The notes under the pieces were generated by a model that had not been told where the DNA came from, did not search any database, and saw only the letters and a list, made by a program, of their open reading frames with translations. A stretch of 64,000 bases of DNA, taken from a virus. Taxonomy: Duplodnaviria; Heunggongvirae; Uroviricota; Caudoviricetes. How positions within the stretch are numbered: the stretch's first letter is position 1; every line of letters begins with the position of its first letter. Shown here in pieces: positions 1 to 64,000 of the stretch. Made by a program: the position numbers and the translations under genes. The DNA is taken from IMG/VR virus record IMGVR_UViG_3300027759_003944, one strand, 5' to 3'.

Positions 1-186
1 GATCGTGCGGATGGCTACGATGTGATCCAAGATGGTTTCTGGACTATCTCAACAGATCGTGGCTACATAGACTTGGAAGTGCGCAACAGTCACAACGGCT
101 ACTATGGTGGCAGTGTGGTGTATGATGAAGAGTTCAAGTCTCTTAGCACCATCGAAGATTTGACAGCAGTGACAGAAGATTTTTAA
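1..186 (+). CDS. 3' end of an upstream gene (partial, 61 codons in frame 1 ending TAA 184-186)
   Basis: Open frame from window edge with no stops, ends DRADGYDV...TEDF*; no start in window. Confidence 0.4.
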   Translation, partial: DRADGYDVIQDGFWTISTDRGYIDLEVRNSHNGYYGGSVVYDEEFKSLSTIEDLTAVTEDF

Positions 187-263
187 CGGAATATGGCGCA
201 GTCTGGCAGCGCACTTGCATGGGGTGCAAGGGGTCGCAAGTTCGAATCTTGCTATTCCGACCA
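187..263 (+). tRNA. tRNA-Pro (anticodon GGG)
   Basis: Cloverleaf folded by hand: 7-bp acceptor CGGAATA/TATTCCG, D-stem GCGC/GCGC, anticodon stem CTTGC/GCAAG with loop AUGGGGU (G37 typical of Pro), T-arm GCAAG-TTCGAAT-CTTGC, discriminator A, encoded CCA; close to bacterial tRNA-Pro. Confidence 0.7.
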
Positions 264-288
264 ACAATAAATAACCTTGAAAGTGTAT

Positions 289-759
289 ATGAAAAAACTT
301 GATATAGAACAAGTGGCAGAATTTATCCGGGCTCAGTCTCCGGAAACCAAGATCTACCTGGGGTGTGATAGTGAACGCCTGCGCATTGACGGTGCTTGGC
401 ATGCTGACTATGTGTTGGCCATTGTGGTTCACATCAACGGCAACAACGGTTGCAAGATCTTTGGTGAAGTTCATCGCGAACGTGTGTGGGATCAAAAGGT
501 GTCAAAGCCGTCCATGCGGCTCATGACTGAAGTTTACAAAGTTTCAGAACTGTATTTGAAACTAGCAGAAGTGTTGGAAGGCCGTGATGTTGAAGTTCAC
601 CTGGACATCAACCCTGACGAAATGCACGGATCTAGTTGTGTTGTAAGTCAAGCCATAGGCTACATCAAAGGCACATGCAACGTGATTCCTTTTGTGAAGC
701 CACATGCGTTTGCCGCAAGTTATGCTGCCGACAGATTCAAAGGTCTGCGAGCGGCTTAA
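289..759 (+). CDS. hypothetical protein (possibly RNase H-like DUF458/YkuK-type; first ATG at 289, TTG at 277)
   Basis: 156-aa ORF between two tRNAs; clean frame; family assignment is a weak recollection only. Confidence 0.55.
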   Translation: MKKLDIEQVAEFIRAQSPETKIYLGCDSERLRIDGAWHADYVLAIVVHINGNNGCKIFGEVHRERVWDQKVSKPSMRLMTEVYKVSELYLKLAEVLEGRDVEVHLDINPDEMHGSSCVVSQAIGYIKGTCNVIPFVKPHAFAASYAADRFKGLRAA

Positions 760-850
760 AGAAAATGCTGGCACATATGGGCTATAACCAAGTGCAGAGC
801 CGCAGTGATAACGACATGTGGCACACCGGGCGTGAATCCCGGCTCAATTT

Positions 851-925
851 GCGGGTGTGGTGCTAGTGGTAACACATATCCTTGCCAAGGACAAGTTACG
901 GGTTCGATTCCCGTCACCCGCTCCA
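851..925 (+). tRNA. tRNA-Gly (anticodon GCC)
   Basis: Acceptor GCGGGTG/CACCCGC, anticodon loop UUGCCAA, T-arm ACGGG-TTCGATT-CCCGT, discriminator T, CCA encoded; one A-C mismatch in anticodon stem. Confidence 0.65.
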
Positions 926-932
926 ATCTTTT

Positions 933-1007
933 GCTGATGTGGCTCAGTGGTAGCGCACTCCCTTGGTAAGGGAGAGGTCATGGGTTCGATCCCCATCTTC
1001 AGCACCA
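933..1007 (+). tRNA. tRNA-Thr (anticodon GGT)
   Basis: Near-identical in layout to E. coli tRNA-Thr(GGU): GCTGATGTGGCTCAGTGGTAGCGCACTCCCTTGGTAAGGGAG...TTCGATC...CAGCACCA; anticodon loop UUGGUAA. Confidence 0.8.
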
Positions 1008-1008
1008 G

Positions 1009-1710
1009 TTATTTCACGGTGGCCAACTGCAAGGCACTGAGCAAGCGAATGTACATGTATCCAATATCAAACTCCCACCAGCGTCTGCTGAGTTGAGCAC
1101 TGGCAGGATCAAGGTGATGATTGTTGTGTAGTTCTTCGCCGCCGATCACAATGCCCCAAGGCACGATATTACGGCTACGATCCTTTGTTTCTCCATTGCG
1201 ATACCCCCACCAGTGTCCAACACCATTTATCACACCAGCGGCCCAGAATGGAATCCATAACATTTGTATGCCCCATATTATGGCGCCAACCCAACCAAAG
1301 ACGATGATGTTGAACAAAAAGAGAATGCCAATGCCAAGTCTGGAGTGACTACTGTATAAGTTGTGCTCAATCCAATCAGCAGGAGTACCAACACCGTATG
1401 TATCAACCATGACTTTATCTTTTGATGCTTCATGATATAGCATTGCTCCTTTGAAAAAAACTCTTTTGATTCCATACACATGCGGGCTGTGTGGGTCACC
1501 TTCTATATCACTGAATCTGTGATGCTTGCGATGCACAGCCACCCATTGTTTTGTGACCATGCCAGTTGTGAGCCACAGCCAGAATCTAAAGAAATGTGCC
1601 ACCGCAGGATGAAACTGTACGCTTCTGTGTGCTTGGCTTCTGTGCAGGAACAGTGTAACAGCAACAATGGTAATATGTGTTGCAATCAGTGTGTATAATA
1701 GTTCAGTCAT
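1009..1710 (-). CDS. membrane fatty-acid desaturase family protein (acyl-lipid/acyl-CoA desaturase-like)
   Basis: Histidine boxes HRSVQFH, HRKHHRFSD(x)EGDPHSP and C-terminal HNNHH; several hydrophobic TM segments. Confidence 0.7.
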   Translation of the reverse strand: MTELLYTLIATHITIVAVTLFLHRSQAHRSVQFHPAVAHFFRFWLWLTTGMVTKQWVAVHRKHHRFSDIEGDPHSPHVYGIKRVFFKGAMLYHEASKDKVMVDTYGVGTPADWIEHNLYSSHSRLGIGILFLFNIIVFGWVGAIIWGIQMLWIPFWAAGVINGVGHWWGYRNGETKDRSRNIVPWGIVIGGEELHNNHHLDPASAQLSRRWWEFDIGYMYIRLLSALQLATVK

Positions 1711-1728
1711 ACGTTACTTAGCAAACAC

Positions 1729-1803
1729 CGGCCCTTGGTGAAATGGATATCATGCTTGTCTTCGAAACAAGCGGTGGCGGTTCGATCCCGTCAGGGCCGG
1801 CCA
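1729..1803 (+). tRNA. tRNA-Arg (anticodon TCG)
   Basis: Acceptor CGGCCCT/AGGGCCG, D-arm GTGA-AATGGATA-TCAT, anticodon stem CTTGT/ACAAG loop CUUCGAA, T-arm GGCGG-TTCGATC-CCGTC (one G-U), discriminator G, CCA encoded. Confidence 0.7.
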
Positions 1804-3032
1804 TCTAATACTACAGGCTTGCTGGAAAAAGTCTTGTAGTTTAGCACTGTGTAGCGATCATACAGTGTTCGATCAACCCACGGAGTTAGTCCACCGTTGG
1901 TAATGTCTCCAATAGAGAGAGATGTTTCACCAATGCGATGCGCAACTTCATTCAGCACCTCGCCCAACACAGCGCGAACATGAGGGTGCTTCTCTTCCAA
2001 CACACGCAATACCGGCAGTTCAAACTGCATGAAAAATCCATAGTCTACTTGTTTGTCTGCTTGCCAGGCACCAACATCAAATCCTGGATACAAATGTTGC
2101 CGCATGGTATCTTGCACATATCTGCTGAACTTTAGTTCAGCACGATCATTTTCCGTAGTTGTGATATTGTGTGCTCGTGCTATCACAGGATCTTGTTGGC
2201 ACAAATCAATCAGTTCGTACCAACCACGTATGGCCAATTCAGGCAGGTCTGGAGTCCAATAAAACGGTTCCCAAATCACATTGTCTGGAAAGCCGTTGCT
2301 TCGGGTGCAGTAGGTGTAGTTACGTATCAGGCCTTCGGGAAAGAAGCCTTGATATGTGTTGCCATTTTGCATGATACAAGGTTTGTCTAGTCCCAACATC
2401 AGCGCGGCACGACGATTGCCTATACGCCTTTGCAGTTGTTCATTGGTGGCTACACTGAGCCAACGTCCAAAGAACACACCAGGCTTGGGTCTGCTATCCT
2501 TGAATACTTGCTCTGCATCTTTATAGGACTCAGCCACACGATCCAACCATTCAATCCGGATCACACCTGTGCCCGGATGCTCGTGGGCATAGCGTTCAGC
2601 ATAGGGCACAGCATGGTACTTGATCTCGCCATACCAGTTGTCAGGATTTAGATTATTGAATGGTGTTGAATTTTCCAACTCCTGTGTGGTAAACACAATG
2701 ATGTCATCTATGCGCAGGCCTTGTGCTGAAAAACTCTCAATGATGTTTCGACTGTCCCAACCTCCACTGAACATCACAGCCACGTAGTCATACTGTTCAC
2801 GTATTTGTCTTGCTCTAGCATAGTACAGTTCTTTAAGGCTTTGGTTACGCCAATGTCCTGCTGAATGTGCTGATGCCCATACGTCATCATAGTAATGCCA
2901 AAACACAGGTTGACCAGTGCAATGCCCTGCTTCTAGCGCATCACGATTTGAATAGAACCAACTGTCGCCCACAGTGTAGTGCCCCAGTGGACTGTACAAC
3001 ACTTCGCCCACTGAATCTGGAACATATATCAT
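1791..3032 (-). CDS. PP-loop superfamily ATP pyrophosphatase (N-type ATPase/PAPS-reductase-like)
   Basis: VAVMFSGGWDSRNII matches the SGGxDS PP-loop; start set at ATG 3032 (M19 of the track ORF), which overlaps the upstream gene's TGA as ATGA. Confidence 0.6.
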   Translation of the reverse strand: MIYVPDSVGEVLYSPLGHYTVGDSWFYSNRDALEAGHCTGQPVFWHYYDDVWASAHSAGHWRNQSLKELYYARARQIREQYDYVAVMFSGGWDSRNIIESFSAQGLRIDDIIVFTTQELENSTPFNNLNPDNWYGEIKYHAVPYAERYAHEHPGTGVIRIEWLDRVAESYKDAEQVFKDSRPKPGVFFGRWLSVATNEQLQRRIGNRRAALMLGLDKPCIMQNGNTYQGFFPEGLIRNYTYCTRSNGFPDNVIWEPFYWTPDLPELAIRGWYELIDLCQQDPVIARAHNITTTENDRAELKFSRYVQDTMRQHLYPGFDVGAWQADKQVDYGFFMQFELPVLRVLEEKHPHVRAVLGEVLNEVAHRIGETSLSIGDITNGGLTPWVDRTLYDRYTVLNYKTFSSKPVVLDGRP

Positions 3033-3934
3033 GCTAACAAAAACTTCTGAATACGATCTACTGCGTCTTGATATCCATGTTCCCAAAGTGAGAAGTGTGT
3101 GACACCGGGTATGGTATATGTTTGTATGTCAGCCATGTCAAAGTATCCACATGCGCGATCAAACCAATCTTGCGGAACATCTACATCATGTTCGCCACGA
3201 GTGAACAAAATTGGCACCCCAGTCAATGCGGCTGTATCAAAGCCATGATTGTCATGCAACAACGGCCAGTTGATTCTGTCCAACCACCATGTTCTAGGTG
3301 CTGTCCACGAATCCAAATTGTAAGAAGTATATCCTTGAGTGAGTCGTTGCATTTCCTTGTACCAAGAATCCACACGCTGTGACTCGCCTATTTGGGTATC
3401 ACTGATCTTGCAAAGTTGTTGTTCAATCAGCAATTCCAAACTGGTGCTCCAGTAGCCAGACTCTGTGGCTGTGCGTTGCCACAGTCGTATCCGGGCAGGA
3501 TTCTGTTGGCACCATGCTGTGTCAAACACAGTGGGACTCATTACCACCGCACGATTGACCAACCCTTGTGCTGCTAGTACCAAGGGTACCACAGTGGTAT
3601 TGCAAAAACCCAAACAAGCAATGTCATTGTACTGTGGCATGGTTTCAATTACTGCGCCAATCTGTTCAGCAAAGTAAATTCTACTGTAGCTAGGGCGTGA
3701 TATACCAGTGCTGTTGCCAAAACCCAGTGCATCTACCATGTATACATCCACACCCGATTGCGCCAGTTGTTCAGCATGTGTGACACCTGTGCCTGGATCA
3801 AAATGCCAAAAGTTTCTGGCACTCATTGAACGTCCAGGCAGTATTATCACTGCACAGCGATTGCCCGGCACAGTAACTGGGTGAACATAGATATTGCCCG
3901 ATTCAAATGGTACGTAGTAGTATGGAGTAAGCAT
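3029..3934 (-). CDS. putative alpha/beta-hydrolase fold protein
   Basis: 301-aa ORF; GFGNS and LGFCNTT elbow-like motifs; weak similarity judged by eye. Confidence 0.4.
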   Translation of the reverse strand: MLTPYYYVPFESGNIYVHPVTVPGNRCAVIILPGRSMSARNFWHFDPGTGVTHAEQLAQSGVDVYMVDALGFGNSTGISRPSYSRIYFAEQIGAVIETMPQYNDIACLGFCNTTVVPLVLAAQGLVNRAVVMSPTVFDTAWCQQNPARIRLWQRTATESGYWSTSLELLIEQQLCKISDTQIGESQRVDSWYKEMQRLTQGYTSYNLDSWTAPRTWWLDRINWPLLHDNHGFDTAALTGVPILFTRGEHDVDVPQDWFDRACGYFDMADIQTYTIPGVTHFSLWEHGYQDAVDRIQKFLLA

Positions 3935-4772
3935 CCTGTGTCCAGGCCTGTTCGACTAGTTGTTTTAGTTTGACTTGTTGATCACTTGGCACAAATATTT
4001 GCGATTCAAACTTGGTCACAGACACAATGTCTCCAGCAGTGCTGGTAATAAACATGTCTGCGGCTGCTTCTAATTTGTGCTGATCAATGTTGCAATATTT
4101 ATATGCGATGTCGTTGGCCCGGCACAACTTGACCACTGTGGCCATGGTGACACCACCCAGCACATTGTGTTGAGGAATGTGTATAACATCATCTATCACC
4201 ACTGCTACATTGAAGCCAGGACCTTCGGTCAGGTGTCCGTTGTGATCTAACAGCACAGCACTGTCATAGCCGCGATCCAGGGCTTGCCATTGTGCCTGTG
4301 TCAGATCCGGCCAGGCCCAATTTTTATAGCGTTGATTGATGCTGGCATCAGGCACTCTGGGCACAGTGCTCAAGCACAGCGTAGCAGTATTGGCAGCGTT
4401 AAATCCATAATATGGTTTTGCATAGGCCATGACTTGTGTGCCACAACGGGCCAGATCTCTGGGATTGCCTGAGTCGGGTATGCCCCGTGTGACTGCGAAC
4501 CAAACAAACGCTGAGTCTAGTCCACTGCGATGCACCAGTTCTGCCACAACAGTTTTCAAGTGTTCTGGTGTGTAAGGCATGGGCAAGCGCCAGCCGCGAC
4601 AACTCTCAATCAATCGATCTATGTGTGCATCCAGTTCTAGTGCTCGGCCTTTTCGAACCGCCAGCACATCATAGGTGGCATCTGAATGTATCACACCCAA
4701 GTCCAGTATGCTCAAAGAAAGGTCAGCAATGCCACAATAAGTGCCGTTACGCCAGGCAGGAAAATTATTCAT
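3903..4772 (-). CDS. class IV aminotransferase (branched-chain/D-amino-acid aminotransferase or 4-amino-4-deoxychorismate lyase-like)
   Basis: Motif HNGHLTEGPGFNVAVVIDDVIHIP fits the class IV E-x-s-x-N-x-F consensus; length about 290 aa; ATG 4772 (GTG 4775 alternative) sits directly after a TATAAT. Confidence 0.7.
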   Translation of the reverse strand: MNNFPAWRNGTYCGIADLSLSILDLGVIHSDATYDVLAVRKGRALELDAHIDRLIESCRGWRLPMPYTPEHLKTVVAELVHRSGLDSAFVWFAVTRGIPDSGNPRDLARCGTQVMAYAKPYYGFNAANTATLCLSTVPRVPDASINQRYKNWAWPDLTQAQWQALDRGYDSAVLLDHNGHLTEGPGFNVAVVIDDVIHIPQHNVLGGVTMATVVKLCRANDIAYKYCNIDQHKLEAAADMFITSTAGDIVSVTKFESQIFVPSDQQVKLKQLVEQAWTQDAYSILLRTI

Positions 4773-4853
4773 CACACATTATATAACAAATTTTGGTAAA
4801 ACACAATAGAAAATGTCAAAGTCAAGCATTAAAAAATACAATGGTATAATCCC

Positions 4854-4883
4854 TTGACCTGTGGCATAGCAATGCTATATACT
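4854..4883 (+). promoter_or_regulatory. sigma70-like promoter (TTGACC-N16/18-TATATACT) upstream of rubrerythrin gene
   Basis: TTGACC at 4854-4859, TATACT at 4878-4883, then RBS ATAGGAG and ATG 4910. Confidence 0.5.
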
Positions 4884-4909
4884 AGTACTTTCACTAATAG
4901 GAGTATTGT

Positions 4910-5371
4910 ATGAGTATCACAATTAAAAATCTTGAAGAGGCCTTGGCCGGAGAGAGTCAAGCACACATCAAATATCGTTATTTTGCACGTATCGCCAGAG
5001 CCGAAGGCCACGAAGAAGTGGCTCGTCACTTTGAGCAAACAGCAGACCAAGAACTACAACATGCCTGGGGTCATTTGGAATTGCTGATTGGCAAGCCTTC
5101 AACTAAAGAATGTTTGCAAATGGCCATTGACGGCGAAACATACGAATTCACCACAATGTATCCTACATTTAAAGAACAAGCCGCACAAGAAGGTCACACA
5201 GCAGTCCAAGAGTTTCAAGAACAAATTGAAGAATCAATTGAACACGCTGAAGAATTCAAAGCAGTATTGGCCAAAGCAGAACTTCGTTTTGCCGCGTTAG
5301 CCAAGATTGAAAAGCGGCATGCAGAAGCATATCAATCCAAATTGGATTCAATCACCTTTCCAGTAATTTAA
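4910..5371 (+). CDS. rubrerythrin/ferritin-like diiron protein
   Basis: ExxH pairs (EAHIKYRYF..., EGHEEVARHFEQTADQELQHA) typical of the rubrerythrin four-helix bundle; no C-terminal rubredoxin domain in this ORF. Confidence 0.65.
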   Translation: MSITIKNLEEALAGESQAHIKYRYFARIARAEGHEEVARHFEQTADQELQHAWGHLELLIGKPSTKECLQMAIDGETYEFTTMYPTFKEQAAQEGHTAVQEFQEQIEESIEHAEEFKAVLAKAELRFAALAKIEKRHAEAYQSKLDSITFPVI

Positions 5372-5384
5372 TAGGAGAACAAAA

Positions 5385-5515
5385 TGGAACATGTTTGTAT
5401 AGTATGTGGTCATGTACATGACGAAGCCACCGAAGGCGTTTGGGATGAACTTCCCGAAACATTTCTCTGTCCCGAATGTGGTTGTGGCAAAGAAGAATAC
5501 ATCGACGTAGCGTAA
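5385..5515 (+). CDS. rubredoxin-like small protein (43 aa)
   Basis: MEHVCIVCGHV...FLCPECGCGKEEY: CxxCG...CPxCG rubredoxin knuckles; RBS AGGAGAA 8 nt upstream; not in ORF track because it is under 60 aa. Confidence 0.7.
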
Positions 5516-5628
5516 ACACTTAGTGCATTTCACGACGGCAAAATCATGATCGCCAGGATATGATTCAGGTGGATTGTGTTGTATAATGGTCATACATACA
5601 ACAGTATGTTTAACCAAAGGAGACTACT

Positions 5629-5703
5629 ATGAAATGGACTACACCATCAGCAAGCGACATGCGTTTCGGATTTGAAATTACCATGTACATTGCAAATCGT
5701 TAA
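5629..5703 (+). CDS. small ORF (24 aa, MKWTTPSASDMRFGFEITMYIANR) with strong RBS
   Basis: AAGGAG 7 nt upstream of ATG; ends at the terminator hairpin; coding status uncertain. Confidence 0.3.
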   Translation: MKWTTPSASDMRFGFEITMYIANR

Positions 5704-5706
5704 ACA

Positions 5707-5728
5707 AAAGGGCCGAAAGGCCCTTTTC
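5707..5728 (+). terminator. rho-independent terminator
   Basis: AAAGGGCC-GAAA-GGCCCTTTTCTC hairpin plus T-tract. Confidence 0.7.
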
Positions 5729-5730
5729 TC

Positions 5731-5759
5731 TTGACACACAATGGATTCTTTGTTATACT
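5731..5759 (+). promoter_or_regulatory. consensus sigma70 promoter TTGACA-N17-TATACT
   Basis: TTGACA 5731-5736, 17-nt spacer, TATACT 5754-5759, immediately after the terminator. Confidence 0.65.
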
Positions 5760-5784
5760 GTACACCAAGGATGTAAATAACAGT

Positions 5785-5952
5785 ATGACTGAACCTAAAA
5801 AATTTACCGATGCGTTGAAAGACGCCCTGGCCAAAAAACATGCGGCCCAACATCCTGATGCCAAAAAAGGCAAGAATGGAAAAACCAAACCATCTGGCAC
5901 TCCTGTAATTGGGGGTAGACCTGTGCAACGCACAGTGGGACGCGGCGGATGA
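5785..5952 (+). CDS. hypothetical Lys/Ala-rich small protein (55 aa)
   Basis: ATG 5785 inside track ORF 5731-5952; ATGA overlap with next gene. Confidence 0.4.
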   Translation: MTEPKKFTDALKDALAKKHAAQHPDAKKGKNGKTKPSGTPVIGGRPVQRTVGRGG

Positions 5953-6239
5953 GCAACGAACAAGCCCGATTTATCAATTCACGACGACGTCACAAAAATG
6001 ATGTTGCTGTGGCCAGACAAGTCAAGATTGCCCGGGCAGCCGGTACACCTGTTGATGCCGCACACCGGTTTGTCAAACGTCATGCCCTGGACTGTGGCAA
6101 CCCTCGATGTTTCTTGTGTGGCAATCCGCGCAAGACACACAAGGATCGATTGACCCAGCAAGAAAAACGCCTGTTTCAAGACCTAGATCGCACAACAGAC
6201 AAGCATTCAAACGGATTATCAACCAAGGAAGAACCATGA
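5949..6239 (+). CDS. hypothetical basic protein with CxxxxC...CxxC motif (possible zinc ribbon/DNA-binding)
   Basis: CGNPRCFLCGNPRK; highly basic N-terminus; ATGA overlap with downstream omega-like gene. Confidence 0.45.
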   Translation: MSNEQARFINSRRRHKNDVAVARQVKIARAAGTPVDAAHRFVKRHALDCGNPRCFLCGNPRKTHKDRLTQQEKRLFQDLDRTTDKHSNGLSTKEEP

Positions 6240-6502
6240 AGCACCCAGCAGATAGAACAGCAGGCCTCAACTCAGAACTAGCAGTGGAAATGATTGGCAA
6301 CCGATACAATTTGATCCTAGCCGGTGCTCGCCGCATGAGAGAACTCAGTCGTGGTGACTTGCCTAAAATCACTCTCAAGTTTCCACATAGCCCCGGCGTG
6401 ACAGCCATGTTGGAAATCGAAGCAGGCAAGATTGGCAAAGACTACATCTATCGTGAAACTGAAGTTCAACCTCGACGCCGCAACAAACAACAACCCTTGT
6501 AA
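6236..6502 (+). CDS. RNA polymerase omega-subunit (RpoZ/Rpb6-fold) homologue, 88 aa
   Basis: EMIGNRYNLILAGARRMRELSRG...VTAMLEIEAGKI aligns with the E. coli RpoZ core [24 protein letters not shown]...VIALREIEEGLI; RBS AAGGAAG upstream. Confidence 0.65.
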   Translation: MKHPADRTAGLNSELAVEMIGNRYNLILAGARRMRELSRGDLPKITLKFPHSPGVTAMLEIEAGKIGKDYIYRETEVQPRRRNKQQPL

Positions 6503-6504
6503 TT

Positions 6505-6978
6505 GTGGAAGAAAGCAACAGCGCCAAGGGACGTGACAGTTTTGATGTAGAAACTGGCAACACCTTGGTGCATTTCTTCAACCGCAATATCACACCCTAT
6601 GCCACCAGCACCTTAGGTCCCAAGTTTGATCTAGTACCAGTCACACAGCAAAAAGATCTCATGATCAACCATGCCAGGATGTATGCCCAGCAAGAGTATG
6701 ACAGAATCATGGAACTGGTCACAGTGTTGCAAAAACAAGCAGACGACATCAAGCGCAGATTGGACGTCACAAATCTAGTGCATGCGGCCGTGTACCAATT
6801 CAGTCCTGTGATGGGCAATACATATTGGTTGGCATGGGACCGACGCCGGCAACATACCTTGTTGACACCGCATGGTCCCAATGATTGGAGTTCCTCAGCA
6901 CCCGAGGATTACGAGTACCAAGCACAGGTCCGGTACATGGGCGATCATACCTGGCAAGAAGTTGCAATAGATTTTTAG
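6505..6978 (+). CDS. hypothetical protein (GTG start at 6505 per track; true start uncertain)
   Basis: 157-aa open frame following omega-like gene. Confidence 0.4.
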   Translation: MEESNSAKGRDSFDVETGNTLVHFFNRNITPYATSTLGPKFDLVPVTQQKDLMINHARMYAQQEYDRIMELVTVLQKQADDIKRRLDVTNLVHAAVYQFSPVMGNTYWLAWDRRRQHTLLTPHGPNDWSSSAPEDYEYQAQVRYMGDHTWQEVAIDF

Positions 6979-7002
6979 AGATCATGCCCAAATAAATAAA
7001 GA

Positions 7003-8457
7003 ATGCTGACTAACACACACACAGACATTCTAGTTCTTAGTTGTCCGTTGACAGAAACTGGATCACCCATGCATGCTGGAGCAGTTTTGAAATCCATTGC
7101 CAACAAAGCTGGATTTTCTTGTACGGTGGTGGATCTCAACTTCTTGACATTAAAATGGCTACAGTCGCGTAAGCATAACTCCAACTTAAATTCGGCCACG
7201 ATAAGATCATTTTTTTGGAACGGTAAAAGAAATCATCAAACCCAAGAAGTTATTGATCAGTTCACACACATGGTATTGGAAATTATCAACAAGTACCAAC
7301 CAAAAATACTAGCACTTAGTGTTTTTACTGATTATTCTCGTCCTGCTGGCAAACTGATTTCAAATATAGTGCGCCAGCACTTGCCAAATATAAAAATAAT
7401 CATGGGCGGAGCTGGTATTGTAAACGCAGATGCTGAAGATTCTTCCGGCCACCCGGTTGCACAACCTGGACAAATTAGTTTTGCAGAAAAATTGTTGCGT
7501 AACAAGGAAATTGATTTTTATATCCAAGGTGATGCTGAACATGCATTTCTTGAGTTTCTTAAAGGGAATTATGATTTTGTGGGTATTAATCAGCCCACCT
7601 GGCAACAGTTGACCAACAGTGACCTTTTGACTCTTGAATATCCTGATTACAGTGATTATGATTGGTCCATGTATCATGAATTGGAAATTGGGATCAATGG
7701 CAGTCGAGGGTGTGTAAGACAGTGTAGATTTTGTGATTACATTACTACGTGGAAAAAATATACCTGGAGAACAGGCGAAAACATATTTAAGGAAATGTTG
7801 TATCAATACCAGCGCTATAATATAAGTTTCTTTCATTTTACTGATAGCTTGCTCAATGGAAATATGGCTGAATTTAAAAACTTAATAACTTTGCTGGCTG
7901 AACATAATACCACTCATCCTGATCATTTATTGTCTTGGGGTAGTTTTTTGATAATAAAATCTCCTGCACAATTTGATGACGAGTTATGGCGTCTTACAAA
8001 AATCAGTGGATGTAAATGGCTATGGATTGGATTGGAATCACTAGTTGAAAAAGTTAGATTTGACATGAACAAAAAATTCACCAATGCGGACGTGGATTTT
8101 TGTATAGAAAAAATAATAAAATACGATATCCATACGTTTTTTTTACTTTTTGTAGGATACCCTACTGAAACACAAGAACATATTGAGCAGTCAATACAAT
8201 GGCTCAAGGATCACCAACATCAGCAACAATATTTTGATTTCTTTTTTAACGAAACCATGGCACTGTTAAATGGAGCATGGCTTGAAAAAAATAAACATGT
8301 GTATAAAATACAATTGTTAGATCCGACCAATACTTATTCATGGGTATCGCCTGAATCCAATCTAGCACTACGCAAACAAAGATCCGAATTTCTTAGAAAT
8401 GCTGCCAAATCTCTTGGCTACACTGTGTACACACAAGAAATAGATATCAACATATAA
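7003..8457 (+). CDS. B12-binding-domain radical SAM protein (class B rSAM, methyltransferase-like)
   Basis: N-terminal Rossmann-like B12-binding-type region (KILALSVFTDYS...KIIMGGAG) then CVRQCRFCDY = CxxxCxxC; AT-rich composition distinct from flanks. Confidence 0.6.
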   Translation: MLTNTHTDILVLSCPLTETGSPMHAGAVLKSIANKAGFSCTVVDLNFLTLKWLQSRKHNSNLNSATIRSFFWNGKRNHQTQEVIDQFTHMVLEIINKYQPKILALSVFTDYSRPAGKLISNIVRQHLPNIKIIMGGAGIVNADAEDSSGHPVAQPGQISFAEKLLRNKEIDFYIQGDAEHAFLEFLKGNYDFVGINQPTWQQLTNSDLLTLEYPDYSDYDWSMYHELEIGINGSRGCVRQCRFCDYITTWKKYTWRTGENIFKEMLYQYQRYNISFFHFTDSLLNGNMAEFKNLITLLAEHNTTHPDHLLSWGSFLIIKSPAQFDDELWRLTKISGCKWLWIGLESLVEKVRFDMNKKFTNADVDFCIEKIIKYDIHTFFLLFVGYPTETQEHIEQSIQWLKDHQHQQQYFDFFFNETMALLNGAWLEKNKHVYKIQLLDPTNTYSWVSPESNLALRKQRSEFLRNAAKSLGYTVYTQEIDINI

Positions 8458-8497
8458 ATCATTTTATATCATCAAACTGGTCACTATAAAGTAGTAC

Positions 8498-8526
8498 TTG
8501 ACTAAAAATAGCCGATCTGCTATAAT
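8498..8526 (+). promoter_or_regulatory. sigma70 promoter TTGACT-N17-TATAAT
   Basis: Shares CGATCTGCTATAAT core with promoter at 11730; followed by RBS AAAGGAG and ATG 8552. Confidence 0.6.
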
Positions 8527-8551
8527 TACACTTTAAAGAAAGGAGTGACGT

Positions 8552-9157
8552 ATGCCAGCCGTATTTTTAGTCAGTGACACACACTTTGGCCATGCTGGTG
8601 TGTGTCGCTTCACACACCCTGATGACGCCACTGTGAAGTTGCGTCCCTGGACTGATCCTGCAGAGATGGATGAAGAAATGATCCGTCGTTGGAACGATCG
8701 TGTGCGTCCCAACGACAAGGTGTACCATTTGGGTGACGTGGTAATCAATCGCAAGGCATTGAGCACCTTGGCCAGGTTGAACGGGGACAAAGTATTGATC
8801 CGTGGCAATCATGACATTTTCCGTGATGACGAATACAGACAGTATTTCCGTGAGTTGCGGGCATACCATGTCATGAACGGCATGATCTTGAGTCACATCC
8901 CTGTGCATGAGGCTAGTTTGGGACGTTTTGGTACCAACATTCACGGACACTTGCATGCCAGTCGTGTTAAGAAAGCCCGTGGTGTTGATGCCCGTACAGG
9001 AGAGATCTTGTACAGCACAGAGATTGATCCGCGATACCATTGTGTGTGCGTGGAGCAGACTGACTTTGCACCCATCTTGTTGGATGATGTGTACCGGCGC
9101 ATTGAAGCAGAAGGTGGCCGAATTGGCTTTGCACAAGGCAACGGTCCAGCAATGTAA
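8552..9157 (+). CDS. calcineurin-like metallophosphoesterase
   Basis: Motifs SDTHFGH (DxH), GD, GNHD, and later histidines; 201 aa. Confidence 0.75.
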   Translation: MPAVFLVSDTHFGHAGVCRFTHPDDATVKLRPWTDPAEMDEEMIRRWNDRVRPNDKVYHLGDVVINRKALSTLARLNGDKVLIRGNHDIFRDDEYRQYFRELRAYHVMNGMILSHIPVHEASLGRFGTNIHGHLHASRVKKARGVDARTGEILYSTEIDPRYHCVCVEQTDFAPILLDDVYRRIEAEGGRIGFAQGNGPAM

Positions 9158-9175
9158 TACTCAAGTATTACTTTA

Positions 9176-9200
9176 AAACCCTGCCTTGTGCAGGGTTTTT
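9176..9200 (+). terminator. rho-independent terminator
   Basis: AAAACCCTGCCTTGTGCAGGGTTTTT; preceded by perfect inverted repeat GTAATACT-CA-AGTATTAC at 9154-9171. Confidence 0.65.
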
Positions 9201-9201
9201 C

Positions 9202-9230
9202 TTGACCAATAATTCCCATTCTGTTATACT
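9202..9230 (+). promoter_or_regulatory. sigma70 promoter TTGACC-N17-TATACT
   Basis: Same terminator-then-promoter arrangement as 5707-5759. Confidence 0.6.
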
Positions 9231-9260
9231 AGTGGCATACAAAGCAAAAAGGAGCCAGAG

Positions 9261-9533
9261 ATGAGAAAAGCGTTTGAAGGACTGACAACCAAAGAAATCC
9301 GTGAAGTTGGCATGTATGGTTGCACCGAAGCACAGATGCGTGAAGCAGTGGAGTCCAGCCCCAGTTTCCGTTTTTCAGGACCTGCAATGGTTGTGGCATC
9401 AATGATGAGCGATGCACAAGAAATGATGGCTTACGAACAGCCCGACTTCAACGTCATTGAAGATCAGCGTCAACTGCTGAACCGTGCCAAATTTGTTTTG
9501 ATGACTTATATCATGGACCGGGAGACAGCATAA
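9261..9533 (+). CDS. hypothetical small protein (90 aa)
   Basis: RBS AAAGGAG; ends ...RETA* with TAATG overlap to next gene. Confidence 0.5.
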   Translation: MRKAFEGLTTKEIREVGMYGCTEAQMREAVESSPSFRFSGPAMVVASMMSDAQEMMAYEQPDFNVIEDQRQLLNRAKFVLMTYIMDRETA

Positions 9534-9685
9534 TGAGCAAGAACATCCGTGCCCTGAGCACCACCGAACTTTGCCAGCGACTGGCTCTGTACCGGTCTTT
9601 GAAGAGCCGTGGTGTGTATGATGAGATCATGATCTCAATCATGGAACATGAACTAGATATGCGTAAACAAAAGGAGACAGCATAA
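9533..9685 (+). CDS. hypothetical small protein (50 aa)
   Basis: Preceded by GGAGACAGCATAATG; ends ...KETA* with the same GGAGACAGCATAATG junction to the next gene. Confidence 0.4.
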   Translation: MSKNIRALSTTELCQRLALYRSLKSRGVYDEIMISIMEHELDMRKQKETA

Positions 9686-9867
9686 TGGGAATGATGAAAC
9701 AACTGTATACTGAAATTCAAGAATTGATCAGTATGCACTGCACCGAAGACCAGGTCATTGACTTTGTTGTCAACGAATACGGCTTCAGCCGCAGTGATGC
9801 ACAAGAACTCATTGCAGAATTTATCTATGAAGAAGAACGTATGGTTTTAGCCACAGGCTACAATTGA
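9685..9867 (+). CDS. hypothetical small acidic protein (60 aa)
   Basis: Translationally coupled (TAATG) to upstream micro-gene. Confidence 0.45.
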   Translation: MGMMKQLYTEIQELISMHCTEDQVIDFVVNEYGFSRSDAQELIAEFIYEEERMVLATGYN

Positions 9868-9892
9868 CAACAAATTCAACTTCCGTTACAAT
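9864..9892 (+). promoter_or_regulatory. sigma70 promoter TTGACA-N17-TACAAT
   Basis: Upstream of RBS GAAAGGAAA and ATG 9933. Confidence 0.5.
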
Positions 9893-9932
9893 AACGACTT
9901 AACTTACTACAACCCCCGAAAGGAAACAGCCC

Positions 9933-11024
9933 ATGTCAGCAGTATCAGATGCACGTACAGTAACCAGTGCCCAAGTTCGAAAATCCATCATGCATGCTTT
10001 TAAGAAAAAGCGCCCTATGTTTTTGTGGGGTCCTCCCGGCATCGGCAAATCAGAAGTTGTGGCTGGCATCACAGAAGAACTGGGTGGCTTGATGATTGAC
10101 TTGCGTCTGGGGCAAATGGAACCCACAGACATTCGTGGTATTCCTTTTTACAACAAAGACTCAGGCAAAATGGATTGGGCTCCGCCTGTGGAAATGCCCG
10201 ATGAAGAAACTGCCAGCCAGTACCCTGTGGTGGTGCTGTTCTTGGACGAGATGAACTCGGCTCCAGCGTCAGTGCAAAGTGCCGCGTATCAACTTATTTT
10301 GAATCGACGCATTGGCAAGTATAAGTTGCCTGACAATGTGGTAATGGTTGCTGCCGGTAACCGTGAGAGTGACAAAGGTGTCACATTCCGTATGCCAACA
10401 CCACTGGCAAATCGTTTTGTTCACCAAGAAATGCGTGTGGACTTTGCAAGTTGGCAAGAGTGGGCTGTTAAAAACAACATCCACAAAGACGTGGTGGGTT
10501 ACTTGAGTTTTGCCAAGCAAGACTTGTACGACTTTGATGCCAAGTCAAGTTCACGTGCGTTTGCTACACCACGCTCATGGAGTTTTGTGAGTGAGTTGTT
10601 GGCAGACGAATGCGACGATGACACAGAAATGAACCTGATTGCAGGTACTGTGGGCGAGGGTCTTGCTGTGAAGTTCAAGGCTCACCGCAAAGTGTCTGGC
10701 AAGATGCCCCAGCCCGCAGACATCTTGAGTGGCAAGGTAACTGACTTGAATGTGAAAGAAGTCAGTGCCATGTACAGTTTGGTTATCAGCATGTGCTACG
10801 AACTCAAAGACGCCATCGAGCAAAAGAAAGTTTCAGACAAAGAGTTCCATGAAATGTCAAACAACTTTTTGACATACATGATGAAGAACTTTGAGACTGA
10901 ACTGGTGGTACTGGGTGCTCGTATTGCGTTGACAACTTACTTGTTGCCAATGCAACCCACCAAGATCAAGTGCTTTGACGAGTTCCACAGCCGCTACGGC
11001 AAGTACATTTTGCAAGCCAACTGA
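9933..11024 (+). CDS. MoxR/CobS-like AAA+ ATPase
   Basis: Walker A LWGPPGIGKSEV, Walker B VVLFLDEMN, sensor AAGNRE; size and layout resemble phage CobS-like proteins. Confidence 0.8.
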   Translation: MSAVSDARTVTSAQVRKSIMHAFKKKRPMFLWGPPGIGKSEVVAGITEELGGLMIDLRLGQMEPTDIRGIPFYNKDSGKMDWAPPVEMPDEETASQYPVVVLFLDEMNSAPASVQSAAYQLILNRRIGKYKLPDNVVMVAAGNRESDKGVTFRMPTPLANRFVHQEMRVDFASWQEWAVKNNIHKDVVGYLSFAKQDLYDFDAKSSSRAFATPRSWSFVSELLADECDDDTEMNLIAGTVGEGLAVKFKAHRKVSGKMPQPADILSGKVTDLNVKEVSAMYSLVISMCYELKDAIEQKKVSDKEFHEMSNNFLTYMMKNFETELVVLGARIALTTYLLPMQPTKIKCFDEFHSRYGKYILQAN

Positions 11025-11032
11025 TCGGGGGT

Positions 11033-11075
11033 GGGTGGCGCAGTCTGCAAGGGCTGTGGCTGCGCCACCCTTTTA
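11033..11075 (+). terminator. rho-independent terminator
   Basis: GGGTGGCGCAG...CTGCGCCACCC stem then TTTT. Confidence 0.65.
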
Positions 11076-11077
11076 CT

Positions 11078-11410
11078 ATGAAATACGAAATTGTCAAACT
11101 AAATGGTCGCAACAGTTGGAGCAAGGTCTACCGGTACACCATTGAATTTCCCAAAGGCACATACAGCAGTGGTGTGCTGGAGTTTGACCGAGCCCGACGT
11201 TGGTTCAACCGCACATATGGTTGGAGCACAGATGTCAAGACACAGAATGAAATTGCTGAACAACTCAATGATATGGTACCATCTAGCCATCAATCTGATG
11301 ATCTAAATCTGGCCTGGGCCTACAGCACCGAGTATCGCAACTACCGAATCTATGTGTCTTCAGACAAGGAGCTGATGTTCTTTGAACTGGCACACTCAGG
11401 CACCGCATAA
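11078..11410 (+). CDS. hypothetical protein (110 aa)
   Basis: ORF directly after terminator; TAATG coupling to next gene. Confidence 0.45.
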   Translation: MKYEIVKLNGRNSWSKVYRYTIEFPKGTYSSGVLEFDRARRWFNRTYGWSTDVKTQNEIAEQLNDMVPSSHQSDDLNLAWAYSTEYRNYRIYVSSDKELMFFELAHSGTA

Positions 11411-11715
11411 TGTCCTTAAAGGTAACCACCAAGCGGAATCTTATCATCTTTCACAACCCTGAAGACTGGTACCGAGTACTGGACCGCTTGGCCGAGGACT
11501 TTGGTCAGGCCATACGCATGCGGTTTATCATGAAACGTGAATTGGGATTTACTACACGTGACCATCGTGGACTTGAACCCAATCAGAAACTGGGTGGTGT
11601 GTTGGACACTTATGCGTGGGGCACAGCACCTGCAGGATACCACTATGAGGATCAAGTGCATTTGGACTTCTATACCGAGTCCGCACAGTCGTGGTTCATA
11701 CTTAAATACCTTTAA
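11410..11715 (+). CDS. hypothetical protein (101 aa)
   Basis: ORF with overlap start. Confidence 0.45.
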   Translation: MSLKVTTKRNLIIFHNPEDWYRVLDRLAEDFGQAIRMRFIMKRELGFTTRDHRGLEPNQKLGGVLDTYAWGTAPAGYHYEDQVHLDFYTESAQSWFILKYL

Positions 11716-11729
11716 ACAAAAGTACTATA

Positions 11730-11758
11730 TTGACCATTAATTCACGATCTGCTATAAT
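11730..11758 (+). promoter_or_regulatory. sigma70 promoter TTGACC-N17-TATAAT
   Basis: Contains CGATCTGCTATAAT shared with 8498 promoter. Confidence 0.6.
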
Positions 11759-11781
11759 ACATGAAACAAACAAGGAATCGC

Positions 11782-13086
11782 ATGCACTATTTTAACCCTG
11801 ATATACTACATGCCACAGCAGGCACCACTGCCACCAAAGAAGATGCAAAGAAATTTGCCAACTTGATTGGTGCTACAGATCCCAAACTGGATCGCGTGGT
11901 GCGTGAAAAATTGATTTCAGCCCGTGTGGGCTTGCTGTTGAAGGCTAGTTTCTTTGGCAACCTTGCAACACGATTGAAACTGATCAATGCTGATGAGTGG
12001 TGTGCCACAGCCGCAACAGACGGACGTAATTTTTACTACAACACCCGCTTCATTGAGATGTTGCGTCCCAAAGAAATTGAGTTTTTGTTTGGTCATGAAG
12101 TGTTGCATTGTGTGTATGATCACTTTGGACGTCGCGGTGATCGTGACCCACAGTTGTGGAACATTGCCAATGACTATTGTGTCAACGGTGACTTGGTCAA
12201 GCACAATGTGGGTGAGAAGATCACGTCAGTGCCTTGTTTGTATGATCGCAAGTATGATGGCATGAGTTCAGAAGAAGTGTACGATGCCTTGTACGAAAAT
12301 GCAACAAAGATTGACATTGGTAAATTGCTGGATCAGTTGATTGACGAGCACTTGGATGGTGAAGGTGATGGCGACGGTGATCAGGAGGGCGAAGGCCAGG
12401 GCCGTCCCCGGTTGACTGCTGAAGAAAAACAGGCCATCAAGGACGAGATCAAAGAAGCCATGCTGGCGGCAGCTGCCACTGTGGACGGTGCTGGCAACTT
12501 GCCCGCAGGCGTCAAGCGACTGATCCAACAGCTGACCGAGCCACAGTTGAACTGGCGTGAGATTTTGCGTATGAATCTGGAAAGCACTATCAAAGCAGAC
12601 TACACCTGGATGCGGGCCAGCCGCAAAGGTTGGCACATGGATGCAGTGATGCCTGGACAAAAACCCGACGAAATGATTGATGTTGCTGTGATGTTGGATG
12701 CGTCTGGTTCAATCTCGGAATCCATGCTCAAGGACTTCTTGAGTGAGATCCAAGGCATCATGGACTCGTTCCCTGCATACAAGATTCATGTGGTGACTTT
12801 TGACACCAACTGCTACAATCCTGCACAGTATGACTCGGACAATTTGGATTCGATGATGGACTACGAAGTGTCCGGTGGCGGTGGCACAGACTTTGATTGT
12901 ATCTTTACCTACTTGAAGGAAGAGGAAATCACACCACGCCGACTGATTGTGTTCACAGACGGCTATCCGTTTGGTTCTTGGGGTGACGCTGAATACTGTG
13001 ACACCACTTGGATCTTGCATGGTACTACAACCATTGTTCCACCCTGGGGCACACATGCCTACTATGACGAGAGCAAACAAGATTGA
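11782..13086 (+). CDS. von Willebrand factor A (VWA) domain protein with N-terminal HExxH motif (CobT/VWA partner of the AAA+ ATPase)
   Basis: MIDAS motif DASGSISES at residues about 300; GHEVLHCVYDHF zincin-like motif; acidic DGEGDGDGDQEGEGQG linker; start chosen at ATG 11782 with AAGGAA RBS (ATG 11761 lies inside the promoter). Confidence 0.7.
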   Translation: MHYFNPDILHATAGTTATKEDAKKFANLIGATDPKLDRVVREKLISARVGLLLKASFFGNLATRLKLINADEWCATAATDGRNFYYNTRFIEMLRPKEIEFLFGHEVLHCVYDHFGRRGDRDPQLWNIANDYCVNGDLVKHNVGEKITSVPCLYDRKYDGMSSEEVYDALYENATKIDIGKLLDQLIDEHLDGEGDGDGDQEGEGQGRPRLTAEEKQAIKDEIKEAMLAAAATVDGAGNLPAGVKRLIQQLTEPQLNWREILRMNLESTIKADYTWMRASRKGWHMDAVMPGQKPDEMIDVAVMLDASGSISESMLKDFLSEIQGIMDSFPAYKIHVVTFDTNCYNPAQYDSDNLDSMMDYEVSGGGGTDFDCIFTYLKEEEITPRRLIVFTDGYPFGSWGDAEYCDTTWILHGTTTIVPPWGTHAYYDESKQD

Positions 13087-13097
13087 GGAGTGCCGGA

Positions 13098-13391
13098 ATG
13101 AACGAACGAATTCGAGAACTTTACGATCAGGCTTTAGAAGAATTCAAGGCAGAAAATAAGTATGCCACCATCATTGTTCCCAATCTTTTACAAGAAAAGT
13201 TCGCCGAGTTGATTATCCGGGAATGTTGCATAGCATTGAATCCCATGTTGCGTGACATGATCAGTCGTGGACAGGGTGTAGATTTAATTAAACTGCATTT
13301 TGGAATGAATCCCAAAGAAATCACAACTCGTATGCTTGACACTGCCATTGATCAGATGGAAAAACAATTAGCGGAGAAGAAACATGATTAG
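13098..13391 (+). CDS. hypothetical protein (97 aa)
   Basis: RBS GAGGAG 7 nt upstream of ATG 13098. Confidence 0.5.
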   Translation: MNERIRELYDQALEEFKAENKYATIIVPNLLQEKFAELIIRECCIALNPMLRDMISRGQGVDLIKLHFGMNPKEITTRMLDTAIDQMEKQLAEKKHD

Positions 13392-13560
13392 ACTTTGGTT
13401 GGTATTTGCCATTCTTGCTGTGTTGATCCATTTGGGTATCACAACCTGGAGGCGACTGGAAGGCCGGGAACAATGGGCATTGACAAAATCTATTACATAT
13501 AGTATAATTGTTGCATTGCTGGCTGTGCTGGCAATGGCTGTGATTGTTGTTTTATTCTAA
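13384..13560 (+). CDS. small two-TM membrane protein (58 aa)
   Basis: MIRLWLVFAILAVLIHLGITTW...LLAVLAMAVIVVLF; overlaps upstream stop. Confidence 0.4.
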   Translation: MIRLWLVFAILAVLIHLGITTWRRLEGREQWALTKSITYSIIVALLAVLAMAVIVVLF

Positions 13561-13570
13561 AGGAAATCAA

Positions 13571-14368
13571 ATGAAGCGTATTTTTACTCTGTCCGTTCTT
13601 GCCGCGGCTGTGTTGGCAACAGGTTGTACTCGTATTGAAACTGGAGAAGTTGGTCTCCGTGTGGGCTTTGACAAACAAGTCAAAACTGAGGAATTGCTGC
13701 CTGGTAGTTTTAACCAGACCTTGATTGGTGATGTCATCACATTCCCAACCAAAGAGATTTCTGTCAAAGTTGAAAACATGACACCCTTGGCCAAAGACAA
13801 TTCAACCATGAAAGACTTTGATGCACTAATTACCTACAACATCAATCAAGCACAAGTGGCTGAGATCTACAACACCAAGAACAAATCGTTCCACGCTAAA
13901 CACGATGGCGATGTTTACTTAATGTATAACTATGTGTTCAACGCCACACGCAATGCCATCTACAAGAGTGCTCGCAAGTTCGAAGCATTGGAAATGGGCG
14001 ATGCACGCCAAGCAATGGAAACTGAAATCAAAGAGCAAGTGATTCGTACACTGGCAGAAGAAAAGCTGGACGGTACTATTGTGATCAGCCAAGTGTTGAT
14101 TCGCAACATTGAACCAGCAGACTCAGTTGTTGCAAGTGCCAACGAATTGGTTCGTGCCAAGAACGAGTTCAAGACTGAAGAAGTCAAAGTGGCCACTGCC
14201 AAGAAGCGCAACGAGTCAATGCAGGCTAACCCAATGGCTATTCCATTGCTCAAAGCCGAAGCCGAAGCCGAAGCCATGCGTAACTTGCCCGGTGCTATTG
14301 CCAACTTCAAAGGTCAGACCTTGGTGATCAACGGCGTGGTTACACCTACTGTAGCAACAAACAAATAA
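13571..14368 (+). CDS. lipoprotein, SPFH/band-7-like domain
   Basis: Signal peptide with lipobox LATGC; central region resembles prohibitin/SPFH fold; Ala/Glu-rich coiled C-terminus (AEAEAEAM). Confidence 0.5.
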   Translation: MKRIFTLSVLAAAVLATGCTRIETGEVGLRVGFDKQVKTEELLPGSFNQTLIGDVITFPTKEISVKVENMTPLAKDNSTMKDFDALITYNINQAQVAEIYNTKNKSFHAKHDGDVYLMYNYVFNATRNAIYKSARKFEALEMGDARQAMETEIKEQVIRTLAEEKLDGTIVISQVLIRNIEPADSVVASANELVRAKNEFKTEEVKVATAKKRNESMQANPMAIPLLKAEAEAEAMRNLPGAIANFKGQTLVINGVVTPTVATNK

Positions 14369-14369
14369 C

Positions 14370-14531
14370 ATGTGGGCCTTGATCATTGCACTTACCATGG
14401 ATACGGCTCCATTTGAGGTAAAGTTCTCTCAACTGGCCGAGGTCCGAACATATCAAGAATGTAGAGACCTTTCTAAAATCCTGAAGGACCGTGGACTGAA
14501 TGCACACTTGTTTTGTGTACAACAACAATAA
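14370..14531 (+). CDS. small ORF (53 aa)
   Basis: Fills the gap between the lipoprotein and the next membrane protein; no strong RBS. Confidence 0.25.
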   Translation: MWALIIALTMDTAPFEVKFSQLAEVRTYQECRDLSKILKDRGLNAHLFCVQQQ

Positions 14532-14534
14532 GAT

Positions 14535-14906
14535 ATGACTGCCGCTGACATTTTACTGCTGATGGTGTTGCTCACAGCCAAACACAATCTTGCAGATTTC
14601 ATAATCCAAACCAATTATCAGTATCAGCACAAACACATCTATGGACACATAGGTGGCGTTATCCATGCTGTGATACATGGCATTGGTACTTTGCTTTGCA
14701 TGGTTTGGTTTTTTCCGTCAGCGGCGGTTTACTTGGCCATTGCAGATGCAGTGATTCATTACCACATTGACTGGATCCGTGTTAATCTTTGTTATGCAAT
14801 GAATTGGACTGTGACAAACAGCCGGTACTGGTGGTGGACCATTGGTGTGGATGAATTTTTGCACTACCTGACTTATATTGGTCTCATCGCTGTAATGGTG
14901 TTGTAA
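14535..14906 (+). CDS. integral membrane protein with His-rich motifs (DUF3307-like?)
   Basis: Multiple TM helices; HKHIYGHIGGVIHAVIHG. Confidence 0.45.
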   Translation: MTAADILLLMVLLTAKHNLADFIIQTNYQYQHKHIYGHIGGVIHAVIHGIGTLLCMVWFFPSAAVYLAIADAVIHYHIDWIRVNLCYAMNWTVTNSRYWWWTIGVDEFLHYLTYIGLIAVMVL

Positions 14907-14907
14907 C

Positions 14908-15153
14908 ATGGGCAATCAAACTGAATATTTTGAACGCATTGGCTACCGGCCTGAGTACTCGATAGGCGACAGGGTGTTTGGTCACTGGAACAAGATCCCT
15001 TTTGCAGGCACTGTGGGTAACGATACGCTGATCAGTCTGGTAGAAGGGCCTAGGATTAGCATACACTTGGATTTGCCCATTAAATATGAAGGCATAGTGA
15101 AAACTATGTTAATTGTCAAGCACAGAGACGTTCGACGCATGAAGGAGTTTTAA
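14908..15153 (+). CDS. hypothetical protein (81 aa)
   Basis: ORF, tight spacing. Confidence 0.4.
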   Translation: MGNQTEYFERIGYRPEYSIGDRVFGHWNKIPFAGTVGNDTLISLVEGPRISIHLDLPIKYEGIVKTMLIVKHRDVRRMKEF

Positions 15154-15375
15154 ATGCCAACAGTATACACAGAAGTAGAAGTTGATGTAGATCTAGTAGA
15201 TTTTGACACTGATGATCTCTTGGAAGAACTAGAATCACGTGGCTCATTGCCCCCAGAAGGCAATGCCAATGCCCGAGAAATTGTGGAACAGATTTACTAC
15301 TTGCGTAGGCAGGGACGACCATATGAACACCTGATGGATTCGTTAATATATGCTGTGATGGGACGAGTAGTGTGA
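15154..15375 (+). CDS. hypothetical acidic protein (73 aa)
   Basis: ORF, tight spacing. Confidence 0.4.
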   Translation: MPTVYTEVEVDVDLVDFDTDDLLEELESRGSLPPEGNANAREIVEQIYYLRRQGRPYEHLMDSLIYAVMGRVV

Positions 15376-15495
15376 TTCAATTTGAATGGTTTGTGTACGG
15401 ATTCATTGCAGGACTTGTGGCTCCGTACATCTGGCCCTTGATCACTCGTTGTATTGAAGAAGCACGTATAGCACGACGAGACTGGCGCCGGAACG

Positions 15496-15702
15496 ATGAA
15501 CACCATTGAGCAAATTATAAACAGGATCAAGCGCCTGGAGCAGTTTGTGGTGAGAGTGCCTGTTCCGCCCACTTTTCAATTCACAGGTTCTGTGCCATTT
15601 GATATAGAGATTGTGGGGTCAACTGCCATGGTCACTGTGTGGGCCGCAAACGAAGCAGAAGCACAAAGACGGGCCGAAGAGTTCTTCCAAAATACTCCAT
15701 AA
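15496..15702 (+). CDS. hypothetical protein (68 aa)
   Basis: ORF. Confidence 0.35.
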   Translation: MNTIEQIINRIKRLEQFVVRVPVPPTFQFTGSVPFDIEIVGSTAMVTVWAANEAEAQRRAEEFFQNTP

Positions 15703-15739
15703 AATATTCCATCCTCATTCTCCTGCCTTAAATATTTGT

Positions 15740-15955
15740 ATGGAAAACGCATCACTAACCCTAGCCGACATGGCATCACTTAAAAACCTAATCGAAGCCG
15801 CTACTGCACGTGGCGCTTTTCGTGCCAATGAAATGAGTACTGTTGGCGGCATCTACGACAAATTAGATGCTTTCTTAACAGCTACTCAAGCCCAATTAGC
15901 ACAACAAGCTGATGAACAACAATCGGCCGAACCCACACAAGGAGAATCACAATGA
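15740..15955 (+). CDS. hypothetical protein (71 aa)
   Basis: ATG 15740 inside track ORF 15611-15955; ATGA overlap with next gene. Confidence 0.35.
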   Translation: MENASLTLADMASLKNLIEAATARGAFRANEMSTVGGIYDKLDAFLTATQAQLAQQADEQQSAEPTQGESQ

Positions 15956-16665
15956 AACACATAGGACGACACGGCGACCGCAAGGTTGCAATCATATTTA
16001 GAGAACTTCCCGGACAAGAACACATGTGCCTGGTGATCTATCCTGAAACATTGCCAACGCATATTCACAACACTATCATGAGTATTTTGGAATCTGCACC
16101 TGGACAGCAAAGTCCCAACTTGGCTGATGTGTTGCACCGTAACTTGCTACCTGATGGCAGAGTTATTTTACAAGCCTTGCACAACGAAGGCATGTTGAAG
16201 AAGATCAACACCAACCAGGTGATTGTCACGCCCACTGCACAAAGCAATGTCAAACTGGACGAACTTAATCGCATTGTGAAAGAAATGGAATCAGGTGCCG
16301 AGGCTCTCAAACGCATGCAGGAACTGGATGCCAACGCTGGCTTTGTAGACCCTGCTGTGAAACGCAAGGCAGAAAAAGCATTCAAAGAAGGTCGCATTGC
16401 CGACGCTGAAGCCATAGTTGCACCATTGGTCGCTCCTGCTACTGGCGCATTAGATGACCAGTCACTGGCGGCCAACATGTTGGCCCAGGCCAAGAAGATG
16501 GAAGTAGATGCTAAAGGACTGGTTGCCGAAGCTGCTAGAATGAAAAAAGAAGCACAGAAGATGTTTCCTGCTGTGAACATGAAATCTGTTAAACCTGTAC
16601 CTGTTGCCGAAGTACCTGCAAAAACACGCAGTCGCAAGAAGGCAGCGGCTGATGCAGTTCAGTGA
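15952..16665 (+). CDS. hypothetical protein with Ala/Lys/Glu-rich C-terminal region (237 aa)
   Basis: ORF. Confidence 0.5.
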   Translation: MKHIGRHGDRKVAIIFRELPGQEHMCLVIYPETLPTHIHNTIMSILESAPGQQSPNLADVLHRNLLPDGRVILQALHNEGMLKKINTNQVIVTPTAQSNVKLDELNRIVKEMESGAEALKRMQELDANAGFVDPAVKRKAEKAFKEGRIADAEAIVAPLVAPATGALDDQSLAANMLAQAKKMEVDAKGLVAEAARMKKEAQKMFPAVNMKSVKPVPVAEVPAKTRSRKKAAADAVQ

Positions 16666-16954
16666 TGAGTTTTTGGAACGCTGGGAACACATCATTGACG
16701 ATGTAGATATCACAGACGTTCCACTTGAGTGTATCAAAAAAGTTGTGGTCAAGTTGCATGGTAAGAAACAACGTACCATCAATCTCGATCTACTACGACG
16801 ACAAGGTCTTGACTTTGATGAAATTGAAACTGTGATGTCAAGAACCTTGTCTGATCTTGGCGAGCAAGTGCGTGACGTTGATTTTATATTAGATGTTGGT
16901 GCTATCGCTACTATTGTACAACCTGAAACAGACAAACTACTCAAAGATTTATGA
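16652..16954 (+). CDS. hypothetical protein (100 aa)
   Basis: ATG 16652 overlapping previous stop. Confidence 0.4.
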   Translation: MQFSDEFLERWEHIIDDVDITDVPLECIKKVVVKLHGKKQRTINLDLLRRQGLDFDEIETVMSRTLSDLGEQVRDVDFILDVGAIATIVQPETDKLLKDL

Positions 16955-17223
16955 CTTGGTTTAATTCTCAACACCTGCAACAGGCATCAGCATACGCTGA
17001 TAGACAGAAAAATAATCCAGTGTTGAATTACTTTTGGCATTTTGCACTGTCGATGACCGAAGCCGGTAAATTACTTTTTTTAGCACTAGGCAGTGTTGTT
17101 CATGCAATTTTTCCCTGGGTATTAAATTTCAAATTGTTAGAGTGGCGTGTGAATGCTCTTGAAACTTTAAAAAATAATTTCCCTAACGATCCAATTCTTA
17201 AAAAAATTAATTTTGACAAATGA
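16951..17223 (+). CDS. hypothetical membrane-associated protein (90 aa)
   Basis: ORF, ATGA overlaps on both sides. Confidence 0.4.
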   Translation: MTWFNSQHLQQASAYADRQKNNPVLNYFWHFALSMTEAGKLLFLALGSVVHAIFPWVLNFKLLEWRVNALETLKNNFPNDPILKKINFDK

Positions 17224-17900
17224 ATGTTCAATTACTCAGTTATAGCCAACCTACCGCAGAATTTGCAAGCCAAGGCATTGCAGATGCACAGGAACTCATC
17301 GCGTACTGCGCCCGTGTCAGCAATCCCTCCAACCAATTCAACACAGACACTAGTGAGAAACTCATTAGGTACTTGGTCAAGCACCAGCACTGGAGTCCCC
17401 TTGAAATGGTTTCAGCTTGCATGGAAATTACGACAACAAGAGATATTGCGCGGCAAATGCTTAGACACCGAAGTTTCAGCTTCCAAGAGTTTTCGCAACG
17501 CTATGCTGACCCAACGCAGGATCTTGAATTCGTACTACGTGAAGCGCGACTGCAAGACACCACAAATAGACAAAACAGCATAGAGCTTGTGCTAGACAAT
17601 CCTGAAGCACGTAACTTGGCCACAGGTTGGGAACGTGCTCAAACTCGTGTTAAACTTGCTGCCATAGAAGCCTACCGCTGGGCCATAGACAATGGCATTG
17701 CCAAGGAACAGGCTAGAGCCGTACTACCCGAAGGCATGATGAGCAGTCGCTTGTACATGAATGGCACATTACGTAGTTGGATTCACTTTATTGAATTGCG
17801 ATCAGCAAATGGTACACAAAAAGAGCACCAAGCTGTGGCCCGAGCCTGTGCTGAAGCTATTGCGGCAATCTTCCCAATGGCATCGACATTGGCAGAGTAA
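17220..17900 (+). CDS. thyX: flavin-dependent thymidylate synthase ThyX
   Basis: Signature RHRSFSFQEFSQRY (RHRxxSxxxxSxRY) plus N-terminal ELIAYCARVSNPS region. Confidence 0.85.
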   Translation: MNVQLLSYSQPTAEFASQGIADAQELIAYCARVSNPSNQFNTDTSEKLIRYLVKHQHWSPLEMVSACMEITTTRDIARQMLRHRSFSFQEFSQRYADPTQDLEFVLREARLQDTTNRQNSIELVLDNPEARNLATGWERAQTRVKLAAIEAYRWAIDNGIAKEQARAVLPEGMMSSRLYMNGTLRSWIHFIELRSANGTQKEHQAVARACAEAIAAIFPMASTLAE

Positions 17901-17916
17901 TCTGTTACAATGTTGC

Positions 17917-18240
17917 ATGTCAACAACACGCAACGATTACCACGCATACAAGCAATATCAAGAGCCAGAATACCGAATTGTCAACGATCACGTTGTGCGT
18001 TTCAGTGATATTTGTGTACACGAGTTTAACATGGGCGATGTAGAAGATCCTGACTTATACGCGGCCCAGCCACTTTGGGAATGGCAAGAAAGCGAAGCTG
18101 GAAAGTTTGTCATGGAACATGCTGTGGAAACACCTTACTGGATTCGTCAAGCCGATATACACAGTTATGGTTATCAGTACAAAATCATCGCCAGACTCAG
18201 CGAGCCAAATCAAACATTTTTTAAGTTGAAATTCAAATGA
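17917..18240 (+). CDS. hypothetical protein (107 aa)
   Basis: ATG 17917 within track ORF; ATGA overlap downstream. Confidence 0.4.
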   Translation: MSTTRNDYHAYKQYQEPEYRIVNDHVVRFSDICVHEFNMGDVEDPDLYAAQPLWEWQESEAGKFVMEHAVETPYWIRQADIHSYGYQYKIIARLSEPNQTFFKLKFK

Positions 18241-18764
18241 ATTACTGCAAAGAATTGTTGTGCAATAACTATGAAGAAATCAATCAAGAAATTCTTAATT
18301 TTATAACATCAACAGTTGACATTGAACATACTCAACATTTTTGGAATCCTATACCTGTTGTATCTTTTGTAAAAAACACACCATTGTTTCAAGAATGGTG
18401 CAAATTCAATGGAGTGCAAATTAAAGCCGTAGCAGTCACCATCGGTAAACATGAAAACTGTTGCGGCGTTCATACTGATACTCCTCCTGCTGTTTTTAAA
18501 TTAAGTTGGCCTATTAAAAATACTGATTGTTCTTGGAATAGATGGTTTGCTGAGCAAGTAGATAATTGTACTGTAGAGATAAATCATTTGGGCGGGAAAT
18601 CATATTTAGACATATCTCAATTAAAAGAAATTGCTCGTAAAAAAGTCGACCGTCCCATGTTAATAAATGCTGGTATACCGCATGATGTATGGTTTGAAAC
18701 AAATTCAAAATTTCCTCGACTGGGCCTTCAGTGTCAATTAATGAAAGAGCCTGCTGAATTATGA
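18237..18764 (+). CDS. hypothetical protein (possible cupin/2OG-Fe oxygenase-like HxD...H), AT-rich
   Basis: GVHTDTP and later IPHDV histidines; weak. Confidence 0.35.
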   Translation: MNYCKELLCNNYEEINQEILNFITSTVDIEHTQHFWNPIPVVSFVKNTPLFQEWCKFNGVQIKAVAVTIGKHENCCGVHTDTPPAVFKLSWPIKNTDCSWNRWFAEQVDNCTVEINHLGGKSYLDISQLKEIARKKVDRPMLINAGIPHDVWFETNSKFPRLGLQCQLMKEPAEL

Positions 18765-19477
18765 AGCAGTTAATTACAGGCGGATGCAGTTTTAGCGAAT
18801 GTTGCGGTCATGCTGGTACTTGGCCTCGTCACCTGTCAACTGCATTATATGACTACGAACATGTTAGTACAGCAATGGGCAGTCAAGGCAATGGTTTAAT
18901 CAGTCGCAAAGTGATATACCAGGTTACTGAAACATTAAAGCATACAGCCGCCCGAGATATCCTGGTGGGCATCATGTGGTCAGGACCTGATAGACATGAC
19001 TTTTATCAGTTAGGCAACCGACAGTTCGACAACCAAGACGGTTGGATGGAGAATCCCACACGTTTTGTGCCTAACGGGCAAGGTGCCTGGACCATTGTTA
19101 GTTCCGGTTGGCGTATGCCTGAATCGGCTAATTACTTTGTAAACTTTCATGATTTCATCGGGCAATACATTTACACATTAGAGCACATATTACGCACCCA
19201 ATGGTTTTTAAAATCTGCAGGTGTTAGATATTTCATGAGTACGTATACCAGTGCTGTGCTGCCTGAGATTGCACGAACACACAATGACACAAGACATCTG
19301 TATGAACTGGTTGATACTGATACGTTTTTGCCTGTGACTGGCGAGTATGAATGGTGCAGAGATCATTCAGGATTGCCTTTTCCCGTACCTACAGATCCGC
19401 ACCCTGGTGTGGAACAACATCAAGCATTTGTCAACCAAATCATCCTTCCTTATTTGAAAGAAAGAAACTTAGCATGA
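18761..19477 (+). CDS. hypothetical protein (238 aa; possible SGNH-type hydrolase, weak)
   Basis: ITGGCSFSE near N-terminus. Confidence 0.35.
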   Translation: MKQLITGGCSFSECCGHAGTWPRHLSTALYDYEHVSTAMGSQGNGLISRKVIYQVTETLKHTAARDILVGIMWSGPDRHDFYQLGNRQFDNQDGWMENPTRFVPNGQGAWTIVSSGWRMPESANYFVNFHDFIGQYIYTLEHILRTQWFLKSAGVRYFMSTYTSAVLPEIARTHNDTRHLYELVDTDTFLPVTGEYEWCRDHSGLPFPVPTDPHPGVEQHQAFVNQIILPYLKERNLA

Positions 19478-20442
19478 CATTTTTAGTAACAGGCGGCCTA
19501 GGCCTTATTGGACACAACATAGTGACACGATTGCAAGCATATGAGTCGGTTGTGGTTGTAGACAATAAAACCACATATGGTATTATTCCTCAAGCAGAAA
19601 TTGATTATCTAATGACTGAGCGCCGAAAGAAGATTGCCGAGGGAACACCAATCTATACAATTGATATTGTAGACGCTGACAACGTTGATTTTGTGATGAG
19701 CAAACACAAACCCAAAGTTGTGATTCACTGTGCCAGTTTTCCCCGACAGAAAGTTGTCAATGCCAACCCTGCGCTGGGTGCAGACGTAATGATGCGTGGT
19801 TTGATCAACTTGCTTGAGAGTGCCAAAAAACACAAAATTGAACGGTTTGTGTACATCAGTAGCAGTATGGTGTACGGAGACTTTGAAGACCAAGTGTTGG
19901 AAGATGATCTATGCCGTCCGCAAGGGCAGTATGGAATAATGAAACTATGTGGAGAAGACCTTGTTAAAGATTATAGCCGCCGTTGTGGCTTTGAGTATGT
20001 TATTATCCGCCCCAGTGCTGTATATGGGCCACTTGATGTTGAAGACCGAGTTGTTGCCAAATTCATGCTCACAGCAATGCGCGGCGGAGTGCTCCGAGTT
20101 AATGGAGCAAACGAAACACTAGACTTTACCTATGTGGATGATGCCGCAGATGGTATTGTGTCAGCAGCCACACGTATCATGTGCCGCAACATGACATTCA
20201 ACATCACCAAGTCACACTCAGTAAGTCTGTTACAAGCGGCAGAAATGATTGTGAAAATTGTGGGCAAGGGTACAATTGAAGTGCGGGACAAAGACACAGA
20301 CTTTCCCAGCCGCGGTGCGCTAAACATTGATCGTGCTCGAACCATCTTGAGTTTTGATCCAAAAGTAGACGTAGAAGAAGGATTCCAAAAGTATTATGAG
20401 TGGCTTAACAGTTCCGTTTACTGGACTACAAAAACAGTATAA
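19474..20442 (+). CDS. NAD-dependent sugar epimerase/dehydratase (SDR family)
   Basis: VTGGLGLIGHNIV Rossmann GxxGxxG; YxxxK-type region; 322 aa. Confidence 0.75.
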   Translation: MTFLVTGGLGLIGHNIVTRLQAYESVVVVDNKTTYGIIPQAEIDYLMTERRKKIAEGTPIYTIDIVDADNVDFVMSKHKPKVVIHCASFPRQKVVNANPALGADVMMRGLINLLESAKKHKIERFVYISSSMVYGDFEDQVLEDDLCRPQGQYGIMKLCGEDLVKDYSRRCGFEYVIIRPSAVYGPLDVEDRVVAKFMLTAMRGGVLRVNGANETLDFTYVDDAADGIVSAATRIMCRNMTFNITKSHSVSLLQAAEMIVKIVGKGTIEVRDKDTDFPSRGALNIDRARTILSFDPKVDVEEGFQKYYEWLNSSVYWTTKTV

Positions 20443-21475
20443 CAATCTTCGCACAGAGATCTTGGATGCGACAGATACAGTGTTGCGTTCAGGGTCTCTC
20501 ATGAGTGGCAATTACACTTATGAGTTTGAAGACTGGCTGGCTCGACGCAATCATCAACCCTATGCTGTGACCTGCCACTCAGGTACACAGGCTCTGGAGA
20601 TCATCGCCGAGTGGTATCGAACTGGTTGGAATACTACTCCCACTGTGGCTGTGCCCACGCTGACTTATCCAGCCACACTCAACGCATTTGTGCGAGCAGG
20701 CTGGAACTTGCACATTGTGGACACTGATCGATATGGTGTGATGGACATGACCAAACTTGCTCACGTGGCAGACATTCACGCTATATGCAGTGTGGGTCTG
20801 TATGGGCAATCTGTACAGCGCATGATGCAGAATTTATGGACGTTGACACACCCTGTGATTGAGGATGGCGCACAACATTGGCTCAGCAATGATTGCAAAC
20901 GCATAGGCGACTGTGCCATCAGTTTTGATCCCACAAAGAATCTGGCCAACTACGGCAATGGTGGCGCTGTGATCACTGCCAATCGTGAGTTGATGGAATT
21001 TGCTAGAAACTGGGTCAGTAACGGCAAGCACACAAAACATGCTGAAACAGGCACCAACAGTAGAATGAGTGAAACGGATTCGGCGCAGATGTTGGTCAAG
21101 ACTCGTTACATTGATCAGTGGCAACAACGTAGACGCACCATTGCTCAACACTGGATGGAGATGTTGAAACAAAATCCTGATATCACTTGTTTAATTGATG
21201 ACACCAACTTTGATCAACACTGCTTTCACAAGTTTGTAATACATACAGACAACCGAGATATACTACAACGTAATCTTGCCTTGCGTGGCGTTGAGACCAA
21301 AGTGCATTATGCAACACCCATGCATGAGTTGCCAGCATATCAACACTATCCCGGACCAGACTTGCTGAGTGCTGGCAGCAGTCTAGCACGTAGATGTCTT
21401 TCACTTCCGATCTACCCTGAACTGTCAGACTTGGAAGTTGAATACGTTATTGATTCTTTGCTCGATTGTGTCTAA
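20396..21475 (+). CDS. DegT/DnrJ/EryC1/StrS-family PLP-dependent sugar aminotransferase
   Basis: N-terminal LQKQYNNLRTEILDATDTVLRSGS..., SGTQALEIIA, later lysine-containing region; 359 aa; start may be later than 20396. Confidence 0.7.
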   Translation: MSGLTVPFTGLQKQYNNLRTEILDATDTVLRSGSLMSGNYTYEFEDWLARRNHQPYAVTCHSGTQALEIIAEWYRTGWNTTPTVAVPTLTYPATLNAFVRAGWNLHIVDTDRYGVMDMTKLAHVADIHAICSVGLYGQSVQRMMQNLWTLTHPVIEDGAQHWLSNDCKRIGDCAISFDPTKNLANYGNGGAVITANRELMEFARNWVSNGKHTKHAETGTNSRMSETDSAQMLVKTRYIDQWQQRRRTIAQHWMEMLKQNPDITCLIDDTNFDQHCFHKFVIHTDNRDILQRNLALRGVETKVHYATPMHELPAYQHYPGPDLLSAGSSLARRCLSLPIYPELSDLEVEYVIDSLLDCV

Positions 21476-22092
21476 TGTACAAAGTTTATATTATTTCATT
21501 AATAAATGCAAATGCAGGCATTCACTCACAATCAGCGTCACGTAGATATCATAATACAATAAAATCCTGTCAGGAATATCAATGGCCGGTTGAGCTTTTT
21601 AATGCTGTTAATGGATACAACTTAACAGAAAATGTATGGAGTGAGTACCATTTACTTCCACCAAAAAAATCAACAAAGCATTTGGATAAATTTGGAAATT
21701 TACCCGGGGCACACGGATGTTTTTTAAGTCACTTTACTCTGTGGAATCAATGCATAAGTTTAAATGAACCAATTGTAATTTTAGAAGACGATTCTGAAAT
21801 ATTGTCACCATTAACTGAAATTAGCACTGAGTTTGATTTGTTAAAATTAACACGCCCTTACGCTTTACATCAAAGTTCTAAACTAGGCACATGGTCTGCA
21901 GGTGCTTCTGCTTATTGGTTATCACCAATTGGAGCAAAAAAATTAGTAGAATTTTCGACTACACAAGGTCCAGGACATGCTGATAAATTAATGGGATCAA
22001 ATATTTTAAACTGGGGATACATACCATCCCCCATTGTAAAAATATCACCTACTAAAGGTAGTAGTACCAATCCAATCAATCATCCTTACTAA
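21475..22092 (+). CDS. glycosyltransferase family 25-like (LPS beta-1,4-galactosyltransferase-type)
   Basis: VYIISL...R, FNAVNG, GCFLSHFTLW, ILEDD motifs; AT-rich. Confidence 0.55.
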   Translation: MYKVYIISLINANAGIHSQSASRRYHNTIKSCQEYQWPVELFNAVNGYNLTENVWSEYHLLPPKKSTKHLDKFGNLPGAHGCFLSHFTLWNQCISLNEPIVILEDDSEILSPLTEISTEFDLLKLTRPYALHQSSKLGTWSAGASAYWLSPIGAKKLVEFSTTQGPGHADKLMGSNILNWGYIPSPIVKISPTKGSSTNPINHPY

Positions 22093-24293
22093 GGTACCAA
22101 ACTGCGTTTGACGAACGCATACGTGGCCAACCAATCCCACTCGTAACTCTTTTTCAGCGCCGCAAAGTCACCGCTGACTGAGTCATAGTACTCCACACCA
22201 TCTTCTGCACCTTTGCGACTCCATTGCCCTTCTGTGGTATCAACAGTGAGCCACCGGTTGAGTCTGTGCTCGCTTTCCACATCAGGCAAACTGGCTTTTA
22301 ATTTGAGCACTTCACGAAATGCAGTGCGCCAACACATCCAGTCCGAATCATGATACATGGCTGTGCCCGACACAATGGGCACAACTTCATGTGGTTGGTC
22401 CAGGGTAAAGTCTAATCCTTGCCCAGTATTCTCCAACACCAGCTGCTTGTTGTAAGCAATCATGGCCTGGTGTCCATATATCAATCCGTTCACAGGATTG
22501 TGTGCATGAAAGATATAGTGCTTGGGTTGTTGCATGCGATCCGGTTGCCAGGACCAGTCAAAATCTCTAGTGACTTCTAGTTTGGCAAACACAGCAAAAA
22601 ACCAAGGTGTAGTACTTTGTCTAGCAGCCGCTTGATATGCTGCCACACGACCATTCACACCCGACACATGATGCATGAGATTCTTATGATTTGCGTCGTG
22701 GGCTGTGTATTCCAAATGTTCAAAGTAAATTTCGGCATTTATTTCACCGTTGCTGATAAACACAATGTCTAATGGAGAGTCTTTCAACATGCGCTGTGTA
22801 CGATCTATATGAGCATAGTCATACAATTGTGTCTTTATGTAAGGAACAGCCACCCGGGGAACAACTACTGTGCCTGCACCACTCCCAACAGGCACAATGG
22901 TCTTGGTCTCTTGCCGCCATAATGGCACAGTCACTAGATTACCCTGTACATAGTCATGATTGGTAAAGGTGGCCACGGGGCCTGCCCAGTCAGTTGTTTT
23001 TACTGCATCTACTTGACTATCAGCACTATGCACAATCACTGGCATAGATCTACGTGGTACAGCGGTGTTGACAAAGTTCACATCATACCACTCTAGTAAC
23101 GCTTTCTTTTCAGCGCGGGCAGCAAATGTGGGTACATGCATGAAGAAGGTGTCTCCAAACTTTTCATTATCTGACTTGAACACATGCAACATTGTGGCCT
23201 GCCATTGTTCGGGGTGCCACGAAAAGTCAAAGACAGTGTAGTCGCAAATGCTTGAGCATATCCACACAAACTCATGTTCAGTGCCTATGCTCTTGGCAAT
23301 GCGTATTAGTGTATCTCGGTAGTTGTCAAAGTAACGCACAGTGCGTGTGGTGTTGGGAATTTGTCCAGCTGAGCCGCATAGGTGATCTATTTCGTAGATG
23401 GCTGTGGCATTGCTGGCAATTTTTGCACGTATCTGATCCACATACTTGATTTCTACAGCACCAGGTACTGTGTACACTGGACCACCTGTGCGTTGATGCT
23501 GAGTGGCAAATTGATATATGTACGGAGGATCGCCTGGGTCAGGCCTCCACGAAAAGTCCACTGTGGATTCATCTATGCTGTTGGGCACAGTCCAAGCAGT
23601 TCGATCTTCCGGCAACTCTGCACGTGGCCAGTTCACATACTTGCGTTCTGTAGCACCTGGCACATGATATTCCACTGTGGGCATTTTTTCTGCTGACCAC
23701 CATTGATTACCAAATACGTAAACATAAGGCGGGTCTCCAGGATCTGGACACCAACTACGGTCCCAGTTACACTCCACTAGAGTGTGCCAGCGACTGGCAT
23801 GTCGTTCAGGCAACCGTGCCTGTGGGTTGTCTATGTATTTGGTTTGTGTGGCTCCGGGCACATGATATTCCACAGTGGGCATCACCGTGCCAGGCCACCA
23901 TTGATTACCAAATACGTAAACATAAGGCGGGTCATGTGGATGTGGTGCCCAAGACGTATCAAATTCCGCGTCCTTTACTAAAAATTTGTAAGGTTTGAGA
24001 TGACTACGATTAAGAATTGTTTGAGCATGAAAGTGATAGTTGTCCACAGCACCTGTTCTTGGCACCAGATACGTGCCCGAATGATCATGCCATTGGCTGG
24101 GCCATGCATGAGTAAATTCGCTTTGCCATGGCACTGGTTCCCAAAGAAAATCAAAGCCAGTATAATCCGCTAAGTATGTGATCCACCAGAAATATCTAGT
24201 GCGACTCAGACTCTGCGCATGTTCAAATGACTCAGCAGGCCGTTCGTGTGCAAACACTCCGGGTTTTTTACCAGAATAAAATACATCAAACAT
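22089..24293 (-). CDS. 734-aa protein with about six tandem roughly 45-aa repeats (F/D-x-SW-x-PDPGDPPYVYVFGNQWW...TVEYHVPGA)
   Basis: Three near-identical and three degenerate repeat units visible in translation; no recognisable catalytic motif. Confidence 0.6.
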   Translation of the reverse strand: MFDVFYSGKKPGVFAHERPAESFEHAQSLSRTRYFWWITYLADYTGFDFLWEPVPWQSEFTHAWPSQWHDHSGTYLVPRTGAVDNYHFHAQTILNRSHLKPYKFLVKDAEFDTSWAPHPHDPPYVYVFGNQWWPGTVMPTVEYHVPGATQTKYIDNPQARLPERHASRWHTLVECNWDRSWCPDPGDPPYVYVFGNQWWSAEKMPTVEYHVPGATERKYVNWPRAELPEDRTAWTVPNSIDESTVDFSWRPDPGDPPYIYQFATQHQRTGGPVYTVPGAVEIKYVDQIRAKIASNATAIYEIDHLCGSAGQIPNTTRTVRYFDNYRDTLIRIAKSIGTEHEFVWICSSICDYTVFDFSWHPEQWQATMLHVFKSDNEKFGDTFFMHVPTFAARAEKKALLEWYDVNFVNTAVPRRSMPVIVHSADSQVDAVKTTDWAGPVATFTNHDYVQGNLVTVPLWRQETKTIVPVGSGAGTVVVPRVAVPYIKTQLYDYAHIDRTQRMLKDSPLDIVFISNGEINAEIYFEHLEYTAHDANHKNLMHHVSGVNGRVAAYQAAARQSTTPWFFAVFAKLEVTRDFDWSWQPDRMQQPKHYIFHAHNPVNGLIYGHQAMIAYNKQLVLENTGQGLDFTLDQPHEVVPIVSGTAMYHDSDWMCWRTAFREVLKLKASLPDVESEHRLNRWLTVDTTEGQWSRKGAEDGVEYYDSVSGDFAALKKSYEWDWLATYAFVKRSLVP

Positions 24294-25470
24294 GATTAGA
24301 ATTGACGAAATCTATAACAATACATTTTGGCCTTGGATTAAGAAACATCATCCTGGAGTGAGATTATGGTGGTGCGAACCATTCGGTAGGACTGATCCTG
24401 ACAGCTTAGTTAATTATGGCAGTGATGACATACATGAACACAATTATACACTGTTATGGGACCAAGAGCCTATTCATTTGAACGTGCATCTACCCACTTT
24501 TGAATCTGTGGCGGAGAAAAATTCTGATTTTGCCAAGACTTGGCAACATAAACAACGTAACCAAGAGCACCTACACAACAAACTGCGCAAAATAACTGAT
24601 ATGCCACCTTGGATTCTTAAAGAAAAAAAATTCGGATCAATCATCACCAGCGAACGTGACAGTGACACTGTTGACGCTGTATGCAAAAAATTTGGTTGGC
24701 ATAGTTATTATTATTTTTTTCATGGCTGGGCTGCTTTAGACTGGTATCGAGGATATGACAAGACTTTTTTGATCACTCCCTGGCAAGAAAGAACAATTAC
24801 CCAAACATTCCTGGCACCCAATCGAATTGTGGCAGGAGCACGTGAGCACAGATTAGAAATGTTGTATTGGATATTTAAACTTGGTATGAACAACAATCAT
24901 GTATCTTGTCCTGCTGTATGTCCAGCAGAAAACATTGCCATACTAGATGCCGTACAGCCTCTTAGAGACCAGTACCCTGACATTGAAACAGTGTTTGCCC
25001 AACAGGCATTGCCCCGAAACTTTGAGGGGGAAATTGATCATCCCATGCATTCATGTTGGCTCAGTTTGTTTGATGAATCAGCTGAAAGTTTGTTATACTT
25101 GGTTACTGAAACTGTGGCTACAGGTCGCAGACATCACTTGACTGAAAAAACATTCAAACCCATTGCCTTGGGTATGCCGTTTATGATTGTGGGCACACAG
25201 GGCAGTTTGCGGTATTTGCGCAGTTATGGTTTCCGAACATTTGGTGACCTGTGGGATGAAAGTTATGATGACGAACCAGATGACTCAAAGCGCATAGAAA
25301 AAATTGCACAGGTATTGAAGCAGTTAGAACAAAGTGATCGCCAGGCCATATTTGAATCTGCACATGATGTTATTGCGCACAATTGGAATCATTTTTACAA
25401 CGGCGGTTTTGAACAAATACTATGGCAAGAATTGCAGGACATGTTGAATGAGCTTGAATTTAATAGCTGA
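24292..25470 (+). CDS. GT10-like (alpha-1,3-fucosyltransferase-like) glycosyltransferase, paralogue 1
   Basis: C-terminal block LSLFDESAESLLYLVTET...TEKTFKPIALGMPFMIVG...GFRTFGDL resembles the FucT FxLxFENS...YVTEK...P...VDDF motif. Confidence 0.5.
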   Translation: MIRIDEIYNNTFWPWIKKHHPGVRLWWCEPFGRTDPDSLVNYGSDDIHEHNYTLLWDQEPIHLNVHLPTFESVAEKNSDFAKTWQHKQRNQEHLHNKLRKITDMPPWILKEKKFGSIITSERDSDTVDAVCKKFGWHSYYYFFHGWAALDWYRGYDKTFLITPWQERTITQTFLAPNRIVAGAREHRLEMLYWIFKLGMNNNHVSCPAVCPAENIAILDAVQPLRDQYPDIETVFAQQALPRNFEGEIDHPMHSCWLSLFDESAESLLYLVTETVATGRRHHLTEKTFKPIALGMPFMIVGTQGSLRYLRSYGFRTFGDLWDESYDDEPDDSKRIEKIAQVLKQLEQSDRQAIFESAHDVIAHNWNHFYNGGFEQILWQELQDMLNELEFNS

Positions 25471-26629
25471 TCAAGTCACCCGGGGTAGAATATATCCTGC
25501 ACTGGCTCGGCACCAGGCTGCGCCATACACTCAAGGCTGGCGTGAGTTTGGACAACATTGGCCCAACACTATACCCATACGACTGCAAGAATACTGTGAC
25601 CATCACGGTGTCAAACTAAACATCACGGATATTGATTCTGAGTGGCCAGCTGATGCATTTTACCCTGTGGGACTAGGCTTCTTTAATTTTGACATTGATT
25701 ACTTTGAACTAATGCCTGAGCGCATACGCACAGGTTTATTCTTTGGCGATGTGCGTGTGTTGTTTTACTATCATGAAGGCGATAACCCGTTCCGTATCAA
25801 AACTAGACTTGATGACCTATGTACCAAGCACAATTTGCGCGATGACTGCTATGTATTTGTGAGTTCTAATTCAGCGGCCAGTAGTATTCCACGTTTTGTT
25901 GCATTTCAAGACAGTGAACTTTGGTACTGGCAGCGCAATCATGAATCACCAGCATTGAACATACACCATGAACCTAGAGAGCGTGATTTTACTGTGTTGA
26001 ACAGACTGCACAAAAGCTGGCGTGCCTTGATCATGGCAGATTTAAAAAGTCTTGACATACTGAATAACTCATACTGGAGCTATTGCGAGCCAGGCGAATT
26101 TGCGGATTCGGACTGTCCAATAGAAATTGATGCCATTGCAGGTTTACGCACTGCTACTGAGGAGTTTTTGAAATCAGCACCTTATGTGAGTGATGAGTTG
26201 GACAATGATCAGCGAAACAATCACAGCACACTGGTTGCCAAGTATCATGTCAACAGCTATTGCAACATTGTGGTTGAAAGTCAATTTGATTACGATCAAA
26301 GTGGTGGCGTACTCTTAAGTGAAAAAACATTCAAACCTATCAAACATGGGCAACTGTTTTTTATTGCAGGTGCTGCTGGTAGTTTGCAAATGCTACGTGA
26401 CTTGGGATATCGTGTGTTTGATTCAGTATTGGACAACAGTTACGATTTAGAACCTGATCACACACAACGCTGGATGGCGCTGACAAGATCCATTTATTTT
26501 GCTCAACAGCAATTACCACAACTTTTTGAGCAGGCCAGAGCTGACATAGAACACAACCAGCAGTTATTTCAAGCCATAAAGACTGAACGTTTAAATAGCT
26601 TGATCAAGGACATCAATGAATCCCATTAA
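25448..26629 (+). CDS. GT10-like glycosyltransferase, paralogue 2
   Basis: IVVESQF...SEKTFKPIKHGQLFFIAG...GYRVFDSV; homologous to 24292 gene. Confidence 0.5.
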   Translation: MSLNLIADQVTRGRIYPALARHQAAPYTQGWREFGQHWPNTIPIRLQEYCDHHGVKLNITDIDSEWPADAFYPVGLGFFNFDIDYFELMPERIRTGLFFGDVRVLFYYHEGDNPFRIKTRLDDLCTKHNLRDDCYVFVSSNSAASSIPRFVAFQDSELWYWQRNHESPALNIHHEPRERDFTVLNRLHKSWRALIMADLKSLDILNNSYWSYCEPGEFADSDCPIEIDAIAGLRTATEEFLKSAPYVSDELDNDQRNNHSTLVAKYHVNSYCNIVVESQFDYDQSGGVLLSEKTFKPIKHGQLFFIAGAAGSLQMLRDLGYRVFDSVLDNSYDLEPDHTQRWMALTRSIYFAQQQLPQLFEQARADIEHNQQLFQAIKTERLNSLIKDINESH

Positions 26630-27656
26630 CTCTTACACCAGCTGGCAGCCACTTGAAGAAGTCATTGTGGGCCGTGCGTACACACCAGACTATTTTGACT
26701 TTATTGAAAATGCACAGGTACGCAATCAACTGCAACAAATACTGTCAGAGACCGAAGAAGACCTGGCCAACTTGCAAAAGACCATTGAGACTTATGGCGC
26801 TCGAGTGCGTAGACCTGACTTGCCCAACAAACATCACTTTCAACGTGATCAAATGAAAGGCAACGGCGCACCACTGCCGCCACTTACACCAAGAGACTGG
26901 CAGATCACACTGGGTGATCAACTGTTGCGTGTGCTGGCCATGCCAGAACTGGATGGTTTGTGTGCCGAGTATGAAGCAGCACAGCCCGGCAGTGTGATCA
27001 ACCCACATGGTCCCACCGGCTGGGACGAGAACTGTATTCTCAATCAAGCATCAGCATCATGCATTGTGCGTGTGGGCCGTGATGTATTTTTTGACAACTC
27101 TGACTTCCTGCGTCCAGGCCAAACTCGTTGGATTGTGGACAATGTATTAGGTCCAGAATATCGCATACACGAAGCCATAACAGATGGACATGGAGATGCT
27201 GTGTTTGCTATATTGAAGCCGGGGGTGTTGTTGTCAAGCAAACACGATGTAAACTTGAACTTGGCAGCAGACTTTCCGGGATGGGACGTTTGTAAAATTT
27301 GGGACAGCAGTATCTGGGCTGCCATGGAAGTAGGCAAGTTTAAATATGAACAATCACCAGGTGCTTGGTATGTACAAGGACAAACCCCCACACCCGAGTT
27401 CACAGACTTTGTTGACACTTATCTAACCAAGTGGACTGGCTTTGTTGCAGAAACTGTGTTTGATGTCAACTGCTTGGTGCTGGATGAGTCACACGTTATA
27501 TTCAGTGCTTACAATCGAGAAGTCTTTGACTATTGCCGTCGGCATCGGATAGAACCCATCATCAGTGAACTGCGTCACAGTTACTTCTGGGATGGTGGTA
27601 TCAGTTGTTGCACACAAGACATTCGACGTCGCGGCGGCCTGGAAACTTACCTTTAA
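26616..27656 (+). CDS. amidinotransferase-family protein (AGAT/StrB-like)
   Basis: C-terminal WDGGISCCTQDIRRRGGLETYL matches the amidinotransferase catalytic-Cys tail GGG(F)HC(V)T(L)D(V)RRG(T)L(Q)SY. Confidence 0.55.
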   Translation: MNPINSYTSWQPLEEVIVGRAYTPDYFDFIENAQVRNQLQQILSETEEDLANLQKTIETYGARVRRPDLPNKHHFQRDQMKGNGAPLPPLTPRDWQITLGDQLLRVLAMPELDGLCAEYEAAQPGSVINPHGPTGWDENCILNQASASCIVRVGRDVFFDNSDFLRPGQTRWIVDNVLGPEYRIHEAITDGHGDAVFAILKPGVLLSSKHDVNLNLAADFPGWDVCKIWDSSIWAAMEVGKFKYEQSPGAWYVQGQTPTPEFTDFVDTYLTKWTGFVAETVFDVNCLVLDESHVIFSAYNREVFDYCRRHRIEPIISELRHSYFWDGGISCCTQDIRRRGGLETYL

Positions 27657-29137
27657 CTGTAAACCGTTACACCATACAACATTTCAAATCTATCAGCGTC
27701 TGCACGGTCATTGACCATGGGCTCTCCACGTATGTTCAAACTGGTGTTGAGCAACATAGGACATCCTGTTTGGGCATACCATGCTTCCAACAATTGTCTT
27801 ATTCCCGACCCATCCGCCGCAACAGTTTGAACTCTACTGGTACCATCAACATGACATATAGCAGGGTAAAGATCAGGATTCCGGCAATGGGCAACTGACT
27901 GCATATAACTGTGAGTGTGCCAACCAGGCTGCATATCAAAGTAGTCATCAGCCATCTCAGCAAGAATGACTGGAGCAAAAGGTCTGAATTTTTGTCTGCG
28001 TTTGATTGCATTTACTTGATCCTTGATTTTTGCACCACGGGGGTCAGCAAGTAGGCTTCGGTTACCCAACGCCCTGGGCCCAAATTCAGCGCGACCATTA
28101 GCAACTCCAACAATACCATCGTGAAGTAAACCGCGGACAATATTGTCAACAGGATAAGCACCAGAGATATTGTGACCAAGGTAAGCATTGCGCCAATGCA
28201 GCCTTTTGCCATACGCAAGAGCAGCGGCTCCAAGACTTGACCCTGCGTCTCCTGGGCAGGGCATGATCCAGATGTTTTCAAAGTAATTTCCTAGTCGTCT
28301 ATTGGCCAAGCAGTTGAGTGCAACACCGCCTTGATACACAAGATTGGTGCTCCACTCAAAATCTCTAGCACGTTGCATAACATTGCCAATCAAGCGTTCC
28401 AGCAGGGTTTGAGCACTGGCGGCGATATCTTCATTGCTGAGACTGCCCATGAATTCATCATCAAACCCTGTGTGCAAGTTTTGTCCAAACTCTATTTCAT
28501 CTGGATCACGTATTAGCACTGCTTCCATCACATGATGATAACTGTCTCTGCCATAAGCAGCCATACCCATGGTGATGTATTCTTCGTCTAGTGGGTGTAG
28601 GCCCACACGCTGAGTAATTGCACTATAAAACAGGCCCAGGCTGTGCGGATACTTTTGTCCCCACAGTCGTCGGTATCTTGCTTGTCCTTGCTTGTCATAT
28701 TCTGCTCCCCAGATTGTGATTGTGTCCCACTCGCCTATGGCATCGATTACCACAACTGTGGCACGGTCAAATGGGCTGGTTTGAAAACCGCCAGCGGCAT
28801 GACTCAAATGATGGCTGTGACAACTGTAGGGCGTGTACGAAAACCATCCTCGCAGTTGTTGTTTTAAAATTTGGCCTGTGGTCAACTTGTTCCACTCTAT
28901 GCCTTGACCTGCATACCACTGGCGAAGTTGTTTTTTCCAGGGTGTTTCGTAGTAGGCCACATGATCTACGGCAAGATTTGCGTCACATGCGTCCCAGATT
29001 AGGCCAAGGTTGATGTCAGCATCATTCTTCTTCTTGCTGTAGCGTTCTGCATGTCCAGCAAATACAATGTCACCTCGTGAGTCAATCACTGTGGCTGCGG
29101 CGTCATGAAAGCCGGCACTGATTCCTAGGATATTCAT
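27653..29137 (-). CDS. carbamoyltransferase (NodU/CmcH family)
   Basis: N-terminal MNILGISAGFHDAAATVID... typical of NodU/CmcH O-carbamoyltransferases; 494 aa. Confidence 0.7.
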   Translation of the reverse strand: MNILGISAGFHDAAATVIDSRGDIVFAGHAERYSKKKNDADINLGLIWDACDANLAVDHVAYYETPWKKQLRQWYAGQGIEWNKLTTGQILKQQLRGWFSYTPYSCHSHHLSHAAGGFQTSPFDRATVVVIDAIGEWDTITIWGAEYDKQGQARYRRLWGQKYPHSLGLFYSAITQRVGLHPLDEEYITMGMAAYGRDSYHHVMEAVLIRDPDEIEFGQNLHTGFDDEFMGSLSNEDIAASAQTLLERLIGNVMQRARDFEWSTNLVYQGGVALNCLANRRLGNYFENIWIMPCPGDAGSSLGAAALAYGKRLHWRNAYLGHNISGAYPVDNIVRGLLHDGIVGVANGRAEFGPRALGNRSLLADPRGAKIKDQVNAIKRRQKFRPFAPVILAEMADDYFDMQPGWHTHSYMQSVAHCRNPDLYPAICHVDGTSRVQTVAADGSGIRQLLEAWYAQTGCPMLLNTSLNIRGEPMVNDRADADRFEMLYGVTVYS

Positions 29138-29231
29138 TTGTAGATAAATGGATCACGTTTGCGAAGTTCTTTTAATTTTTTACGATAACGTATTTCCAGC
29201 GTGATTCTATCCCAAAGTTGTCGTATCCATT

Positions 29232-30260
29232 TCATGTCAATCTCCTTATTTGCTGCTCAGCATAGTCTGCATCGCACCAGCGATACTCATATGTAGCCTC
29301 TGCCGTGCTGGTGCGTATTTTATATACATCAAGGTGTGGCGCCAGTCGATCCCAAATTTCTTTATAGTTGCGTGTGCCAAAACTTCGTTGCAAATCTACT
29401 TGTGCAACCTTGGGATGGCCGATAGTTAAACTTTGGTCCTCCGGATCAAATCCATTGGATACAAGCCATGTTCTAAACTCTGCCAACTTCTTTATTTGCC
29501 ATTCATGTGCGCCTGTTTCATTGCCCCATTCTATATCAAAATCTCCAGCAGCTTCTGTTTGTGATCTCAACCCGGTTGTGACTAATTTGTCAACATCTTG
29601 ATCTTCGTCAATGAAAACCTCCCAATGATGCTTGCCCACGGATTTGTTTACTCCCACATACACACCACCTAGATCTCGATTGATAGTTTCTACACCAAAC
29701 AGTTCATAATCTTTTGCATCCAATGCAAATCTTGGTGCATTGAGCCAGCACATGAGTTGACTGGGTCTACGCCATTCAGGTGCTTGTACCAGTTTGCGCA
29801 TGCTGAGTATGAGACTTTCGTATTCATGACACAGCAAATTAAGTTGCCGTATGTGCCAGCGAATTGTGGAATCAGCTCGATGATAATAATCACTTATACC
29901 ACCTGACCATCCTTGCAAATCTTCAAAATATCTGTGCAATTTATTCATATGGTCATGATTTATATCTAGGTTGCTTTGTATGGTATTGGCAGTATCAAAA
30001 TGGTCGTTGATGTGATAGCCTAGATCACTGTTGTTAATGGCCTCAATGCTATCATTTATGCATTTGCAAATGTATTCAGCCGTGCGTTGACTTTCTGTCC
30101 AACCTAGCCAGCAGTAATTTTTTTCCAAATGCAAGTTGTTGCGTATGATATCATTCAATGCTCCGAGCCATTTGCGACTGAGGCTATTATCATAAACATC
30201 AATATACAGTTTGTGTTCAGTATCTTTGCCACGTAGAGTTATTTCAATTTGATCAAGCAA
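29232..30260 (-). CDS. hypothetical protein (342 aa)
   Basis: ORF, head of the minus-strand rSAM operon. Confidence 0.5.
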   Translation of the reverse strand: MLDQIEITLRGKDTEHKLYIDVYDNSLSRKWLGALNDIIRNNLHLEKNYCWLGWTESQRTAEYICKCINDSIEAINNSDLGYHINDHFDTANTIQSNLDINHDHMNKLHRYFEDLQGWSGGISDYYHRADSTIRWHIRQLNLLCHEYESLILSMRKLVQAPEWRRPSQLMCWLNAPRFALDAKDYELFGVETINRDLGGVYVGVNKSVGKHHWEVFIDEDQDVDKLVTTGLRSQTEAAGDFDIEWGNETGAHEWQIKKLAEFRTWLVSNGFDPEDQSLTIGHPKVAQVDLQRSFGTRNYKEIWDRLAPHLDVYKIRTSTAEATYEYRWCDADYAEQQIRRLT

Positions 30261-31530
30261 TGTTGTTCCACCATTCTAGCACCGCAGGACGATCAGCAAG
30301 TATTTGTTCCATTGTAATCTTCTGTGTGCGTATACTTTCTAATTGTAACACACGAGCACGACCTTTTGCAATACCAGCCGCATATTGATCAGGCCATTGT
30401 TCTTCAAATGTGGGTCGTGTTTTTAACTGTGTCAGCATGTCACGCAACGCACCATCCGTTTCAGGCACAAGTTCATCAATCCAAGGTTCTAATAAATGTC
30501 TAGGCAAGGCCAATGGACTCATCACAATGTTAGGCGAGAATGAAAACATTACTTTAGCCAGGACTTCGACTCCATATTCTTGGGCAAGTTGTCTAATGCG
30601 TGTAACTTCGAACATTCCGGGCAGAGTGAGCGTAAAGTCAATTCGTACTTGACGTCGGTTACGTTGGATCGCAACTGCCGCACCAAAATTGTCAAGCCAT
30701 TGATCATAGTCAAGGCCTGTTCTAATGTACTCGCCAATTGCGCCTGTGCCGTCGAGACTTGCGCATATCTGCCAATCGCGCAGCCCGCTGAGAATATCGC
30801 GATATAAGTTAACACCTCGATAATCCACTCTGGATAAATTTGTATTGTATCTAGCATATACTCGTGGCCCGTCCCCTAATTCAACTATGCGGCGCATGTA
30901 ACGCCAATGTTGTTCGTACATCAAGGGTTCGCCACCTACCCAGTATACTTCTTCAACACGATGCTGTTCCACGGCTGCTGAAAACTCTGCTTCTATTTGG
31001 CTGTCTTGAAATGCTGTGATACTTGTTCTTACTTCTGGACGCATCCATGAGTTTTTTGGATTTGACCAGTCAACCATGTTCTGTTGCTTCTGCTCTGTTT
31101 CCCAACTACTACTCAGCATGTCACCGCACGTTCTACATTTGAAATTGCAAAGATTACTAAATCTATAATCCCAACTCACAGGCTGCATTGTGGTGCGTCC
31201 TGCGGTGTCAGTGGTTTCCCAAATGTCAGGGTACTTATGCTTGAACAATTGCCAAAAATATGTGCGGTAAACATCAGTGTTCAACAGTTTGTCATTGCAC
31301 ACTTCGCACTCGGGCAGTGTTTCTCCAGCCATCATGCGGCTGCGCACACTCATCATGTGTGGAGAATTCCAATGTTCATCCAGTGTGATGGGAATGTATT
31401 CACCAGTGCCTGCGGCGGTGTCTATGTACTGTTCAAAGTTCTGTGCAGGTTCACGTGATGCACAACACATACGTCGTTCTGTTTGTGGACTCAAGTAGGT
31501 ATGCACCCAAGGTGCCATGCACAAGCTCAT
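30253..31530 (-). CDS. radical SAM protein, paralogue A (N-terminal Cys-rich domain + CNFKCRTCG core)
   Basis: CxxxCxxC in MoaA/anSME-like context CN(F/L)xC(x)(Y/T)C; GGEPL, YNTN, GEYIRTG motifs shared with paralogues. Confidence 0.7.
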   Translation of the reverse strand: MSLCMAPWVHTYLSPQTERRMCCASREPAQNFEQYIDTAAGTGEYIPITLDEHWNSPHMMSVRSRMMAGETLPECEVCNDKLLNTDVYRTYFWQLFKHKYPDIWETTDTAGRTTMQPVSWDYRFSNLCNFKCRTCGDMLSSSWETEQKQQNMVDWSNPKNSWMRPEVRTSITAFQDSQIEAEFSAAVEQHRVEEVYWVGGEPLMYEQHWRYMRRIVELGDGPRVYARYNTNLSRVDYRGVNLYRDILSGLRDWQICASLDGTGAIGEYIRTGLDYDQWLDNFGAAVAIQRNRRQVRIDFTLTLPGMFEVTRIRQLAQEYGVEVLAKVMFSFSPNIVMSPLALPRHLLEPWIDELVPETDGALRDMLTQLKTRPTFEEQWPDQYAAGIAKGRARVLQLESIRTQKITMEQILADRPAVLEWWNNIA

Positions 31531-32738
31531 GGATAGTGAATTAAATCAGCAAACTCAGGTGCTACATCATGCATGTTTTGATTGCGTTTGCGATCTAGGT
31601 CTGCAATCTTCATACGCAACATAAACCCATCTGTTGACGCACCTGTATTCATAAAGTCCGTAATACGGTCAAACTCCACACGATACTGTGGTGGTACATC
31701 TGCTGTGCGCAAGTGTTCTGTTATGGCTGCTTTGGCTGTGTCTGGCAAGGTGGCAATACTGAAATACCAAGCGTCATGCATCATGTTCCAATAAACAAAA
31801 TTAAAACTTTCTTTATTTTGATCAATCCACCAAGCCACTTGATCTAGGTAACGCACATTGAATACATTCACTGTGGTACAAATTTGAAGCACTATGTTTT
31901 TATGGCATTCTTTGAGATCTCTGAAAAGATCCAAATTTGCACAGACTTCCGGCCAGTTGGCATTGGTTCGTTGATATTCAAATCTCTTACCAATGTCATC
32001 GATGCTGAATGCAATCTCCACAGTTTTAAAATGGCGCCAAATTGCTTCACCACGTTCTGGCCATTGTGTGCCATTGGTGTTGTAGTGTATTTCTACTTGA
32101 TGTGCAATACCACGATCCACAATACCCTGCAACATGTCAAAGTGTTCGTCAATCATGAACGGCTCGCCACCTGTGAATTCAATATAACGAATGTCTGTCA
32201 GCACACTGTCAATCTGCTGCCAAAACTGCGTGTTCTCTCTGGGCCATGCACCAGCACGTAGCATTTGATATGCATGACTGCTTTTCTGTTCTTCGCGTGG
32301 TAACTGATTGATTTCTTCTGTGGCAAACTGACTTGAACTCCATGAACCACATATACGGCATTTCAAGTTGCAGATATTACCCAGCTTCAAGTCCAAAAAC
32401 ATCAAGGATTTGGCATCTGTTGTCCACTCTGTATCGCTAATGCTGTGCTTGAGCCTGTCTAGCGTGTGCATGCGTTTGCTGGTACGCCCGCCACGTTCTT
32501 CATTCCAACACTTGCGACAAGTTTGTGGACGTTCACCAGCAAGAAACTGTTCACGTAGTCGGCGCATGTGGTCACTGTTTTGTATGTCAGCAAAGTTGGC
32601 AGTGCTTAACTCAAACTTGTTGCCAGCATCATCCAAGATTTCATCATCTGCAAGACAACAAGGACGTACTGTACCGATTGGACTTGCTTCTATACTGACC
32701 CAAGGCAACACGCAGAATTTGTCGTGTGGTATGTTCAT
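31527..32738 (-). CDS. radical SAM protein, paralogue B
   Basis: N-terminal C-x17-CC...GERPQTCRKCW then CNLKCRICGSWSSSQF; TGGEPF. Confidence 0.7.
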   Translation of the reverse strand: MNIPHDKFCVLPWVSIEASPIGTVRPCCLADDEILDDAGNKFELSTANFADIQNSDHMRRLREQFLAGERPQTCRKCWNEERGGRTSKRMHTLDRLKHSISDTEWTTDAKSLMFLDLKLGNICNLKCRICGSWSSSQFATEEINQLPREEQKSSHAYQMLRAGAWPRENTQFWQQIDSVLTDIRYIEFTGGEPFMIDEHFDMLQGIVDRGIAHQVEIHYNTNGTQWPERGEAIWRHFKTVEIAFSIDDIGKRFEYQRTNANWPEVCANLDLFRDLKECHKNIVLQICTTVNVFNVRYLDQVAWWIDQNKESFNFVYWNMMHDAWYFSIATLPDTAKAAITEHLRTADVPPQYRVEFDRITDFMNTGASTDGFMLRMKIADLDRKRNQNMHDVAPEFADLIHYP

Positions 32739-33994
32739 TGTACTATGGGCCTTCCTATATTCTTAAAAATTTCTATCAATTTGTTGTACTCCGGATGCTC
32801 ACGATCGTACACATTGTGTTGCTTGAATTCTTCCATGGACCAAGTCCCCCAGTTCCACATCTTTTGAAAATTTATTTTTTTTATACCAAATGAATTGGCC
32901 AATTCAACAAACATTGGAATTTCTTGATAATTTTGTTGCTGTACTACAAAATCTGCCACAAGCTCAACCTTGAGTTGATTTTCTTGAACATAATCACACA
33001 GCCATTGCACATTCTCTAATAGTGTGTTCCAGTGTCCGCCAACACGAATTTTTGAATATGTTTCTGCTGTGGCTGCATCAAAACTGATTCTCAACATGCT
33101 CAAATTAGGCAAAATATCTATTAGCAAATCTCTTTTTTTCAAAAGGTAGCTGCCATTAGTTGACATTGAGTGAGTGATGTTTGATTTTTTAGTGCGTGTA
33201 ATATATTTAAGTAAGTTTAAATAAGGCTCAGAAATAAAAATTTCTCCGCCAGCCCAACATATAAGCACTGGTTGATCTTCGATCTTGTCAATAATTTTTG
33301 TTTTAATGTTTTCAACAATTTGATTGTTGATAGTACGGATTACATGATGTTTATTGTTGTTGATCACTTGCGTTCTACAACTGGGGCACTGAAGATTACA
33401 TGTGTAGTCAAAATCAAACGTTATTGTTCTGGGAATTTGATGCACCTGATATTCTGGCTTGGATTCAAATGCCAAGGGCGCTAAATCACTGTCAACTGCA
33501 GACGTAAAATTATACTTTGATGTCGCAACATTGGCAAAGAACGAACAAATTTTGTTGTTGCAGTAGTAGTATCGTCCGTGGTAAATTTCTTGTCTTATTT
33601 TTTGTGCTGTTTCACTGTTGAGTATTTGCCATACATCATCTGCTTCAACAATATTGCCCACAAACTTGGGCACGAAACTAGGACTTGTGCAAATATATGC
33701 ATTTCCGCCAGCATTGATACCCAGGAAGTTCCAGGGAATCCTACAACCGTTTGGTTTGTAATTCTTGTTGTGAAATTGATGTTGCTGTCGGTGTGCATTC
33801 GAATCTGCTAGTGTGTCTAAATCCACATTCAACGCCTGATAGTTTTCTATCATCATTTGTATGAATTGATCAATCTCTTGCTGTATGCTTGGATCTGTAG
33901 CATCAGCGCCTGCGACAAAATCTTCGTAGCTGGGCCAACTGTTGCCCGCAAAAGTTTTGTATTCTTTCCTACCAACAAATTGATTTCTATTCAC
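32735..33994 (-). CDS. radical SAM protein, divergent AT-rich member (CNLQCPSCRT at residue about 195)
   Basis: CxxxCxxC, AGGEIFISEPY; different N-terminal architecture and composition. Confidence 0.6.
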   Translation of the reverse strand: MNRNQFVGRKEYKTFAGNSWPSYEDFVAGADATDPSIQQEIDQFIQMMIENYQALNVDLDTLADSNAHRQQHQFHNKNYKPNGCRIPWNFLGINAGGNAYICTSPSFVPKFVGNIVEADDVWQILNSETAQKIRQEIYHGRYYYCNNKICSFFANVATSKYNFTSAVDSDLAPLAFESKPEYQVHQIPRTITFDFDYTCNLQCPSCRTQVINNNKHHVIRTINNQIVENIKTKIIDKIEDQPVLICWAGGEIFISEPYLNLLKYITRTKKSNITHSMSTNGSYLLKKRDLLIDILPNLSMLRISFDAATAETYSKIRVGGHWNTLLENVQWLCDYVQENQLKVELVADFVVQQQNYQEIPMFVELANSFGIKKINFQKMWNWGTWSMEEFKQHNVYDREHPEYNKLIEIFKNIGRPIVQ

Positions 33995-35253
33995 AACAGC
34001 GCCACTAACTCAGGAATTGCATCTTGCCAGAACTCTTTTCGTATGTTGTCTAACTCATGAGTCTTGCGCCAAAATGTATCTATTAGATGTGTGTTGTCTG
34101 TGGCCATCATGAACTTGACGGCACTTTCAAATCCTTGCGTGGCACGGCCCAGCGAATCTTGGTCACGCAACCAAAGAATATGGTCAAGATACTTTGTGGC
34201 CAGGCGTTGCTTGTACTCTGCAGGTGCCATGTCTATTCTATAGTGCAGTGGATCTTGTAGTATGTTCACATTTAGATCCTGCGCACGTATGAATCCACGT
34301 TCAGTCCAATCACGATGAAAATCTGGTAGGTGCCATGCATTCATTATGCTGAGTGTGGGGCTGATGTAAAAATCCACTTCTGGACAAACTTTTAGCATTT
34401 CTTGTCTATTATTTTCTACCACTGTCCAGTCTGTGCCCTTGCGAATATATTCTCCACGTGTGCCAGAATCATCTAAACTTGCACCCACTGCCACACTATC
34501 AAACTGCTTCCAGTATTCAAATACACTGTTGCCTTTGAGATCAGTGTGTGTAAAATTTGTGTTGTAGATCAATCGCACATCAAATCTTTTTCTACGCACT
34601 AGCTCATCTAAAATTCTATAATGCTCTTCCATCAGCAGCGGTTCTCCACCAGCAAAGTAAATTTGCTCTACATAATCCAGGTGTGGCTCTAGTTGTTCCC
34701 ACATGTCCAGTTCAGTGCGTCCTGCATAATTCAACACGGTGTTCTGTTCTTTCCAGTTGCCCCCAGCCAGCTTGGCTTGATCCTGATACCATTGGCTGCT
34801 GAATATGTGTCCGCAACTACGGCATTTCAAATTGCATAAATTGCTGAATCGAATGTCCCAATAAGTCATTTCAAAAGGATTGTCATCTAACTTTTTGATC
34901 TGATGTCCGTGATGTTTGTTTGCACTCTTGCGCCCACTAAAGAAACCGTTGGTTTCTTGTTCATAACAACGACCACAGGTGGCATTTGACGTTTCTGTCA
35001 ACATATCCTCACGCAGTTGTTGCATGGGTTTGTCAGTCCATATTTCTTCTAGCGTGTTGCTACGGCAATTTCCAACTTGACCCACGCCCATTTCGGCATG
35101 GCAACAAGGATATGCTTCGCCTGTAGGATAGGCATGCAGATGTATCCAAGGATATATGCAAAATGTTTTTGATTCTGTTAATAAAAATTGCTCACGTGCA
35201 GTTAGTTCAGTAGACCGTACCAGGTCAGTGCTGTTATACTTGTATTGAGTCAT
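33991..35253 (-). CDS. radical SAM protein, paralogue C
   Basis: CNLKCRSCGHIFSSQW; FAGGEPLL; GEYIRKGTDW; N-terminal PCC and CGRCYEQE cysteines. Confidence 0.7.
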   Translation of the reverse strand: MTQYKYNSTDLVRSTELTAREQFLLTESKTFCIYPWIHLHAYPTGEAYPCCHAEMGVGQVGNCRSNTLEEIWTDKPMQQLREDMLTETSNATCGRCYEQETNGFFSGRKSANKHHGHQIKKLDDNPFEMTYWDIRFSNLCNLKCRSCGHIFSSQWYQDQAKLAGGNWKEQNTVLNYAGRTELDMWEQLEPHLDYVEQIYFAGGEPLLMEEHYRILDELVRRKRFDVRLIYNTNFTHTDLKGNSVFEYWKQFDSVAVGASLDDSGTRGEYIRKGTDWTVVENNRQEMLKVCPEVDFYISPTLSIMNAWHLPDFHRDWTERGFIRAQDLNVNILQDPLHYRIDMAPAEYKQRLATKYLDHILWLRDQDSLGRATQGFESAVKFMMATDNTHLIDTFWRKTHELDNIRKEFWQDAIPELVALL

Positions 35254-36577
35254 ACCATTCTACTAGGTTAGGAAATGTAACAGCAAAGTTTTTGTCTCTG
35301 CGTTGATCATATTGTGTGTAAAACTGTTTGAAGTCATTCAATAACTTGGGCATTTCAAATGCTTCGCTGTGCGGAGTTTTGACCACGTCCAGATAATCAA
35401 TCAAGCGTTGTACATGATTGATTTCGTGTTCGTGCAGACAGGGATTTTGACGATTGTGAAACAACCAAGATTCCAACTGCAACCGATAGCGATTGCGCAT
35501 GTGGTCAGGTAATACCAATGCACTTTGAAAGCTGGGAAAACGCAGGATATTCAAAGTAAAATTTACTTGATCACGGCCATAACGTTGTTTTAAATTCAAC
35601 ATCATGTTGAGGTGATCTACAATACTGTCCAAGCACAAGGCATTGATGGTACACATCACGTGTACAGCACCAACAAATCGACCTTGCAACAAAAACAACA
35701 CATTGTTGAGCCATTGATCATAGTCCAGGCCATCACGAATGTATTCTGCTTGCGCGAATGTGGCTTCCATTGAAGTGTACAGATCCACCCTGGGCAACGT
35801 GGCAACTGCCACAGCAAAGTCTTTCATCTTTTCCATGTCAATGCCAAGATTTGAATTGATGGCCAAACTTGTTGTGCTACGCCCTTGATTGGTCTTGAAC
35901 CACTCGATTAGCTGCCAGGTGTATCCTGACATCAAGGGTTCACCGCCAGTTATTCGGAGTTCTTGCAAGGTGCGGTGGAGGTCTCGTTCCCACCAGTCAA
36001 AGAAGGCTTCCACGTACGGATTAGTTTCACCGAATTTATAAAGTTGACTACTATCATGAGTGTGAGTAAAATGGTTCCTGCCATCGCTAACCAACCCGTT
36101 GTAGGGTCCATGCTTGCGTATATCATTGACCCAAGTGGAACTAAAAGCAGGATTACAATAAGAGCAAGCAAACTGACAAGTGCGATCGAAACTGATTTCG
36201 AGAGTTCTAAGATTGACATCATCTTGGATGGGAGTTTTAACAGCTTCATTCAAGGCCTCTATGGGATAAATTTTACTTTTGTACACACGGTCACTCACAG
36301 CGTCAGTGTGCATGTCTTCGATCTTCCAGCAGTATTCACAACCTGCAGGACGTTCACCTGCCAGCATTTTACGCCGGTCTTCTTTCTTTTGATCAGAATT
36401 GTGCAGCAGCCTAGAGTTGAGCCGGACTTTATCAGCGTCCACCAAATGGGCTGGCGGGTGATGGCAACTTGTTGTCTGCCCACTTCCTAACCAAATGGTA
36501 GCATTGTACCATTTTGCCGCACAAAAACTTGCGGATACAGGATCTAATACCTGTTGCTTAAATTCTAAATCTGTCAT
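35234..36577 (-). CDS. radical SAM protein, paralogue D
   Basis: CQFACSYCNPAFSSTW; ITGGEPLM; AEYIRDGLDYDQW; N-terminal SCHHPPAH and GERPAGCEYCW. Confidence 0.7.
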   Translation of the reverse strand: MTDLEFKQQVLDPVSASFCAAKWYNATIWLGSGQTTSCHHPPAHLVDADKVRLNSRLLHNSDQKKEDRRKMLAGERPAGCEYCWKIEDMHTDAVSDRVYKSKIYPIEALNEAVKTPIQDDVNLRTLEISFDRTCQFACSYCNPAFSSTWVNDIRKHGPYNGLVSDGRNHFTHTHDSSQLYKFGETNPYVEAFFDWWERDLHRTLQELRITGGEPLMSGYTWQLIEWFKTNQGRSTTSLAINSNLGIDMEKMKDFAVAVATLPRVDLYTSMEATFAQAEYIRDGLDYDQWLNNVLFLLQGRFVGAVHVMCTINALCLDSIVDHLNMMLNLKQRYGRDQVNFTLNILRFPSFQSALVLPDHMRNRYRLQLESWLFHNRQNPCLHEHEINHVQRLIDYLDVVKTPHSEAFEMPKLLNDFKQFYTQYDQRRDKNFAVTFPNLVEWYDSIQV

Positions 36578-37679
36578 TGATATATTGGGTTAACCGTTCA
36601 GGGAGTTCTGCACGTTCACGACGATTGTGTTCGCGGAGATGTTGATAATTGTATTTACAAATGTCTTCAGCAGCCTCCAAGAAACTGGCAGCACCATTAT
36701 AACATATATCTGCCACAACATCAACCATTCTGTCAGCACGAGATTTGGGGTCATCTATTAAATCAAAACGTTCGTCAATCAAATGACTGAATGTGTGGAA
36801 TCCTGCATCACGCAAATCTCTGTAGTATCCTGGATTGGCCGCTACAACAAATGGATGCCGCATGATCATGGGCTTCCAAATCTTTTCTGTGCGGAAAGTG
36901 TAGGGGTAATCGTATACTGTTTCAGTCACCACACTGAAGTAAGTGTCAATATAGGCAACAGGATTAATTTCAGCATCGCCCCAGGTGTTGCCAAACAAGT
37001 GGTGTTTGACAAATCCTGTGGGCAGGTTATCCATATTGGGCAGCGCACGATCAATTTCGTATTGTTTGGGCAACAGTCTCACCGGCTCTGAATCACCAGT
37101 GGTCAACTTACTGGTCCAGGCCATTTCCACACGGTCATTGAGATTGGTCCACAGAGCACGTTCCAGTAACTCTCGCTCACGCATGGCATCTATCAGATAC
37201 TTGCGATGCGGTCGCAGTCGGCCATTCAAAAACAAAAAATCATATGGCTTGTTGTCTTTGTGATACACCTGCGTATAAGATTCATGCGCATGTAAGTTTT
37301 CCAAGTACTCAACAATGTTGGAAAAGTAGCAGTCGGTTTTGCAATAATTCCAGCCTGGTTCTATGTTGCCCGATGTTAGTAATCCAATTCGACCGTCTCG
37401 CACATGTTCCTCCAGCATGAGTCGTTTCAACTGCAACAACATGGTTTGACTGCCTTCTGCTGGATTGGAGAATATGATGTGTCCTGGGTGTCGAGTTGCC
37501 CAGTCAGTAATAGAATACCAATTTTCTTTTAGTACGACTCGGCCCACAATATAAACAGCCACCGGATCCGGTTGGTCAGGCCACTGCCAAAAGCTGCCAT
37601 CAGCATAGGGTTTCAGCAGGTCCCAGACTTCGGCCCATTCATCCACAATAATTTTATGCTTGCCGAGCATGATATGCAC
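36558..37679 (-). CDS. GT10-like glycosyltransferase, paralogue 3
   Basis: YFSVVTETVYDYPYTFRTEKIWKPMIMRHPFVVAANPG...GFHTFSHL. Confidence 0.5.
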   Translation of the reverse strand: MHIMLGKHKIIVDEWAEVWDLLKPYADGSFWQWPDQPDPVAVYIVGRVVLKENWYSITDWATRHPGHIIFSNPAEGSQTMLLQLKRLMLEEHVRDGRIGLLTSGNIEPGWNYCKTDCYFSNIVEYLENLHAHESYTQVYHKDNKPYDFLFLNGRLRPHRKYLIDAMRERELLERALWTNLNDRVEMAWTSKLTTGDSEPVRLLPKQYEIDRALPNMDNLPTGFVKHHLFGNTWGDAEINPVAYIDTYFSVVTETVYDYPYTFRTEKIWKPMIMRHPFVVAANPGYYRDLRDAGFHTFSHLIDERFDLIDDPKSRADRMVDVVADICYNGAASFLEAAEDICKYNYQHLREHNRRERAELPERLTQYINDRFRI

Positions 37680-39060
37680 ACTCCTCCCACCATGATCGCA
37701 TCTCAGGGAATGTTTTCACGAAGTCTGTGCCGCGGCGACGGTCATGTTCACTGAAAAAACGATAGAAGTCTGCTCGGGCACGTGAGTGATCTGTCAACTG
37801 TGCTGATTGCATCCAGGCAATGTCACGATCCAGTCTGTGCAATTCATAGTCTTTGAATCCTTTGAATGGTGCGTCTTCAGTTTCGATCTGTCGCACCATC
37901 CAGGCCCACAACAGTTCCAGTTTGTCTACATAACTCTCAGGCAGGATCTGTAGACTCTGCCATGCAGGCTCACGCAACACAGGTGTGTCAAACCACACAC
38001 GTTGATATGCGTTGCTGTATACTTTGCGCAGGCCCAGGATGCCAGCAAACAACTTGTCCAGACTGGTCACACTCAAGTTGTTCATTGTGACAATAAATGT
38101 AAGACTTGAATAATTGGGTACTTCTGTAAGGAATTGGTTTACTCGATCCCATAACAGGTCAAAGTCCAAACCGTCACGCATGTATTCTGCTTGGGCTCCC
38201 CAACCATCTAAACTCACATACTGCATGAAGTGTTCAATGCGCCCGTCACAGATGCGTTTTACATAGTCTAAGTATTTCTGCCATGACTTTTCATCTACTG
38301 AGAAGTTACTTGTGACATTCAAATGCAGTTTAGGACTGGGGTTGGCCAACACATAATCAAACACACGATAGGTATTTTTGTCCAGCAACGGCTCACCACC
38401 AGTCATTCTAAAATGTTCTAGGTGAGGGTACAGGTCTGGCCACCAAGACCAGAAGGCGTCAACATAAGGGTTTGATTCTCTAACGGGAATAGGACCACGA
38501 CTGCCAGCAAAATGCTCAGGAGCATTATGAGGCACCAGGGTAGGATATGCTCCCAGTCTAGCAACTTCATCTGCCCATGAACTACTAAACTGAGGGCTGC
38601 AATAACTACACCGCAGATTGCAAGCGTGATTAAAATTAACTTCAACATAACTTGGAATGACATTTTCCGCTCCTGTGCTATTTTTTATTGATTCAAAATC
38701 TACGGCTGCCCAAGGCTCACCCGAACGATAGTGTCGGTCACTCAACTTGCCTTCGTTCTCCATGTTCCAGCAGTAAGAGCATTCTGTAGGCCGCTCTCCT
38801 GCCAACATCATCCGACGCTGTGCTTTTTTATGAGCAGTATTGTGCAATGCCGAAACATCTATTGTAATCTCTGCAGGATTGATAGCATGCAGCGGAGGAT
38901 GATAACATGAGTTGTTCATGCCTGTGGTCAGGTGTAGACTAACTTGTTTCCATTTGGCCAGGCAAAGTGCAGGACCCAGTTGTTGTTTCATTTGTTCAGC
39001 AGAATTTAAGAACTTGCTCTTGGTGTCTATTGACTCATCGCCTTTGTTCATTTTGGCCAT
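37654..39060 (-). CDS. radical SAM protein, paralogue E
   Basis: CNLRCSYCSPQFSSSW (MoaA-like); MTGGEPLL; AEYMRDGLDFD; N-terminal SCYHPPLH and GERPTECSYCW. Confidence 0.7.
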   Translation of the reverse strand: MAKMNKGDESIDTKSKFLNSAEQMKQQLGPALCLAKWKQVSLHLTTGMNNSCYHPPLHAINPAEITIDVSALHNTAHKKAQRRMMLAGERPTECSYCWNMENEGKLSDRHYRSGEPWAAVDFESIKNSTGAENVIPSYVEVNFNHACNLRCSYCSPQFSSSWADEVARLGAYPTLVPHNAPEHFAGSRGPIPVRESNPYVDAFWSWWPDLYPHLEHFRMTGGEPLLDKNTYRVFDYVLANPSPKLHLNVTSNFSVDEKSWQKYLDYVKRICDGRIEHFMQYVSLDGWGAQAEYMRDGLDFDLLWDRVNQFLTEVPNYSSLTFIVTMNNLSVTSLDKLFAGILGLRKVYSNAYQRVWFDTPVLREPAWQSLQILPESYVDKLELLWAWMVRQIETEDAPFKGFKDYELHRLDRDIAWMQSAQLTDHSRARADFYRFFSEHDRRRGTDFVKTFPEMRSWWEECAYHARQA

Positions 39061-40124
39061 GTTGATCTATCATAATATTTTTCAGTTTGCAAAGTGAACT
39101 GTTTGAATAATGGCTGCAATTCATATATCAAACGTCGATTGTGTTCTAGATCTTTTTGACACTTTTCCAATATAGTATTTGCAGAACCGTTACGAATCAG
39201 TGTATCAAGTATGTCAAACACATGATCCACTCGGTGTACCCCAGCATCATTATCATAATCCAAGCCAAAAACGTTTTCATAAAATCTAAAACCAACCAAT
39301 TTTTTACATATTTGATCTATCAGATCAGCATCCATGAATTCTTTCAGCGGTGTCCATACTTCTCTTATGATGTCCATCTCTTTAGCTCTTTTTATAGAAT
39401 TTCGTCCAGCAATTAACATAAAAGGACGTCCATACAAAATTGGACGTATAAATTTTTCAGATATGGTATAACAGTCTTCAGCAGTGGATGTTTCAAACAC
39501 TAATTCTACAGCAATCTGTCGATAAACCGTTTCCCAATCAGTATCCATTGTGCCAACAATTGGCGGTTTAAATGTTTTACCAATATCGCTGTAGGGACGG
39601 ATTTCTAATACTTCGCTAAATCTATCGTTGGTTTGGCACAGGTACTCAAGTAATTCTGGAGTATCAATTTGCTCTTTCAAGTCGTGATGAAAACTTGTGA
39701 GTCCAAGATCTTTAAATTCAAAATTTTTATGCCTTACTGCTCCTCTAATTCTTTCTGCTGTGGCGCGGCCTAAAAACATGCCGTACACCTTGCTGCCGTT
39801 CCAAACAGGTGGTTCAATATTGTGCTGCCATGCAGACAAAGGTTCCGTTGACCAAAAAGTATTAAAAATTATTTGTACAGTATAAAGGTTGTGCTTTTCA
39901 AGAAAATTTGGAGTTATAACAGTTATCTTGGTTGGATCCCAGTTCCAGACTGCACAAAGTTCATCCAGTAACTGGAACAATCCGGAATGCCTACCAGACC
40001 GGCATTCTTTGGAAAACAGCTCAACACTGCCGTGTTGTTGCATGCTTTGAATAATTCGTGAAGCCAGTTCAACGGGATGAAATATTTCACTGTCGCCCCA
40101 GTACCGTTGTATATCAATTACCAT
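39048..40124 (-). CDS. GT10-like glycosyltransferase, paralogue 4 (AT-rich)
   Basis: VFETSTAEDCYTISEKFIRPILYGRPFMLIAG. Confidence 0.45.
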   Translation of the reverse strand: MVIDIQRYWGDSEIFHPVELASRIIQSMQQHGSVELFSKECRSGRHSGLFQLLDELCAVWNWDPTKITVITPNFLEKHNLYTVQIIFNTFWSTEPLSAWQHNIEPPVWNGSKVYGMFLGRATAERIRGAVRHKNFEFKDLGLTSFHHDLKEQIDTPELLEYLCQTNDRFSEVLEIRPYSDIGKTFKPPIVGTMDTDWETVYRQIAVELVFETSTAEDCYTISEKFIRPILYGRPFMLIAGRNSIKRAKEMDIIREVWTPLKEFMDADLIDQICKKLVGFRFYENVFGLDYDNDAGVHRVDHVFDILDTLIRNGSANTILEKCQKDLEHNRRLIYELQPLFKQFTLQTEKYYDRSTWPK

Positions 40125-40803
40125 GGGAAAAAACAGCCTTTTGTTTTAAATCTACATAGCAATCTTTGCCGTTGCGTTCTGGCCAATCCTGTGGCCTTGC
40201 ATCCATCAACAAAATTCCGCGAGCTGCGTCTTCGGGGGTCATGTACATGTGCCAACCCATTGTTTGAATATTGTCATTCACATAAGCGGTGTGCGAATTT
40301 CTTCCATCGTACCGAGCCAGTTTCAACCACTTGGCACATTCCGCATTGTCAGTTAGAATTATACCACCACGGCCAATGGGTATGGCTTTTTTTATTTGAA
40401 AACTAACCACTCTCAATCCGCCGCTGTACATGCCTCGGTGCCATTGAATAGCTGCGTCCCATAGCGGATATGGTTTGAGTTGATAACACCCTATCCAGTC
40501 TTGATCGGTAAATTCAACCTGACAGCCGGCATGTTGGATATACATTGGCACACTGGCATAGGTATGCGAAGGTATAGTGATGGTACCTTGTGCATTCAAA
40601 TACTTCAAACTCAAAAACAAACCATGACTGCAACAATCTACTGCTACTGCATAAGGTGCACCAGCAAACTCAGCCACCTTGTTTTCAAATATTTCTACCA
40701 CTTCTCTAGGGTCATCAAAACTGTAACCTTTGTCTTGCAACATACGCAACTCAGGACGCTGTAGTTCTGAGGGCAAGGTATCCAGTGGCCATATGTTATA
40801 CAT
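40114..40803 (-). CDS. DegT-family PLP-dependent aminotransferase (short form)
   Basis: FENKVAEFAGAPYAVAVDCCSHGLFLSL...IPSHTYASVP; SFQIKKAIPIGRGGIIL lysine region; start placed at ATG 40803 (8-nt overlap with upstream stop) rather than 40851. Confidence 0.6.
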   Translation of the reverse strand: MYNIWPLDTLPSELQRPELRMLQDKGYSFDDPREVVEIFENKVAEFAGAPYAVAVDCCSHGLFLSLKYLNAQGTITIPSHTYASVPMYIQHAGCQVEFTDQDWIGCYQLKPYPLWDAAIQWHRGMYSGGLRVVSFQIKKAIPIGRGGIILTDNAECAKWLKLARYDGRNSHTAYVNDNIQTMGWHMYMTPEDAARGILLMDARPQDWPERNGKDCYVDLKQKAVFSHGN

Positions 40804-41443
40804 GTTTAAATTCCTTGATTTCTCCCACGTACCGGGCTGGGCTTCCCACATACCGGCCAGGACGCTCTAGGTTTTTTGTAACTGTGCTGACTGCACCAAC
40901 TTCAATACCATCACACAGTGTCAGTGCATTGAGCGCACTGCTGCGAAAATTGAATACCGAATCATTGCCTACTTGAGTGCGTCCTGCAATCATTGTGCCT
41001 GAATGTAATTGCACATTGTTACCTAGTTTACTGTAATGAGCTATCAAGCAATAAGTTTCTACAATGCAATGGTCGCCAATTTGACTTCCAAGTAAAATTG
41101 TACTAAATGGAGACACAAAGCTGCCACGACCAACCACAGCAGATACATCAGGATTGTAGCACACCACAGTGTCATGCACGTATCTTATACAATCTAGATT
41201 CTGCCGATCAACCATGTCTATTATGTGTTTTCTTAACTCTTGGTCAAGCGTAAAGGCAACCCCGTACTGGAATTGATCTTTGTTGTCTAGATCAACAAAT
41301 TGTTCGGGTTCTAAAATAAACACCTGCCCTGAATGTTCTTGAGACATAAAATGATAGGCTTCCTGAGTCAATGTGCTCGGGGCATACCCTATGAGACAGA
41401 TTGGTTTTTGATTAGCTATTAACATTTTTAATCCAAGGTTCAA
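40796..41443 (-). CDS. hexapeptide-repeat sugar N-acetyltransferase (NeuD/PglD-like)
   Basis: N-terminal Rossmann-like ICLIGY then left-handed beta-helix repeats (GSFVSPFSTILLGSQIGDHCIVETYCLIAHYSKLGNNVQLHSGTMIAG). Confidence 0.65.
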   Translation of the reverse strand: MNLGLKMLIANQKPICLIGYAPSTLTQEAYHFMSQEHSGQVFILEPEQFVDLDNKDQFQYGVAFTLDQELRKHIIDMVDRQNLDCIRYVHDTVVCYNPDVSAVVGRGSFVSPFSTILLGSQIGDHCIVETYCLIAHYSKLGNNVQLHSGTMIAGRTQVGNDSVFNFRSSALNALTLCDGIEVGAVSTVTKNLERPGRYVGSPARYVGEIKEFKHV

Positions 41444-42026
41444 ACATGTCCACGGTGTTTTCCCAAGATGTCAATTCAAGACTCTTGTATCTTACACTCA
41501 CACACCATCGTGAACGGGTACGTGTTTCAACATTGTGCGGTATGCCGGTGCGCACAAGCGTGGGGGTAGTACCTATAATTTTTCTCGTACTCTCATACGG
41601 TGCAATTTGGTCTAATGGCCAGTCTCTGTATAAAGTACCGGCAGGTGTCAACGAATCCACAGGTGGAATTGGTGGGATATCATACCAAATCATTTCGCTG
41701 TCGTCTAGCGAGTCCATGGTCCAATTGATTGCAGAGACAGCAGGTTCGCCGGACCCTGTCAGGATATCAACATGTACAGCAGGATGCAAATAATTGGGTG
41801 TACGATAAAATATCAACGCAGTTCGCACAGGAATTCCTATACTGTGCATGTATTCTATCCAATCAGCCGACAATAATTGGTCAACTGTTTGGTGTCCAAA
41901 ATGCCAAATACCCGCTGGAAGTTCAGCATATATGCTGTTGCGTAACAAATCATCAAGCACAACGTCTTTGCGGACTGCTTCTGCCACATCAATGGTCAAC
42001 TCCTGCCATGGTTGTTGATAATTCAT
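41412..42026 (-). CDS. hypothetical protein, possible 2OG-Fe(II) oxygenase/cupin (HxD...H...RxS)
   Basis: PAVHVD...GIPHNVETRTRSRWCVSVR. Confidence 0.3.
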   Translation of the reverse strand: MNYQQPWQELTIDVAEAVRKDVVLDDLLRNSIYAELPAGIWHFGHQTVDQLLSADWIEYMHSIGIPVRTALIFYRTPNYLHPAVHVDILTGSGEPAVSAINWTMDSLDDSEMIWYDIPPIPPVDSLTPAGTLYRDWPLDQIAPYESTRKIIGTTPTLVRTGIPHNVETRTRSRWCVSVRYKSLELTSWENTVDMFEPWIKNVNS

Positions 42027-42995
42027 TTACCACCCTTCCTGTTTGCGTATTACATCAATCTCTCTAGTCATGATGTCTTGATTGTGCCAGTTTGAACGAT
42101 AGTGTTGTTTGAAGAACCGGCTTTGTTCACCTTCAAATACAGCCATGGGCAAATCTAACTGGCTGTGTAACTCATCCGCCACACGTCCGCCCAACAGTCT
42201 TGGCTCTGAATCTTTTACACTGTCCCATATCTCAGTCAGGGCATCAAAGTCTTGCACCAGTCGATAATCCCAGTTTGTGAGCATGGTCATGTAGGTGCCT
42301 TGTCTAGCACCGGCCATGGCCCATTGACCGTTATTGACATCCGCACCAATATTGTGCCATATGGTCAAATTATCTAGATTTCTTTTGTGTACTTGCTGTT
42401 GAAATTCTTCTACTGTGGGTCGGGCACCTCGGCTCAGGCACATTTTAACACCTTCGCGGAATCCAGCCCGCCAGGCTTGAAAAGCAGAAGCATTGGGGTA
42501 TGTGGTGGAGTAGCAGTTGTACATGGGCCAATACATGGGATCAAAACAAAACTCCACTTCGGTTTCCACACGTCCGTCGGTGGCTTCGTGTGTGCGCATG
42601 TTATTGACAAAATCCTTGGTCCATGAACTCAATCCGCCATTGCCATACATCAATCCGTTGATGTGATTTCTTGCTCGCCAGCGGAAAACAGCTTGTTCGT
42701 AATCTGCTGTAGGAAGATCCAGAGTAGCATTGAAAAAAACAGGGTCTGGAAGATTATCTCCGTCAATAAGAACAAAGCGATCAGTAGTACTCTCAGCGGC
42801 GGCGGCTTTGTGGGCTGCATCACTTCCTTTAACTCCGTCCACACGTTTTGCCCAAGGCACCATGTTGCGAATCTTGATCCAAAACTCTTCTTTTTCAGGT
42901 TCATCATATGTCAAATATATGCAATCTAAGTCTGCTATGTCAATGCGTTTCATATGTTTGTTTGCTCCAGCGGATATGAGGTTGATCCTCGGCAA
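42027..42995 (-). CDS. hypothetical protein (322 aa)
   Basis: ORF; VLIDGDN could be a DxD but unsupported. Confidence 0.45.
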   Translation of the reverse strand: MPRINLISAGANKHMKRIDIADLDCIYLTYDEPEKEEFWIKIRNMVPWAKRVDGVKGSDAAHKAAAAESTTDRFVLIDGDNLPDPVFFNATLDLPTADYEQAVFRWRARNHINGLMYGNGGLSSWTKDFVNNMRTHEATDGRVETEVEFCFDPMYWPMYNCYSTTYPNASAFQAWRAGFREGVKMCLSRGARPTVEEFQQQVHKRNLDNLTIWHNIGADVNNGQWAMAGARQGTYMTMLTNWDYRLVQDFDALTEIWDSVKDSEPRLLGGRVADELHSQLDLPMAVFEGEQSRFFKQHYRSNWHNQDIMTREIDVIRKQEGW

Positions 42996-43284
42996 CGATT
43001 ACAGCGACATTGTCGGGATGACAAGGGGATCCAGAGTTGCCAGGGACCAATTTTGTTGTGGTTGCCCACGTTATTTCTACTAATTGACCATCTCGCACAC
43101 GCACGTTCATGGAGCCGCGAGCAAAGGTTGCTTGATCAATTTCAATGTATATACCAGGTACCCGTTCCATGCTGTAGAATAAAGGCTGACCTTGATCATC
43201 ATGATACAACAAGTACACCACTGGTTGTGGCTCTGGCATGTTGTGCAGTATGGACCAAAACTCTTCAGGTGTCATGCTTGCCAT
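42940..43284 (-). CDS. hypothetical protein (114 aa)
   Basis: ORF. Confidence 0.4.
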   Translation of the reverse strand: MASMTPEEFWSILHNMPEPQPVVYLLYHDDQGQPLFYSMERVPGIYIEIDQATFARGSMNVRVRDGQLVEITWATTTKLVPGNSGSPCHPDNVAVIVAEDQPHIRWSKQTYETH

Positions 43285-44039
43285 TCTTTAACATGGTAAT
43301 GAAATGCACCTGTCTGTGCCACAGTTTGTACACGCAGGCGCATGTCTTGATATTCCCAAATCAGTTCCTTGGTCCAGGCTTCAGTTGCTGTGCCTGCTAT
43401 GTGGCGTTTCATATGCACAATCTTTGGATATGTGCTGAATGGCATTGTGACCCGATCTCTGCCCATGATTTCAGCGGCCATGGCATACACTAGGTCAGTT
43501 GATGGTGTTTCATCCGGAAACTTTATGAGTTTTCGAAACTCTGCCCAATTGTCAAATATGTCTCGTACCCAGCCAAAAAACTCCCGAGCCGTTTCACTGC
43601 GCCGCCAGTAGGTCACAGCATTGTACACATCAGGCAGGTGGTTCACATCAAACACTCGTCTGTAGTTTCTCGCTGTGCTAACATTATCCTGCCAGTCTCT
43701 ACAGCCTGTTGATATCACAACATCTCTGTGTCTAAATTGGTCCCACCAATGAGCAATAGGTGATACAATAAACATATCTGCTTCCAGTTTGATGGTTTCA
43801 CGAAATGGTGTGAGTCGGAACAGTTGTGCATCGTTGGCATAAGGATTGGCTTGTGGCACAAGTTGTCTGTGGTGATCGTACAAGGGATCAGTGTAAGAGC
43901 TGTCTGTGACCAGGCAGATCCGTGCAGACGGATCCCAGTAGCGTATGGTCTTGGCCAAGGTTCTAGCACAATCCTGATAATCAACTGTGTCGCTGTTGAC
44001 AGCAACAATTAAGTAACCTTGTTCATCAATGGGCTGCAA
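43272..44039 (-). CDS. putative GT-A-fold nucleotide-sugar transferase, paralogue 1
   Basis: YLIVAVNSDTVDY...ICLVTDS and KLEADMFIVS (DxD-like); paralogous to next gene. Confidence 0.4.
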   Translation of the reverse strand: MQPIDEQGYLIVAVNSDTVDYQDCARTLAKTIRYWDPSARICLVTDSSYTDPLYDHHRQLVPQANPYANDAQLFRLTPFRETIKLEADMFIVSPIAHWWDQFRHRDVVISTGCRDWQDNVSTARNYRRVFDVNHLPDVYNAVTYWRRSETAREFFGWVRDIFDNWAEFRKLIKFPDETPSTDLVYAMAAEIMGRDRVTMPFSTYPKIVHMKRHIAGTATEAWTKELIWEYQDMRLRVQTVAQTGAFHYHVKEWQA

Positions 44040-44877
44040 CTATCACCCCCAGGTGTCGTTTACACATGGCATGAAAGTCTAAACCAGCCCAACTTAGAGT
44101 TTTGAGCCGACCTTCAGAGTTGGTATATTCAATTTCATAATGATCCTGTTCCACACAAGTCAATCCATGATCTGGCATGACGTTGAGCATGGGGAAGAAT
44201 ATCTCATGCACTGATTGTTCAGCACCTGCTACCAGTCCCAGGGCAATGCTTAGGGCATAGTCATTGCGATAGTTGCTTTGGTGGATGCCGTACAAGTCTC
44301 GGTAATGTTGCCAGTTGTTGCGTATCATTTGCATTGAATCAAATATGTATTGGCTAATGTTGCCACGACGGAACATCATCACTGTGGCCCACCACATGGG
44401 CATATTATACGCACCAAATGTGTCAAGGTTGGTCATACTGCTGGGATCAAACCCATCCTTAAATGCCGCAAACTGTTGTGGTAGTGTTAGTACTTCCAAT
44501 AATCGATCACTGGCTATCACATAGTCAGCATCTAGTACCAAGGTTTGATCAAATGGTGACAGTTCATAAGCATTAATTCGTCCAGCGTTGTGCCAAGTCA
44601 CCGTAGAGCCGTAATCCGCAAAGTGTCTTGAGCCGCCAGTGTCAGGCACAGTGGCAATGATGTGTTCAAATTCATGCTCGGCAGCTGCCGCAGGATCATC
44701 GGTGACCAAGGCCACAGGCAAGTTCAAATGCCTGCGAATGTTCCGAGCACTCCATGCTGCCATGGCAATGTAGTCCGTTGCCTCATTATTGAAGGCAAAG
44801 ATTAGCACACCTTGACTCAGCGTTTTTGATTTAGCTCTTGCCATTCTACCTGCCATGCATTCATTTGTTCTTGCCAA
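44026..44877 (-). CDS. putative GT-A-fold nucleotide-sugar transferase, paralogue 2
   Basis: GVLIFAFNNEATDY...VALVTDD, LVLDADYVIAS DxD; start may be internal (44844 or 44856). Confidence 0.45.
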   Translation of the reverse strand: MARTNECMAGRMARAKSKTLSQGVLIFAFNNEATDYIAMAAWSARNIRRHLNLPVALVTDDPAAAAEHEFEHIIATVPDTGGSRHFADYGSTVTWHNAGRINAYELSPFDQTLVLDADYVIASDRLLEVLTLPQQFAAFKDGFDPSSMTNLDTFGAYNMPMWWATVMMFRRGNISQYIFDSMQMIRNNWQHYRDLYGIHQSNYRNDYALSIALGLVAGAEQSVHEIFFPMLNVMPDHGLTCVEQDHYEIEYTNSEGRLKTLSWAGLDFHAMCKRHLGVIVAAH

Positions 44878-45125
44878 CGTTCATGTGCTCGGGCAAACAA
44901 GTCTGTCACAGTAATCTTCACCGGGGTTTCATACAAGTCTAGTATCACAACATCCTTGTCTTGTGCGCAGGCCAACAGCACAGTCAGTAATTCTGGTCCG
45001 GCACGCCACATTCCGCCCCCATGGGCAAATACCATACGTGCTTCATATTTTTCTTTTAGCACTCGTCGTGCGGCTGCGTGATCAAATCTTGCTCGTGCAT
45101 GAGCAACCAAGGCATCAGTGTTCAT
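44817..45125 (-). CDS. hypothetical protein (102 aa)
   Basis: ORF. Confidence 0.4.
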   Translation of the reverse strand: MNTDALVAHARARFDHAAARRVLKEKYEARMVFAHGGGMWRAGPELLTVLLACAQDKDVVILDLYETPVKITVTDLFARAHERWQEQMNAWQVEWQELNQKR

Positions 45126-45156
45126 ACCTTATTGTACAGGAGATTTAGATAAAAGT

Positions 45157-45178
45157 AAAGGGGCTGGTGCCCCTTTTG
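45157..45178 (-). terminator. rho-independent terminator (hairpin functional on both strands)
   Basis: AAAGGGGCTGGTGCCCCTTTTGG; lies 3' of the minus-strand fibre gene. Confidence 0.6.
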
Positions 45179-45179
45179 G

Positions 45180-46148
45180 TTAAGATGTTGTGGCAGTCAC
45201 AGTGGGTGTGCCCCACGAATTGGTTAGATATGTAGTTGAGGGTGGATAATATGTGACCAAAGTACAGGGTGCTGTGCCTGCTGTGCCACCCGAAGCTGCT
45301 GTGCCACCCGAAATAGGATCGCCGTCAGTACCTGACCAGTATGTTGTAATAGTAAGTGTGGTACTGCCGGCGTTGACTGCCGCATAGTATTGAAGATAGT
45401 CAGCAGTGTAAGGTGCAGTGGGTGAATATTGTCTGTAAATTTCAGTGGCAGCAGCACCCGGTGTGAGTGAATACCAACCAGCGTTGGTGGTCAGCACAGT
45501 GTTGGTGCCAGATCCGCCCACTTTAGTGGTGCCTGTGTAGCTGGTACCAGCAATGGTTTGTGCAGCACCGTTGACTCGGCCAGAAAAGTAAATATCTCCG
45601 GAACTGGCGGCCAGGGCGTTCCAGGGAGGATCGCCAGTTTGTCCTGTGCTAGTTTTGGTAGAACTGATTCTAATCAGCCCGCCAGCATTGAAAAAATATC
45701 TTGCTTGGGCCGCACTGGGAAATGTAATAGTATTAACGATTGTAATAAGCCATGAACCTGCGCCTTTACCACCGGTCAAACTGTTGGTACCAGTCCAACC
45801 AGTGTACTGTGCGCCAATAGCAGCCGCGTTGCCACGGTTGGTGGTACAGTTGGTAAGGTCAGTGTTTACTGCTGACAAAACGCTGATTGTTGCTCCTGTG
45901 GTGGGTGCTGTTCTAGCAGTGATAGCAGTGTTGGTTTGACTCCCTGCACTGGCCAGGGTGTTGACCAAGCTGGCCCATTGAGTGGCTGTGACTGTTCCTG
46001 CAGCCGACACAGTGCCAACTGCGGTTTGCCCCCAGCCTTTGTCCCCAGATCCAGTGCTCCAGATGTCATTTAGGTTGGCGCCTGCTGTGGTACTCACAAA
46101 GCCATTGTAGTCTGTGGCCTGAATTAGTCCGCCTGCTGAATATGTCAT
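45180..46148 (-). CDS. Gly/Thr/Ala-rich fibre-like structural protein (322 aa)
   Basis: Low-complexity G/T/S/A composition typical of phage fibres. Confidence 0.55.
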   Translation of the reverse strand: MTYSAGGLIQATDYNGFVSTTAGANLNDIWSTGSGDKGWGQTAVGTVSAAGTVTATQWASLVNTLASAGSQTNTAITARTAPTTGATISVLSAVNTDLTNCTTNRGNAAAIGAQYTGWTGTNSLTGGKGAGSWLITIVNTITFPSAAQARYFFNAGGLIRISSTKTSTGQTGDPPWNALAASSGDIYFSGRVNGAAQTIAGTSYTGTTKVGGSGTNTVLTTNAGWYSLTPGAAATEIYRQYSPTAPYTADYLQYYAAVNAGSTTLTITTYWSGTDGDPISGGTAASGGTAGTAPCTLVTYYPPSTTYLTNSWGTPTVTATTS

Positions 46149-46160
46149 TTAGTTTGTTCC

Positions 46161-47963
46161 TTACTTGATTGTGACTATGGCTTCAATTGTACCCAGTTCA
46201 GGGGTATGTTTGTCAACCAGGCTTCGCCCAATCACATTGAATGCTGTGGCTTCTCCGGCCTGAGCAGCACGGGCCACACCCGATCCTGCACTGACCAATC
46301 GATCACCTTTGCGTATGTATCCAGTAACTTTGACCGGTACTCGACCAGTCATGGCCACTTTGGGATGGGTATTATCTTCGCCAGCTCCACCATTCATGGT
46401 GTATGCAGGTCTTGTACTTATAACCCCAAACACATTTTCGCTTAGATCTTGGGTTGATCGGGTAATTTCTGCTGAGCCGCCTAGTTCAACCACGGTACCG
46501 GGTTCTAGCAGGTCATCTGCGGCAAAACGTTCCGCAACGTCAGCGTACAGGGCTGTGGTGGCTGTGGCAAATACTTGATTGAAATAATTGGTTGAACTTC
46601 CAATATTGCCCACTGCATTGCTGCCACTTTTGGCAATACTGCTTACGTTGGCAGTGCTCACATACAGTGTGGTGGTGTCAATTACCACAACGTTGGCTGT
46701 GCCGCCCACAGTGAAATTAACGTTGCCACCTGACACACCAATGTTGCCTTCTGTGGTACCGTTTACAAACTTGGTAACGCTGACACCCAGACTCAAGCCT
46801 GTCAGTTGTGATCCATTGCCAATGAAATATGTACCTGCAATGTTGGCTGCACTGGTCACGTTGCCAGTGGCCGAAATCAATCCAGCTGTGCGCAGGTTAC
46901 CACCTTGAACGTTGCCAGTGGCACTGAGCGTAGCACCTTGCACCAATGCAGCAGTGATAATATTACCGCCAGTGATGTTGCCAGTAGCCGTCATCACACC
47001 ACCAGTATTGATGTTTCCACCTGTGATATTGCCTACTGCACTTGCCGTTGTGCCAACGGTGACAGCATTGCTGATGGCAAATACGCCGCTGGCTCCCAAG
47101 GCCTGTGCTACCACATAAGTGGTGCCACTCACGTTGGCTTGAATATTCAAATTACCACCAGTAATGTTGCTCTTGATGTTGGCATCAGTTGTGGTGGTGT
47201 TGACGTTGAACACATTGGCTGCGCCCACACTCAAACCAGTATTGTTTAAAATAGCTACAGTACCTGTGGTCGATGTGTTGGCTGTGGCTCGCATGAAGTC
47301 AGTTGAGTCAAGATTGTCCAACAGCTGAGCGTTGGTGGCTGATCCTGCAAACACCGCACTGGCCACTGAACTAGACAATGTAAATCCAGGATAAATGGTG
47401 GGGAAGGCTGTGGCCAATGCTGCTTGTGGAGTAAACGATGAACTGTTGTAAATTATACCAACACGCACGTTGTTCACATACAAGCTGGTGATATACTTGG
47501 TGGCCCCCACATTGTCAAGAATGGTTTCAGGCACAGCACCTGATGTGCCTTGTGCTGCGGTGTATCCAGGACCTACCACTAAAAATGCAGCACCAGTATA
47601 AACTTTCAACTGTTGATTTGTGGTATCATACCACAAGTCACCAGTGACATTACTGGCGGGTTGAGTGGCAGACGCTGTGGCTGATCCAATGTTTTTAAAT
47701 GTAGTGCCAGTGTACACTTTCAACAGTGTATTGGTTTTGTCCCACCAAAGTTGACCTGTTAGTGGTGCTGGTGGTTGTGAAGTGCTTGCTCCATTTTCCA
47801 TCAAACGAATAAAGTTTTCATCTAAAAATTCACCATAACCGGCGTAATTTTTTCCCACCAATGTAAGTGGTGCGCCTGTTGCAAACCCAGCTGTGGTGTT
47901 TACTGTTCCGTCAGCAATGGTAGCAAAAACTGTACCGTCGGTTAGATTGATTGTATATGCCAT
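46161..47963 (-). CDS. tail-fibre-like protein with GN(I/V)TGGN tandem repeats and conserved C-terminal domain
   Basis: VGNITGGNINTGG...TGNITGGNIIT...TGNVQGGNLRT...TGNVTSAANIAG. Confidence 0.6.
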   Translation of the reverse strand: MAYTINLTDGTVFATIADGTVNTTAGFATGAPLTLVGKNYAGYGEFLDENFIRLMENGASTSQPPAPLTGQLWWDKTNTLLKVYTGTTFKNIGSATASATQPASNVTGDLWYDTTNQQLKVYTGAAFLVVGPGYTAAQGTSGAVPETILDNVGATKYITSLYVNNVRVGIIYNSSSFTPQAALATAFPTIYPGFTLSSSVASAVFAGSATNAQLLDNLDSTDFMRATANTSTTGTVAILNNTGLSVGAANVFNVNTTTTDANIKSNITGGNLNIQANVSGTTYVVAQALGASGVFAISNAVTVGTTASAVGNITGGNINTGGVMTATGNITGGNIITAALVQGATLSATGNVQGGNLRTAGLISATGNVTSAANIAGTYFIGNGSQLTGLSLGVSVTKFVNGTTEGNIGVSGGNVNFTVGGTANVVVIDTTTLYVSTANVSSIAKSGSNAVGNIGSSTNYFNQVFATATTALYADVAERFAADDLLEPGTVVELGGSAEITRSTQDLSENVFGVISTRPAYTMNGGAGEDNTHPKVAMTGRVPVKVTGYIRKGDRLVSAGSGVARAAQAGEATAFNVIGRSLVDKHTPELGTIEAIVTIK

Positions 47964-47991
47964 GTCAGTTACCTGTTCCTAGTTTCAATAT

Positions 47992-48600
47992 TTATACAGC
48001 ATTTATGTTGCTCAGCGTCTGTATACGCAGGGTGTAATCAATTTGAATTTGTCTATTCAAACTTTTTTGCACCGGGTGAAAAATCACATGAGTGATCAAC
48101 CGTAAATTAGTTGTACTACCATTCCATGTTTTAAGTCCCAATTCATCAAATACAAATTCTCCATTGAAATTTGTTGAATTATCAAAGGCTTGTTGTGTGG
48201 GCGGTTCGCCATAGTCCAACAAACAAGTCACAAGAATATCACTGTATACATTGCCACTGGTGTGCAGCGCAGTCATCTTGTTGTTTTCTGGATCAATGTT
48301 GGCAGCTGAGTTGTCATCAACCACTTTGGCGTAGGTTTGATTGTACAAGTCGGCGTTTTGACCAGTGGTGTTTGGGGGCAAATATGTGATAACGCCTGTG
48401 GGGTCAACTGAACTTCCACCGTTGCCAAATGCCATTTGATAGATGTAACCGGTGTTGCGATCGCTCAGAGTTTGAGCCATGGCCAAACTGATATTTTCGT
48501 AGTGAATCGCGTTCTTTTTGTCCACCAGCACTTCACCAGTTTTGGGATCGTGTATCTTTACAAATCCTTCAATTTTGCACAGTCCGGGCTGAATAATCAT
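47992..48600 (-). CDS. hypothetical structural protein (202 aa)
   Basis: ORF, ATGA coupling with upstream small gene. Confidence 0.5.
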   Translation of the reverse strand: MIIQPGLCKIEGFVKIHDPKTGEVLVDKKNAIHYENISLAMAQTLSDRNTGYIYQMAFGNGGSSVDPTGVITYLPPNTTGQNADLYNQTYAKVVDDNSAANIDPENNKMTALHTSGNVYSDILVTCLLDYGEPPTQQAFDNSTNFNGEFVFDELGLKTWNGSTTNLRLITHVIFHPVQKSLNRQIQIDYTLRIQTLSNINAV

Positions 48601-48752
48601 GCTCGTCCCTCCACGTAAGTTTTTAGGGTCTTTGGATCAAATATACGCATATGGGCTTGTACACTGATTGTGCCAGTTTCGTTGGGTCGGCGAGCAGGTT
48701 GCTCTTTTGGGGGGTTTGACTCCACCGTTTGTGTTTCAGTTTGATTTGCCAT
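48597..48752 (-). CDS. small hypothetical protein (51 aa, MANQTETQTVESNPPKEQPARRPNETG...)
   Basis: Fills gap between giant gene stop and next gene; TGA overlaps downstream ATG. Confidence 0.35.
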   Translation of the reverse strand: MANQTETQTVESNPPKEQPARRPNETGTISVQAHMRIFDPKTLKTYVEGRA

Positions 48753-48771
48753 GATCAGTTATTTATCCGTG

Positions 48772-51700
48772 TTATCTGCCGCACAAAAACCTTGCGGCCA
48801 CAGTGTCGGTTTCTTGCAAGGCCACCCCGTCGCTGGCAGTGTTGACACCTGGTTGATACCAGCTCAATCCGCGGCGTTGCAATATCAGCACTTCACTGCC
48901 AGCTGCTGGTGGCAACATGGGAGTGATGGGGTCGTTGTCAACTAGAAACTCAATAGCCAAGGGCGAAAAATCAGTTACAATATATCGATATTCACTGGTG
49001 GCCTGGGTTTCACTGTAGTTGTATTGTCTTACTCCACCCACATAGACTTCAACACTTTCTGTGTAAGCAGTACTAGAGTCGCCAAAATCTCCAATATCTA
49101 TTTTGGGGGCATAATAGATAGTTGTACTACCATCGGCTAGACTTGAATTAGACACTACGTAATTTTGGTACACTTCATTCAGCAAATTGCCTGTGCCCAA
49201 GTCATACACTTCTGTGCCAATCAGGTGCGAAGTGGCCGCTGTGCCAGCTGTGCCTCTGCGCAGGCTCGATACTGTGTTAGACACCAAGTCAATATCGCGA
49301 TACAAAATACGCTCGCCGTTAATGGTAATTGTACCAAACACACCACTGGCCAAGTTTGGTATTGATAATTTTGCAGCATCTTCAACATAAATTATGTCAG
49401 CAGTGGCTGACAATGCTTGTGCCAACACAGTGGTTGTATCAGCAGTCATACGATAAGTTGCTTGTACACCGCGCATGTCTTGGAAAATACGGAATGCTGC
49501 GGCTTCAGGTACTATACTGTCAGTAAATTCTGTTATCACCATGGTCTCTGTGGGACTGATTGCACCTGATGCCAAAATTAAATATTGGCCCTGTATGGTG
49601 TAATCTGATCCCTCAAACAGTCTTATACCATCCAATGTGACCCACAGTCTACCAGCTGTGACATCCAGTCTTTGCAGATCAAAATTGTTGTCAGGTACAC
49701 TGGTACCGATTGTGTAGTCAAAAGATCCTGGTTGATCATTAAATGATCCCGAATCATAATTGGTGCTGTCATACGGTTCATTTACTGTGAGACCGGTCAC
49801 TATTGGTCCCACAAATACCAATGTCAATGCATTTTGTTGTGCTGTGTCGTTCCAGGTAGTGACAGTAATCTTATCATTGAAATTCAATGCAGCATTAAAT
49901 TGCACCTCATCACCTGCTATTTGATATGCAGCCACGGTAGTTACACTGATCAATATCCTTGCACCAGCTGCTGGCGGTGTAGTAAACACCACTTGGCGTC
50001 CAGGTGTGTTAGTGCCAGTCCAGTTGGTAACACCATAGGTACCAACAGTTGCACCCACGCTTTGCACCTGTAGCACATTGTCTACCCATACTTGAACTTG
50101 ATCAGGTGCATAAATTAAACTTTGTTGATAGCCGCCGCGTTGTGGCAGGCCAAAACTCACAGAACTGTCATCTCCAATCCATTCTATGCCTTCCGGAGGT
50201 TGAATTCTTGCACCATTGATTTCTACTATCATGTTGGCAACGTTGGTACCAGACAAATTGGCAGTTAATGTAACTGAGTTGGTGACCAGCACATCACCAA
50301 CTGCAACAAAATTTTCAACTACTGGAGTACTCCAACTTTGGAAATCAGTTGGTACAAATTTGGCGGTAAGCTCGCCTAGCCATAGAGTTTGATCGTCTAT
50401 TAGATCAACTTCGGTTGTGCCGTTCAAACTCAATGTTATTGCATTGGTAGAATCTTCTACAATGCTGAAGATTTGATATTGTTCACTAGTCAACACACCG
50501 CCCAGGCTGTAACCTGAGAATGTCACAGTCTGTCCCACGGTGAGTGTGCTCAAATCGCCTTGCAAGATCACGGCATTGCTTGTGCCCACAACTTCTGTTG
50601 CTGGCATACTCAATGCATTGCCCAAGGCCACGACTGTGACCAAATCTGTCAAGGTCACAGTGACTGGTATCTCAACCTTGGAGTAGTTGGAAGGTACAAA
50701 TGGTAACCAATATGTGGTGTTGGTCAACAAAATACCTGGCGGTATTGTTTGAACAGCGCGATAATATGTGCCTGATGGACTGCCGGTCATTGAACCAGAT
50801 GCTGTGGTCAATGTCAACGCTGTGGTTGAACCAGCCACGTCAGTGATTAAAAACTGTGTGCCATTGGCCACGCTTAACACATAGTATGTTACACCACTCG
50901 CAATGCCACCAAACACAGTGCCAGAAAATACAATGGGTTGTCCTATTGTCAATGAACTGGTGTTATTGCACGTGATCACACTGTATGTACTATTGGTATC
51001 GGTACAAGTGATGGTGTTGTTGTTGAACACCACGTCCAATGCCTGGTATTCTGAAGTCAGCGTCCAAGGAATAGATTCTATGTATGGTGACACAAGGGGG
51101 CTGGCGACCAAACTTCCATTTACAAAGATTGGTACACTTACAATTTCTTTGTAGGCCACTGGTATGATAACATTGTTGTTTGCAGCAATGATGTCAGCGC
51201 TCAAATATGTTTTTCTAAACAGTTGGCTGCCGCCACCCACTTCGTACACATTGATATTAATGATTTCGCCACTAGCCACCCCAGAAATAATTTCAATGGT
51301 CTGATCAGCCCATTCTATAGAGTAGTTGACATCTTGTATCAAGTCTACACCAGTGGTCAAATTAGATACAAGTACTTGCACCGGCACTTGCACCAAATTG
51401 GCCCAACTGTAAATCAAAGAAATTCCTGGTTGGTATGTGTAACGAACAGAAGTTATTTGGAATCCATGCCCATTGTTATCCCAGTCTGATCCTGGACGAG
51501 TGTAAATTCGCATGTCCAACGTGTCATACTCTGATCCATTGACCAGTTCTTCAGGTGCATGCCCTTCGTATGGACCAACAAATTCTCCACCGTCCACATT
51601 GATGTCGCTGAACTGAGTGCCAAGGTAACTGTCTAAGAAACTGCTTTGATAATCTGCATCCAACAACAGTGTTGTTTGTGCTGACATGGTACCAACAGCA

Positions 51701-54700
51701 TCAGTCAGTGACAATGCAAACCCTCCCTCGGATGTGCTAACAGTAAAGGTATTAGCAGTCACAACAGAGTGTACATAGTAGGTGATTCCTACTTGTACGC
51801 CGCCAAATGCTGCCCCAGAAAATTTTACTGGATTGCCCACTGTCAATTGCAGTGTGGCACCACAAGTGATGGTGTTGTCACTGGAGTTGGTTGCTGTGCA
51901 AGCAATAATTGGATCAGTTGAGGAACTGCCCAAGAAATAATTGCCGTACACTTGCACTCCAGGATAGTCAATGCCATCTATCAATAATGGTAGTTCTAGT
52001 CCAGGACTGTTTGCAGCTGGAACATAAAGTCCAGCAGTTCTATCAACACCTGTTAGACCAGTTGCTTGAGCAGCACCCGGATAGGTATAGTTTGCGGCAT
52101 TGACCAAGGTCCAATTTTCAAGATCAAATGTGGGACCAGTAACAGCACTGCTGCCATCTGAACTGCTGGCCGACCATACTTGATTATTGTAACGCACCAA
52201 AGTACCATTCAGATAAGTGCCGGTGGTACTCCAAGTTTCAACCGCTGTTTGGTATTGATATCGGTCATATCTAATCACAGTTTTAAATGAACGTGTGAGT
52301 CCATTGATCAATCTAGGATATGCCACAGCGCCAGTGCCGTTGCCACCATCAAAAGTCACAGTGGGTGTTGAACGATAGCCTGCACCTGAATCAACAACAT
52401 TAATAGCATACACTTGTCCAATGCTGTTCAACAAAGCCACTGCCACAGCAGGACGAATTGGCACTGGATCACCAGGATTGGCAGTAATCACTACTTCAGG
52501 CGGTTCAGTATAACCAGATCCTGTGACAATCACGTCAATGGTGTCGATGCTCATTAGATAATTTTGATACCATTGACTGTAAGGCCACGATGTCCAAACT
52601 GTGCTATTACTGGGCAGATCACTTAAAATATTATTTTGTGAATTGACCGCAGTTCCATGATCATATGGCAACAATATTGGGCTAGTGTACCGAGGAACTG
52701 CCAATGCAGTGTTGTAATAGGCTGGCACATCAAAGTCGGTCATGTCACCAAACCACTCGTTGAAACCATTGTATAACAAATTAAATTCACGAACTTGCAC
52801 ATGGTATGGCTTGACTTCTTGAATGTAATCTAACACAAACTCTTGATTGTCTCGACTGTAGTTCTGGAATGGCAGCAAACTACGAATTCTGTGTTCAACA
52901 TCAATCAAGCTGGTTTTGATCAGCCATTCAGGTGCTGCAAATTCGCTCAGTACAAAGTTAAACATCAAAGTCAATGCACGATTGCGTTCAATCAACAAAT
53001 CATCAATAAAGATTTCCTGGTTGATGGCCTGGATAATTTTACGAGTTTCAATCACAGGTTCTTGATCATAGTACTGAGCATCAAATACTTCCACGTCAAA
53101 CCCAAATCGTCCCAATTGATAGTCCCACAGTTCTGCTGAAAATTCTATAGTGCCATCTTGTAATATCACTCGATCCCATCCAGTTGCTGTGCGCAGGTAA
53201 ATTTCATATTTGCCCTGAGCATTGTCTGTGACTTTTACACTGCTGCCTAATGGTACATCAATTGTGGACAATCCTGCATAATTAGGTACCTCGGCAATAA
53301 TTTTGTTGCTGGCGTTGTATCCAGGCATTACCCAATTAATATAGCTCCAGTATTGTTTGGTGTCGTAATTTTGAACTTGTGTTAGTATTAATTCTCTAGT
53401 GGCCACGGTACCACTGACCAATTGAACTGTGTAAATTGTCCATAAACCTCGATTGTTGCTGTCACTGGTCACCAGGTACTTGTAGCCCAATACAACATCA
53501 TAGATATTTTGGAATCCCAAAATATCAAGGTTGGCCACTTGTTTGTTCCATTTGCCTGATGTGGCACTGGGTTCAGGGTCTTGGCTGTTTAACAGCACAA
53601 ACTCTCTATTTTCTGAAATTGTGTATCTTGCACATACTTCATTGGCTCGTGTTAGATAATTTTTCAGTGCGGCGAATCTATCCACAAACATGCTCTGTCG
53701 TGGACGGAATTGAACACCATAACGTTCTGCCACATTGAGATTGATATCTGGCACCAAATTACCTGCAATGTCTACTCCGCAGAAACTGTCTAATAATTTA
53801 CGATATAAATTATCACTGAGAAATCCATCTGCTTGATCTTGTGCAATTAATTCGTACTCAACGTGTACATCATCATTGGTGTATTCACGATCAAACTCAA
53901 TACTGATAATGGTATCTTGTGCTGAAATAAGATCTCTAGCATTGTAAATTGCAAAGGTACTTGCATCAATCGGAGCAATATATGGTATACCACTAGCTCG
54001 AGGATTGCTAATATAGTTGGCCACTGTGCTGATTGGCAAAGTTTTGCCTTGTGCAGTTGCAGTGGTGGTCAATCCGCGTACCCAAAAATAATATTCACGC
54101 ACAAACACGCCAGTTTGATTCAACACAGTGTTAACTGTGTAACTTGTGGTGTCTCTCGGAAAGCCAGGACCTACATAGTTGGCTGGTGGCACATTGCTCA
54201 CTATCCATTGATATACATCCACTGAACTTCCTGGGAATACTTGTCCCCACCGTCGGCTGGCGTAAACAATATCATCTTGATTGGGGTCAATAAATCTCAC
54301 AGTGCCGGTATCCCACCAAGTCTGTCCTAGATATCCAGCAAACCAACTTGAACCAGTTATGTTACGAGGTCCTACATTGTAATTGGCAGGATCTACTGCT
54401 CCAATGTAATCCAAGTTTTGTTTGGCAGCACCAAGAATTTTGCCTTGCAATGGATTGAAAAAATCAAAATATGATGTAGTAGCCGAAGTGGCGCGATCAT
54501 ATGCATAAACTGAATTTAACAATCTTACGTCTACAACTGGCAGTTGTTCTCTTAGCACTGTCCATGCTGGTGTACGAGTGGCATTTTCACTTATGAACAC
54601 TCGCCCGTAATTGCCGGTCAATGTGCTGTCGCCCAGTTCATTACCAGGAGCACCGGCCCATAATAGGCCAGAAGTGTAATCAACTGCTGCACCATATCTG

Positions 54701-57700
54701 TCATATGAATTCACATTAGAATTTTGTATTTGCTGACCAAACACAAACTTGCCAGGATTGCTCAGGGTGTTAGTACTACTGGACAACAAATCATAAGTGT
54801 ATATAGATCCACTTTGCATCACCTGGTCAAAAAAGTCAGTGACTCCTTCATCAAATATTGTTTCGCCAAGATCAAAAATTACTTCAAGATACAATGTTCC
54901 CTGTGGAGCACCCACAACCAGGTTAACAGCAGAATCGTCTACACTGATGCTGGCACCAAATGAAGCAAAATCTTGCGGGTATGGACTGATTATGGTTTGA
55001 GTAAATGCAAATACATCAAATCCAAGATCTGCAAATGTAGTGCCTATGCTGCCTGGTGCCACCTGCAACTTGTTGCCAACTGCTGCGGCGGCTGAGTTTT
55101 TAACTGCCAAGGTCAACCTTCCTGACCCATCAACTGTGGCGTTGACGTTAGGCACTGCGGCGTTGATGGCTGTGGCCAAATTAGCCACAGTGTTATTGGG
55201 GCTGGCAGCTACTGCCACATCTATGTTGTCAACCCGCAAAGTATTGCCAGCAGTCAACACAGGATTGCCAACAGTGGATGTTATAATACCGTAGGTGCGA
55301 CTTTGATTGACATTGCGTTGAACCACACCACCCTTGAATGCTTGAATACCACTCTGCGGAGCGCCCACATACAGGCTGCAATTGTAACTGCAAAGATCTA
55401 GTGCTTGTCCAAAGTTACTGAATTCTTCTAGTGCGGTTTGATGCACAATCTGTGTCTGTGCAAATTGATTGGTCTCAATTTCTACTATGTCACCAATTTG
55501 TAAATTGCCGTTGATGGTGACCACGTTGCCGTTCACTGTGAATGTATTGCTGGCATGTGGTGTTGTGGCAGCGGCATTCAGCAAAAACTCACCATTTACC
55601 AACACACTCACTGGTTCAGTAACTGTGCCCAACACAGTAAAGTCTACTGAGGATGTATCTGTGCCATATATGAATTTTTGTACGTTTCTGTCATACACAT
55701 AAACCGAGCCTGCCTGCGGATACGAGTTTACCGTGGACACTGTCATGGTCAAGTTGTTGTACAACACACTGCCGCCCAACACACTGCCAAGTATGGTGAT
55801 TGTATCTCCCACAGCGTAGCCTTGTCCAGGATCTGTTACTGTGACTGAGTAGGTGTTGGCTGCTTTTGCTATGGTGAATCTGGCACCAGTGCCTGATCCA
55901 GAAGTGGAATTTTGTGAGATATTGGTGTATGTGTTGGTGCCAACTGCTGCTAGGCCCAAAGTTGACACAGCATCCAATGCACCCGAAATCAATACTTTTT
56001 CACCGCCAATTAGCACTTGACGACCATCAGTGCTGGTGCTTACACTGCTGCCAAATCTATCACCTGCTGTGCTGCCACCATAAGATATTGTGCCGGCATA
56101 TTCAAAATATCCTTCGGCACGTACCAAGATTGTGGTTCCTGCCGCAGGCACACTGCCAATAAAAGTCAAATCTTTAGTGGTTGAATTGAATGTGTAATCA
56201 ATGTTGGGACGTTGTAAAACATCATCGACTTGGACACTGAAACTGTAAATGGTATCAACTGTGAAAAAATACTCATTCAATGAGAATGTGTTGACCAATG
56301 TGCCTGCATATGTAGGAGTACCAAATATGCCAGTAACCTTGCCACCTGCCACGGTGACTTGCAGCACAATATTAGCATTGCCGTCAAAACTTGCTGCTGA
56401 TATGGTCAATGTACCTGCGCTGGGACTGCCATTTGCGTAACCTGACCCACCACTGCTCACCGACACTGTCACAGTGTTACGTAGTCTAGTCACAGTAAAT
56501 TCTGCGCCTGTGCCTGTGCCACCTGTGGCTATTACATTGTAATAAACCCCGAAATCAAGAATTTTTCGATTCACACGTTGAATTTCGACGGCTTCGCCAT
56601 CAGCGGGTGCATTGGTGAATGTCACTGTGCTGAAAGAGGAATCCACAGTGTAATCAACATTCAAAATTTGGCCAGCGCCACCTACACCAATTTGCAACTG
56701 GGTGGCAGCATTGATTTGTATTGCATCGCCAATGTAGAAAGATTTTGTTAATCCATTACCAAATGCATTTAAGAATTGTTTTTCCCAGGGCACCTGTCCG
56801 TACGCATAAACTCGGTTAACACCCGGTGCACCAATATACATCCAACGCTCGTCTAGGCTCACAGTGGCTGAGTAACCAAATTCTCCTTGATCCACACTGA
56901 CACTGTCAGGAGTGGTCAGCAGTTGCCATGGTCCGTAAGGTATGCTGCCGGGTGCGGCCAACAGTGGGTCACGATAGATCACAGCCGCATATCCATTGTT
57001 GGCTTGGCTGGCGCTGCCCAGGCTGGCTGATGCTCCGGCCACTGCCCAGTCTTTGTTGCCAAACGCAACACTATTACCAAACCCACGCACACCGGTGACA
57101 TCCAAGGTCAAGACTGAATCAAGTGGTGCCAGTGGACTAATCACAGTGTATGTGTCGCTGTCGCTGCGAACATATACATATACGCCACCTTTTCTGGGTA
57201 GTGCATCTAAAGAATACGATGTCCAGTAAGTGGTATTGGTTGGCACTGGTCCTGGTGGTGTTGGAGTTCCCAGTACACATTGATAAAATGCAGTTTGATA
57301 AGGATCACGTACAAATACAATGTCGCCTACGTTGTAAATCTCTGCTTGGCTCCATTCAGTTGCATCTACAGGGAATCTATATTGCGGGCTACCCACAATT
57401 GCGGCATACTGACGCTGTGCTTGTGCCACACTGGAACTGTACTGCTCACTTACATCAGTCAACACTGGTGCTAGTTCAGTCAAAGAAGAGAATACTTCTT
57501 CTTTTTTCAACACAGTCCACGAATCGTCACCATTGTTGTCGACCCAAACTTGAGCACCAGGCTGAATGGTGTTGGCATACGGTAAATTGATAATGTCGCT
57601 GGCCTGAGCCACACGTTGAGTCTGCAATGTAAACGCTAGTCCAGTACTGTCAACAATGGTACGACTGCCAGTAAAACTGAATGCAACGGTGATTTTTTCC

Positions 57701-60700
57701 AGACTTGGTACACTGATAACTGTGTATACTCCGTCAACTTCAAAATCAAACTGTTTTATGATGAGTTGATCACCTGATTTTAAACCATGTTGCTGTGAAA
57801 ATATCACCAAGCTGGTGCCATCTAGGTTGTCACATACGTGTTGCACTGTGCCCGGCACTGCTTCGGCTCGATAGATGTCCCAGTCATATTGATTGGTTTT
57901 TGCCACCCATATGGTGGTACCAACAGCAATGAGATTTAAATTTGCTTCCAAACTGGCAGTGTCATTTATGTCAAACACTGTGATGTCAGCATCATCTAAA
58001 TTGACATAACCAGCAGTGGGCAGTGCTGTGTCTGTTGGCAATGACTTGGTGACTGGCAGTATGTCCGGCGATGTTATTTTGTAACTTTGTCTCCATATGT
58101 CTGACAACAAAATGGGTTGATCTGCCTGGCTTGATTCACCTGCAGCCACCACTTGTACCAAACTGGGATTGCTATTAAGTAGAGCACGATCCAATCTCAA
58201 CTGGAAGAAACTGCGGTTGGCATTGGCTCCATACACCGCACGTTGCACTGCCCAATTTTCATAGATGTTGTAGTCTGCCTGTTCTTTACCAAGATTGGCT
58301 TGTGCAAATAATTCTGCACTGAGTATGGTGCCTTTTGAGCCCAAGAATTGTCGATAGATGTTCAGTTGACTGACGTCATCAAGATTTAGAGATGACATGT
58401 ATTGTCGTGGACGGAATCCGATCAAGCCGTAACTCAGCAGGTCATTGTCGCTGTCCAAATTGGCAGTGTTGATGTTGTAGCTGTTTTGCAACTGATCAGC
58501 TTTGTTGGCCAAATTGGGCAACAGTCCCAATTCAATGCGTGTGTAATCACTTTGATACCAGTCATTGGCGTTGAACAAGATACTGGGCTGTACAATAGTG
58601 GCTGCTGACCAATAGGTGCCTTTGTAAGTGACAATTTCGCCTTTGGCGTAGGTCTTGTATGGATCCCATGCTTCAATGTTGTTTTGATTTAAAATAAACC
58701 CTTGAGCATCAACTGAACCATTCCATTCAGTTGAGGTGGCAGCAATCAAATTCAATCTGCTTTGTCTAGCACCTGTAATAGGTGCATAAATCAAATCACC
58801 AAATGTACTGGCATTGTCCAACACAATCATATGTTCATATGCAGTGTACTTGAGATCAATATAGCTCAGCGTTTGATCTGTGGCCGGTTCCACAGTGAAT
58901 GTGTTGTCCAAGCGGGTGATAATCAAGTTACGAGTGGGCAATTCATTACGATTTTGATCCAGTAAAATATTTTCGTTGGTCTGTGCCACAATGCTGTCTA
59001 CTATGACCTGCGGTCTAGTCACACTGAGTTTGAATGCCAAGGGATTCAAATTGATCAAGGCATTGTCATCCCAACCTTGTTGACTCCAGTACAGGAATTC
59101 ATTGACCATTTGCCCCCAACTCAAGATATAGCCATTGGTGGTGTCTGTAAACGTCACACCTTGACGTTCAAGATATTGCCCATAGCCTAACATAAAGTCA
59201 CTGACTGCTGTTTGGTTGGCAAACACAGTGCCATAAGGTACCTGCACAATTTGATTGCTGTAGGTGGTTGGTACTTGTACTGTGGCTCCACCACTGCTGT
59301 AAGTTTGTAGTTGTCCAGCAAACACGCTGGCTATGGTGTTAAAATAAGGCTGCGTGGTGCTGTAGCCAAACACTGCATAACCACCAGGTGTTTGCTGTAC
59401 CACTACTGATGAATAGCTGACTCGGTCAAACGGTTGATTTTTATACAACAGCAAATTGTAACTGTCATCAGGAATCAAGAACGTGGTGTTGATACTGTTG
59501 GGACTGGACTTTTCAGTGTAAATTTTGATATACTGTTTGTCGCTGAAGCTGGCCATTCGGTAACACAGTCTCACATCAAGGCTGGCTAAGTCAGCAGTGA
59601 GTTGGGTGGTGCTGTCAAGACCACTGTTGCGATTGTAGTCCACTATCCAGTCAATATAACTGGCTTTGCTGACACCATTTCCATAAACTTCAATTCCATT
59701 GGCATCCAAGCGGTACCGGTCATTGTACAGATATTGTCCAAATTCTGCTTGATAACGATACAAATCTCTATCAGCAAATAGTGCAAAGAATTTAGCCGGC
59801 TGTGTCAATGCCAACAATCGCATGGCCGCAAAAGGATAGGCACTCGAATTCCACCATGATGCTTCCACAGGGCCGCCATCGCCTACCGCCCAGCTCTTGC
59901 GGAAAGTTTGATCATTGTATTTGCCAGTCACTGCGTCGAATGGACTCAACAATTCACCTTCTGTGCCAGTGGGTATTATTTTGCTCAGTCCTGGACGAGC
60001 ATATTCGGGTCGATAATATCCTCCCATTGGATCAGCAACATATCCTGCTTCCAAATCGTCCCACAGCACCAAGTTGTCTTGTGTGTATGGTCCAGGACCA
60101 TAAACCACAGTCCACCAGTCTGGTTCTACACTGAATCCCAGCATCTCCCATGGAGTAAGTTGGGGCTGTTGAGTATCATAGTAGTAGCGATAGATGCCGC
60201 GCCAGGCACCCAACAAGGGTCGATTATCTAATTTGCTCTGACTCCCGCTGTAGTTCCATGTGAACTCATTGTTGGCGCGATAATCTTGTGCGCGATAATC
60301 CAATTTGTTCCAGGCCACATAACTCAAAAAATCTTGTTCTAAAATAGTGGTTATCTCACTTGATGAGAAACCAGTTGTTCTGAATTGTCCAGGAACTACT
60401 TCTGCTAGATTAATCGGAACTGGGTTACCATCTAATTTTAGATTGTTGTAAATTCTTGTTTCAAATTCCAACAACACCTGATCTCGAATGTCATTAAATG
60501 CACGAGTGACTGATCCATCATGCCCAATGATTACTGATTGTGTGCCAGTGCTGGTGACTTCGGTTATTTGCTCTGGGCGCCAGGCAGGATACAACCCCAG
60601 CTTGGTAGGTGTGTTGGGGACAAATGTGCCATATGTGGTGTCGTACTCATTTATGGTCAACACATCACCCAATGTTAATGTGGTCAGCACAGTAATTCTA

Positions 60701-63700
60701 GGACCATCCGTGGCCACAATGTAATCTAGTCCGCGTGTTAAAATTACATCATTTAGATAAACATCCATGCCTTGGTAATTTGCCGAGGTATAATTATAGA
60801 CATTTCGAATGTCAAATGTAGTGCCTGTGGTATTTGAAATTGGGTAAGTCAATGTTTGATACACGCTGCCTGCAGGCAACATGTCTGACCAATAGAACGG
60901 TTGAGTAGATACTCGTCCCAGAGTGATATCGGCCATGGCAGTATCCAACACCTGTGCTGCGGTCTGATATTGAATGAGTTGTTGTGTGACAGCATTCAAC
61001 ATCTGCCCTTTGAATTTTAAATATTCGTTGCTGTTGTACTGCAAGCTGGCAAAAATATTAAACTTTTCGCTGCGCAAGAAATATCCAGCCAGTGTCAATG
61101 GAGCACTCTGTTGCAGAATAATTTGTCCGTATATGCTGATGTCGCCTAGATCTCTACTGTTGTTGGCACCAGATACCGGTCCTGACAAATCAGCCAAATT
61201 CTCACAGATACTTTCATAATGAGTGCGAATAGTACCCAGTGTAAACACATTGCTGTTGCCATTTAATGGATTATTTTGCAAGTTAATGGGCACTTGATAA
61301 AATGCCACTGCACTGGTTTGGTCACTCAAGGCCAATAATTCAATTACGTCAGTTGGCAAATATGTGTTGGTCAATGTAACGGTGGTGCTGTTACTACTGG
61401 TAAGATAAGAATATTCACTAGGGGGAATGAATGTTGATCCCACGTAAATTTTCAATGGCGGCAGTGATGATGTTGTTCCTACTTTTACATCCAACTGTAA
61501 AGTTCTACCAGTGTAAGTGAATTTAAATTGTTGATAATCTTGGCTGGTGGACACTGCTGTTTTCCAACCCAACAGTCGTTCAAATGCAGTGCGTGTGGCA
61601 TATTGTCTAGGTGTTCCTGAACTGATGGCTAGTGTTTGACTGACATTATCAACCACATAAACAAATGTGTCTTTGTACAAGTTGTTTTCAAAAACAATAT
61701 CACCAATGTTGTTGATGTTCAAATATTGCAATGGGAATTGCAATATAGGATCCAGTATGCCAGTGTCGCCCACAGCATAACTCAGTAGCTTGCTGCCAAC
61801 AAATGTGCTACTGGGATAGGTAGCGTTATTGCTAAAACTCACACCATCCAGATTGTACACATCAAACAATGGGGCTTGTTGCACGCCAGTTTTGAGTTGG
61901 GCCTGGGCCCATGATGATCCGTTATACCAAAAAGTCAGTCCTTTGAGTGTGAGTCCATCAAGACACAACACTGATTGATCAGCCAATACTGCACCATCAC
62001 TGGCTTCTACTAGATGAATAACTGGTTGTGGTCCAGGATACGGTGGACTCATGGGCGGTGAAGAGTCAGGAGTAATAAACTGAACAATATAAACTTTATC
62101 TCGTACTTCAGGATCTAGGTCAGCCGCAAACACAACTCGGCTGCCGTCAACAAATGTGTATCCGTCAACGCTGTAGCTGGTAGATCCTTCTATGTTACTC
62201 AAGGCGTCAGTTTGTGAAAAATCAATCACATTGATTGGCTGTTTGCCTTCTGTGCCCATGTTGAATAATCGAATATCAGGTTGAAATTCAATAATGGGAC
62301 GTTTGGCACGGTAATCATTGTCTAAAACTGGTGGAAGATTGTTGTAAGTAGCCGAAGCCTGAATCACATCCAAATGGAACCAACGATTACTGCGGGTCCA
62401 GGCATTTAGATCCAGACTGGCCCGGTCAATAGTGAGATAATCAAGATCTTTGGGCTCTACAGCAGCCGTGCTGTCGTTGTCATCTATCACATAGGTTTCT
62501 GGACACACAAAGTTAGAGACCGGCAGTAATTCAATGGCTTTTCCAACCCCACTAACATAGTACTGTTTGTCACTTATGGCTGTGGCTGAGAAGCCTGCGC
62601 CTGTGGCACTGCTGACAGCAAATCTTGCACCGCCCAGTTGTTCAGAAATAGAAAATTGTATTCCATTGGCTGTGAGTGTGTCTACATAGTAGGTTTGCCC
62701 AGGCACAATACCGCCTAGGGTGGTACCTGTGAACACGATCGCTTCACCCACATACAATCCAGCAGTAGAATTACAAGTAATAAGATTGCTACCTCCCACT
62801 GTGGCTGTGTAGGTCAGTTGAGTAGTACCTGATCCATAACTGGCTGGTTCTACCGAGCCTATAAATTTAACTTTGAGTCCGTTGGTAAATTGTACACCGT
62901 TGGGACTGGTATAATTCTTTTGTCCAATAACTTGATCAATGTAGGTTGTATCTGCTTGAGTTGGTTCTAGCAATCTAATCCGACCAAATATTTCTGGGTC
63001 AGTGCCGTCTTGGTAGTACAAGGTATCTAGAGTTGCGGTCAACAGAGGAATCTGTGAAAAGTAACCTGATCCTGCCTTGTACCATGATGTGTTGCTGTAA
63101 ACATTGCCATACAACACTGTGAATTTTTCATTGACATTGACATTGGCAATCTTAGCCAAACTGATGTAATCTATGCCTTGGCGATTTACAATGTTAATTT
63201 GCCATACCTGATATCGGTCACCAACTGGTACCTCAGTGGTTTGATCAAACTCTATACTGTCAAAGCTACCTGGCAACGTATTGTTAGCATCCAGTCGAAC
63301 CAATGGATCAAACAAGGTAGTTTCTAACCAACCGCCAGTTTCGGCATCAATTACAGGATTGGTAAACACCAATGTGCGATTTTTGAGATATGTGATGCCA
63401 TCAATACCGCCATATTGAGAGATGAATTGTTCTACTTGTTGATTGTTGATCTGATTGAACTGCAAATTAGTCAGCAAATCAATTGGTCCCACGTCTGTGA
63501 GATTGTAATAAAATTCTTGTGCGGTTTTTGTCGGGACTTCAAAAATCACAGTGCCTAGGTCTTGACCGTTTCCACTAACACCATAAACGTCTCTATTGCT
63601 GATGTTGGGAGTGTTGAGGAGTTTGCCATTTACACCTGGATTGGTTTGAATCCAAAACCCCGGTCCGGTGCCAGGCACGCTGTCAACAATGTTGATGGTG

Positions 63701-64000
63701 CCGCGCAGATTGGTTTGATTCTCGCTGGCATAATACAGTGTATCAGGAGCATCCTGTGGCACAACAAATGTCACTAGACCAAAACTGCTGCCGTTTCGCA
63801 ACACGCCTGAATTATATGCATCACCTGTGCCTAGGCTCAGGGCAGTTTTGATCCAGAAAGGATATACACCAGTCAAGTTCAAATTGAAAACATAAGTGTT
63901 GCCACGTGCCAGGGTCAGTGTGGGGTTGGACTGAAAGTCAATTTGATAACTGGTGGTTCCTTGATTTGTCACACGAAAGTTTTCAGTTTCTTTTGTGTTT
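48772..64000 (-). CDS. giant structural/adhesin-like protein, over 5066 aa, 5' end outside window
   Basis: Uninterrupted minus-strand frame from TAA (48772-48774) to the window edge; no in-frame stop in the last 28 nt, so the GTG at 63972 is probably not the real start; Thr/Ser/Gly/Asn/Val-rich beta-type composition; dispersed roughly 55-aa modules (ITC..T..L.VG.P..FSG..FGG...G.TYYV). Confidence 0.75.
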   Translation of the reverse strand, partial: NTKETENFRVTNQGTTSYQIDFQSNPTLTLARGNTYVFNLNLTGVYPFWIKTALSLGTGDAYNSGVLRNGSSFGLVTFVVPQDAPDTLYYASENQTNLRGTINIVDSVPGTGPGFWIQTNPGVNGKLLNTPNISNRDVYGVSGNGQDLGTVIFEVPTKTAQEFYYNLTDVGPIDLLTNLQFNQINNQQVEQFISQYGGIDGITYLKNRTLVFTNPVIDAETGGWLETTLFDPLVRLDANNTLPGSFDSIEFDQTTEVPVGDRYQVWQINIVNRQGIDYISLAKIANVNVNEKFTVLYGNVYSNTSWYKAGSGYFSQIPLLTATLDTLYYQDGTDPEIFGRIRLLEPTQADTTYIDQVIGQKNYTSPNGVQFTNGLKVKFIGSVEPASYGSGTTQLTYTATVGGSNLITCNSTAGLYVGEAIVFTGTTLGGIVPGQTYYVDTLTANGIQFSISEQLGGARFAVSSATGAGFSATAISDKQYYVSGVGKAIELLPVSNFVCPETYVIDDNDSTAAVEPKDLDYLTIDRASLDLNAWTRSNRWFHLDVIQASATYNNLPPVLDNDYRAKRPIIEFQPDIRLFNMGTEGKQPINVIDFSQTDALSNIEGSTSYSVDGYTFVDGSRVVFAADLDPEVRDKVYIVQFITPDSSPPMSPPYPGPQPVIHLVEASDGAVLADQSVLCLDGLTLKGLTFWYNGSSWAQAQLKTGVQQAPLFDVYNLDGVSFSNNATYPSSTFVGSKLLSYAVGDTGILDPILQFPLQYLNINNIGDIVFENNLYKDTFVYVVDNVSQTLAISSGTPRQYATRTAFERLLGWKTAVSTSQDYQQFKFTYTGRTLQLDVKVGTTSSLPPLKIYVGSTFIPPSEYSYLTSSNSTTVTLTNTYLPTDVIELLALSDQTSAVAFYQVPINLQNNPLNGNSNVFTLGTIRTHYESICENLADLSGPVSGANNSRDLGDISIYGQIILQQSAPLTLAGYFLRSEKFNIFASLQYNSNEYLKFKGQMLNAVTQQLIQYQTAAQVLDTAMADITLGRVSTQPFYWSDMLPAGSVYQTLTYPISNTTGTTFDIRNVYNYTSANYQGMDVYLNDVILTRGLDYIVATDGPRITVLTTLTLGDVLTINEYDTTYGTFVPNTPTKLGLYPAWRPEQITEVTSTGTQSVIIGHDGSVTRAFNDIRDQVLLEFETRIYNNLKLDGNPVPINLAEVVPGQFRTTGFSSSEITTILEQDFLSYVAWNKLDYRAQDYRANNEFTWNYSGSQSKLDNRPLLGAWRGIYRYYYDTQQPQLTPWEMLGFSVEPDWWTVVYGPGPYTQDNLVLWDDLEAGYVADPMGGYYRPEYARPGLSKIIPTGTEGELLSPFDAVTGKYNDQTFRKSWAVGDGGPVEASWWNSSAYPFAAMRLLALTQPAKFFALFADRDLYRYQAEFGQYLYNDRYRLDANGIEVYGNGVSKASYIDWIVDYNRNSGLDSTTQLTADLASLDVRLCYRMASFSDKQYIKIYTEKSSPNSINTTFLIPDDSYNLLLYKNQPFDRVSYSSVVVQQTPGGYAVFGYSTTQPYFNTIASVFAGQLQTYSSGGATVQVPTTYSNQIVQVPYGTVFANQTAVSDFMLGYGQYLERQGVTFTDTTNGYILSWGQMVNEFLYWSQQGWDDNALINLNPLAFKLSVTRPQVIVDSIVAQTNENILLDQNRNELPTRNLIITRLDNTFTVEPATDQTLSYIDLKYTAYEHMIVLDNASTFGDLIYAPITGARQSRLNLIAATSTEWNGSVDAQGFILNQNNIEAWDPYKTYAKGEIVTYKGTYWSAATIVQPSILFNANDWYQSDYTRIELGLLPNLANKADQLQNSYNINTANLDSDNDLLSYGLIGFRPRQYMSSLNLDDVSQLNIYRQFLGSKGTILSAELFAQANLGKEQADYNIYENWAVQRAVYGANANRSFFQLRLDRALLNSNPSLVQVVAAGESSQADQPILLSDIWRQSYKITSPDILPVTKSLPTDTALPTAGYVNLDDADITVFDINDTASLEANLNLIAVGTTIWVAKTNQYDWDIYRAEAVPGTVQHVCDNLDGTSLVIFSQQHGLKSGDQLIIKQFDFEVDGVYTVISVPSLEKITVAFSFTGSRTIVDSTGLAFTLQTQRVAQASDIINLPYANTIQPGAQVWVDNNGDDSWTVLKKEEVFSSLTELAPVLTDVSEQYSSSVAQAQRQYAAIVGSPQYRFPVDATEWSQAEIYNVGDIVFVRDPYQTAFYQCVLGTPTPPGPVPTNTTYWTSYSLDALPRKGGVYVYVRSDSDTYTVISPLAPLDSVLTLDVTGVRGFGNSVAFGNKDWAVAGASASLGSASQANNGYAAVIYRDPLLAAPGSIPYGPWQLLTTPDSVSVDQGEFGYSATVSLDERWMYIGAPGVNRVYAYGQVPWEKQFLNAFGNGLTKSFYIGDAIQINAATQLQIGVGGAGQILNVDYTVDSSFSTVTFTNAPADGEAVEIQRVNRKILDFGVYYNVIATGGTGTGAEFTVTRLRNTVTVSVSSGGSGYANGSPSAGTLTISAASFDGNANIVLQVTVAGGKVTGIFGTPTYAGTLVNTFSLNEYFFTVDTIYSFSVQVDDVLQRPNIDYTFNSTTKDLTFIGSVPAAGTTILVRAEGYFEYAGTISYGGSTAGDRFGSSVSTSTDGRQVLIGGEKVLISGALDAVSTLGLAAVGTNTYTNISQNSTSGSGTGARFTIAKAANTYSVTVTDPGQGYAVGDTITILGSVLGGSVLYNNLTMTVSTVNSYPQAGSVYVYDRNVQKFIYGTDTSSVDFTVLGTVTEPVSVLVNGEFLLNAAATTPHASNTFTVNGNVVTINGNLQIGDIVEIETNQFAQTQIVHQTALEEFSNFGQALDLCSYNCSLYVGAPQSGIQAFKGGVVQRNVNQSRTYGIITSTVGNPVLTAGNTLRVDNIDVAVAASPNNTVANLATAINAAVPNVNATVDGSGRLTLAVKNSAAAAVGNKLQVAPGSIGTTFADLGFDVFAFTQTIISPYPQDFASFGASISVDDSAVNLVVGAPQGTLYLEVIFDLGETIFDEGVTDFFDQVMQSGSIYTYDLLSSSTNTLSNPGKFVFGQQIQNSNVNSYDRYGAAVDYTSGLLWAGAPGNELGDSTLTGNYGRVFISENATRTPAWTVLREQLPVVDVRLLNSVYAYDRATSATTSYFDFFNPLQGKILGAAKQNLDYIGAVDPANYNVGPRNITGSSWFAGYLGQTWWDTGTVRFIDPNQDDIVYASRRWGQVFPGSSVDVYQWIVSNVPPANYVGPGFPRDTTSYTVNTVLNQTGVFVREYYFWVRGLTTTATAQGKTLPISTVANYISNPRASGIPYIAPIDASTFAIYNARDLISAQDTIISIEFDREYTNDDVHVEYELIAQDQADGFLSDNLYRKLLDSFCGVDIAGNLVPDINLNVAERYGVQFRPRQSMFVDRFAALKNYLTRANEVCARYTISENREFVLLNSQDPEPSATSGKWNKQVANLDILGFQNIYDVVLGYKYLVTSDSNNRGLWTIYTVQLVSGTVATRELILTQVQNYDTKQYWSYINWVMPGYNASNKIIAEVPNYAGLSTIDVPLGSSVKVTDNAQGKYEIYLRTATGWDRVILQDGTIEFSAELWDYQLGRFGFDVEVFDAQYYDQEPVIETRKIIQAINQEIFIDDLLIERNRALTLMFNFVLSEFAAPEWLIKTSLIDVEHRIRSLLPFQNYSRDNQEFVLDYIQEVKPYHVQVREFNLLYNGFNEWFGDMTDFDVPAYYNTALAVPRYTSPILLPYDHGTAVNSQNNILSDLPSNSTVWTSWPYSQWYQNYLMSIDTIDVIVTGSGYTEPPEVVITANPGDPVPIRPAVAVALLNSIGQVYAINVVDSGAGYRSTPTVTFDGGNGTGAVAYPRLINGLTRSFKTVIRYDRYQYQTAVETWSTTGTYLNGTLVRYNNQVWSASSSDGSSAVTGPTFDLENWTLVNAANYTYPGAAQATGLTGVDRTAGLYVPAANSPGLELPLLIDGIDYPGVQVYGNYFLGSSSTDPIIACTATNSSDNTITCGATLQLTVGNPVKFSGAAFGGVQVGITYYVHSVVTANTFTVSTSEGGFALSLTDAVGTMSAQTTLLLDADYQSSFLDSYLGTQFSDINVDGGEFVGPYEGHAPEELVNGSEYDTLDMRIYTRPGSDWDNNGHGFQITSVRYTYQPGISLIYSWANLVQVPVQVLVSNLTTGVDLIQDVNYSIEWADQTIEIISGVASGEIININVYEVGGGSQLFRKTYLSADIIAANNNVIIPVAYKEIVSVPIFVNGSLVASPLVSPYIESIPWTLTSEYQALDVVFNNNTITCTDTNSTYSVITCNNTSSLTIGQPIVFSGTVFGGIASGVTYYVLSVANGTQFLITDVAGSTTALTLTTASGSMTGSPSGTYYRAVQTIPPGILLTNTTYWLPFVPSNYSKVEIPVTVTLTDLVTVVALGNALSMPATEVVGTSNAVILQGDLSTLTVGQTVTFSGYSLGGVLTSEQYQIFSIVEDSTNAITLSLNGTTEVDLIDDQTLWLGELTAKFVPTDFQSWSTPVVENFVAVGDVLVTNSVTLTANLSGTNVANMIVEINGARIQPPEGIEWIGDDSSVSFGLPQRGGYQQSLIYAPDQVQVWVDNVLQVQSVGATVGTYGVTNWTGTNTPGRQVVFTTPPAAGARILISVTTVAAYQIAGDEVQFNAALNFNDKITVTTWNDTAQQNALTLVFVGPIVTGLTVNEPYDSTNYDSGSFNDQPGSFDYTIGTSVPDNNFDLQRLDVTAGRLWVTLDGIRLFEGSDYTIQGQYLILASGAISPTETMVITEFTDSIVPEAAAFRIFQDMRGVQATYRMTADTTTVLAQALSATADIIYVEDAAKLSIPNLASGVFGTITINGERILYRDIDLVSNTVSSLRRGTAGTAATSHLIGTEVYDLGTGNLLNEVYQNYVVSNSSLADGSTTIYYAPKIDIGDFGDSSTAYTESVEVYVGGVRQYNYSETQATSEYRYIVTDFSPLAIEFLVDNDPITPMLPPAAGSEVLILQRRGLSWYQPGVNTASDGVALQETDTVAARFLCGR

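Follow-up and report, generated by a model that had tools for sequence, protein, structure and literature searches.

A conserved array of radical SAM genes with N-terminal twitch domains in an uncultured jumbo phage

What would a phage do with six radical SAM enzymes? This question is raised by a 64,000-nucleotide stretch of viral DNA (IMGVR_UViG_3300027759_003944; here called the window), which comes from an uncultured jumbo phage (genome size, ~342–356 kb). We analysed the six genes, R1 to R6, together with their neighbours in the window and their counterparts in other phages and bacteria. What is new here is a set of added members of a known family, lying in an undescribed conserved phage module.

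Six radical SAM paralogues of a catalogued family

The six radical SAM paralogues reported by a first-pass annotation of the window proved to be real. All of the ORFs lie on the minus strand between 30253 and 39060, and they are the only matches to the family HMM in the whole window. Each carries the CX3CX2C and GGE motifs that mark the radical SAM superfamily. In a six-way alignment, the CX3CX2C cysteines, GGE and core N, S and R positions are invariant across the paralogues, as are three of the N-terminal cysteines, with a fourth nearly so. The motif strings given by the annotation hold approximately rather than exactly: R5 has CQFACSYCN, R2 has SSSQF and GGEPF, and R3 has GGEIF and MSTN. 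Matches to the Pfam model PF04055 ranged from E = 1e-7 to 0.05 and were above the gathering score for R2 and R3 only.

The NCBIfam full-length HMM NF033640 (N_Twi_rSAM, 'twitch domain-containing radical SAM protein'; cut-off, 170 bits) matched five of the six proteins over its full length at 268–387 bits, with E-values of 1e-80 to 1e-116. These are the core members R1 (30253–31530, 425 aa, 268 bits), R2 (31527–32738, 403 aa, 340 bits), R4 (33991–35253, 420 aa, 387 bits, the best match among the six) and R6 (37654–39060, 468 aa, 315 bits), the last being of an SCYHPP subtype, and R5 (35234–36577, 447 aa, 286 bits), which is of an SCHHPP subtype. We rejected R3 (32735–33994, 419 aa) as a family member, since it scored 83 bits (E = 2e-23) against the cut-off of 170, and regard it as a related, accessory outlier; the annotation had rightly described this sixth gene as divergent and AT-rich (GC 37.1% versus 44.6% for the window). 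NF033640 comprises 5,374 clusters at 50% identity (E ≤ 1e-30), and PGAP gives a Pseudobdellovibrionaceae homologue the same name. This name denotes architecture only, and a literature search found no characterised member and no paper on the family. Judged by sequence, R1–R6 are not a new family: five are already catalogued under NF033640 and are functionally uncharacterised.

Pairwise identity among R1–R6 is 19–26%, which indicates that they are old paralogues rather than recent duplicates. The term 'expanded family' suggests local duplication, but five of the genes form a conserved core of the phage clade, with only R3 occupying a variable slot. The six genes are also not strictly in tandem, because an unrelated 373-aa gene (X373, 36558–37679, minus strand) parts R5 from R6.

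A twitch domain at the N terminus

The annotation correctly noted a cysteine-rich N-terminal domain but missed its identity. From the sequence comparisons, we identify this domain as a twitch (half-SPASM) domain that has moved to the N terminus and is predicted to bind a cluster. It spans residues ~4–110 (~84–150 in R3), upstream of CX3CX2C. A profile of the domain, compared with solved structures, matched only the twitch of BtrN (residues 166–242, E = 1.5e-8), the next match being PqqE at E = 0.56, and all four BtrN-equivalent cysteine positions align. CX3CX2C, GGE and these four N-terminal cysteine positions are kept in 74 family members, each of the four being conserved in at least 96% of the sequences. 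The Pfam SPASM model matches the N-terminal domain in R2 (residues 9–78, followed by Radical_SAM at 119–283), R3 (84–146, followed by Radical_SAM at 198–336) and R4; it matches this domain only, consistent with the earlier statement that C-terminal SPASM cysteines are absent. In the predicted structure of R4 (moderate confidence only, with pLDDT <50 near the cluster loop and for some of the N-terminal domain), an N-terminal β-hairpin is followed by helices.

In SPASM-domain enzymes, a seven-cysteine motif on the C-terminal side of the core binds two auxiliary clusters. We rejected a SPASM-type identity (as in anSME, PqqE and AlbA) for R1–R6, which have just four conserved cysteines outside CX3CX2C, all of them N-terminal. 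Radical SAM enzymes of the twitch type carry their auxiliary domain as a C-terminal extension of the core (PMC9012708), whereas in R1–R6 it precedes the core, the permuted architecture for which NF033640 is named. The broader placement of the six proteins in the SPASM/twitch–MoaA–viperin neighbourhood was borne out.

Arrays in other phages and in bacteria

Six radical SAM genes in one phage had been called highly unusual, a view that did not survive comparison with related loci. Arrays of this kind are in fact common among related large phages. Copy number is five in 47 of 63 related viral contigs (genomes ~342–356 kb), six in 13 and seven in 3. In other phages, a homologous giant gene is followed by 8 to at least 10 radical SAM genes. 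The cultured relative Ralstonia phage RsoM2USA has two copies, and Bdellovibrionota chromosomes contain tandem arrays of two to five. An orthologue of R1, with 71–93% identity, is present in nearly all related viral loci, and R2 is kept across the phage clade. R5 is the most widely conserved type in the array; its orthologue in RsoM2USA (51% identity) lies ~1.8 kb from a carbamoyltransferase orthologue, and its homologues in Bdellovibrionota MAGs are 42–49% identical. The R3 slot holds a counterpart of 47–53% identity in only 5 of 80 related loci.

The array is tied to fibre-like genes in every phage examined. In the window, the conserved block is headed by a gene for a giant fibre-like protein (48772–63972, minus strand; 5,066 aa) that is rich in Thr, Val, Gly and Ser and poor in Cys (0.3%). 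The order of giant gene, ~6–10 small genes, the X322 gene and the radical SAM array is conserved in divergent phages, with homologous giants of 2,540, 4,244, 4,246 and 6,340 aa preceding it in RsoM2USA, L107 and two other contigs. In RsoM2USA, L107 and L108, an R6-type orthologue comes after the X322 homologue.

Genes around the array

R1–R6 belong to a co-directional block of 15 minus-strand genes (27653–42995). As all of these overlap or abut, there is no gap that could house a precursor-peptide gene. The sole small ORF that fits between array genes encodes a basic peptide of 33 aa (29134–29235; MKWIRQLWDRITLEIRYRKKLKELRKRDPFIYK) and is a gene call in the JGI record; it has no Cys, Ser or Thr core and is not convincing as a precursor peptide. 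The last gene of the block encodes a NodU/CmcH/TobZ-type carbamoyltransferase (27653–29137; Pfam Carbam_trans_N, E = 1e-36; Carbam_trans_C, E = 6e-48). Carbamoyltransferases are recurrent partners of the radical SAM family: their genes are also found in linkage with N_Twi genes in RsoM2USA, L097, L103, L110 and L107, and, counted by lineage, the association extends to four lineages besides that of the window. Between the carbamoyltransferase and R1 lies X342 (29232–30260), a protein conserved in the clade at 41–75% identity, for which we found no Pfam or PDB match.

Directly upstream of the array, X322 (42027–42995) is an anchor gene present in nearly all related loci, with homologues in L107 (444 bits), L108 and RsoM2USA (RsoM2USA_350). 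Its SYDEP and DGDN motifs and its matches, all of them sub-threshold (GT2_3, E = 0.13; GmaR, E = 0.084), point weakly to a possible GT-A-like enzyme. Between X322 and R6 are genes in variable slots: X204 (41412–42026; 204 aa), which occurs only in a window-like subset of loci and has no family match; a hexapeptide-repeat acyl/acetyltransferase (40796–41443; 215 aa; PF00132, E = 2.5e-11); a short homologue of DegT/DnrJ/EryC1-type PLP sugar aminotransferases (40114–40851; 245 aa; PF01041, E = 1.4e-15), which is accessory in the phage clade; and, in the slot upstream of R6, the AT-rich accessory gene X358 (39048–40124; GC 37.7%), which is found in few related loci.

X358 is related to X392 and is one of four paralogues, of which X373 and X358 lie in the block and X392 and X393 converge on it (24292–26629, plus strand). 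We regard this family as probable GT-B-fold glycosyltransferases, on the basis of a predicted structure that is poor (pLDDT 54); no Pfam or PDB sequence match was found. In L108, a domain of the family is fused to a UDP-glucose/GDP-mannose dehydrogenase and adjoins three N_Twi genes, which supports a link to nucleotide sugars. The 63 related loci carry zero to five such genes.

An amidinotransferase of the AGAT/StrB1/SxtG family (26616–27656, plus strand) also converges on the end of the block and is conserved in the clade (PDB phmmer: AGAT, 1.4e-15; StrB1, 7e-11; SxtG, 4e-10; C-terminal Cys region aligned). A second sugar-nucleotide set, consisting of an epimerase/dehydratase, a DegT homologue and a GT25 protein, lies at 19351–22092. 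The window also contains a ThyX gene.

A proposed role in sugar tailoring

Beyond family membership, we infer function through guilt by association. The first-pass annotation had offered two guesses, BtrN-type sugar chemistry and modification of the adjacent giant and fibre proteins, and gene context favours the former. We give roughly an even chance to the reading that R1–R6 oxidise or tailor sugars by BtrN-like radical chemistry, as part of a phage-made glycan pathway that can be diversified. The sugar context in the window comprises the carbamoyltransferase, DegT, hexapeptide transferase, epimerase/dehydratase, GT25 and amidinotransferase genes. Elsewhere, P0175 unites an N_Twi radical SAM protein with a GT2 domain, two GT2 genes lie beside an array of five genes in Bdellovibrionota (on a contig of 1.74 Mb), and an N_Twi gene adjoins genes for a dTDP-sugar isomerase, an epimerase and a methyltransferase as well as tail-fibre-like genes. 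Against this reading, no sugar genes could be recognised in the vicinity of several bacterial arrays; the L087 array adjoins integrase and T4SS genes, and that of L090 lies between folD and gcvT.

In such a pathway, each enzyme would use SAM at the CX3CX2C [4Fe-4S] cluster to form a 5'-deoxyadenosyl radical, which would take a hydrogen from a sugar carbon, either in a nucleotide sugar or in a residue of the growing glycan. The four-cysteine twitch cluster would accept the second electron, as proposed for BtrN, yielding a keto-sugar, which re-reduction or elimination could turn into an epimer or deoxy-sugar. Neighbouring enzymes could then transaminate, N-acylate, amidinate or O-carbamoylate the keto or hydroxyl group, with glycosyltransferases appending the next residue. 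Separate paralogues may serve separate positions or residues. Additional genes for radical SAM enzymes, glycosyltransferase-like proteins, aminotransferases and acyltransferases would be exchanged through the variable slots that lie between core genes, and we propose that this exchange diversifies the product between phage strains. The probable product is a glycan, carried either by the virion (fibre) or by the surface of the infected cell.

The deep and tight linkage to the giant fibre-like gene fits protein modification equally well, and R1–R6 might be protein or peptide maturases that cross-link, epimerise or C-methylate virion proteins such as the giant fibre-like one. Many SPASM/twitch enzymes modify RiPPs and sulfatases in such ways. 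The recurrence of the order from giant gene through small genes to array in divergent phages, across giants of 2,540–6,340 aa, speaks for maturation, as do the absence of sugar genes near some bacterial arrays and the fusion of some family members to TPR or Sel1 repeats, typically protein-binding elements. We nevertheless consider it unlikely. The operon is gap-free and offers only the 33-aa basic ORF, where no precursor-peptide gene fits, and searches with Pfam and NCBIfam found no leader-recognition, protease or exporter genes; lacking both a precursor gene and such partners, the locus was rejected as a RiPP maturase system, although a protein substrate may be encoded at a distance or in trans. 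The giant protein, at just 0.3% Cys, speaks against thioethers, the twitch is specifically BtrN-like rather than RiPP-maturase-like, and sugar enzymes are encoded in among the array genes and also occur as fusions with family members.

The same sugar enzymes could instead make a free small molecule, an aminoglycoside-, aminocyclitol- or nucleoside-antibiotic-like metabolite, and no glycoconjugate. A BtrN-type twitch combined with DegT, a StrB1/SxtG-type amidinotransferase and a TobZ/NodU-type carbamoyltransferase mirrors antibiotic logic, BlsE is a top fold match, and there is a precedent with a similar gene set in a cyanophage, whose adjoining DegT-like, radical SAM and amidinotransferase genes were termed "antibiotic synthesis genes" (PMC12801897). 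However, we recognised neither a cyclitol synthase nor a resistance gene or exporter at the locus, the fibre and host-recognition setting and the interleaved glycosyltransferase-like paralogues are more typical of glycoconjugate assembly, and the slot variation between strains recalls O-antigen-like diversification, all of which makes a free metabolite distinctly improbable. We regard it as very improbable that the enzymes act, like viperin or MoaA, on nucleotides or nucleic acids, so that modified nucleotides or hypermodified DNA would help the phage to evade defences. Viperin and MoaA have nucleotide substrates; viperin is the best PDB sequence match of the family profile (E = 1.2e-7) and MoaA also appears, PADLOC pVip matches of 18–54 bits to partial profiles accompany weak matches to NCBIfam viperin_w_prok, and ThyX is encoded in the window. 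TobZ-type carbamoyltransferases, moreover, share the Kae1/YrdC architecture of t6A enzymes. Yet the viperin scores peak at 55 bits, far short of the cut-off of 180, and cover the generic core alone, and a viperin/pVip identity was rejected (NF038283: 54.7 bits for R3, ≤35 for the others). In every phage examined, the array is linked with fibre-like genes rather than with genes of replication or nucleotide metabolism, and the chromosomal arrays of Bdellovibrionota have no DNA-modification partners.

Comparison with known systems

The sole structure matching the N-terminal domain is that of BtrN, the 2-deoxy-scyllo-inosamine dehydrogenase of the butirosin pathway (PDB 4M7S/4M7T). In this aminocyclitol dehydrogenase, a four-cysteine auxiliary cluster is the proposed electron acceptor, and the product is transaminated by a PLP aminotransferase in 2-deoxystreptamine biosynthesis (PMC9012708). 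The twitch of BtrN is C-terminal, however, and the protein has ~250 aa, whereas R1–R6 have 400–470 aa with an extra helical C-terminal region; nor is the BtrN core especially close, being absent among the top core matches. We rejected R1–R6 as BtrN orthologues because only the twitch aligns and no 2-deoxy-scyllo-inosose synthase was recognised in the window. The top fold matches, BlsE and anSME, share 15–19% sequence identity and have C-terminal auxiliary domains, and anSME binds two auxiliary clusters through a seven-cysteine SPASM motif that is absent from R1–R6. Viperin has no auxiliary cluster, and the twitch of MoaA is C-terminal with three cysteine ligands, both unlike R1–R6.

Pelagimyophages have been described with radical SAM cassettes in their host-recognition cluster, and up to 12 radical SAM genes occur in marine viral genomes of the T4-like type. 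In these large aquatic myophages, too, the genes are multi-copy, adjoin glycosyltransferase genes and giant or tail-fibre genes, and differ between closely related genomes (PMC7029224, PMC5332604). The papers give no family assignment or function, and the likeness to our array is one of description. In contrast to these pelagimyophages and T4-like aquatic myophages, the phage described here is a jumbo phage of ~350 kb with RsoM2USA as a cultured relative.

Six radical SAM genes, five above the NF033640 cut-off

To assess the six radical SAM paralogues that the first-pass annotation had proposed (R1–R6), we aligned their products with MAFFT and found that all three CX3CX2C cysteines and the GGE motif were invariant, as were N, S and R residues of the core and three cysteines of the N-terminal region. 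The ORFs are real and carry the cofactor-binding motifs; the longer motif strings reported for them were approximately correct and inexact in detail. A full-length match to NF033640 (NCBIfam "N_Twi_rSAM, twitch domain-containing radical SAM protein"; cut-off 170 bits) was observed for five of the six, all on the minus strand: R1 (30253–31530, 268 bits), R2 (31527–32738, 340 bits), R4 (33991–35253, 387 bits), R5 (35234–36577, 286 bits) and R6 (37654–39060, 315 bits). The exception was R3 (32735–33994, minus strand; 83 bits, below the cut-off), which has a GC content of 37.1% against 44.6% for the window and had rightly been called divergent and AT-rich. R5 and R6 are separated by a 373-aa gene of another kind (X373, 36558–37679), and a family HMM run over the 64-kb window returned R1–R6 and no others. 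Pfam Radical_SAM gave weak matches in the array proteins, and the SPASM model matched the N-terminal domains of R2, R3 and R4. Recent local gene amplification was rejected, as the paralogues are 19–26% identical in pairs and each has its own orthologues elsewhere.

R1–R6 are new members of a known, named and functionally uncharacterised family, whose name is also the PGAP product name of a Pseudobdellovibrionaceae homologue. With a profile of the six proteins we matched 32,333 cluster representatives (50% identity) at E ≤ 1e-3, and at least 5,374 such clusters belong to the family at E ≤ 1e-30, which makes it very large. Some matches contain two or three fused copies, and members elsewhere are fused to GT2, TPR or Sel1 domains. 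Literature searches on the N-terminal twitch, the NCBI product name, and radical SAM with carbamoyltransferase and phage returned no functional study, and we found no characterised NF033640-type member.

Fold and N-terminal domain

Searching the PDB with the sequence profile, we obtained matches to viperin (1.2e-7) and also to TigE, YydG, MoaA, BlsE and anSME. These matches bear out the fold and set the family in the SPASM/twitch–viperin–MoaA neighbourhood, without identifying a substrate. An AF2 model of R4 (pLDDT 68, pTM 0.71) had low-confidence stretches in the cluster loop and over part of the N-terminal domain; both this model and that of X392, described below, are of moderate or low confidence. 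Viperin membership was rejected (at most 55 bits against 180; PADLOC pVip 18–54 bits), as was a role in defence, the pVip similarity being weak and generic only. Testing of membership criteria likewise rejected assignment to the SPASM proteins, BtrN orthologues and RiPP maturases.

Four cysteine positions in the N-terminal domain (C32, C50/51, C93 and C96 of R4) were at least 96% conserved in 74 family members. A profile of this domain matched residues 166–242 of BtrN (E 1.5e-8), with all four BtrN-equivalent cysteine positions aligned; the second-best match was PqqE (E 0.56). By this homology, the domain is a relocated twitch domain. The first-pass annotation had described a Cys-rich N-terminal domain and no C-terminal SPASM as separate features: the domain is real, and the two features are a single fact, the auxiliary-cluster domain having shifted to the N terminus. 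In BtrN, the auxiliary [4Fe-4S] cluster is ligated by four cysteines and is the proposed electron acceptor in a two-electron sugar oxidation (PMC9012708).

Operon structure and neighbouring genes

The array lies within fifteen co-directional genes that abut or overlap by 0–56 bp with no intergenic gap, running from the anchor gene X322 (42027–42995, minus strand) to a carbamoyltransferase gene (27653–29137) in the order X322–X204–hexapeptide acyltransferase–DegT–X358–R6–X373–R5–R4–R3–R2–R1–X342–33-aa ORF–carbamoyltransferase (X genes lack a firm family and are numbered by length in amino acids). The highly basic 33-aa ORF (MKWIRQLWDRITLEIRYRKKLKELRKRDPFIYK; 29134–29235, minus strand), which is annotated as a gene in the JGI record, exactly fills the space between X342 and the carbamoyltransferase gene with 4-bp overlaps. 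Convergent with this block are genes for an AGAT/StrB1/SxtG-type amidinotransferase, X393 and X392. Upstream of X322 lie X202, X600, X322b, X283 and X255 (43272–48600, minus strand), which follow in that order a giant fibre-like ORF of 5066 aa (48772–63972, minus strand) that is rich in Thr, Val, Gly and Ser and contains 0.3% Cys.

X322 is the most conserved gene beside the arrays, scoring 444 bits in the uncultured phage L107 and 240 bits in Ralstonia phage RsoM2USA. It carries GT-A-like SYDEP and DGDN motifs, and gave sub-threshold matches only (GT2_3, E 0.13; by profile, flagellin glycosyltransferase GmaR, E 0.084); X734 (734 aa; 22089–24293, minus strand) is a weak paralogue. X392 and X393 (24292–25470 and 25448–26629, plus strand) are paralogues of each other and of X373 and X358 (39048–40124), both on the minus strand, and the four share the motif V-x-E-T ... 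(T/S)EK-x-(F/W)-(K/R)-P ... PF. Pfam returned nothing for this X family up to E 10, and no PDB sequence matched. The poor AF2 model of X392 (pLDDT 54) resembles GT-B glycosyltransferases, which suggests a tentative GT-B assignment; another phage encodes a fusion of an X-family domain with a UDP-glucose/GDP-mannose dehydrogenase. The X family are probable glycosyltransferases, present in 0–5 copies between the anchors among related phages.

A further sugar-nucleotide set at 19351–22092 encodes an epimerase/dehydratase, a DegT protein and a GT25 protein. In the window it is this set, not the N_Twi (NF033640-type) genes, that adjoins a gene for a DUF6071-like protein (18761–19477, plus strand), whose N terminus, LITGGCSFSE, is by eye reminiscent of SGNH/GDSL hydrolases. 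DUF6071-like genes directly adjoin N_Twi genes in five other loci (L084, L086, L101, L107 and L108), marine relatives included, and also in RsoM2USA. PDB searches gave no informative match for this protein or for X342. A seventh radical SAM gene of another class (7003–8457, plus strand) encodes an N-terminal B12-binding-like domain and a core with CVRQCRFC (Pfam Radical_SAM 57 bits, B12-binding 28 bits; weak TsrM match), and its homologues occur within the radical SAM arrays of other phages (L102, 6400–8607; L108, 16550–18784). Also present in the window are genes for an AAA ATPase and a DUF2201/VWA metallopeptidase-like partner (9933–11024 and 11761–13086, plus strand), the ATPase being 53% identical to a PA5oct-type jumbo Pseudomonas phage protein; ThyX (17220–17900, plus strand); and a class IV aminotransferase adjoining an alpha/beta hydrolase (3029–4775, minus strand).

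Conserved synteny in related phages

A protein identical to R4 was found on a JGI metagenome contig, and homologues 75–92% identical occur on hundreds of contigs. These include IMG/VR genomes of 342–356 kb, which makes the source an uncultured jumbo phage. No INPHARED phage matched the region by Megablast, and no plasmid matched R5 by tblastn. Viral scans returned no locus for the Vibrio phage K566 radical SAM gene and one for P0175, an N_Twi radical SAM protein fused to a GT2 domain.

Gene order was kept across 80 viral loci: X322–[slot]–R6–X373–R5–R4–[slot]–R2–[slot]–R1–X342–carbamoyltransferase–amidinotransferase–X393–X392. The variable slots hold R3, X358, a 245-aa DegT aminotransferase, the acyltransferase and X204, and in other strains different, distant N_Twi paralogues. 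In the 63 loci that include both anchors, the number of N_Twi copies is five in 47, six in 13 and seven in 3, which makes the window a "core five plus one" variant. The five-gene radical SAM core is strongly conserved with swappable extras, and proteins of the lineage recur in very many metagenome assemblies.

The small-gene order behind the window's giant also follows the giants of RsoM2USA (2540 aa) and L107 (4244 aa). RsoM2USA, a cultured Ralstonia phage of 344 kb, has the order giant–...–X283–X255–X322–R6-type radical SAM; at a separate locus, an R5 orthologue (51% identity) is followed by the DUF6071-like gene and, two genes beyond it (about 1.8 kb), by a carbamoyltransferase orthologue. 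With all module genes annotated as hypothetical, it is a cultured carrier of a minimal version comprising two N_Twi genes, X322, carbamoyltransferase and giant. L107 has seven or eight radical SAM genes with DUF6071 and carbamoyltransferase, and a further contig has a 6340-aa giant, small genes matching by size and order alone, and then at least ten consecutive radical SAM genes. In other uncultured phages, N_Twi genes lie beside UDP-glucose dehydrogenase, B12-type radical SAM, dTDP-sugar isomerase, epimerase, methyltransferase and tail-fibre-like genes. The survey of partner genes, some of them recurrent, covered about 20 independent loci. Vibrio phage K566 has four clustered weak N_Twi-like matches (23–57 bits) and one more at a distance of about 10 kb. 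The module predates the window's clade and extends beyond it.

Bacterial carriers

Tandem arrays of 2–5 N_Twi genes were also found in Bdellovibrionota, on contigs as long as 1.7 Mb, although the predominance of this phylum may be partly a search artefact, as the GTDB scan patterns were biased to R5, R6 and R2. One such array adjoins two GT2 genes and another adjoins integrase and T4SS genes. Pseudobdellovibrionaceae carry DUF5989–carbamoyltransferase–N_Twi (two or three copies); in two chromosomal loci (L103 and L110) this is preceded by cysteine desulfurase–TusA–99-aa ORF, and the arrangement is flanked by lon/patatin on one side and the nuo operon on the other. The complete phage block, from fibre-associated genes to carbamoyltransferase, also appears on contigs binned as bacterial MAGs: L083 and L096 (GTDB 'Haliscomenobacter sp. 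EUL_031', 183 kb and 148 kb) and L084 and L086 (marine TMED MAGs). These are probably phage contigs, hence mis-binning or a host hint.

Possible substrates of the array

We favour, at about even odds, the reading that the array enzymes act on sugars of a virion or cell-surface glycan, be they nucleotide sugars or glycan-bound residues, with the slots diversifying the product. The strength of the case is that the array adjoins fibre genes and is interleaved with sugar-tailoring enzymes; it is this proximity to fibre genes that suggests a glycan of the virion or cell surface. A 5'-dA radical would take the carbinol hydrogen from the sugar, and the four-Cys twitch cluster would receive the second electron, as proposed for BtrN, to leave a keto-sugar. 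This could be transaminated, acylated, amidinated or carbamoylated, or else turned by re-reduction or elimination into an epimer or deoxy-sugar, before chain extension by glycosyltransferases. Each paralogue would serve its own position, and swapping of genes in the slots would vary the product.

Modification of protein or peptide, namely the giant or fibre proteins, would fit the deep linkage to the giant gene, the TPR and Sel1 fusions and the arrays that lack sugar genes; we think it unlikely, since precursor, leader-recognition and protease genes were not found, the giant is poor in cysteine and the twitch domain is BtrN-specific. The enzyme set would suit a free metabolite resembling an aminoglycoside or nucleoside antibiotic, yet neither a scaffold synthase nor an exporter was found and the genes lie in the fibre block, making this reading improbable. 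Modification of nucleotides or DNA, which the viperin/MoaA-like core might suggest, is very improbable given sub-threshold scores and the absence of linkage to a replication module.

If the sugar reading is right, the array would represent a new set of radical carbohydrate-tailoring catalysts and one way in which large phages assemble and vary unusual glycans; this would bear on host recognition, superinfection exclusion, or escape from grazers or immunity. A broader proposal, speculative and rather unlikely, makes the array the catalytic centre of a lineage-wide jumbo-phage module (giant, conserved small genes, X322, one to at least ten radical SAM genes and carbamoyltransferase) for radical hypermodification of a polymer, which could be sugars already present on the giant fibre or virion, or else the fibre protein. 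Swapping radical SAM and glycosyltransferase cassettes at set positions would then yield strain-specific surface chemistry, and the same enzyme types would have been exchanged with predatory Bdellovibrionota. Were this true, it would be the first radical SAM-driven system of virion-surface diversification and the first function for NF033640.

Comparison with known systems

The phage module and its link to carbamoyltransferase and probable glycosyltransferases appear undescribed in the searchable literature. Radical SAM cassettes accompany glycosyltransferases in the pelagimyophage host-recognition cluster (PMC7029224), a T4-like marine genome has 12 radical SAM genes (PMC5332604) and a cyanophage carries a DegT, radical SAM and amidinotransferase trio (PMC12801897), in each case with no function assigned. 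SPASM and twitch domains have been defined as extensions C-terminal to the core (PMC9012708). Whereas the auxiliary domain is thus C-terminal by definition in BtrN-type and SPASM enzymes, in R1–R6 it is N-terminal.

Follow-up and report, generated by a model that had tools for sequence, protein, structure and literature searches.

The window analysed here is a stretch of 64,000 nucleotides from an uncultured jumbo myovirus, in a clade with a genome size of ~340–350 kb. A giant ORF on the minus strand runs off one end of the window (Table 1). Its frame, minus-strand frame 1, is free of stops for 5,075 codons, and the product counted from the first GTG in the window is the 5,066 aa of the ORF listing. 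From the regional base composition, the probability of finding no stop in 5,075 codons is ~1e-131. Over the same span, the other five frames contain 178–352 stops. The protein is rich in Thr, Ser, Gly, Asn and Val, as the initial annotation had described (T 9.9%, V 8.8%, L 8.3%, G 8.1%, S 7.9%, A 7.4% and N 6.6%), and is very low in C, H and M.

Table 1. Features of the giant ORF and of the genes that follow it. Residues are numbered from the first codon in the window.
Feature	Residues (aa)	Position	Strand	Remarks
Giant ORF	1-5075	48772..63999	(-)	5,075 codons and a stop at 48772-48774; N-terminal 191 codons beyond the window
Cupredoxin-fold beta-sandwich	5-110	63670..63987	(-)	phrog_677, C-terminal part; fold match; YPFWI...LYYASENQTNLRG
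Cassette with module A copy 1	389-476	62572..62835	(-)	Domain aa 398-467 = 62599-62808
First block common to PA5oct gp355	482-627	62119..62556	(-)	PA5oct aa 202-330
Main family hallmark block	675-1968	58096..61977	(-)	27% identical to PA5oct gp355 aa 650-1995
CBM5/12-like (chitin-binding type 3) unit	1777-1798	58606..58671	(-)	Below Pfam threshold
Clade core region	1969-3065	54805..58095	(-)	No BLAST/phmmer alignment to PA5oct gp355
Second span common to PA5oct gp355	3066-3747	52759..54804	(-)	Blocks aa 3066-3463 and 3551-3747 = PA5oct aa 2222-2823
Module A copy 2	4035-4103	51691..51897	(-)	
Module A copy 3	4333-4402	50794..51003	(-)	
Module A copy 4	4468-4538	50386..50598	(-)	Diverged, without Cys
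Conserved C-terminal region	4555-5075	48775..50337	(-)	FRIFQDMRGVQATYR, GERIxYR, RGTAGTAA.H; ends ...FLCGR
Tiny ORF, 51 aa		48597..48752	(-)	Directly after the giant gene; conserved
202-aa protein		47992..48600	(-)	phrog_11259
600-aa fibre-type protein		46161..47963	(-)	N-terminal ~86 aa match PA5oct gp358

The start of the gene lies beyond the window, as the initial annotation had stated. Residues 192–5269 of the 5,269-aa protein from a 96.3%-identical relative (L008) align with aa 1–5075 of the window. In ~40 relatives with a Met start, window aa 1 aligns at their aa 192–194. The L008 alignment therefore gives a full protein of ~5,266 aa, of which 191 N-terminal residues lie outside the window and ~96% lies inside. 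The family N-terminus, MAxxR(S/T)xxFLP, falls in the outside part and is present in L008 and ~40 relatives. The conserved family C-terminus is present in the window, and its end, ...FLCGR, is kept in >100 relatives, so the stop is genuine.

The giant ORF represents a genuine and intact gene, and purifying selection acts on it. The frame is uninterrupted in 53 independent IMG/VR assemblies (4,077–5,325 aa), its dN/dS is 0.095 over the full length and its codon-position GC pattern is uniform. These observations leave almost no room for an artefact of assembly, a pseudogene or a chimera in which misassembly has joined several genes, and they dispose of the worry about an artefact that the initial annotation had raised. 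Some relatives are called as split or truncated (L004, 1,430 aa; L005, 4,004 + 1,096 aa; L022, 1,206 aa). We rejected the apparent splits in two of them as real, since L004 carries many frameshifts typical of long-read errors and the one in L005 comes from a scaffold gap of 10 N. A search for near-identical DNA in the phage collection, with the ORF and window 1–25000 as queries, gave no match.

By homology, the giant protein is a member of the PHROG 10938 “virion structural protein” family, known from Rak2-like and related jumbo myoviruses; PA5oct gp355 and Atu_ph07 gp180 are two other members. Two thirds of the protein match phrog_10938 (E 2e-148 and 3e-90), BLASTP gives 5e-126 against PA5oct gp355 and 1e-85 against Atu_ph07 gp180, and tblastn finds matches in 92 phage records. 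PA5oct gp355 (gp128 in the 2020 paper) is virion-associated (PMC7318152), and its record notes detection in virions by ESI-MS/MS. Family members measure 3,857 aa in PA5oct, 4,449 aa in Atu_ph07 and up to 6,999 aa elsewhere, in metagenomes. The size that the initial annotation had called exceptional for a phage is thus normal for the family, and the gene is striking yet precedented because the family is already known from these two phages. Neither phmmer, run with each half of the protein against PDB sequences, nor hmmsearch, run with family profiles of the N- and C-terminus, gave a meaningful match.

The genes after the giant gene are conserved as well. Counterparts of the tiny ORF are found in PA5oct (gp356, 41 aa), Atu_ph07 (gp179, 42 aa) and L005–L007 (41–50 aa). 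Identities of the 202-aa protein are 39% with PA5oct virion protein gp357, 54% with its Atu_ph07 counterpart and 78–95% with those of L005–L007. PA5oct gp358 carries a T4 gp10-like anchor in its annotation and matches the N-terminus of the 600-aa protein at 36% identity; the 600-aa protein is therefore likely a fibre that docks on the baseplate periphery. Homology supports the same downstream order in L005–L007 (tiny ORF, ~200-aa virion protein, fibre). The window ends inside the giant gene, and the upstream side was read from PA5oct, Atu_ph07, L004 and L007, in which gp25-like and gp6-like wedge genes lie just upstream. The order in relatives is gp5-like hub, gp25-like wedge, gp6-like wedge, giant gene, tiny ORF, 200-aa virion protein and gp10-like-anchored fibre.

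Along the protein, most of the length is non-repetitive clade core, and six cassette sites were mapped at which cassettes vary by presence and absence. Residues 5–110 show a cupredoxin beta-sandwich fold, and this domain recurs in unrelated large proteins at 45–53% identity. The His/Cys/His/Met copper ligands are absent from it: it has no Cys or His, and YPFWI and LYYASENQTNLRG stand at the expected sites when the sequence is read without a structural alignment. The domain is the second of a tandem cupredoxin-like pair, the first of which lies outside the window. The hallmark block also aligns to Atu_ph07 gp180 and contains the motif WRGIYRYYYDT...PWEMLGF. Within this block, Pfam CBM_5_12 scores 18.6 bits (cutoff 26.2). 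The annotation of a PA5oct-like homolog names a chitin-binding type-3 domain, and one relative (P0196) carries a precomputed PF02839. By eye, units resembling CBM5/12 were also seen near aa 2216–2260, 3922–3965 and 4410–4432. The region from aa 1969 to 3065 has weak Pfam matches to the T7 tail fibre N-terminus (Phage_T7_tail) and flagellin-IN. It also contains FG-GAP-like “FG..VGAPQ” units at aa 2846–2882 and 2997–3033, which are mutually similar by BLAST. Pfam FG-GAP_2 scores 17.8 bits (cutoff 23), and more “FG...GAP” strings are visible by eye.

The initial annotation had reported four or more dispersed modules of ~55 aa. The modules are real and dispersed (tile-versus-protein BLAST E 1e-14 to 2e-5), and an HMM finds exactly four copies of this module A; the unit is ~70 aa. 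The cassette with copy 1 is absent from ~40% of full-length relatives. The cassette with copy 2 (aa 4023–4111) is cleanly missing from some, e.g. P0092, and the variable region at aa 4296–4554 is found in ~41% of relatives. The Cys of module A is conserved in 54% of instances. Module A also occurs in a bona fide tail-fibre protein. A scan of proteins with many copies showed that it is absent from Pfam, and a cluster look-up returned uninformative names. Module A is an unannotated ~70-aa repeat domain that is gained and lost as a cassette among relatives and is common to large phage host-contact proteins. A second repeat family, module B, is formed by aa 2485–2559 and 2692–2767. Its iterated HMM drifted into module A, and we therefore report the original pair alone. 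The FG-GAP-like units are a third family.

Structure models were made for the N-terminal 1,030 aa and the C-terminal 1,100 aa, with the ~3,000 central residues outside them. The modelled thirds are almost entirely beta, which bears out the beta-rich character proposed earlier, and form chains of distinct globular domains that are confident as monomers (pTM 0.62–0.70). Fold search assigned cupredoxin-like sandwiches to the N-terminus. In the C-terminal third, it assigned domains resembling fibre-anchor, tip-attachment and peripheral-baseplate proteins, and the conserved region at aa 4555–5075 lies within this confident all-beta model. The N-terminal ~120 aa are highly conserved and give low model confidence when folded alone. 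A fibre-type N-terminal anchor domain was found. Neither the Pfam and PHROG matches nor the models contain a repetitive shaft, a beta-helix, a coiled coil, a depolymerase domain or a receptor-binding domain at the C-terminus.

Among very large phage proteins, tape measures and ejection proteins are common. The size of the giant protein and the virion association of its PA5oct homolog would agree with a tape-measure-like, internal or ejected protein, but the evidence makes this highly improbable. The modelled thirds are nearly all beta, unlike helical tape measures, and their fold matches are external tail-tip and peripheral proteins. The gene lies in the wedge and fibre block and not beside tube or chaperone genes. 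In Atu_ph07, the tape measure is gp701, a gene separate from gp180 (PMC6102473).

The initial annotation had suggested a giant fibre or adhesin. Such a fibre, homotrimeric and projecting from the baseplate, would have the repeat modules as its shaft and the C-terminus as its receptor-binding tip. Beta-rich composition, the anchor- and tip-attachment-like domains of the C-terminal third, the weak Phage_T7_tail match, the CBM5/12-like units and the presence of module A in a genuine tail-fibre protein all speak for it. However, the gene stands between a gp6-like wedge gene and a separate gp10-like-anchored fibre gene, which is an atypical position for a fibre. The models show globular domains in place of a repetitive shaft, coiled coil or beta-helix, and most of the protein is non-repetitive core. 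PA5oct gp355 and many full-length relatives have no module A, so this module cannot be an essential shaft. We therefore consider a fibre unlikely. What stands of the proposal is a virion surface or tail structural protein, given the detection of PA5oct gp355 by MS and the C-terminal fibre-anchor-like domains; the fibre shaft and a fibre-like gene position are lacking. A protein of the baseplate periphery agrees better with these data than a fibre does.

As a whole, the data are probably best explained by a virion structural protein at the outer baseplate periphery of a jumbo myovirus, in the role of gp7/gpI. The giant protein would take the part that T4 gp7 and P2 gpI play in smaller contractile tails. 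It would be attached to the gp6-like wedge, most likely through its conserved N-terminal ~120 residues, and from there several dozen beta-rich globular domains would follow one another outward in a long chain, which may form the outer periphery of an oversized baseplate and offer docking sites for fibres. The module A, module B and CBM5/12-like cassettes, which are of carbohydrate-binding or repeat type, could contact the host surface.

The giant protein shares its position directly downstream of the gp6-like wedge gene with T4 gp7, P2 gpI and T6SS TssG, as read in relatives (L004, L007, PA5oct and Atu_ph07) and compared with the T4 order gp6-gp7. The gp7-like part is lateral, fibre-contacting and evolutionarily plastic (PMC8894135), and these traits fit the domain content of the giant protein, which is five times as long as T4 gp7. 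With respect to gp7 it is best treated as a positional analogue and not as a demonstrated homolog, since the sequence and profile tests of homology failed and the fold search of the modelled thirds gave no gp7-like match. The sequence and profile comparisons were made with T4 gp7 and the gp7 core. BLASTP found no similarity to T4 gp7. Hhalign gave probabilities of 0.1–0.2% for A1 against gp7, for A1 and A2 against the gp7 core and for a 36-sequence full-length profile against the gp7 core, with a shallow gp7-core profile (the homolog search with the T4 gp7 core gave 5 proteins). Pfam Gp7_helical, Gp7_5th and Gp7_6th matched neither three segments of the giant protein (E ≤ 0.01) nor the N-termini of relatives (E ≤ 5). 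The same Gp7 domains matched T4 gp7 itself (E 1e-30 to 1e-47). In two relatives, Pfam scans of the first 250 aa gave no match at E ≤ 5 except a chance-level CarboxypepD_reg. No gp7, TssG or gpI fold was among the top matches for the N-terminal 1,030 aa, whose first 120 aa are of low confidence, or for the C-terminal 1,100 aa. Two motif resemblances, IRSLLP..DNQEFV to KIKSNLP..DVIRFV and DIRDQVLLEFETR to DKRDAVARFFESR, were set aside at a probability of 0.2% or less.

The initial annotation had also named the giant protein as a candidate substrate of the adjacent glycosylation and rSAM machinery. If the downstream radical-SAM/SPASM enzymes, the neighbouring sugar-modification genes or the two together matured the giant protein, this would add to its structural role. 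On at least 15 contigs with the giant gene, relatives of the rSAM genes lie 10–14 kb downstream of it and are oriented alike. In L006 and L007, the structural genes are directly followed by the genes of 468, 373 and 447 aa, and the Atu_ph07 rSAM genes lie 5–8 kb downstream of gp180. In addition, I(T/A)C motifs that border module A hold 5 of the 16 Cys of the giant protein. Against this, PA5oct has the giant protein and no rSAM gene within the inspected ~8 kb downstream, and the sugar genes are lineage-specific insertions. The module A Cys was downgraded as an rSAM target, given its partial conservation and a relative with no module A copies that still carries an rSAM gene. Nearby small ORFs of 51, 102 and 114 aa are equally plausible substrates. 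We therefore regard maturation of the giant protein by these enzymes as improbable. There is a similarly small chance that the paralogous radical-SAM/SPASM array has as its natural substrate the giant protein or the small conserved proteins encoded beside it. If so, tail virion proteins would be covalently cross-linked or otherwise modified by phage rSAM maturases, a kind of structural-protein maturation undescribed for phages.

In bacterial viruses, few gene products are as large as those of this family, which is conserved in many jumbo myoviruses and verified in virions through PA5oct. It has already been seen in phages such as PA5oct and Atu_ph07, but its members have no assigned function or solved structure, and baseplate models do not include it. 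The window contributes a new, well-assembled member of ~5,270 aa with baseplate-block context, a domain map and a definition of module A. The present evidence enlarges a known family; it does not point to a new kind of system.

Compared with PA5oct gp355, homology is colinear over ~2,400 residues in the blocks of Table 1, with 27% identity in the main block. PA5oct gp355 and Atu_ph07 gp180 have an N-terminus that looks conserved by eye and the same gene position, after the gp25-like and gp6-like genes and before the tiny ORF, ~200-aa virion protein and fibre. In contrast, the protein of the window exceeds PA5oct gp355 by ~1,400 aa and Atu_ph07 gp180 by ~800 aa. Its ~1,100-aa stretch with the FG-GAP-like units and module B (aa 1969–3065) does not align to PA5oct gp355, and it has four module A cassettes whereas PA5oct gp355 has none.

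The fibre and tailspike N-terminal anchors that it resembles are those of T7 gp17, the GP4 fibre, CBA120 TSP4 (T4 gp10-like domains) and the K64-1 depolymerase. Here they are small adaptor domains within a far larger non-fibre scaffold, in which no depolymerase domain or shaft was detected. Domain-level likeness was also found to phiKZ gp27 in the outer peripheral baseplate network (PDB 9XQD), at a sequence identity of 7%. The phiKZ periphery is built from at least five separate proteins (gp26, gp27, gp130, gp139 and gp157), whereas here one ~5,270-aa polypeptide may supply much of it. If one polypeptide does build the outer periphery, it would represent an alternative way of scaling host recognition in jumbo phages, and its cassette sites would be natural targets for host-range engineering, in contrast to the multi-protein periphery of phiKZ.

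A stop-free run of 5,075 codons extends on the minus strand from the stop codon at 48772-48774 to the window edge at 63999, in agreement with the initial annotation of a single frame running off the window. ORF calling, counted from the first GTG inside the window, gave 5,066 aa. From base composition, the chance of meeting no stop over 5,075 codons is about 1e-131, and each of the remaining five frames contains 178-352 stops in the same span. The GC1 > GC2 >= GC3 pattern is constant along the gene and is like that of the adjoining genes. Residue counts (T 9.9, V 8.8, L 8.3, G 8.1, S 7.9, A 7.4 and N 6.6%) bear out the Thr/Ser/Gly/Asn/Val-rich composition described initially; Cys (16), His (17) and Met (31) are rare.

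The start had been placed beyond the window, and this was confirmed by comparison with relatives. About 40 metagenomic relatives start with Met (MARVRS, MATVRS or similar), and residue 1 of the window protein corresponds to their residues 192-194. The nearest relative, locus L008, has an ORF of 5,269 aa, whose residues 192-5269 align to window residues 1-5075 with 96.3% identity and 3 gaps. This alignment indicates that 191 N-terminal residues are missing from the window and that the complete protein has about 5,266 aa.

Relatives of the giant gene are encoded at 156 IMG/VR loci. At 53 of the 54 loci containing both gene ends, the gene is one unbroken frame of 4,077-5,325 aa, and the median length of the 43 full-length IMG/VR relatives analyzed further is 4,872 aa. 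Nearly all intact IMG/VR relatives share the N-terminus MA(R/T)xRSVDFL. The C-terminal end (...FLCGR, FLCDR, FLRGL) is kept up to its final residues in over 100 relatives, so the stop codon is genuine. Against L008, dN/dS is 0.095 overall; it is 0.04-0.14 in each of the ten complete blocks of 500 codons and 0.11-0.24 in the cassettes that are optional. The intact loci and the overall dN/dS refute, for practical purposes, the possibility that the frame is an assembly artefact split by frameshifts or stops. Judged from these sequence comparisons, the giant gene is real, intact and translated.

Two split homologs proved to be technical cases. In L004 the homolog (10001-15789 of an 86.6-kb JGI contig) is riddled with frameshifts and its translation hops among all three frames, probably through long-read assembly error; errors of this kind probably also account for the short, fragmentary state of most relatives in the database. 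In L005, a Tara Oceans scaffold, a 10-N gap interrupts a gene that is otherwise colinear over aa 558-5075.

The gene adds a well-assembled member to a known family of giant virion proteins of jumbo phages whose function is unexplained. Two thirds of the protein match phrog_10938, "virion structural protein" (E 2e-148 and 3e-90). When 50,697 phage records were searched by tblastn, 92 matched at 24-28% identity, and those listed are jumbo myoviruses, including PA5oct and relatives, Salicola SCTP-2, Serratia BF, Erwinia phages, Atu_ph07, Sinorhizobium Phosso and E. coli 121Q-like phages. The PA5oct homolog, gp355 (3,857 aa), was detected in virions by ESI-MS/MS according to its record note. The PA5oct paper lists this protein as gp128, among the phage's two largest and next to the baseplate genes gp129 and gp130, and assigns it no function (PMC7318152). 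The Atu_ph07 homolog, gp180 (4,449 aa), is likewise without an assigned function in its paper (PMC6102473). A search with the repeat termed module A found further members of 5,574-6,999 aa that have the same N-terminus and are colinear with the window protein at about 25-45% identity over 3,000-4,000 residues. Those of 6,483-6,999 aa (P0261, P0246/P0382, P0222, P0306, P0227 and P0243) carry 10-15 module A copies and rank with the largest phage-type proteins in the sequences examined, and P0246 (6,979 aa) is encoded on a 363-kb contig. The size had been called exceptional for a phage; in a family reaching 6,999 aa, the window protein is by predicted length large yet typical.

Module A is the dispersed repeat noted initially, which we confirmed by tile-vs-protein BLAST (E 1e-14 to 2e-5 between copies) and HMM. 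Four or more copies had been noted; the HMM finds exactly four, and each unit spans some 70 aa rather than the roughly 55 given initially. The consensus of 104 instances is TaT.agtN.ITC.sTs.L.VGQPIvFsGtvFGGIvaGttYYV.SIvn.TqFtIs.t.gGt.v.LtTAtG. No Pfam family matches it. Of 1.84 billion clusters at 50% identity, 668 contain module A, with at most 36 copies per protein; one carrier is the 4,003-aa tail-fibre protein P0244 (phrog_9851, E 2e-156). Coverage by the 43 full-length relatives divides the giant protein into a clade core of about 88% and six variable cassette sites, and single cassettes are cleanly absent from individual relatives. Module A copy number varies from 0 to 4 across these relatives and correlates with protein length (r 0.70); the window lineage has the highest count (4) among them. 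Matches to Pfam CBM_5_12, FG-GAP_2, Phage_T7_tail and Flagellin_IN were all below threshold in the giant protein.

Near the window edge lies a ligand-less cupredoxin-like domain (63670-63987, aa 5-110). Versions of it that are 45-53% identical are found in large proteins with no other relationship (P0068-P0088), one of them from eukaryotic transcriptome data. Weak Pfam "At5g54830-like", fn3 or Ig-like matches are present in some of these proteins. The distribution suggests a domain that is widely shared or mobile.

Repeat units, cassette sites and downstream genes of the giant gene (aa, window part of the protein)
Feature	Residues (aa)	Nucleotides	Strand	Basis or remark
Module A copy 1	398-467	62599-62808	minus	HMM
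Module A copy 2	4035-4103	51691-51897	minus	HMM
Module A copy 3	4333-4402	50794-51003	minus	HMM
Module A copy 4	4468-4538	50386-50598	minus	HMM
Module B, GxGxGA.F...GxGY	2485-2559 and 2692-2767			BLAST/HMM
FG-GAP-like units, FG..VGAPQ	2846-2882 and 2997-3033			BLAST/HMM
Cassette site, A1	389-476			
Cassette site, CBM5/12-like unit	2208-2270			
Cassette sites, module B	2476-2570 and 2666-2755			
Cassette site, A2	4023-4111			
Cassette site, A3 + CBM-like unit + A4	4296-4554			
Conserved 51-aa ORF		48597-48752	minus	directly downstream of giant gene
202-aa protein			minus	next after 51-aa ORF; 39% identical to PA5oct virion protein gp357
600-aa protein			minus	next; N-terminal 86 aa match PA5oct gp358, annotated T4 gp10-like anchor
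Four sugar genes		39048-42026	minus	204 aa; 215-aa hexapeptide acyltransferase; 245-aa DegT-family fragment; 358 aa
Paralogous radical-SAM/SPASM genes		30253-39060	minus	run of ~400-470-aa genes

Radical-SAM (rSAM) genes, a hexapeptide acyltransferase and a DegT-family aminotransferase lie downstream of the giant gene, which had been proposed to encode a substrate of this machinery. At least 15 IMG/VR contigs carry both the giant gene and a relative of one rSAM gene; the latter always shares the giant gene's orientation and lies 10-14 kb downstream of it (13.5 kb in the window). In L006 and L007, genes of 468, 373 and 447 aa come directly after the structural genes, and in Atu_ph07 the rSAM genes are 5-8 kb downstream of gp180. 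The genomic linkage is real. It does not identify the giant protein as the substrate, which is a candidate at most: the roughly 8 kb inspected downstream of the PA5oct gene contain no rSAM genes, only 54% of the 104 module A instances retain the Cys of the ITC motif, and a relative with zero module A copies still has the rSAM gene. In three of the rSAM paralogs the SPASM iron-sulfur domain (aa 9-146) is N-terminal to the Radical_SAM core (from about aa 120-200), the reverse of the usual order.

The four sugar genes are flanked by the 468-aa rSAM-like gene and a conserved gene of 322 aa, and L006 and L007 lack them at that site; by this synteny they are a lineage-specific insertion. Close to the corresponding site, L005 has sugar-activation genes of other kinds (CTP_transf_like, PfkB), so the region looks like a hotspot for insertion of sugar-modification genes. 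The DegT/DnrJ/EryC1 match in the 245-aa product (40114-40851, minus) spans profile positions 26-94 of 360 only, and the overlapping 358-aa ORF (39048-40124, minus) has no Pfam match; together they may represent an aminotransferase gene that is split or degenerate. Sugar chemistry is also represented at 27653-29137 (minus) and 19351-21475 (plus), by a Nol-like carbamoyltransferase (phrog_1601, E 7e-93), an aminotransferase and a nucleotide-sugar epimerase, and the window taken whole is rich in glycan-modification functions. Elsewhere, the plus-strand block 9933-13086 encodes an ATPase (phrog_1297, E 5e-98) together with a 441-aa protein whose PHROG match carries the annotation HNH endonuclease (phrog_1314, E 1.5e-107), and this block has no near-identical DNA in the phage collection. 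A 734-aa ORF (22089-24293, minus) and two ORFs of about 392 aa (24292-26629, plus) have no PHROG match at E <= 0.001.

In PA5oct, Atu_ph07, L004 and L007, the gene immediately upstream of the giant gene is a gp6-like wedge gene (phrog_10646, phrog_219, DUF8360, weak Gp6-like_1st). A gp25-like gene (PF04965, phrog_43) precedes the gp6-like gene in the same relatives, and a gp5-like hub/lysozyme gene is further upstream in L004. Nine downstream genes keep their order, by homology, in L005-L007. This arrangement is the usual one for contractile tails: the order is gp6 then gp7 in T4 and W-J-I-H in P2, and by gene order in relatives the giant gene occupies the gp7/gpI slot. No search supported homology to gp7. 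BLASTP found no similarity to T4 gp7; Pfam Gp7_helical, Gp7_5th and Gp7_6th match T4 gp7 strongly and do not match the giant protein; and hhalign probabilities were at most 0.2% when family profiles (N-terminal, C-terminal, full-length) were compared with T4 gp7 or with a gp7-core profile built from five sequences. Neither structural search of modelled segments returned gp7, TssG or gpI. The giant protein is best regarded as a positional and probably functional analogue of gp7 rather than a member of its family, and most likely is a baseplate-periphery scaffold and fibre-docking protein with exchangeable surface-binding cassettes. Compared with the window protein, PA5oct gp355 leaves about 1,100 residues (aa 1969-3065) without alignment. 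It aligns to blocks aa 482-627, 675-1968, 3066-3463 and 3551-3747, and by eye its N-terminus and one C-terminal motif also resemble those of the window protein.
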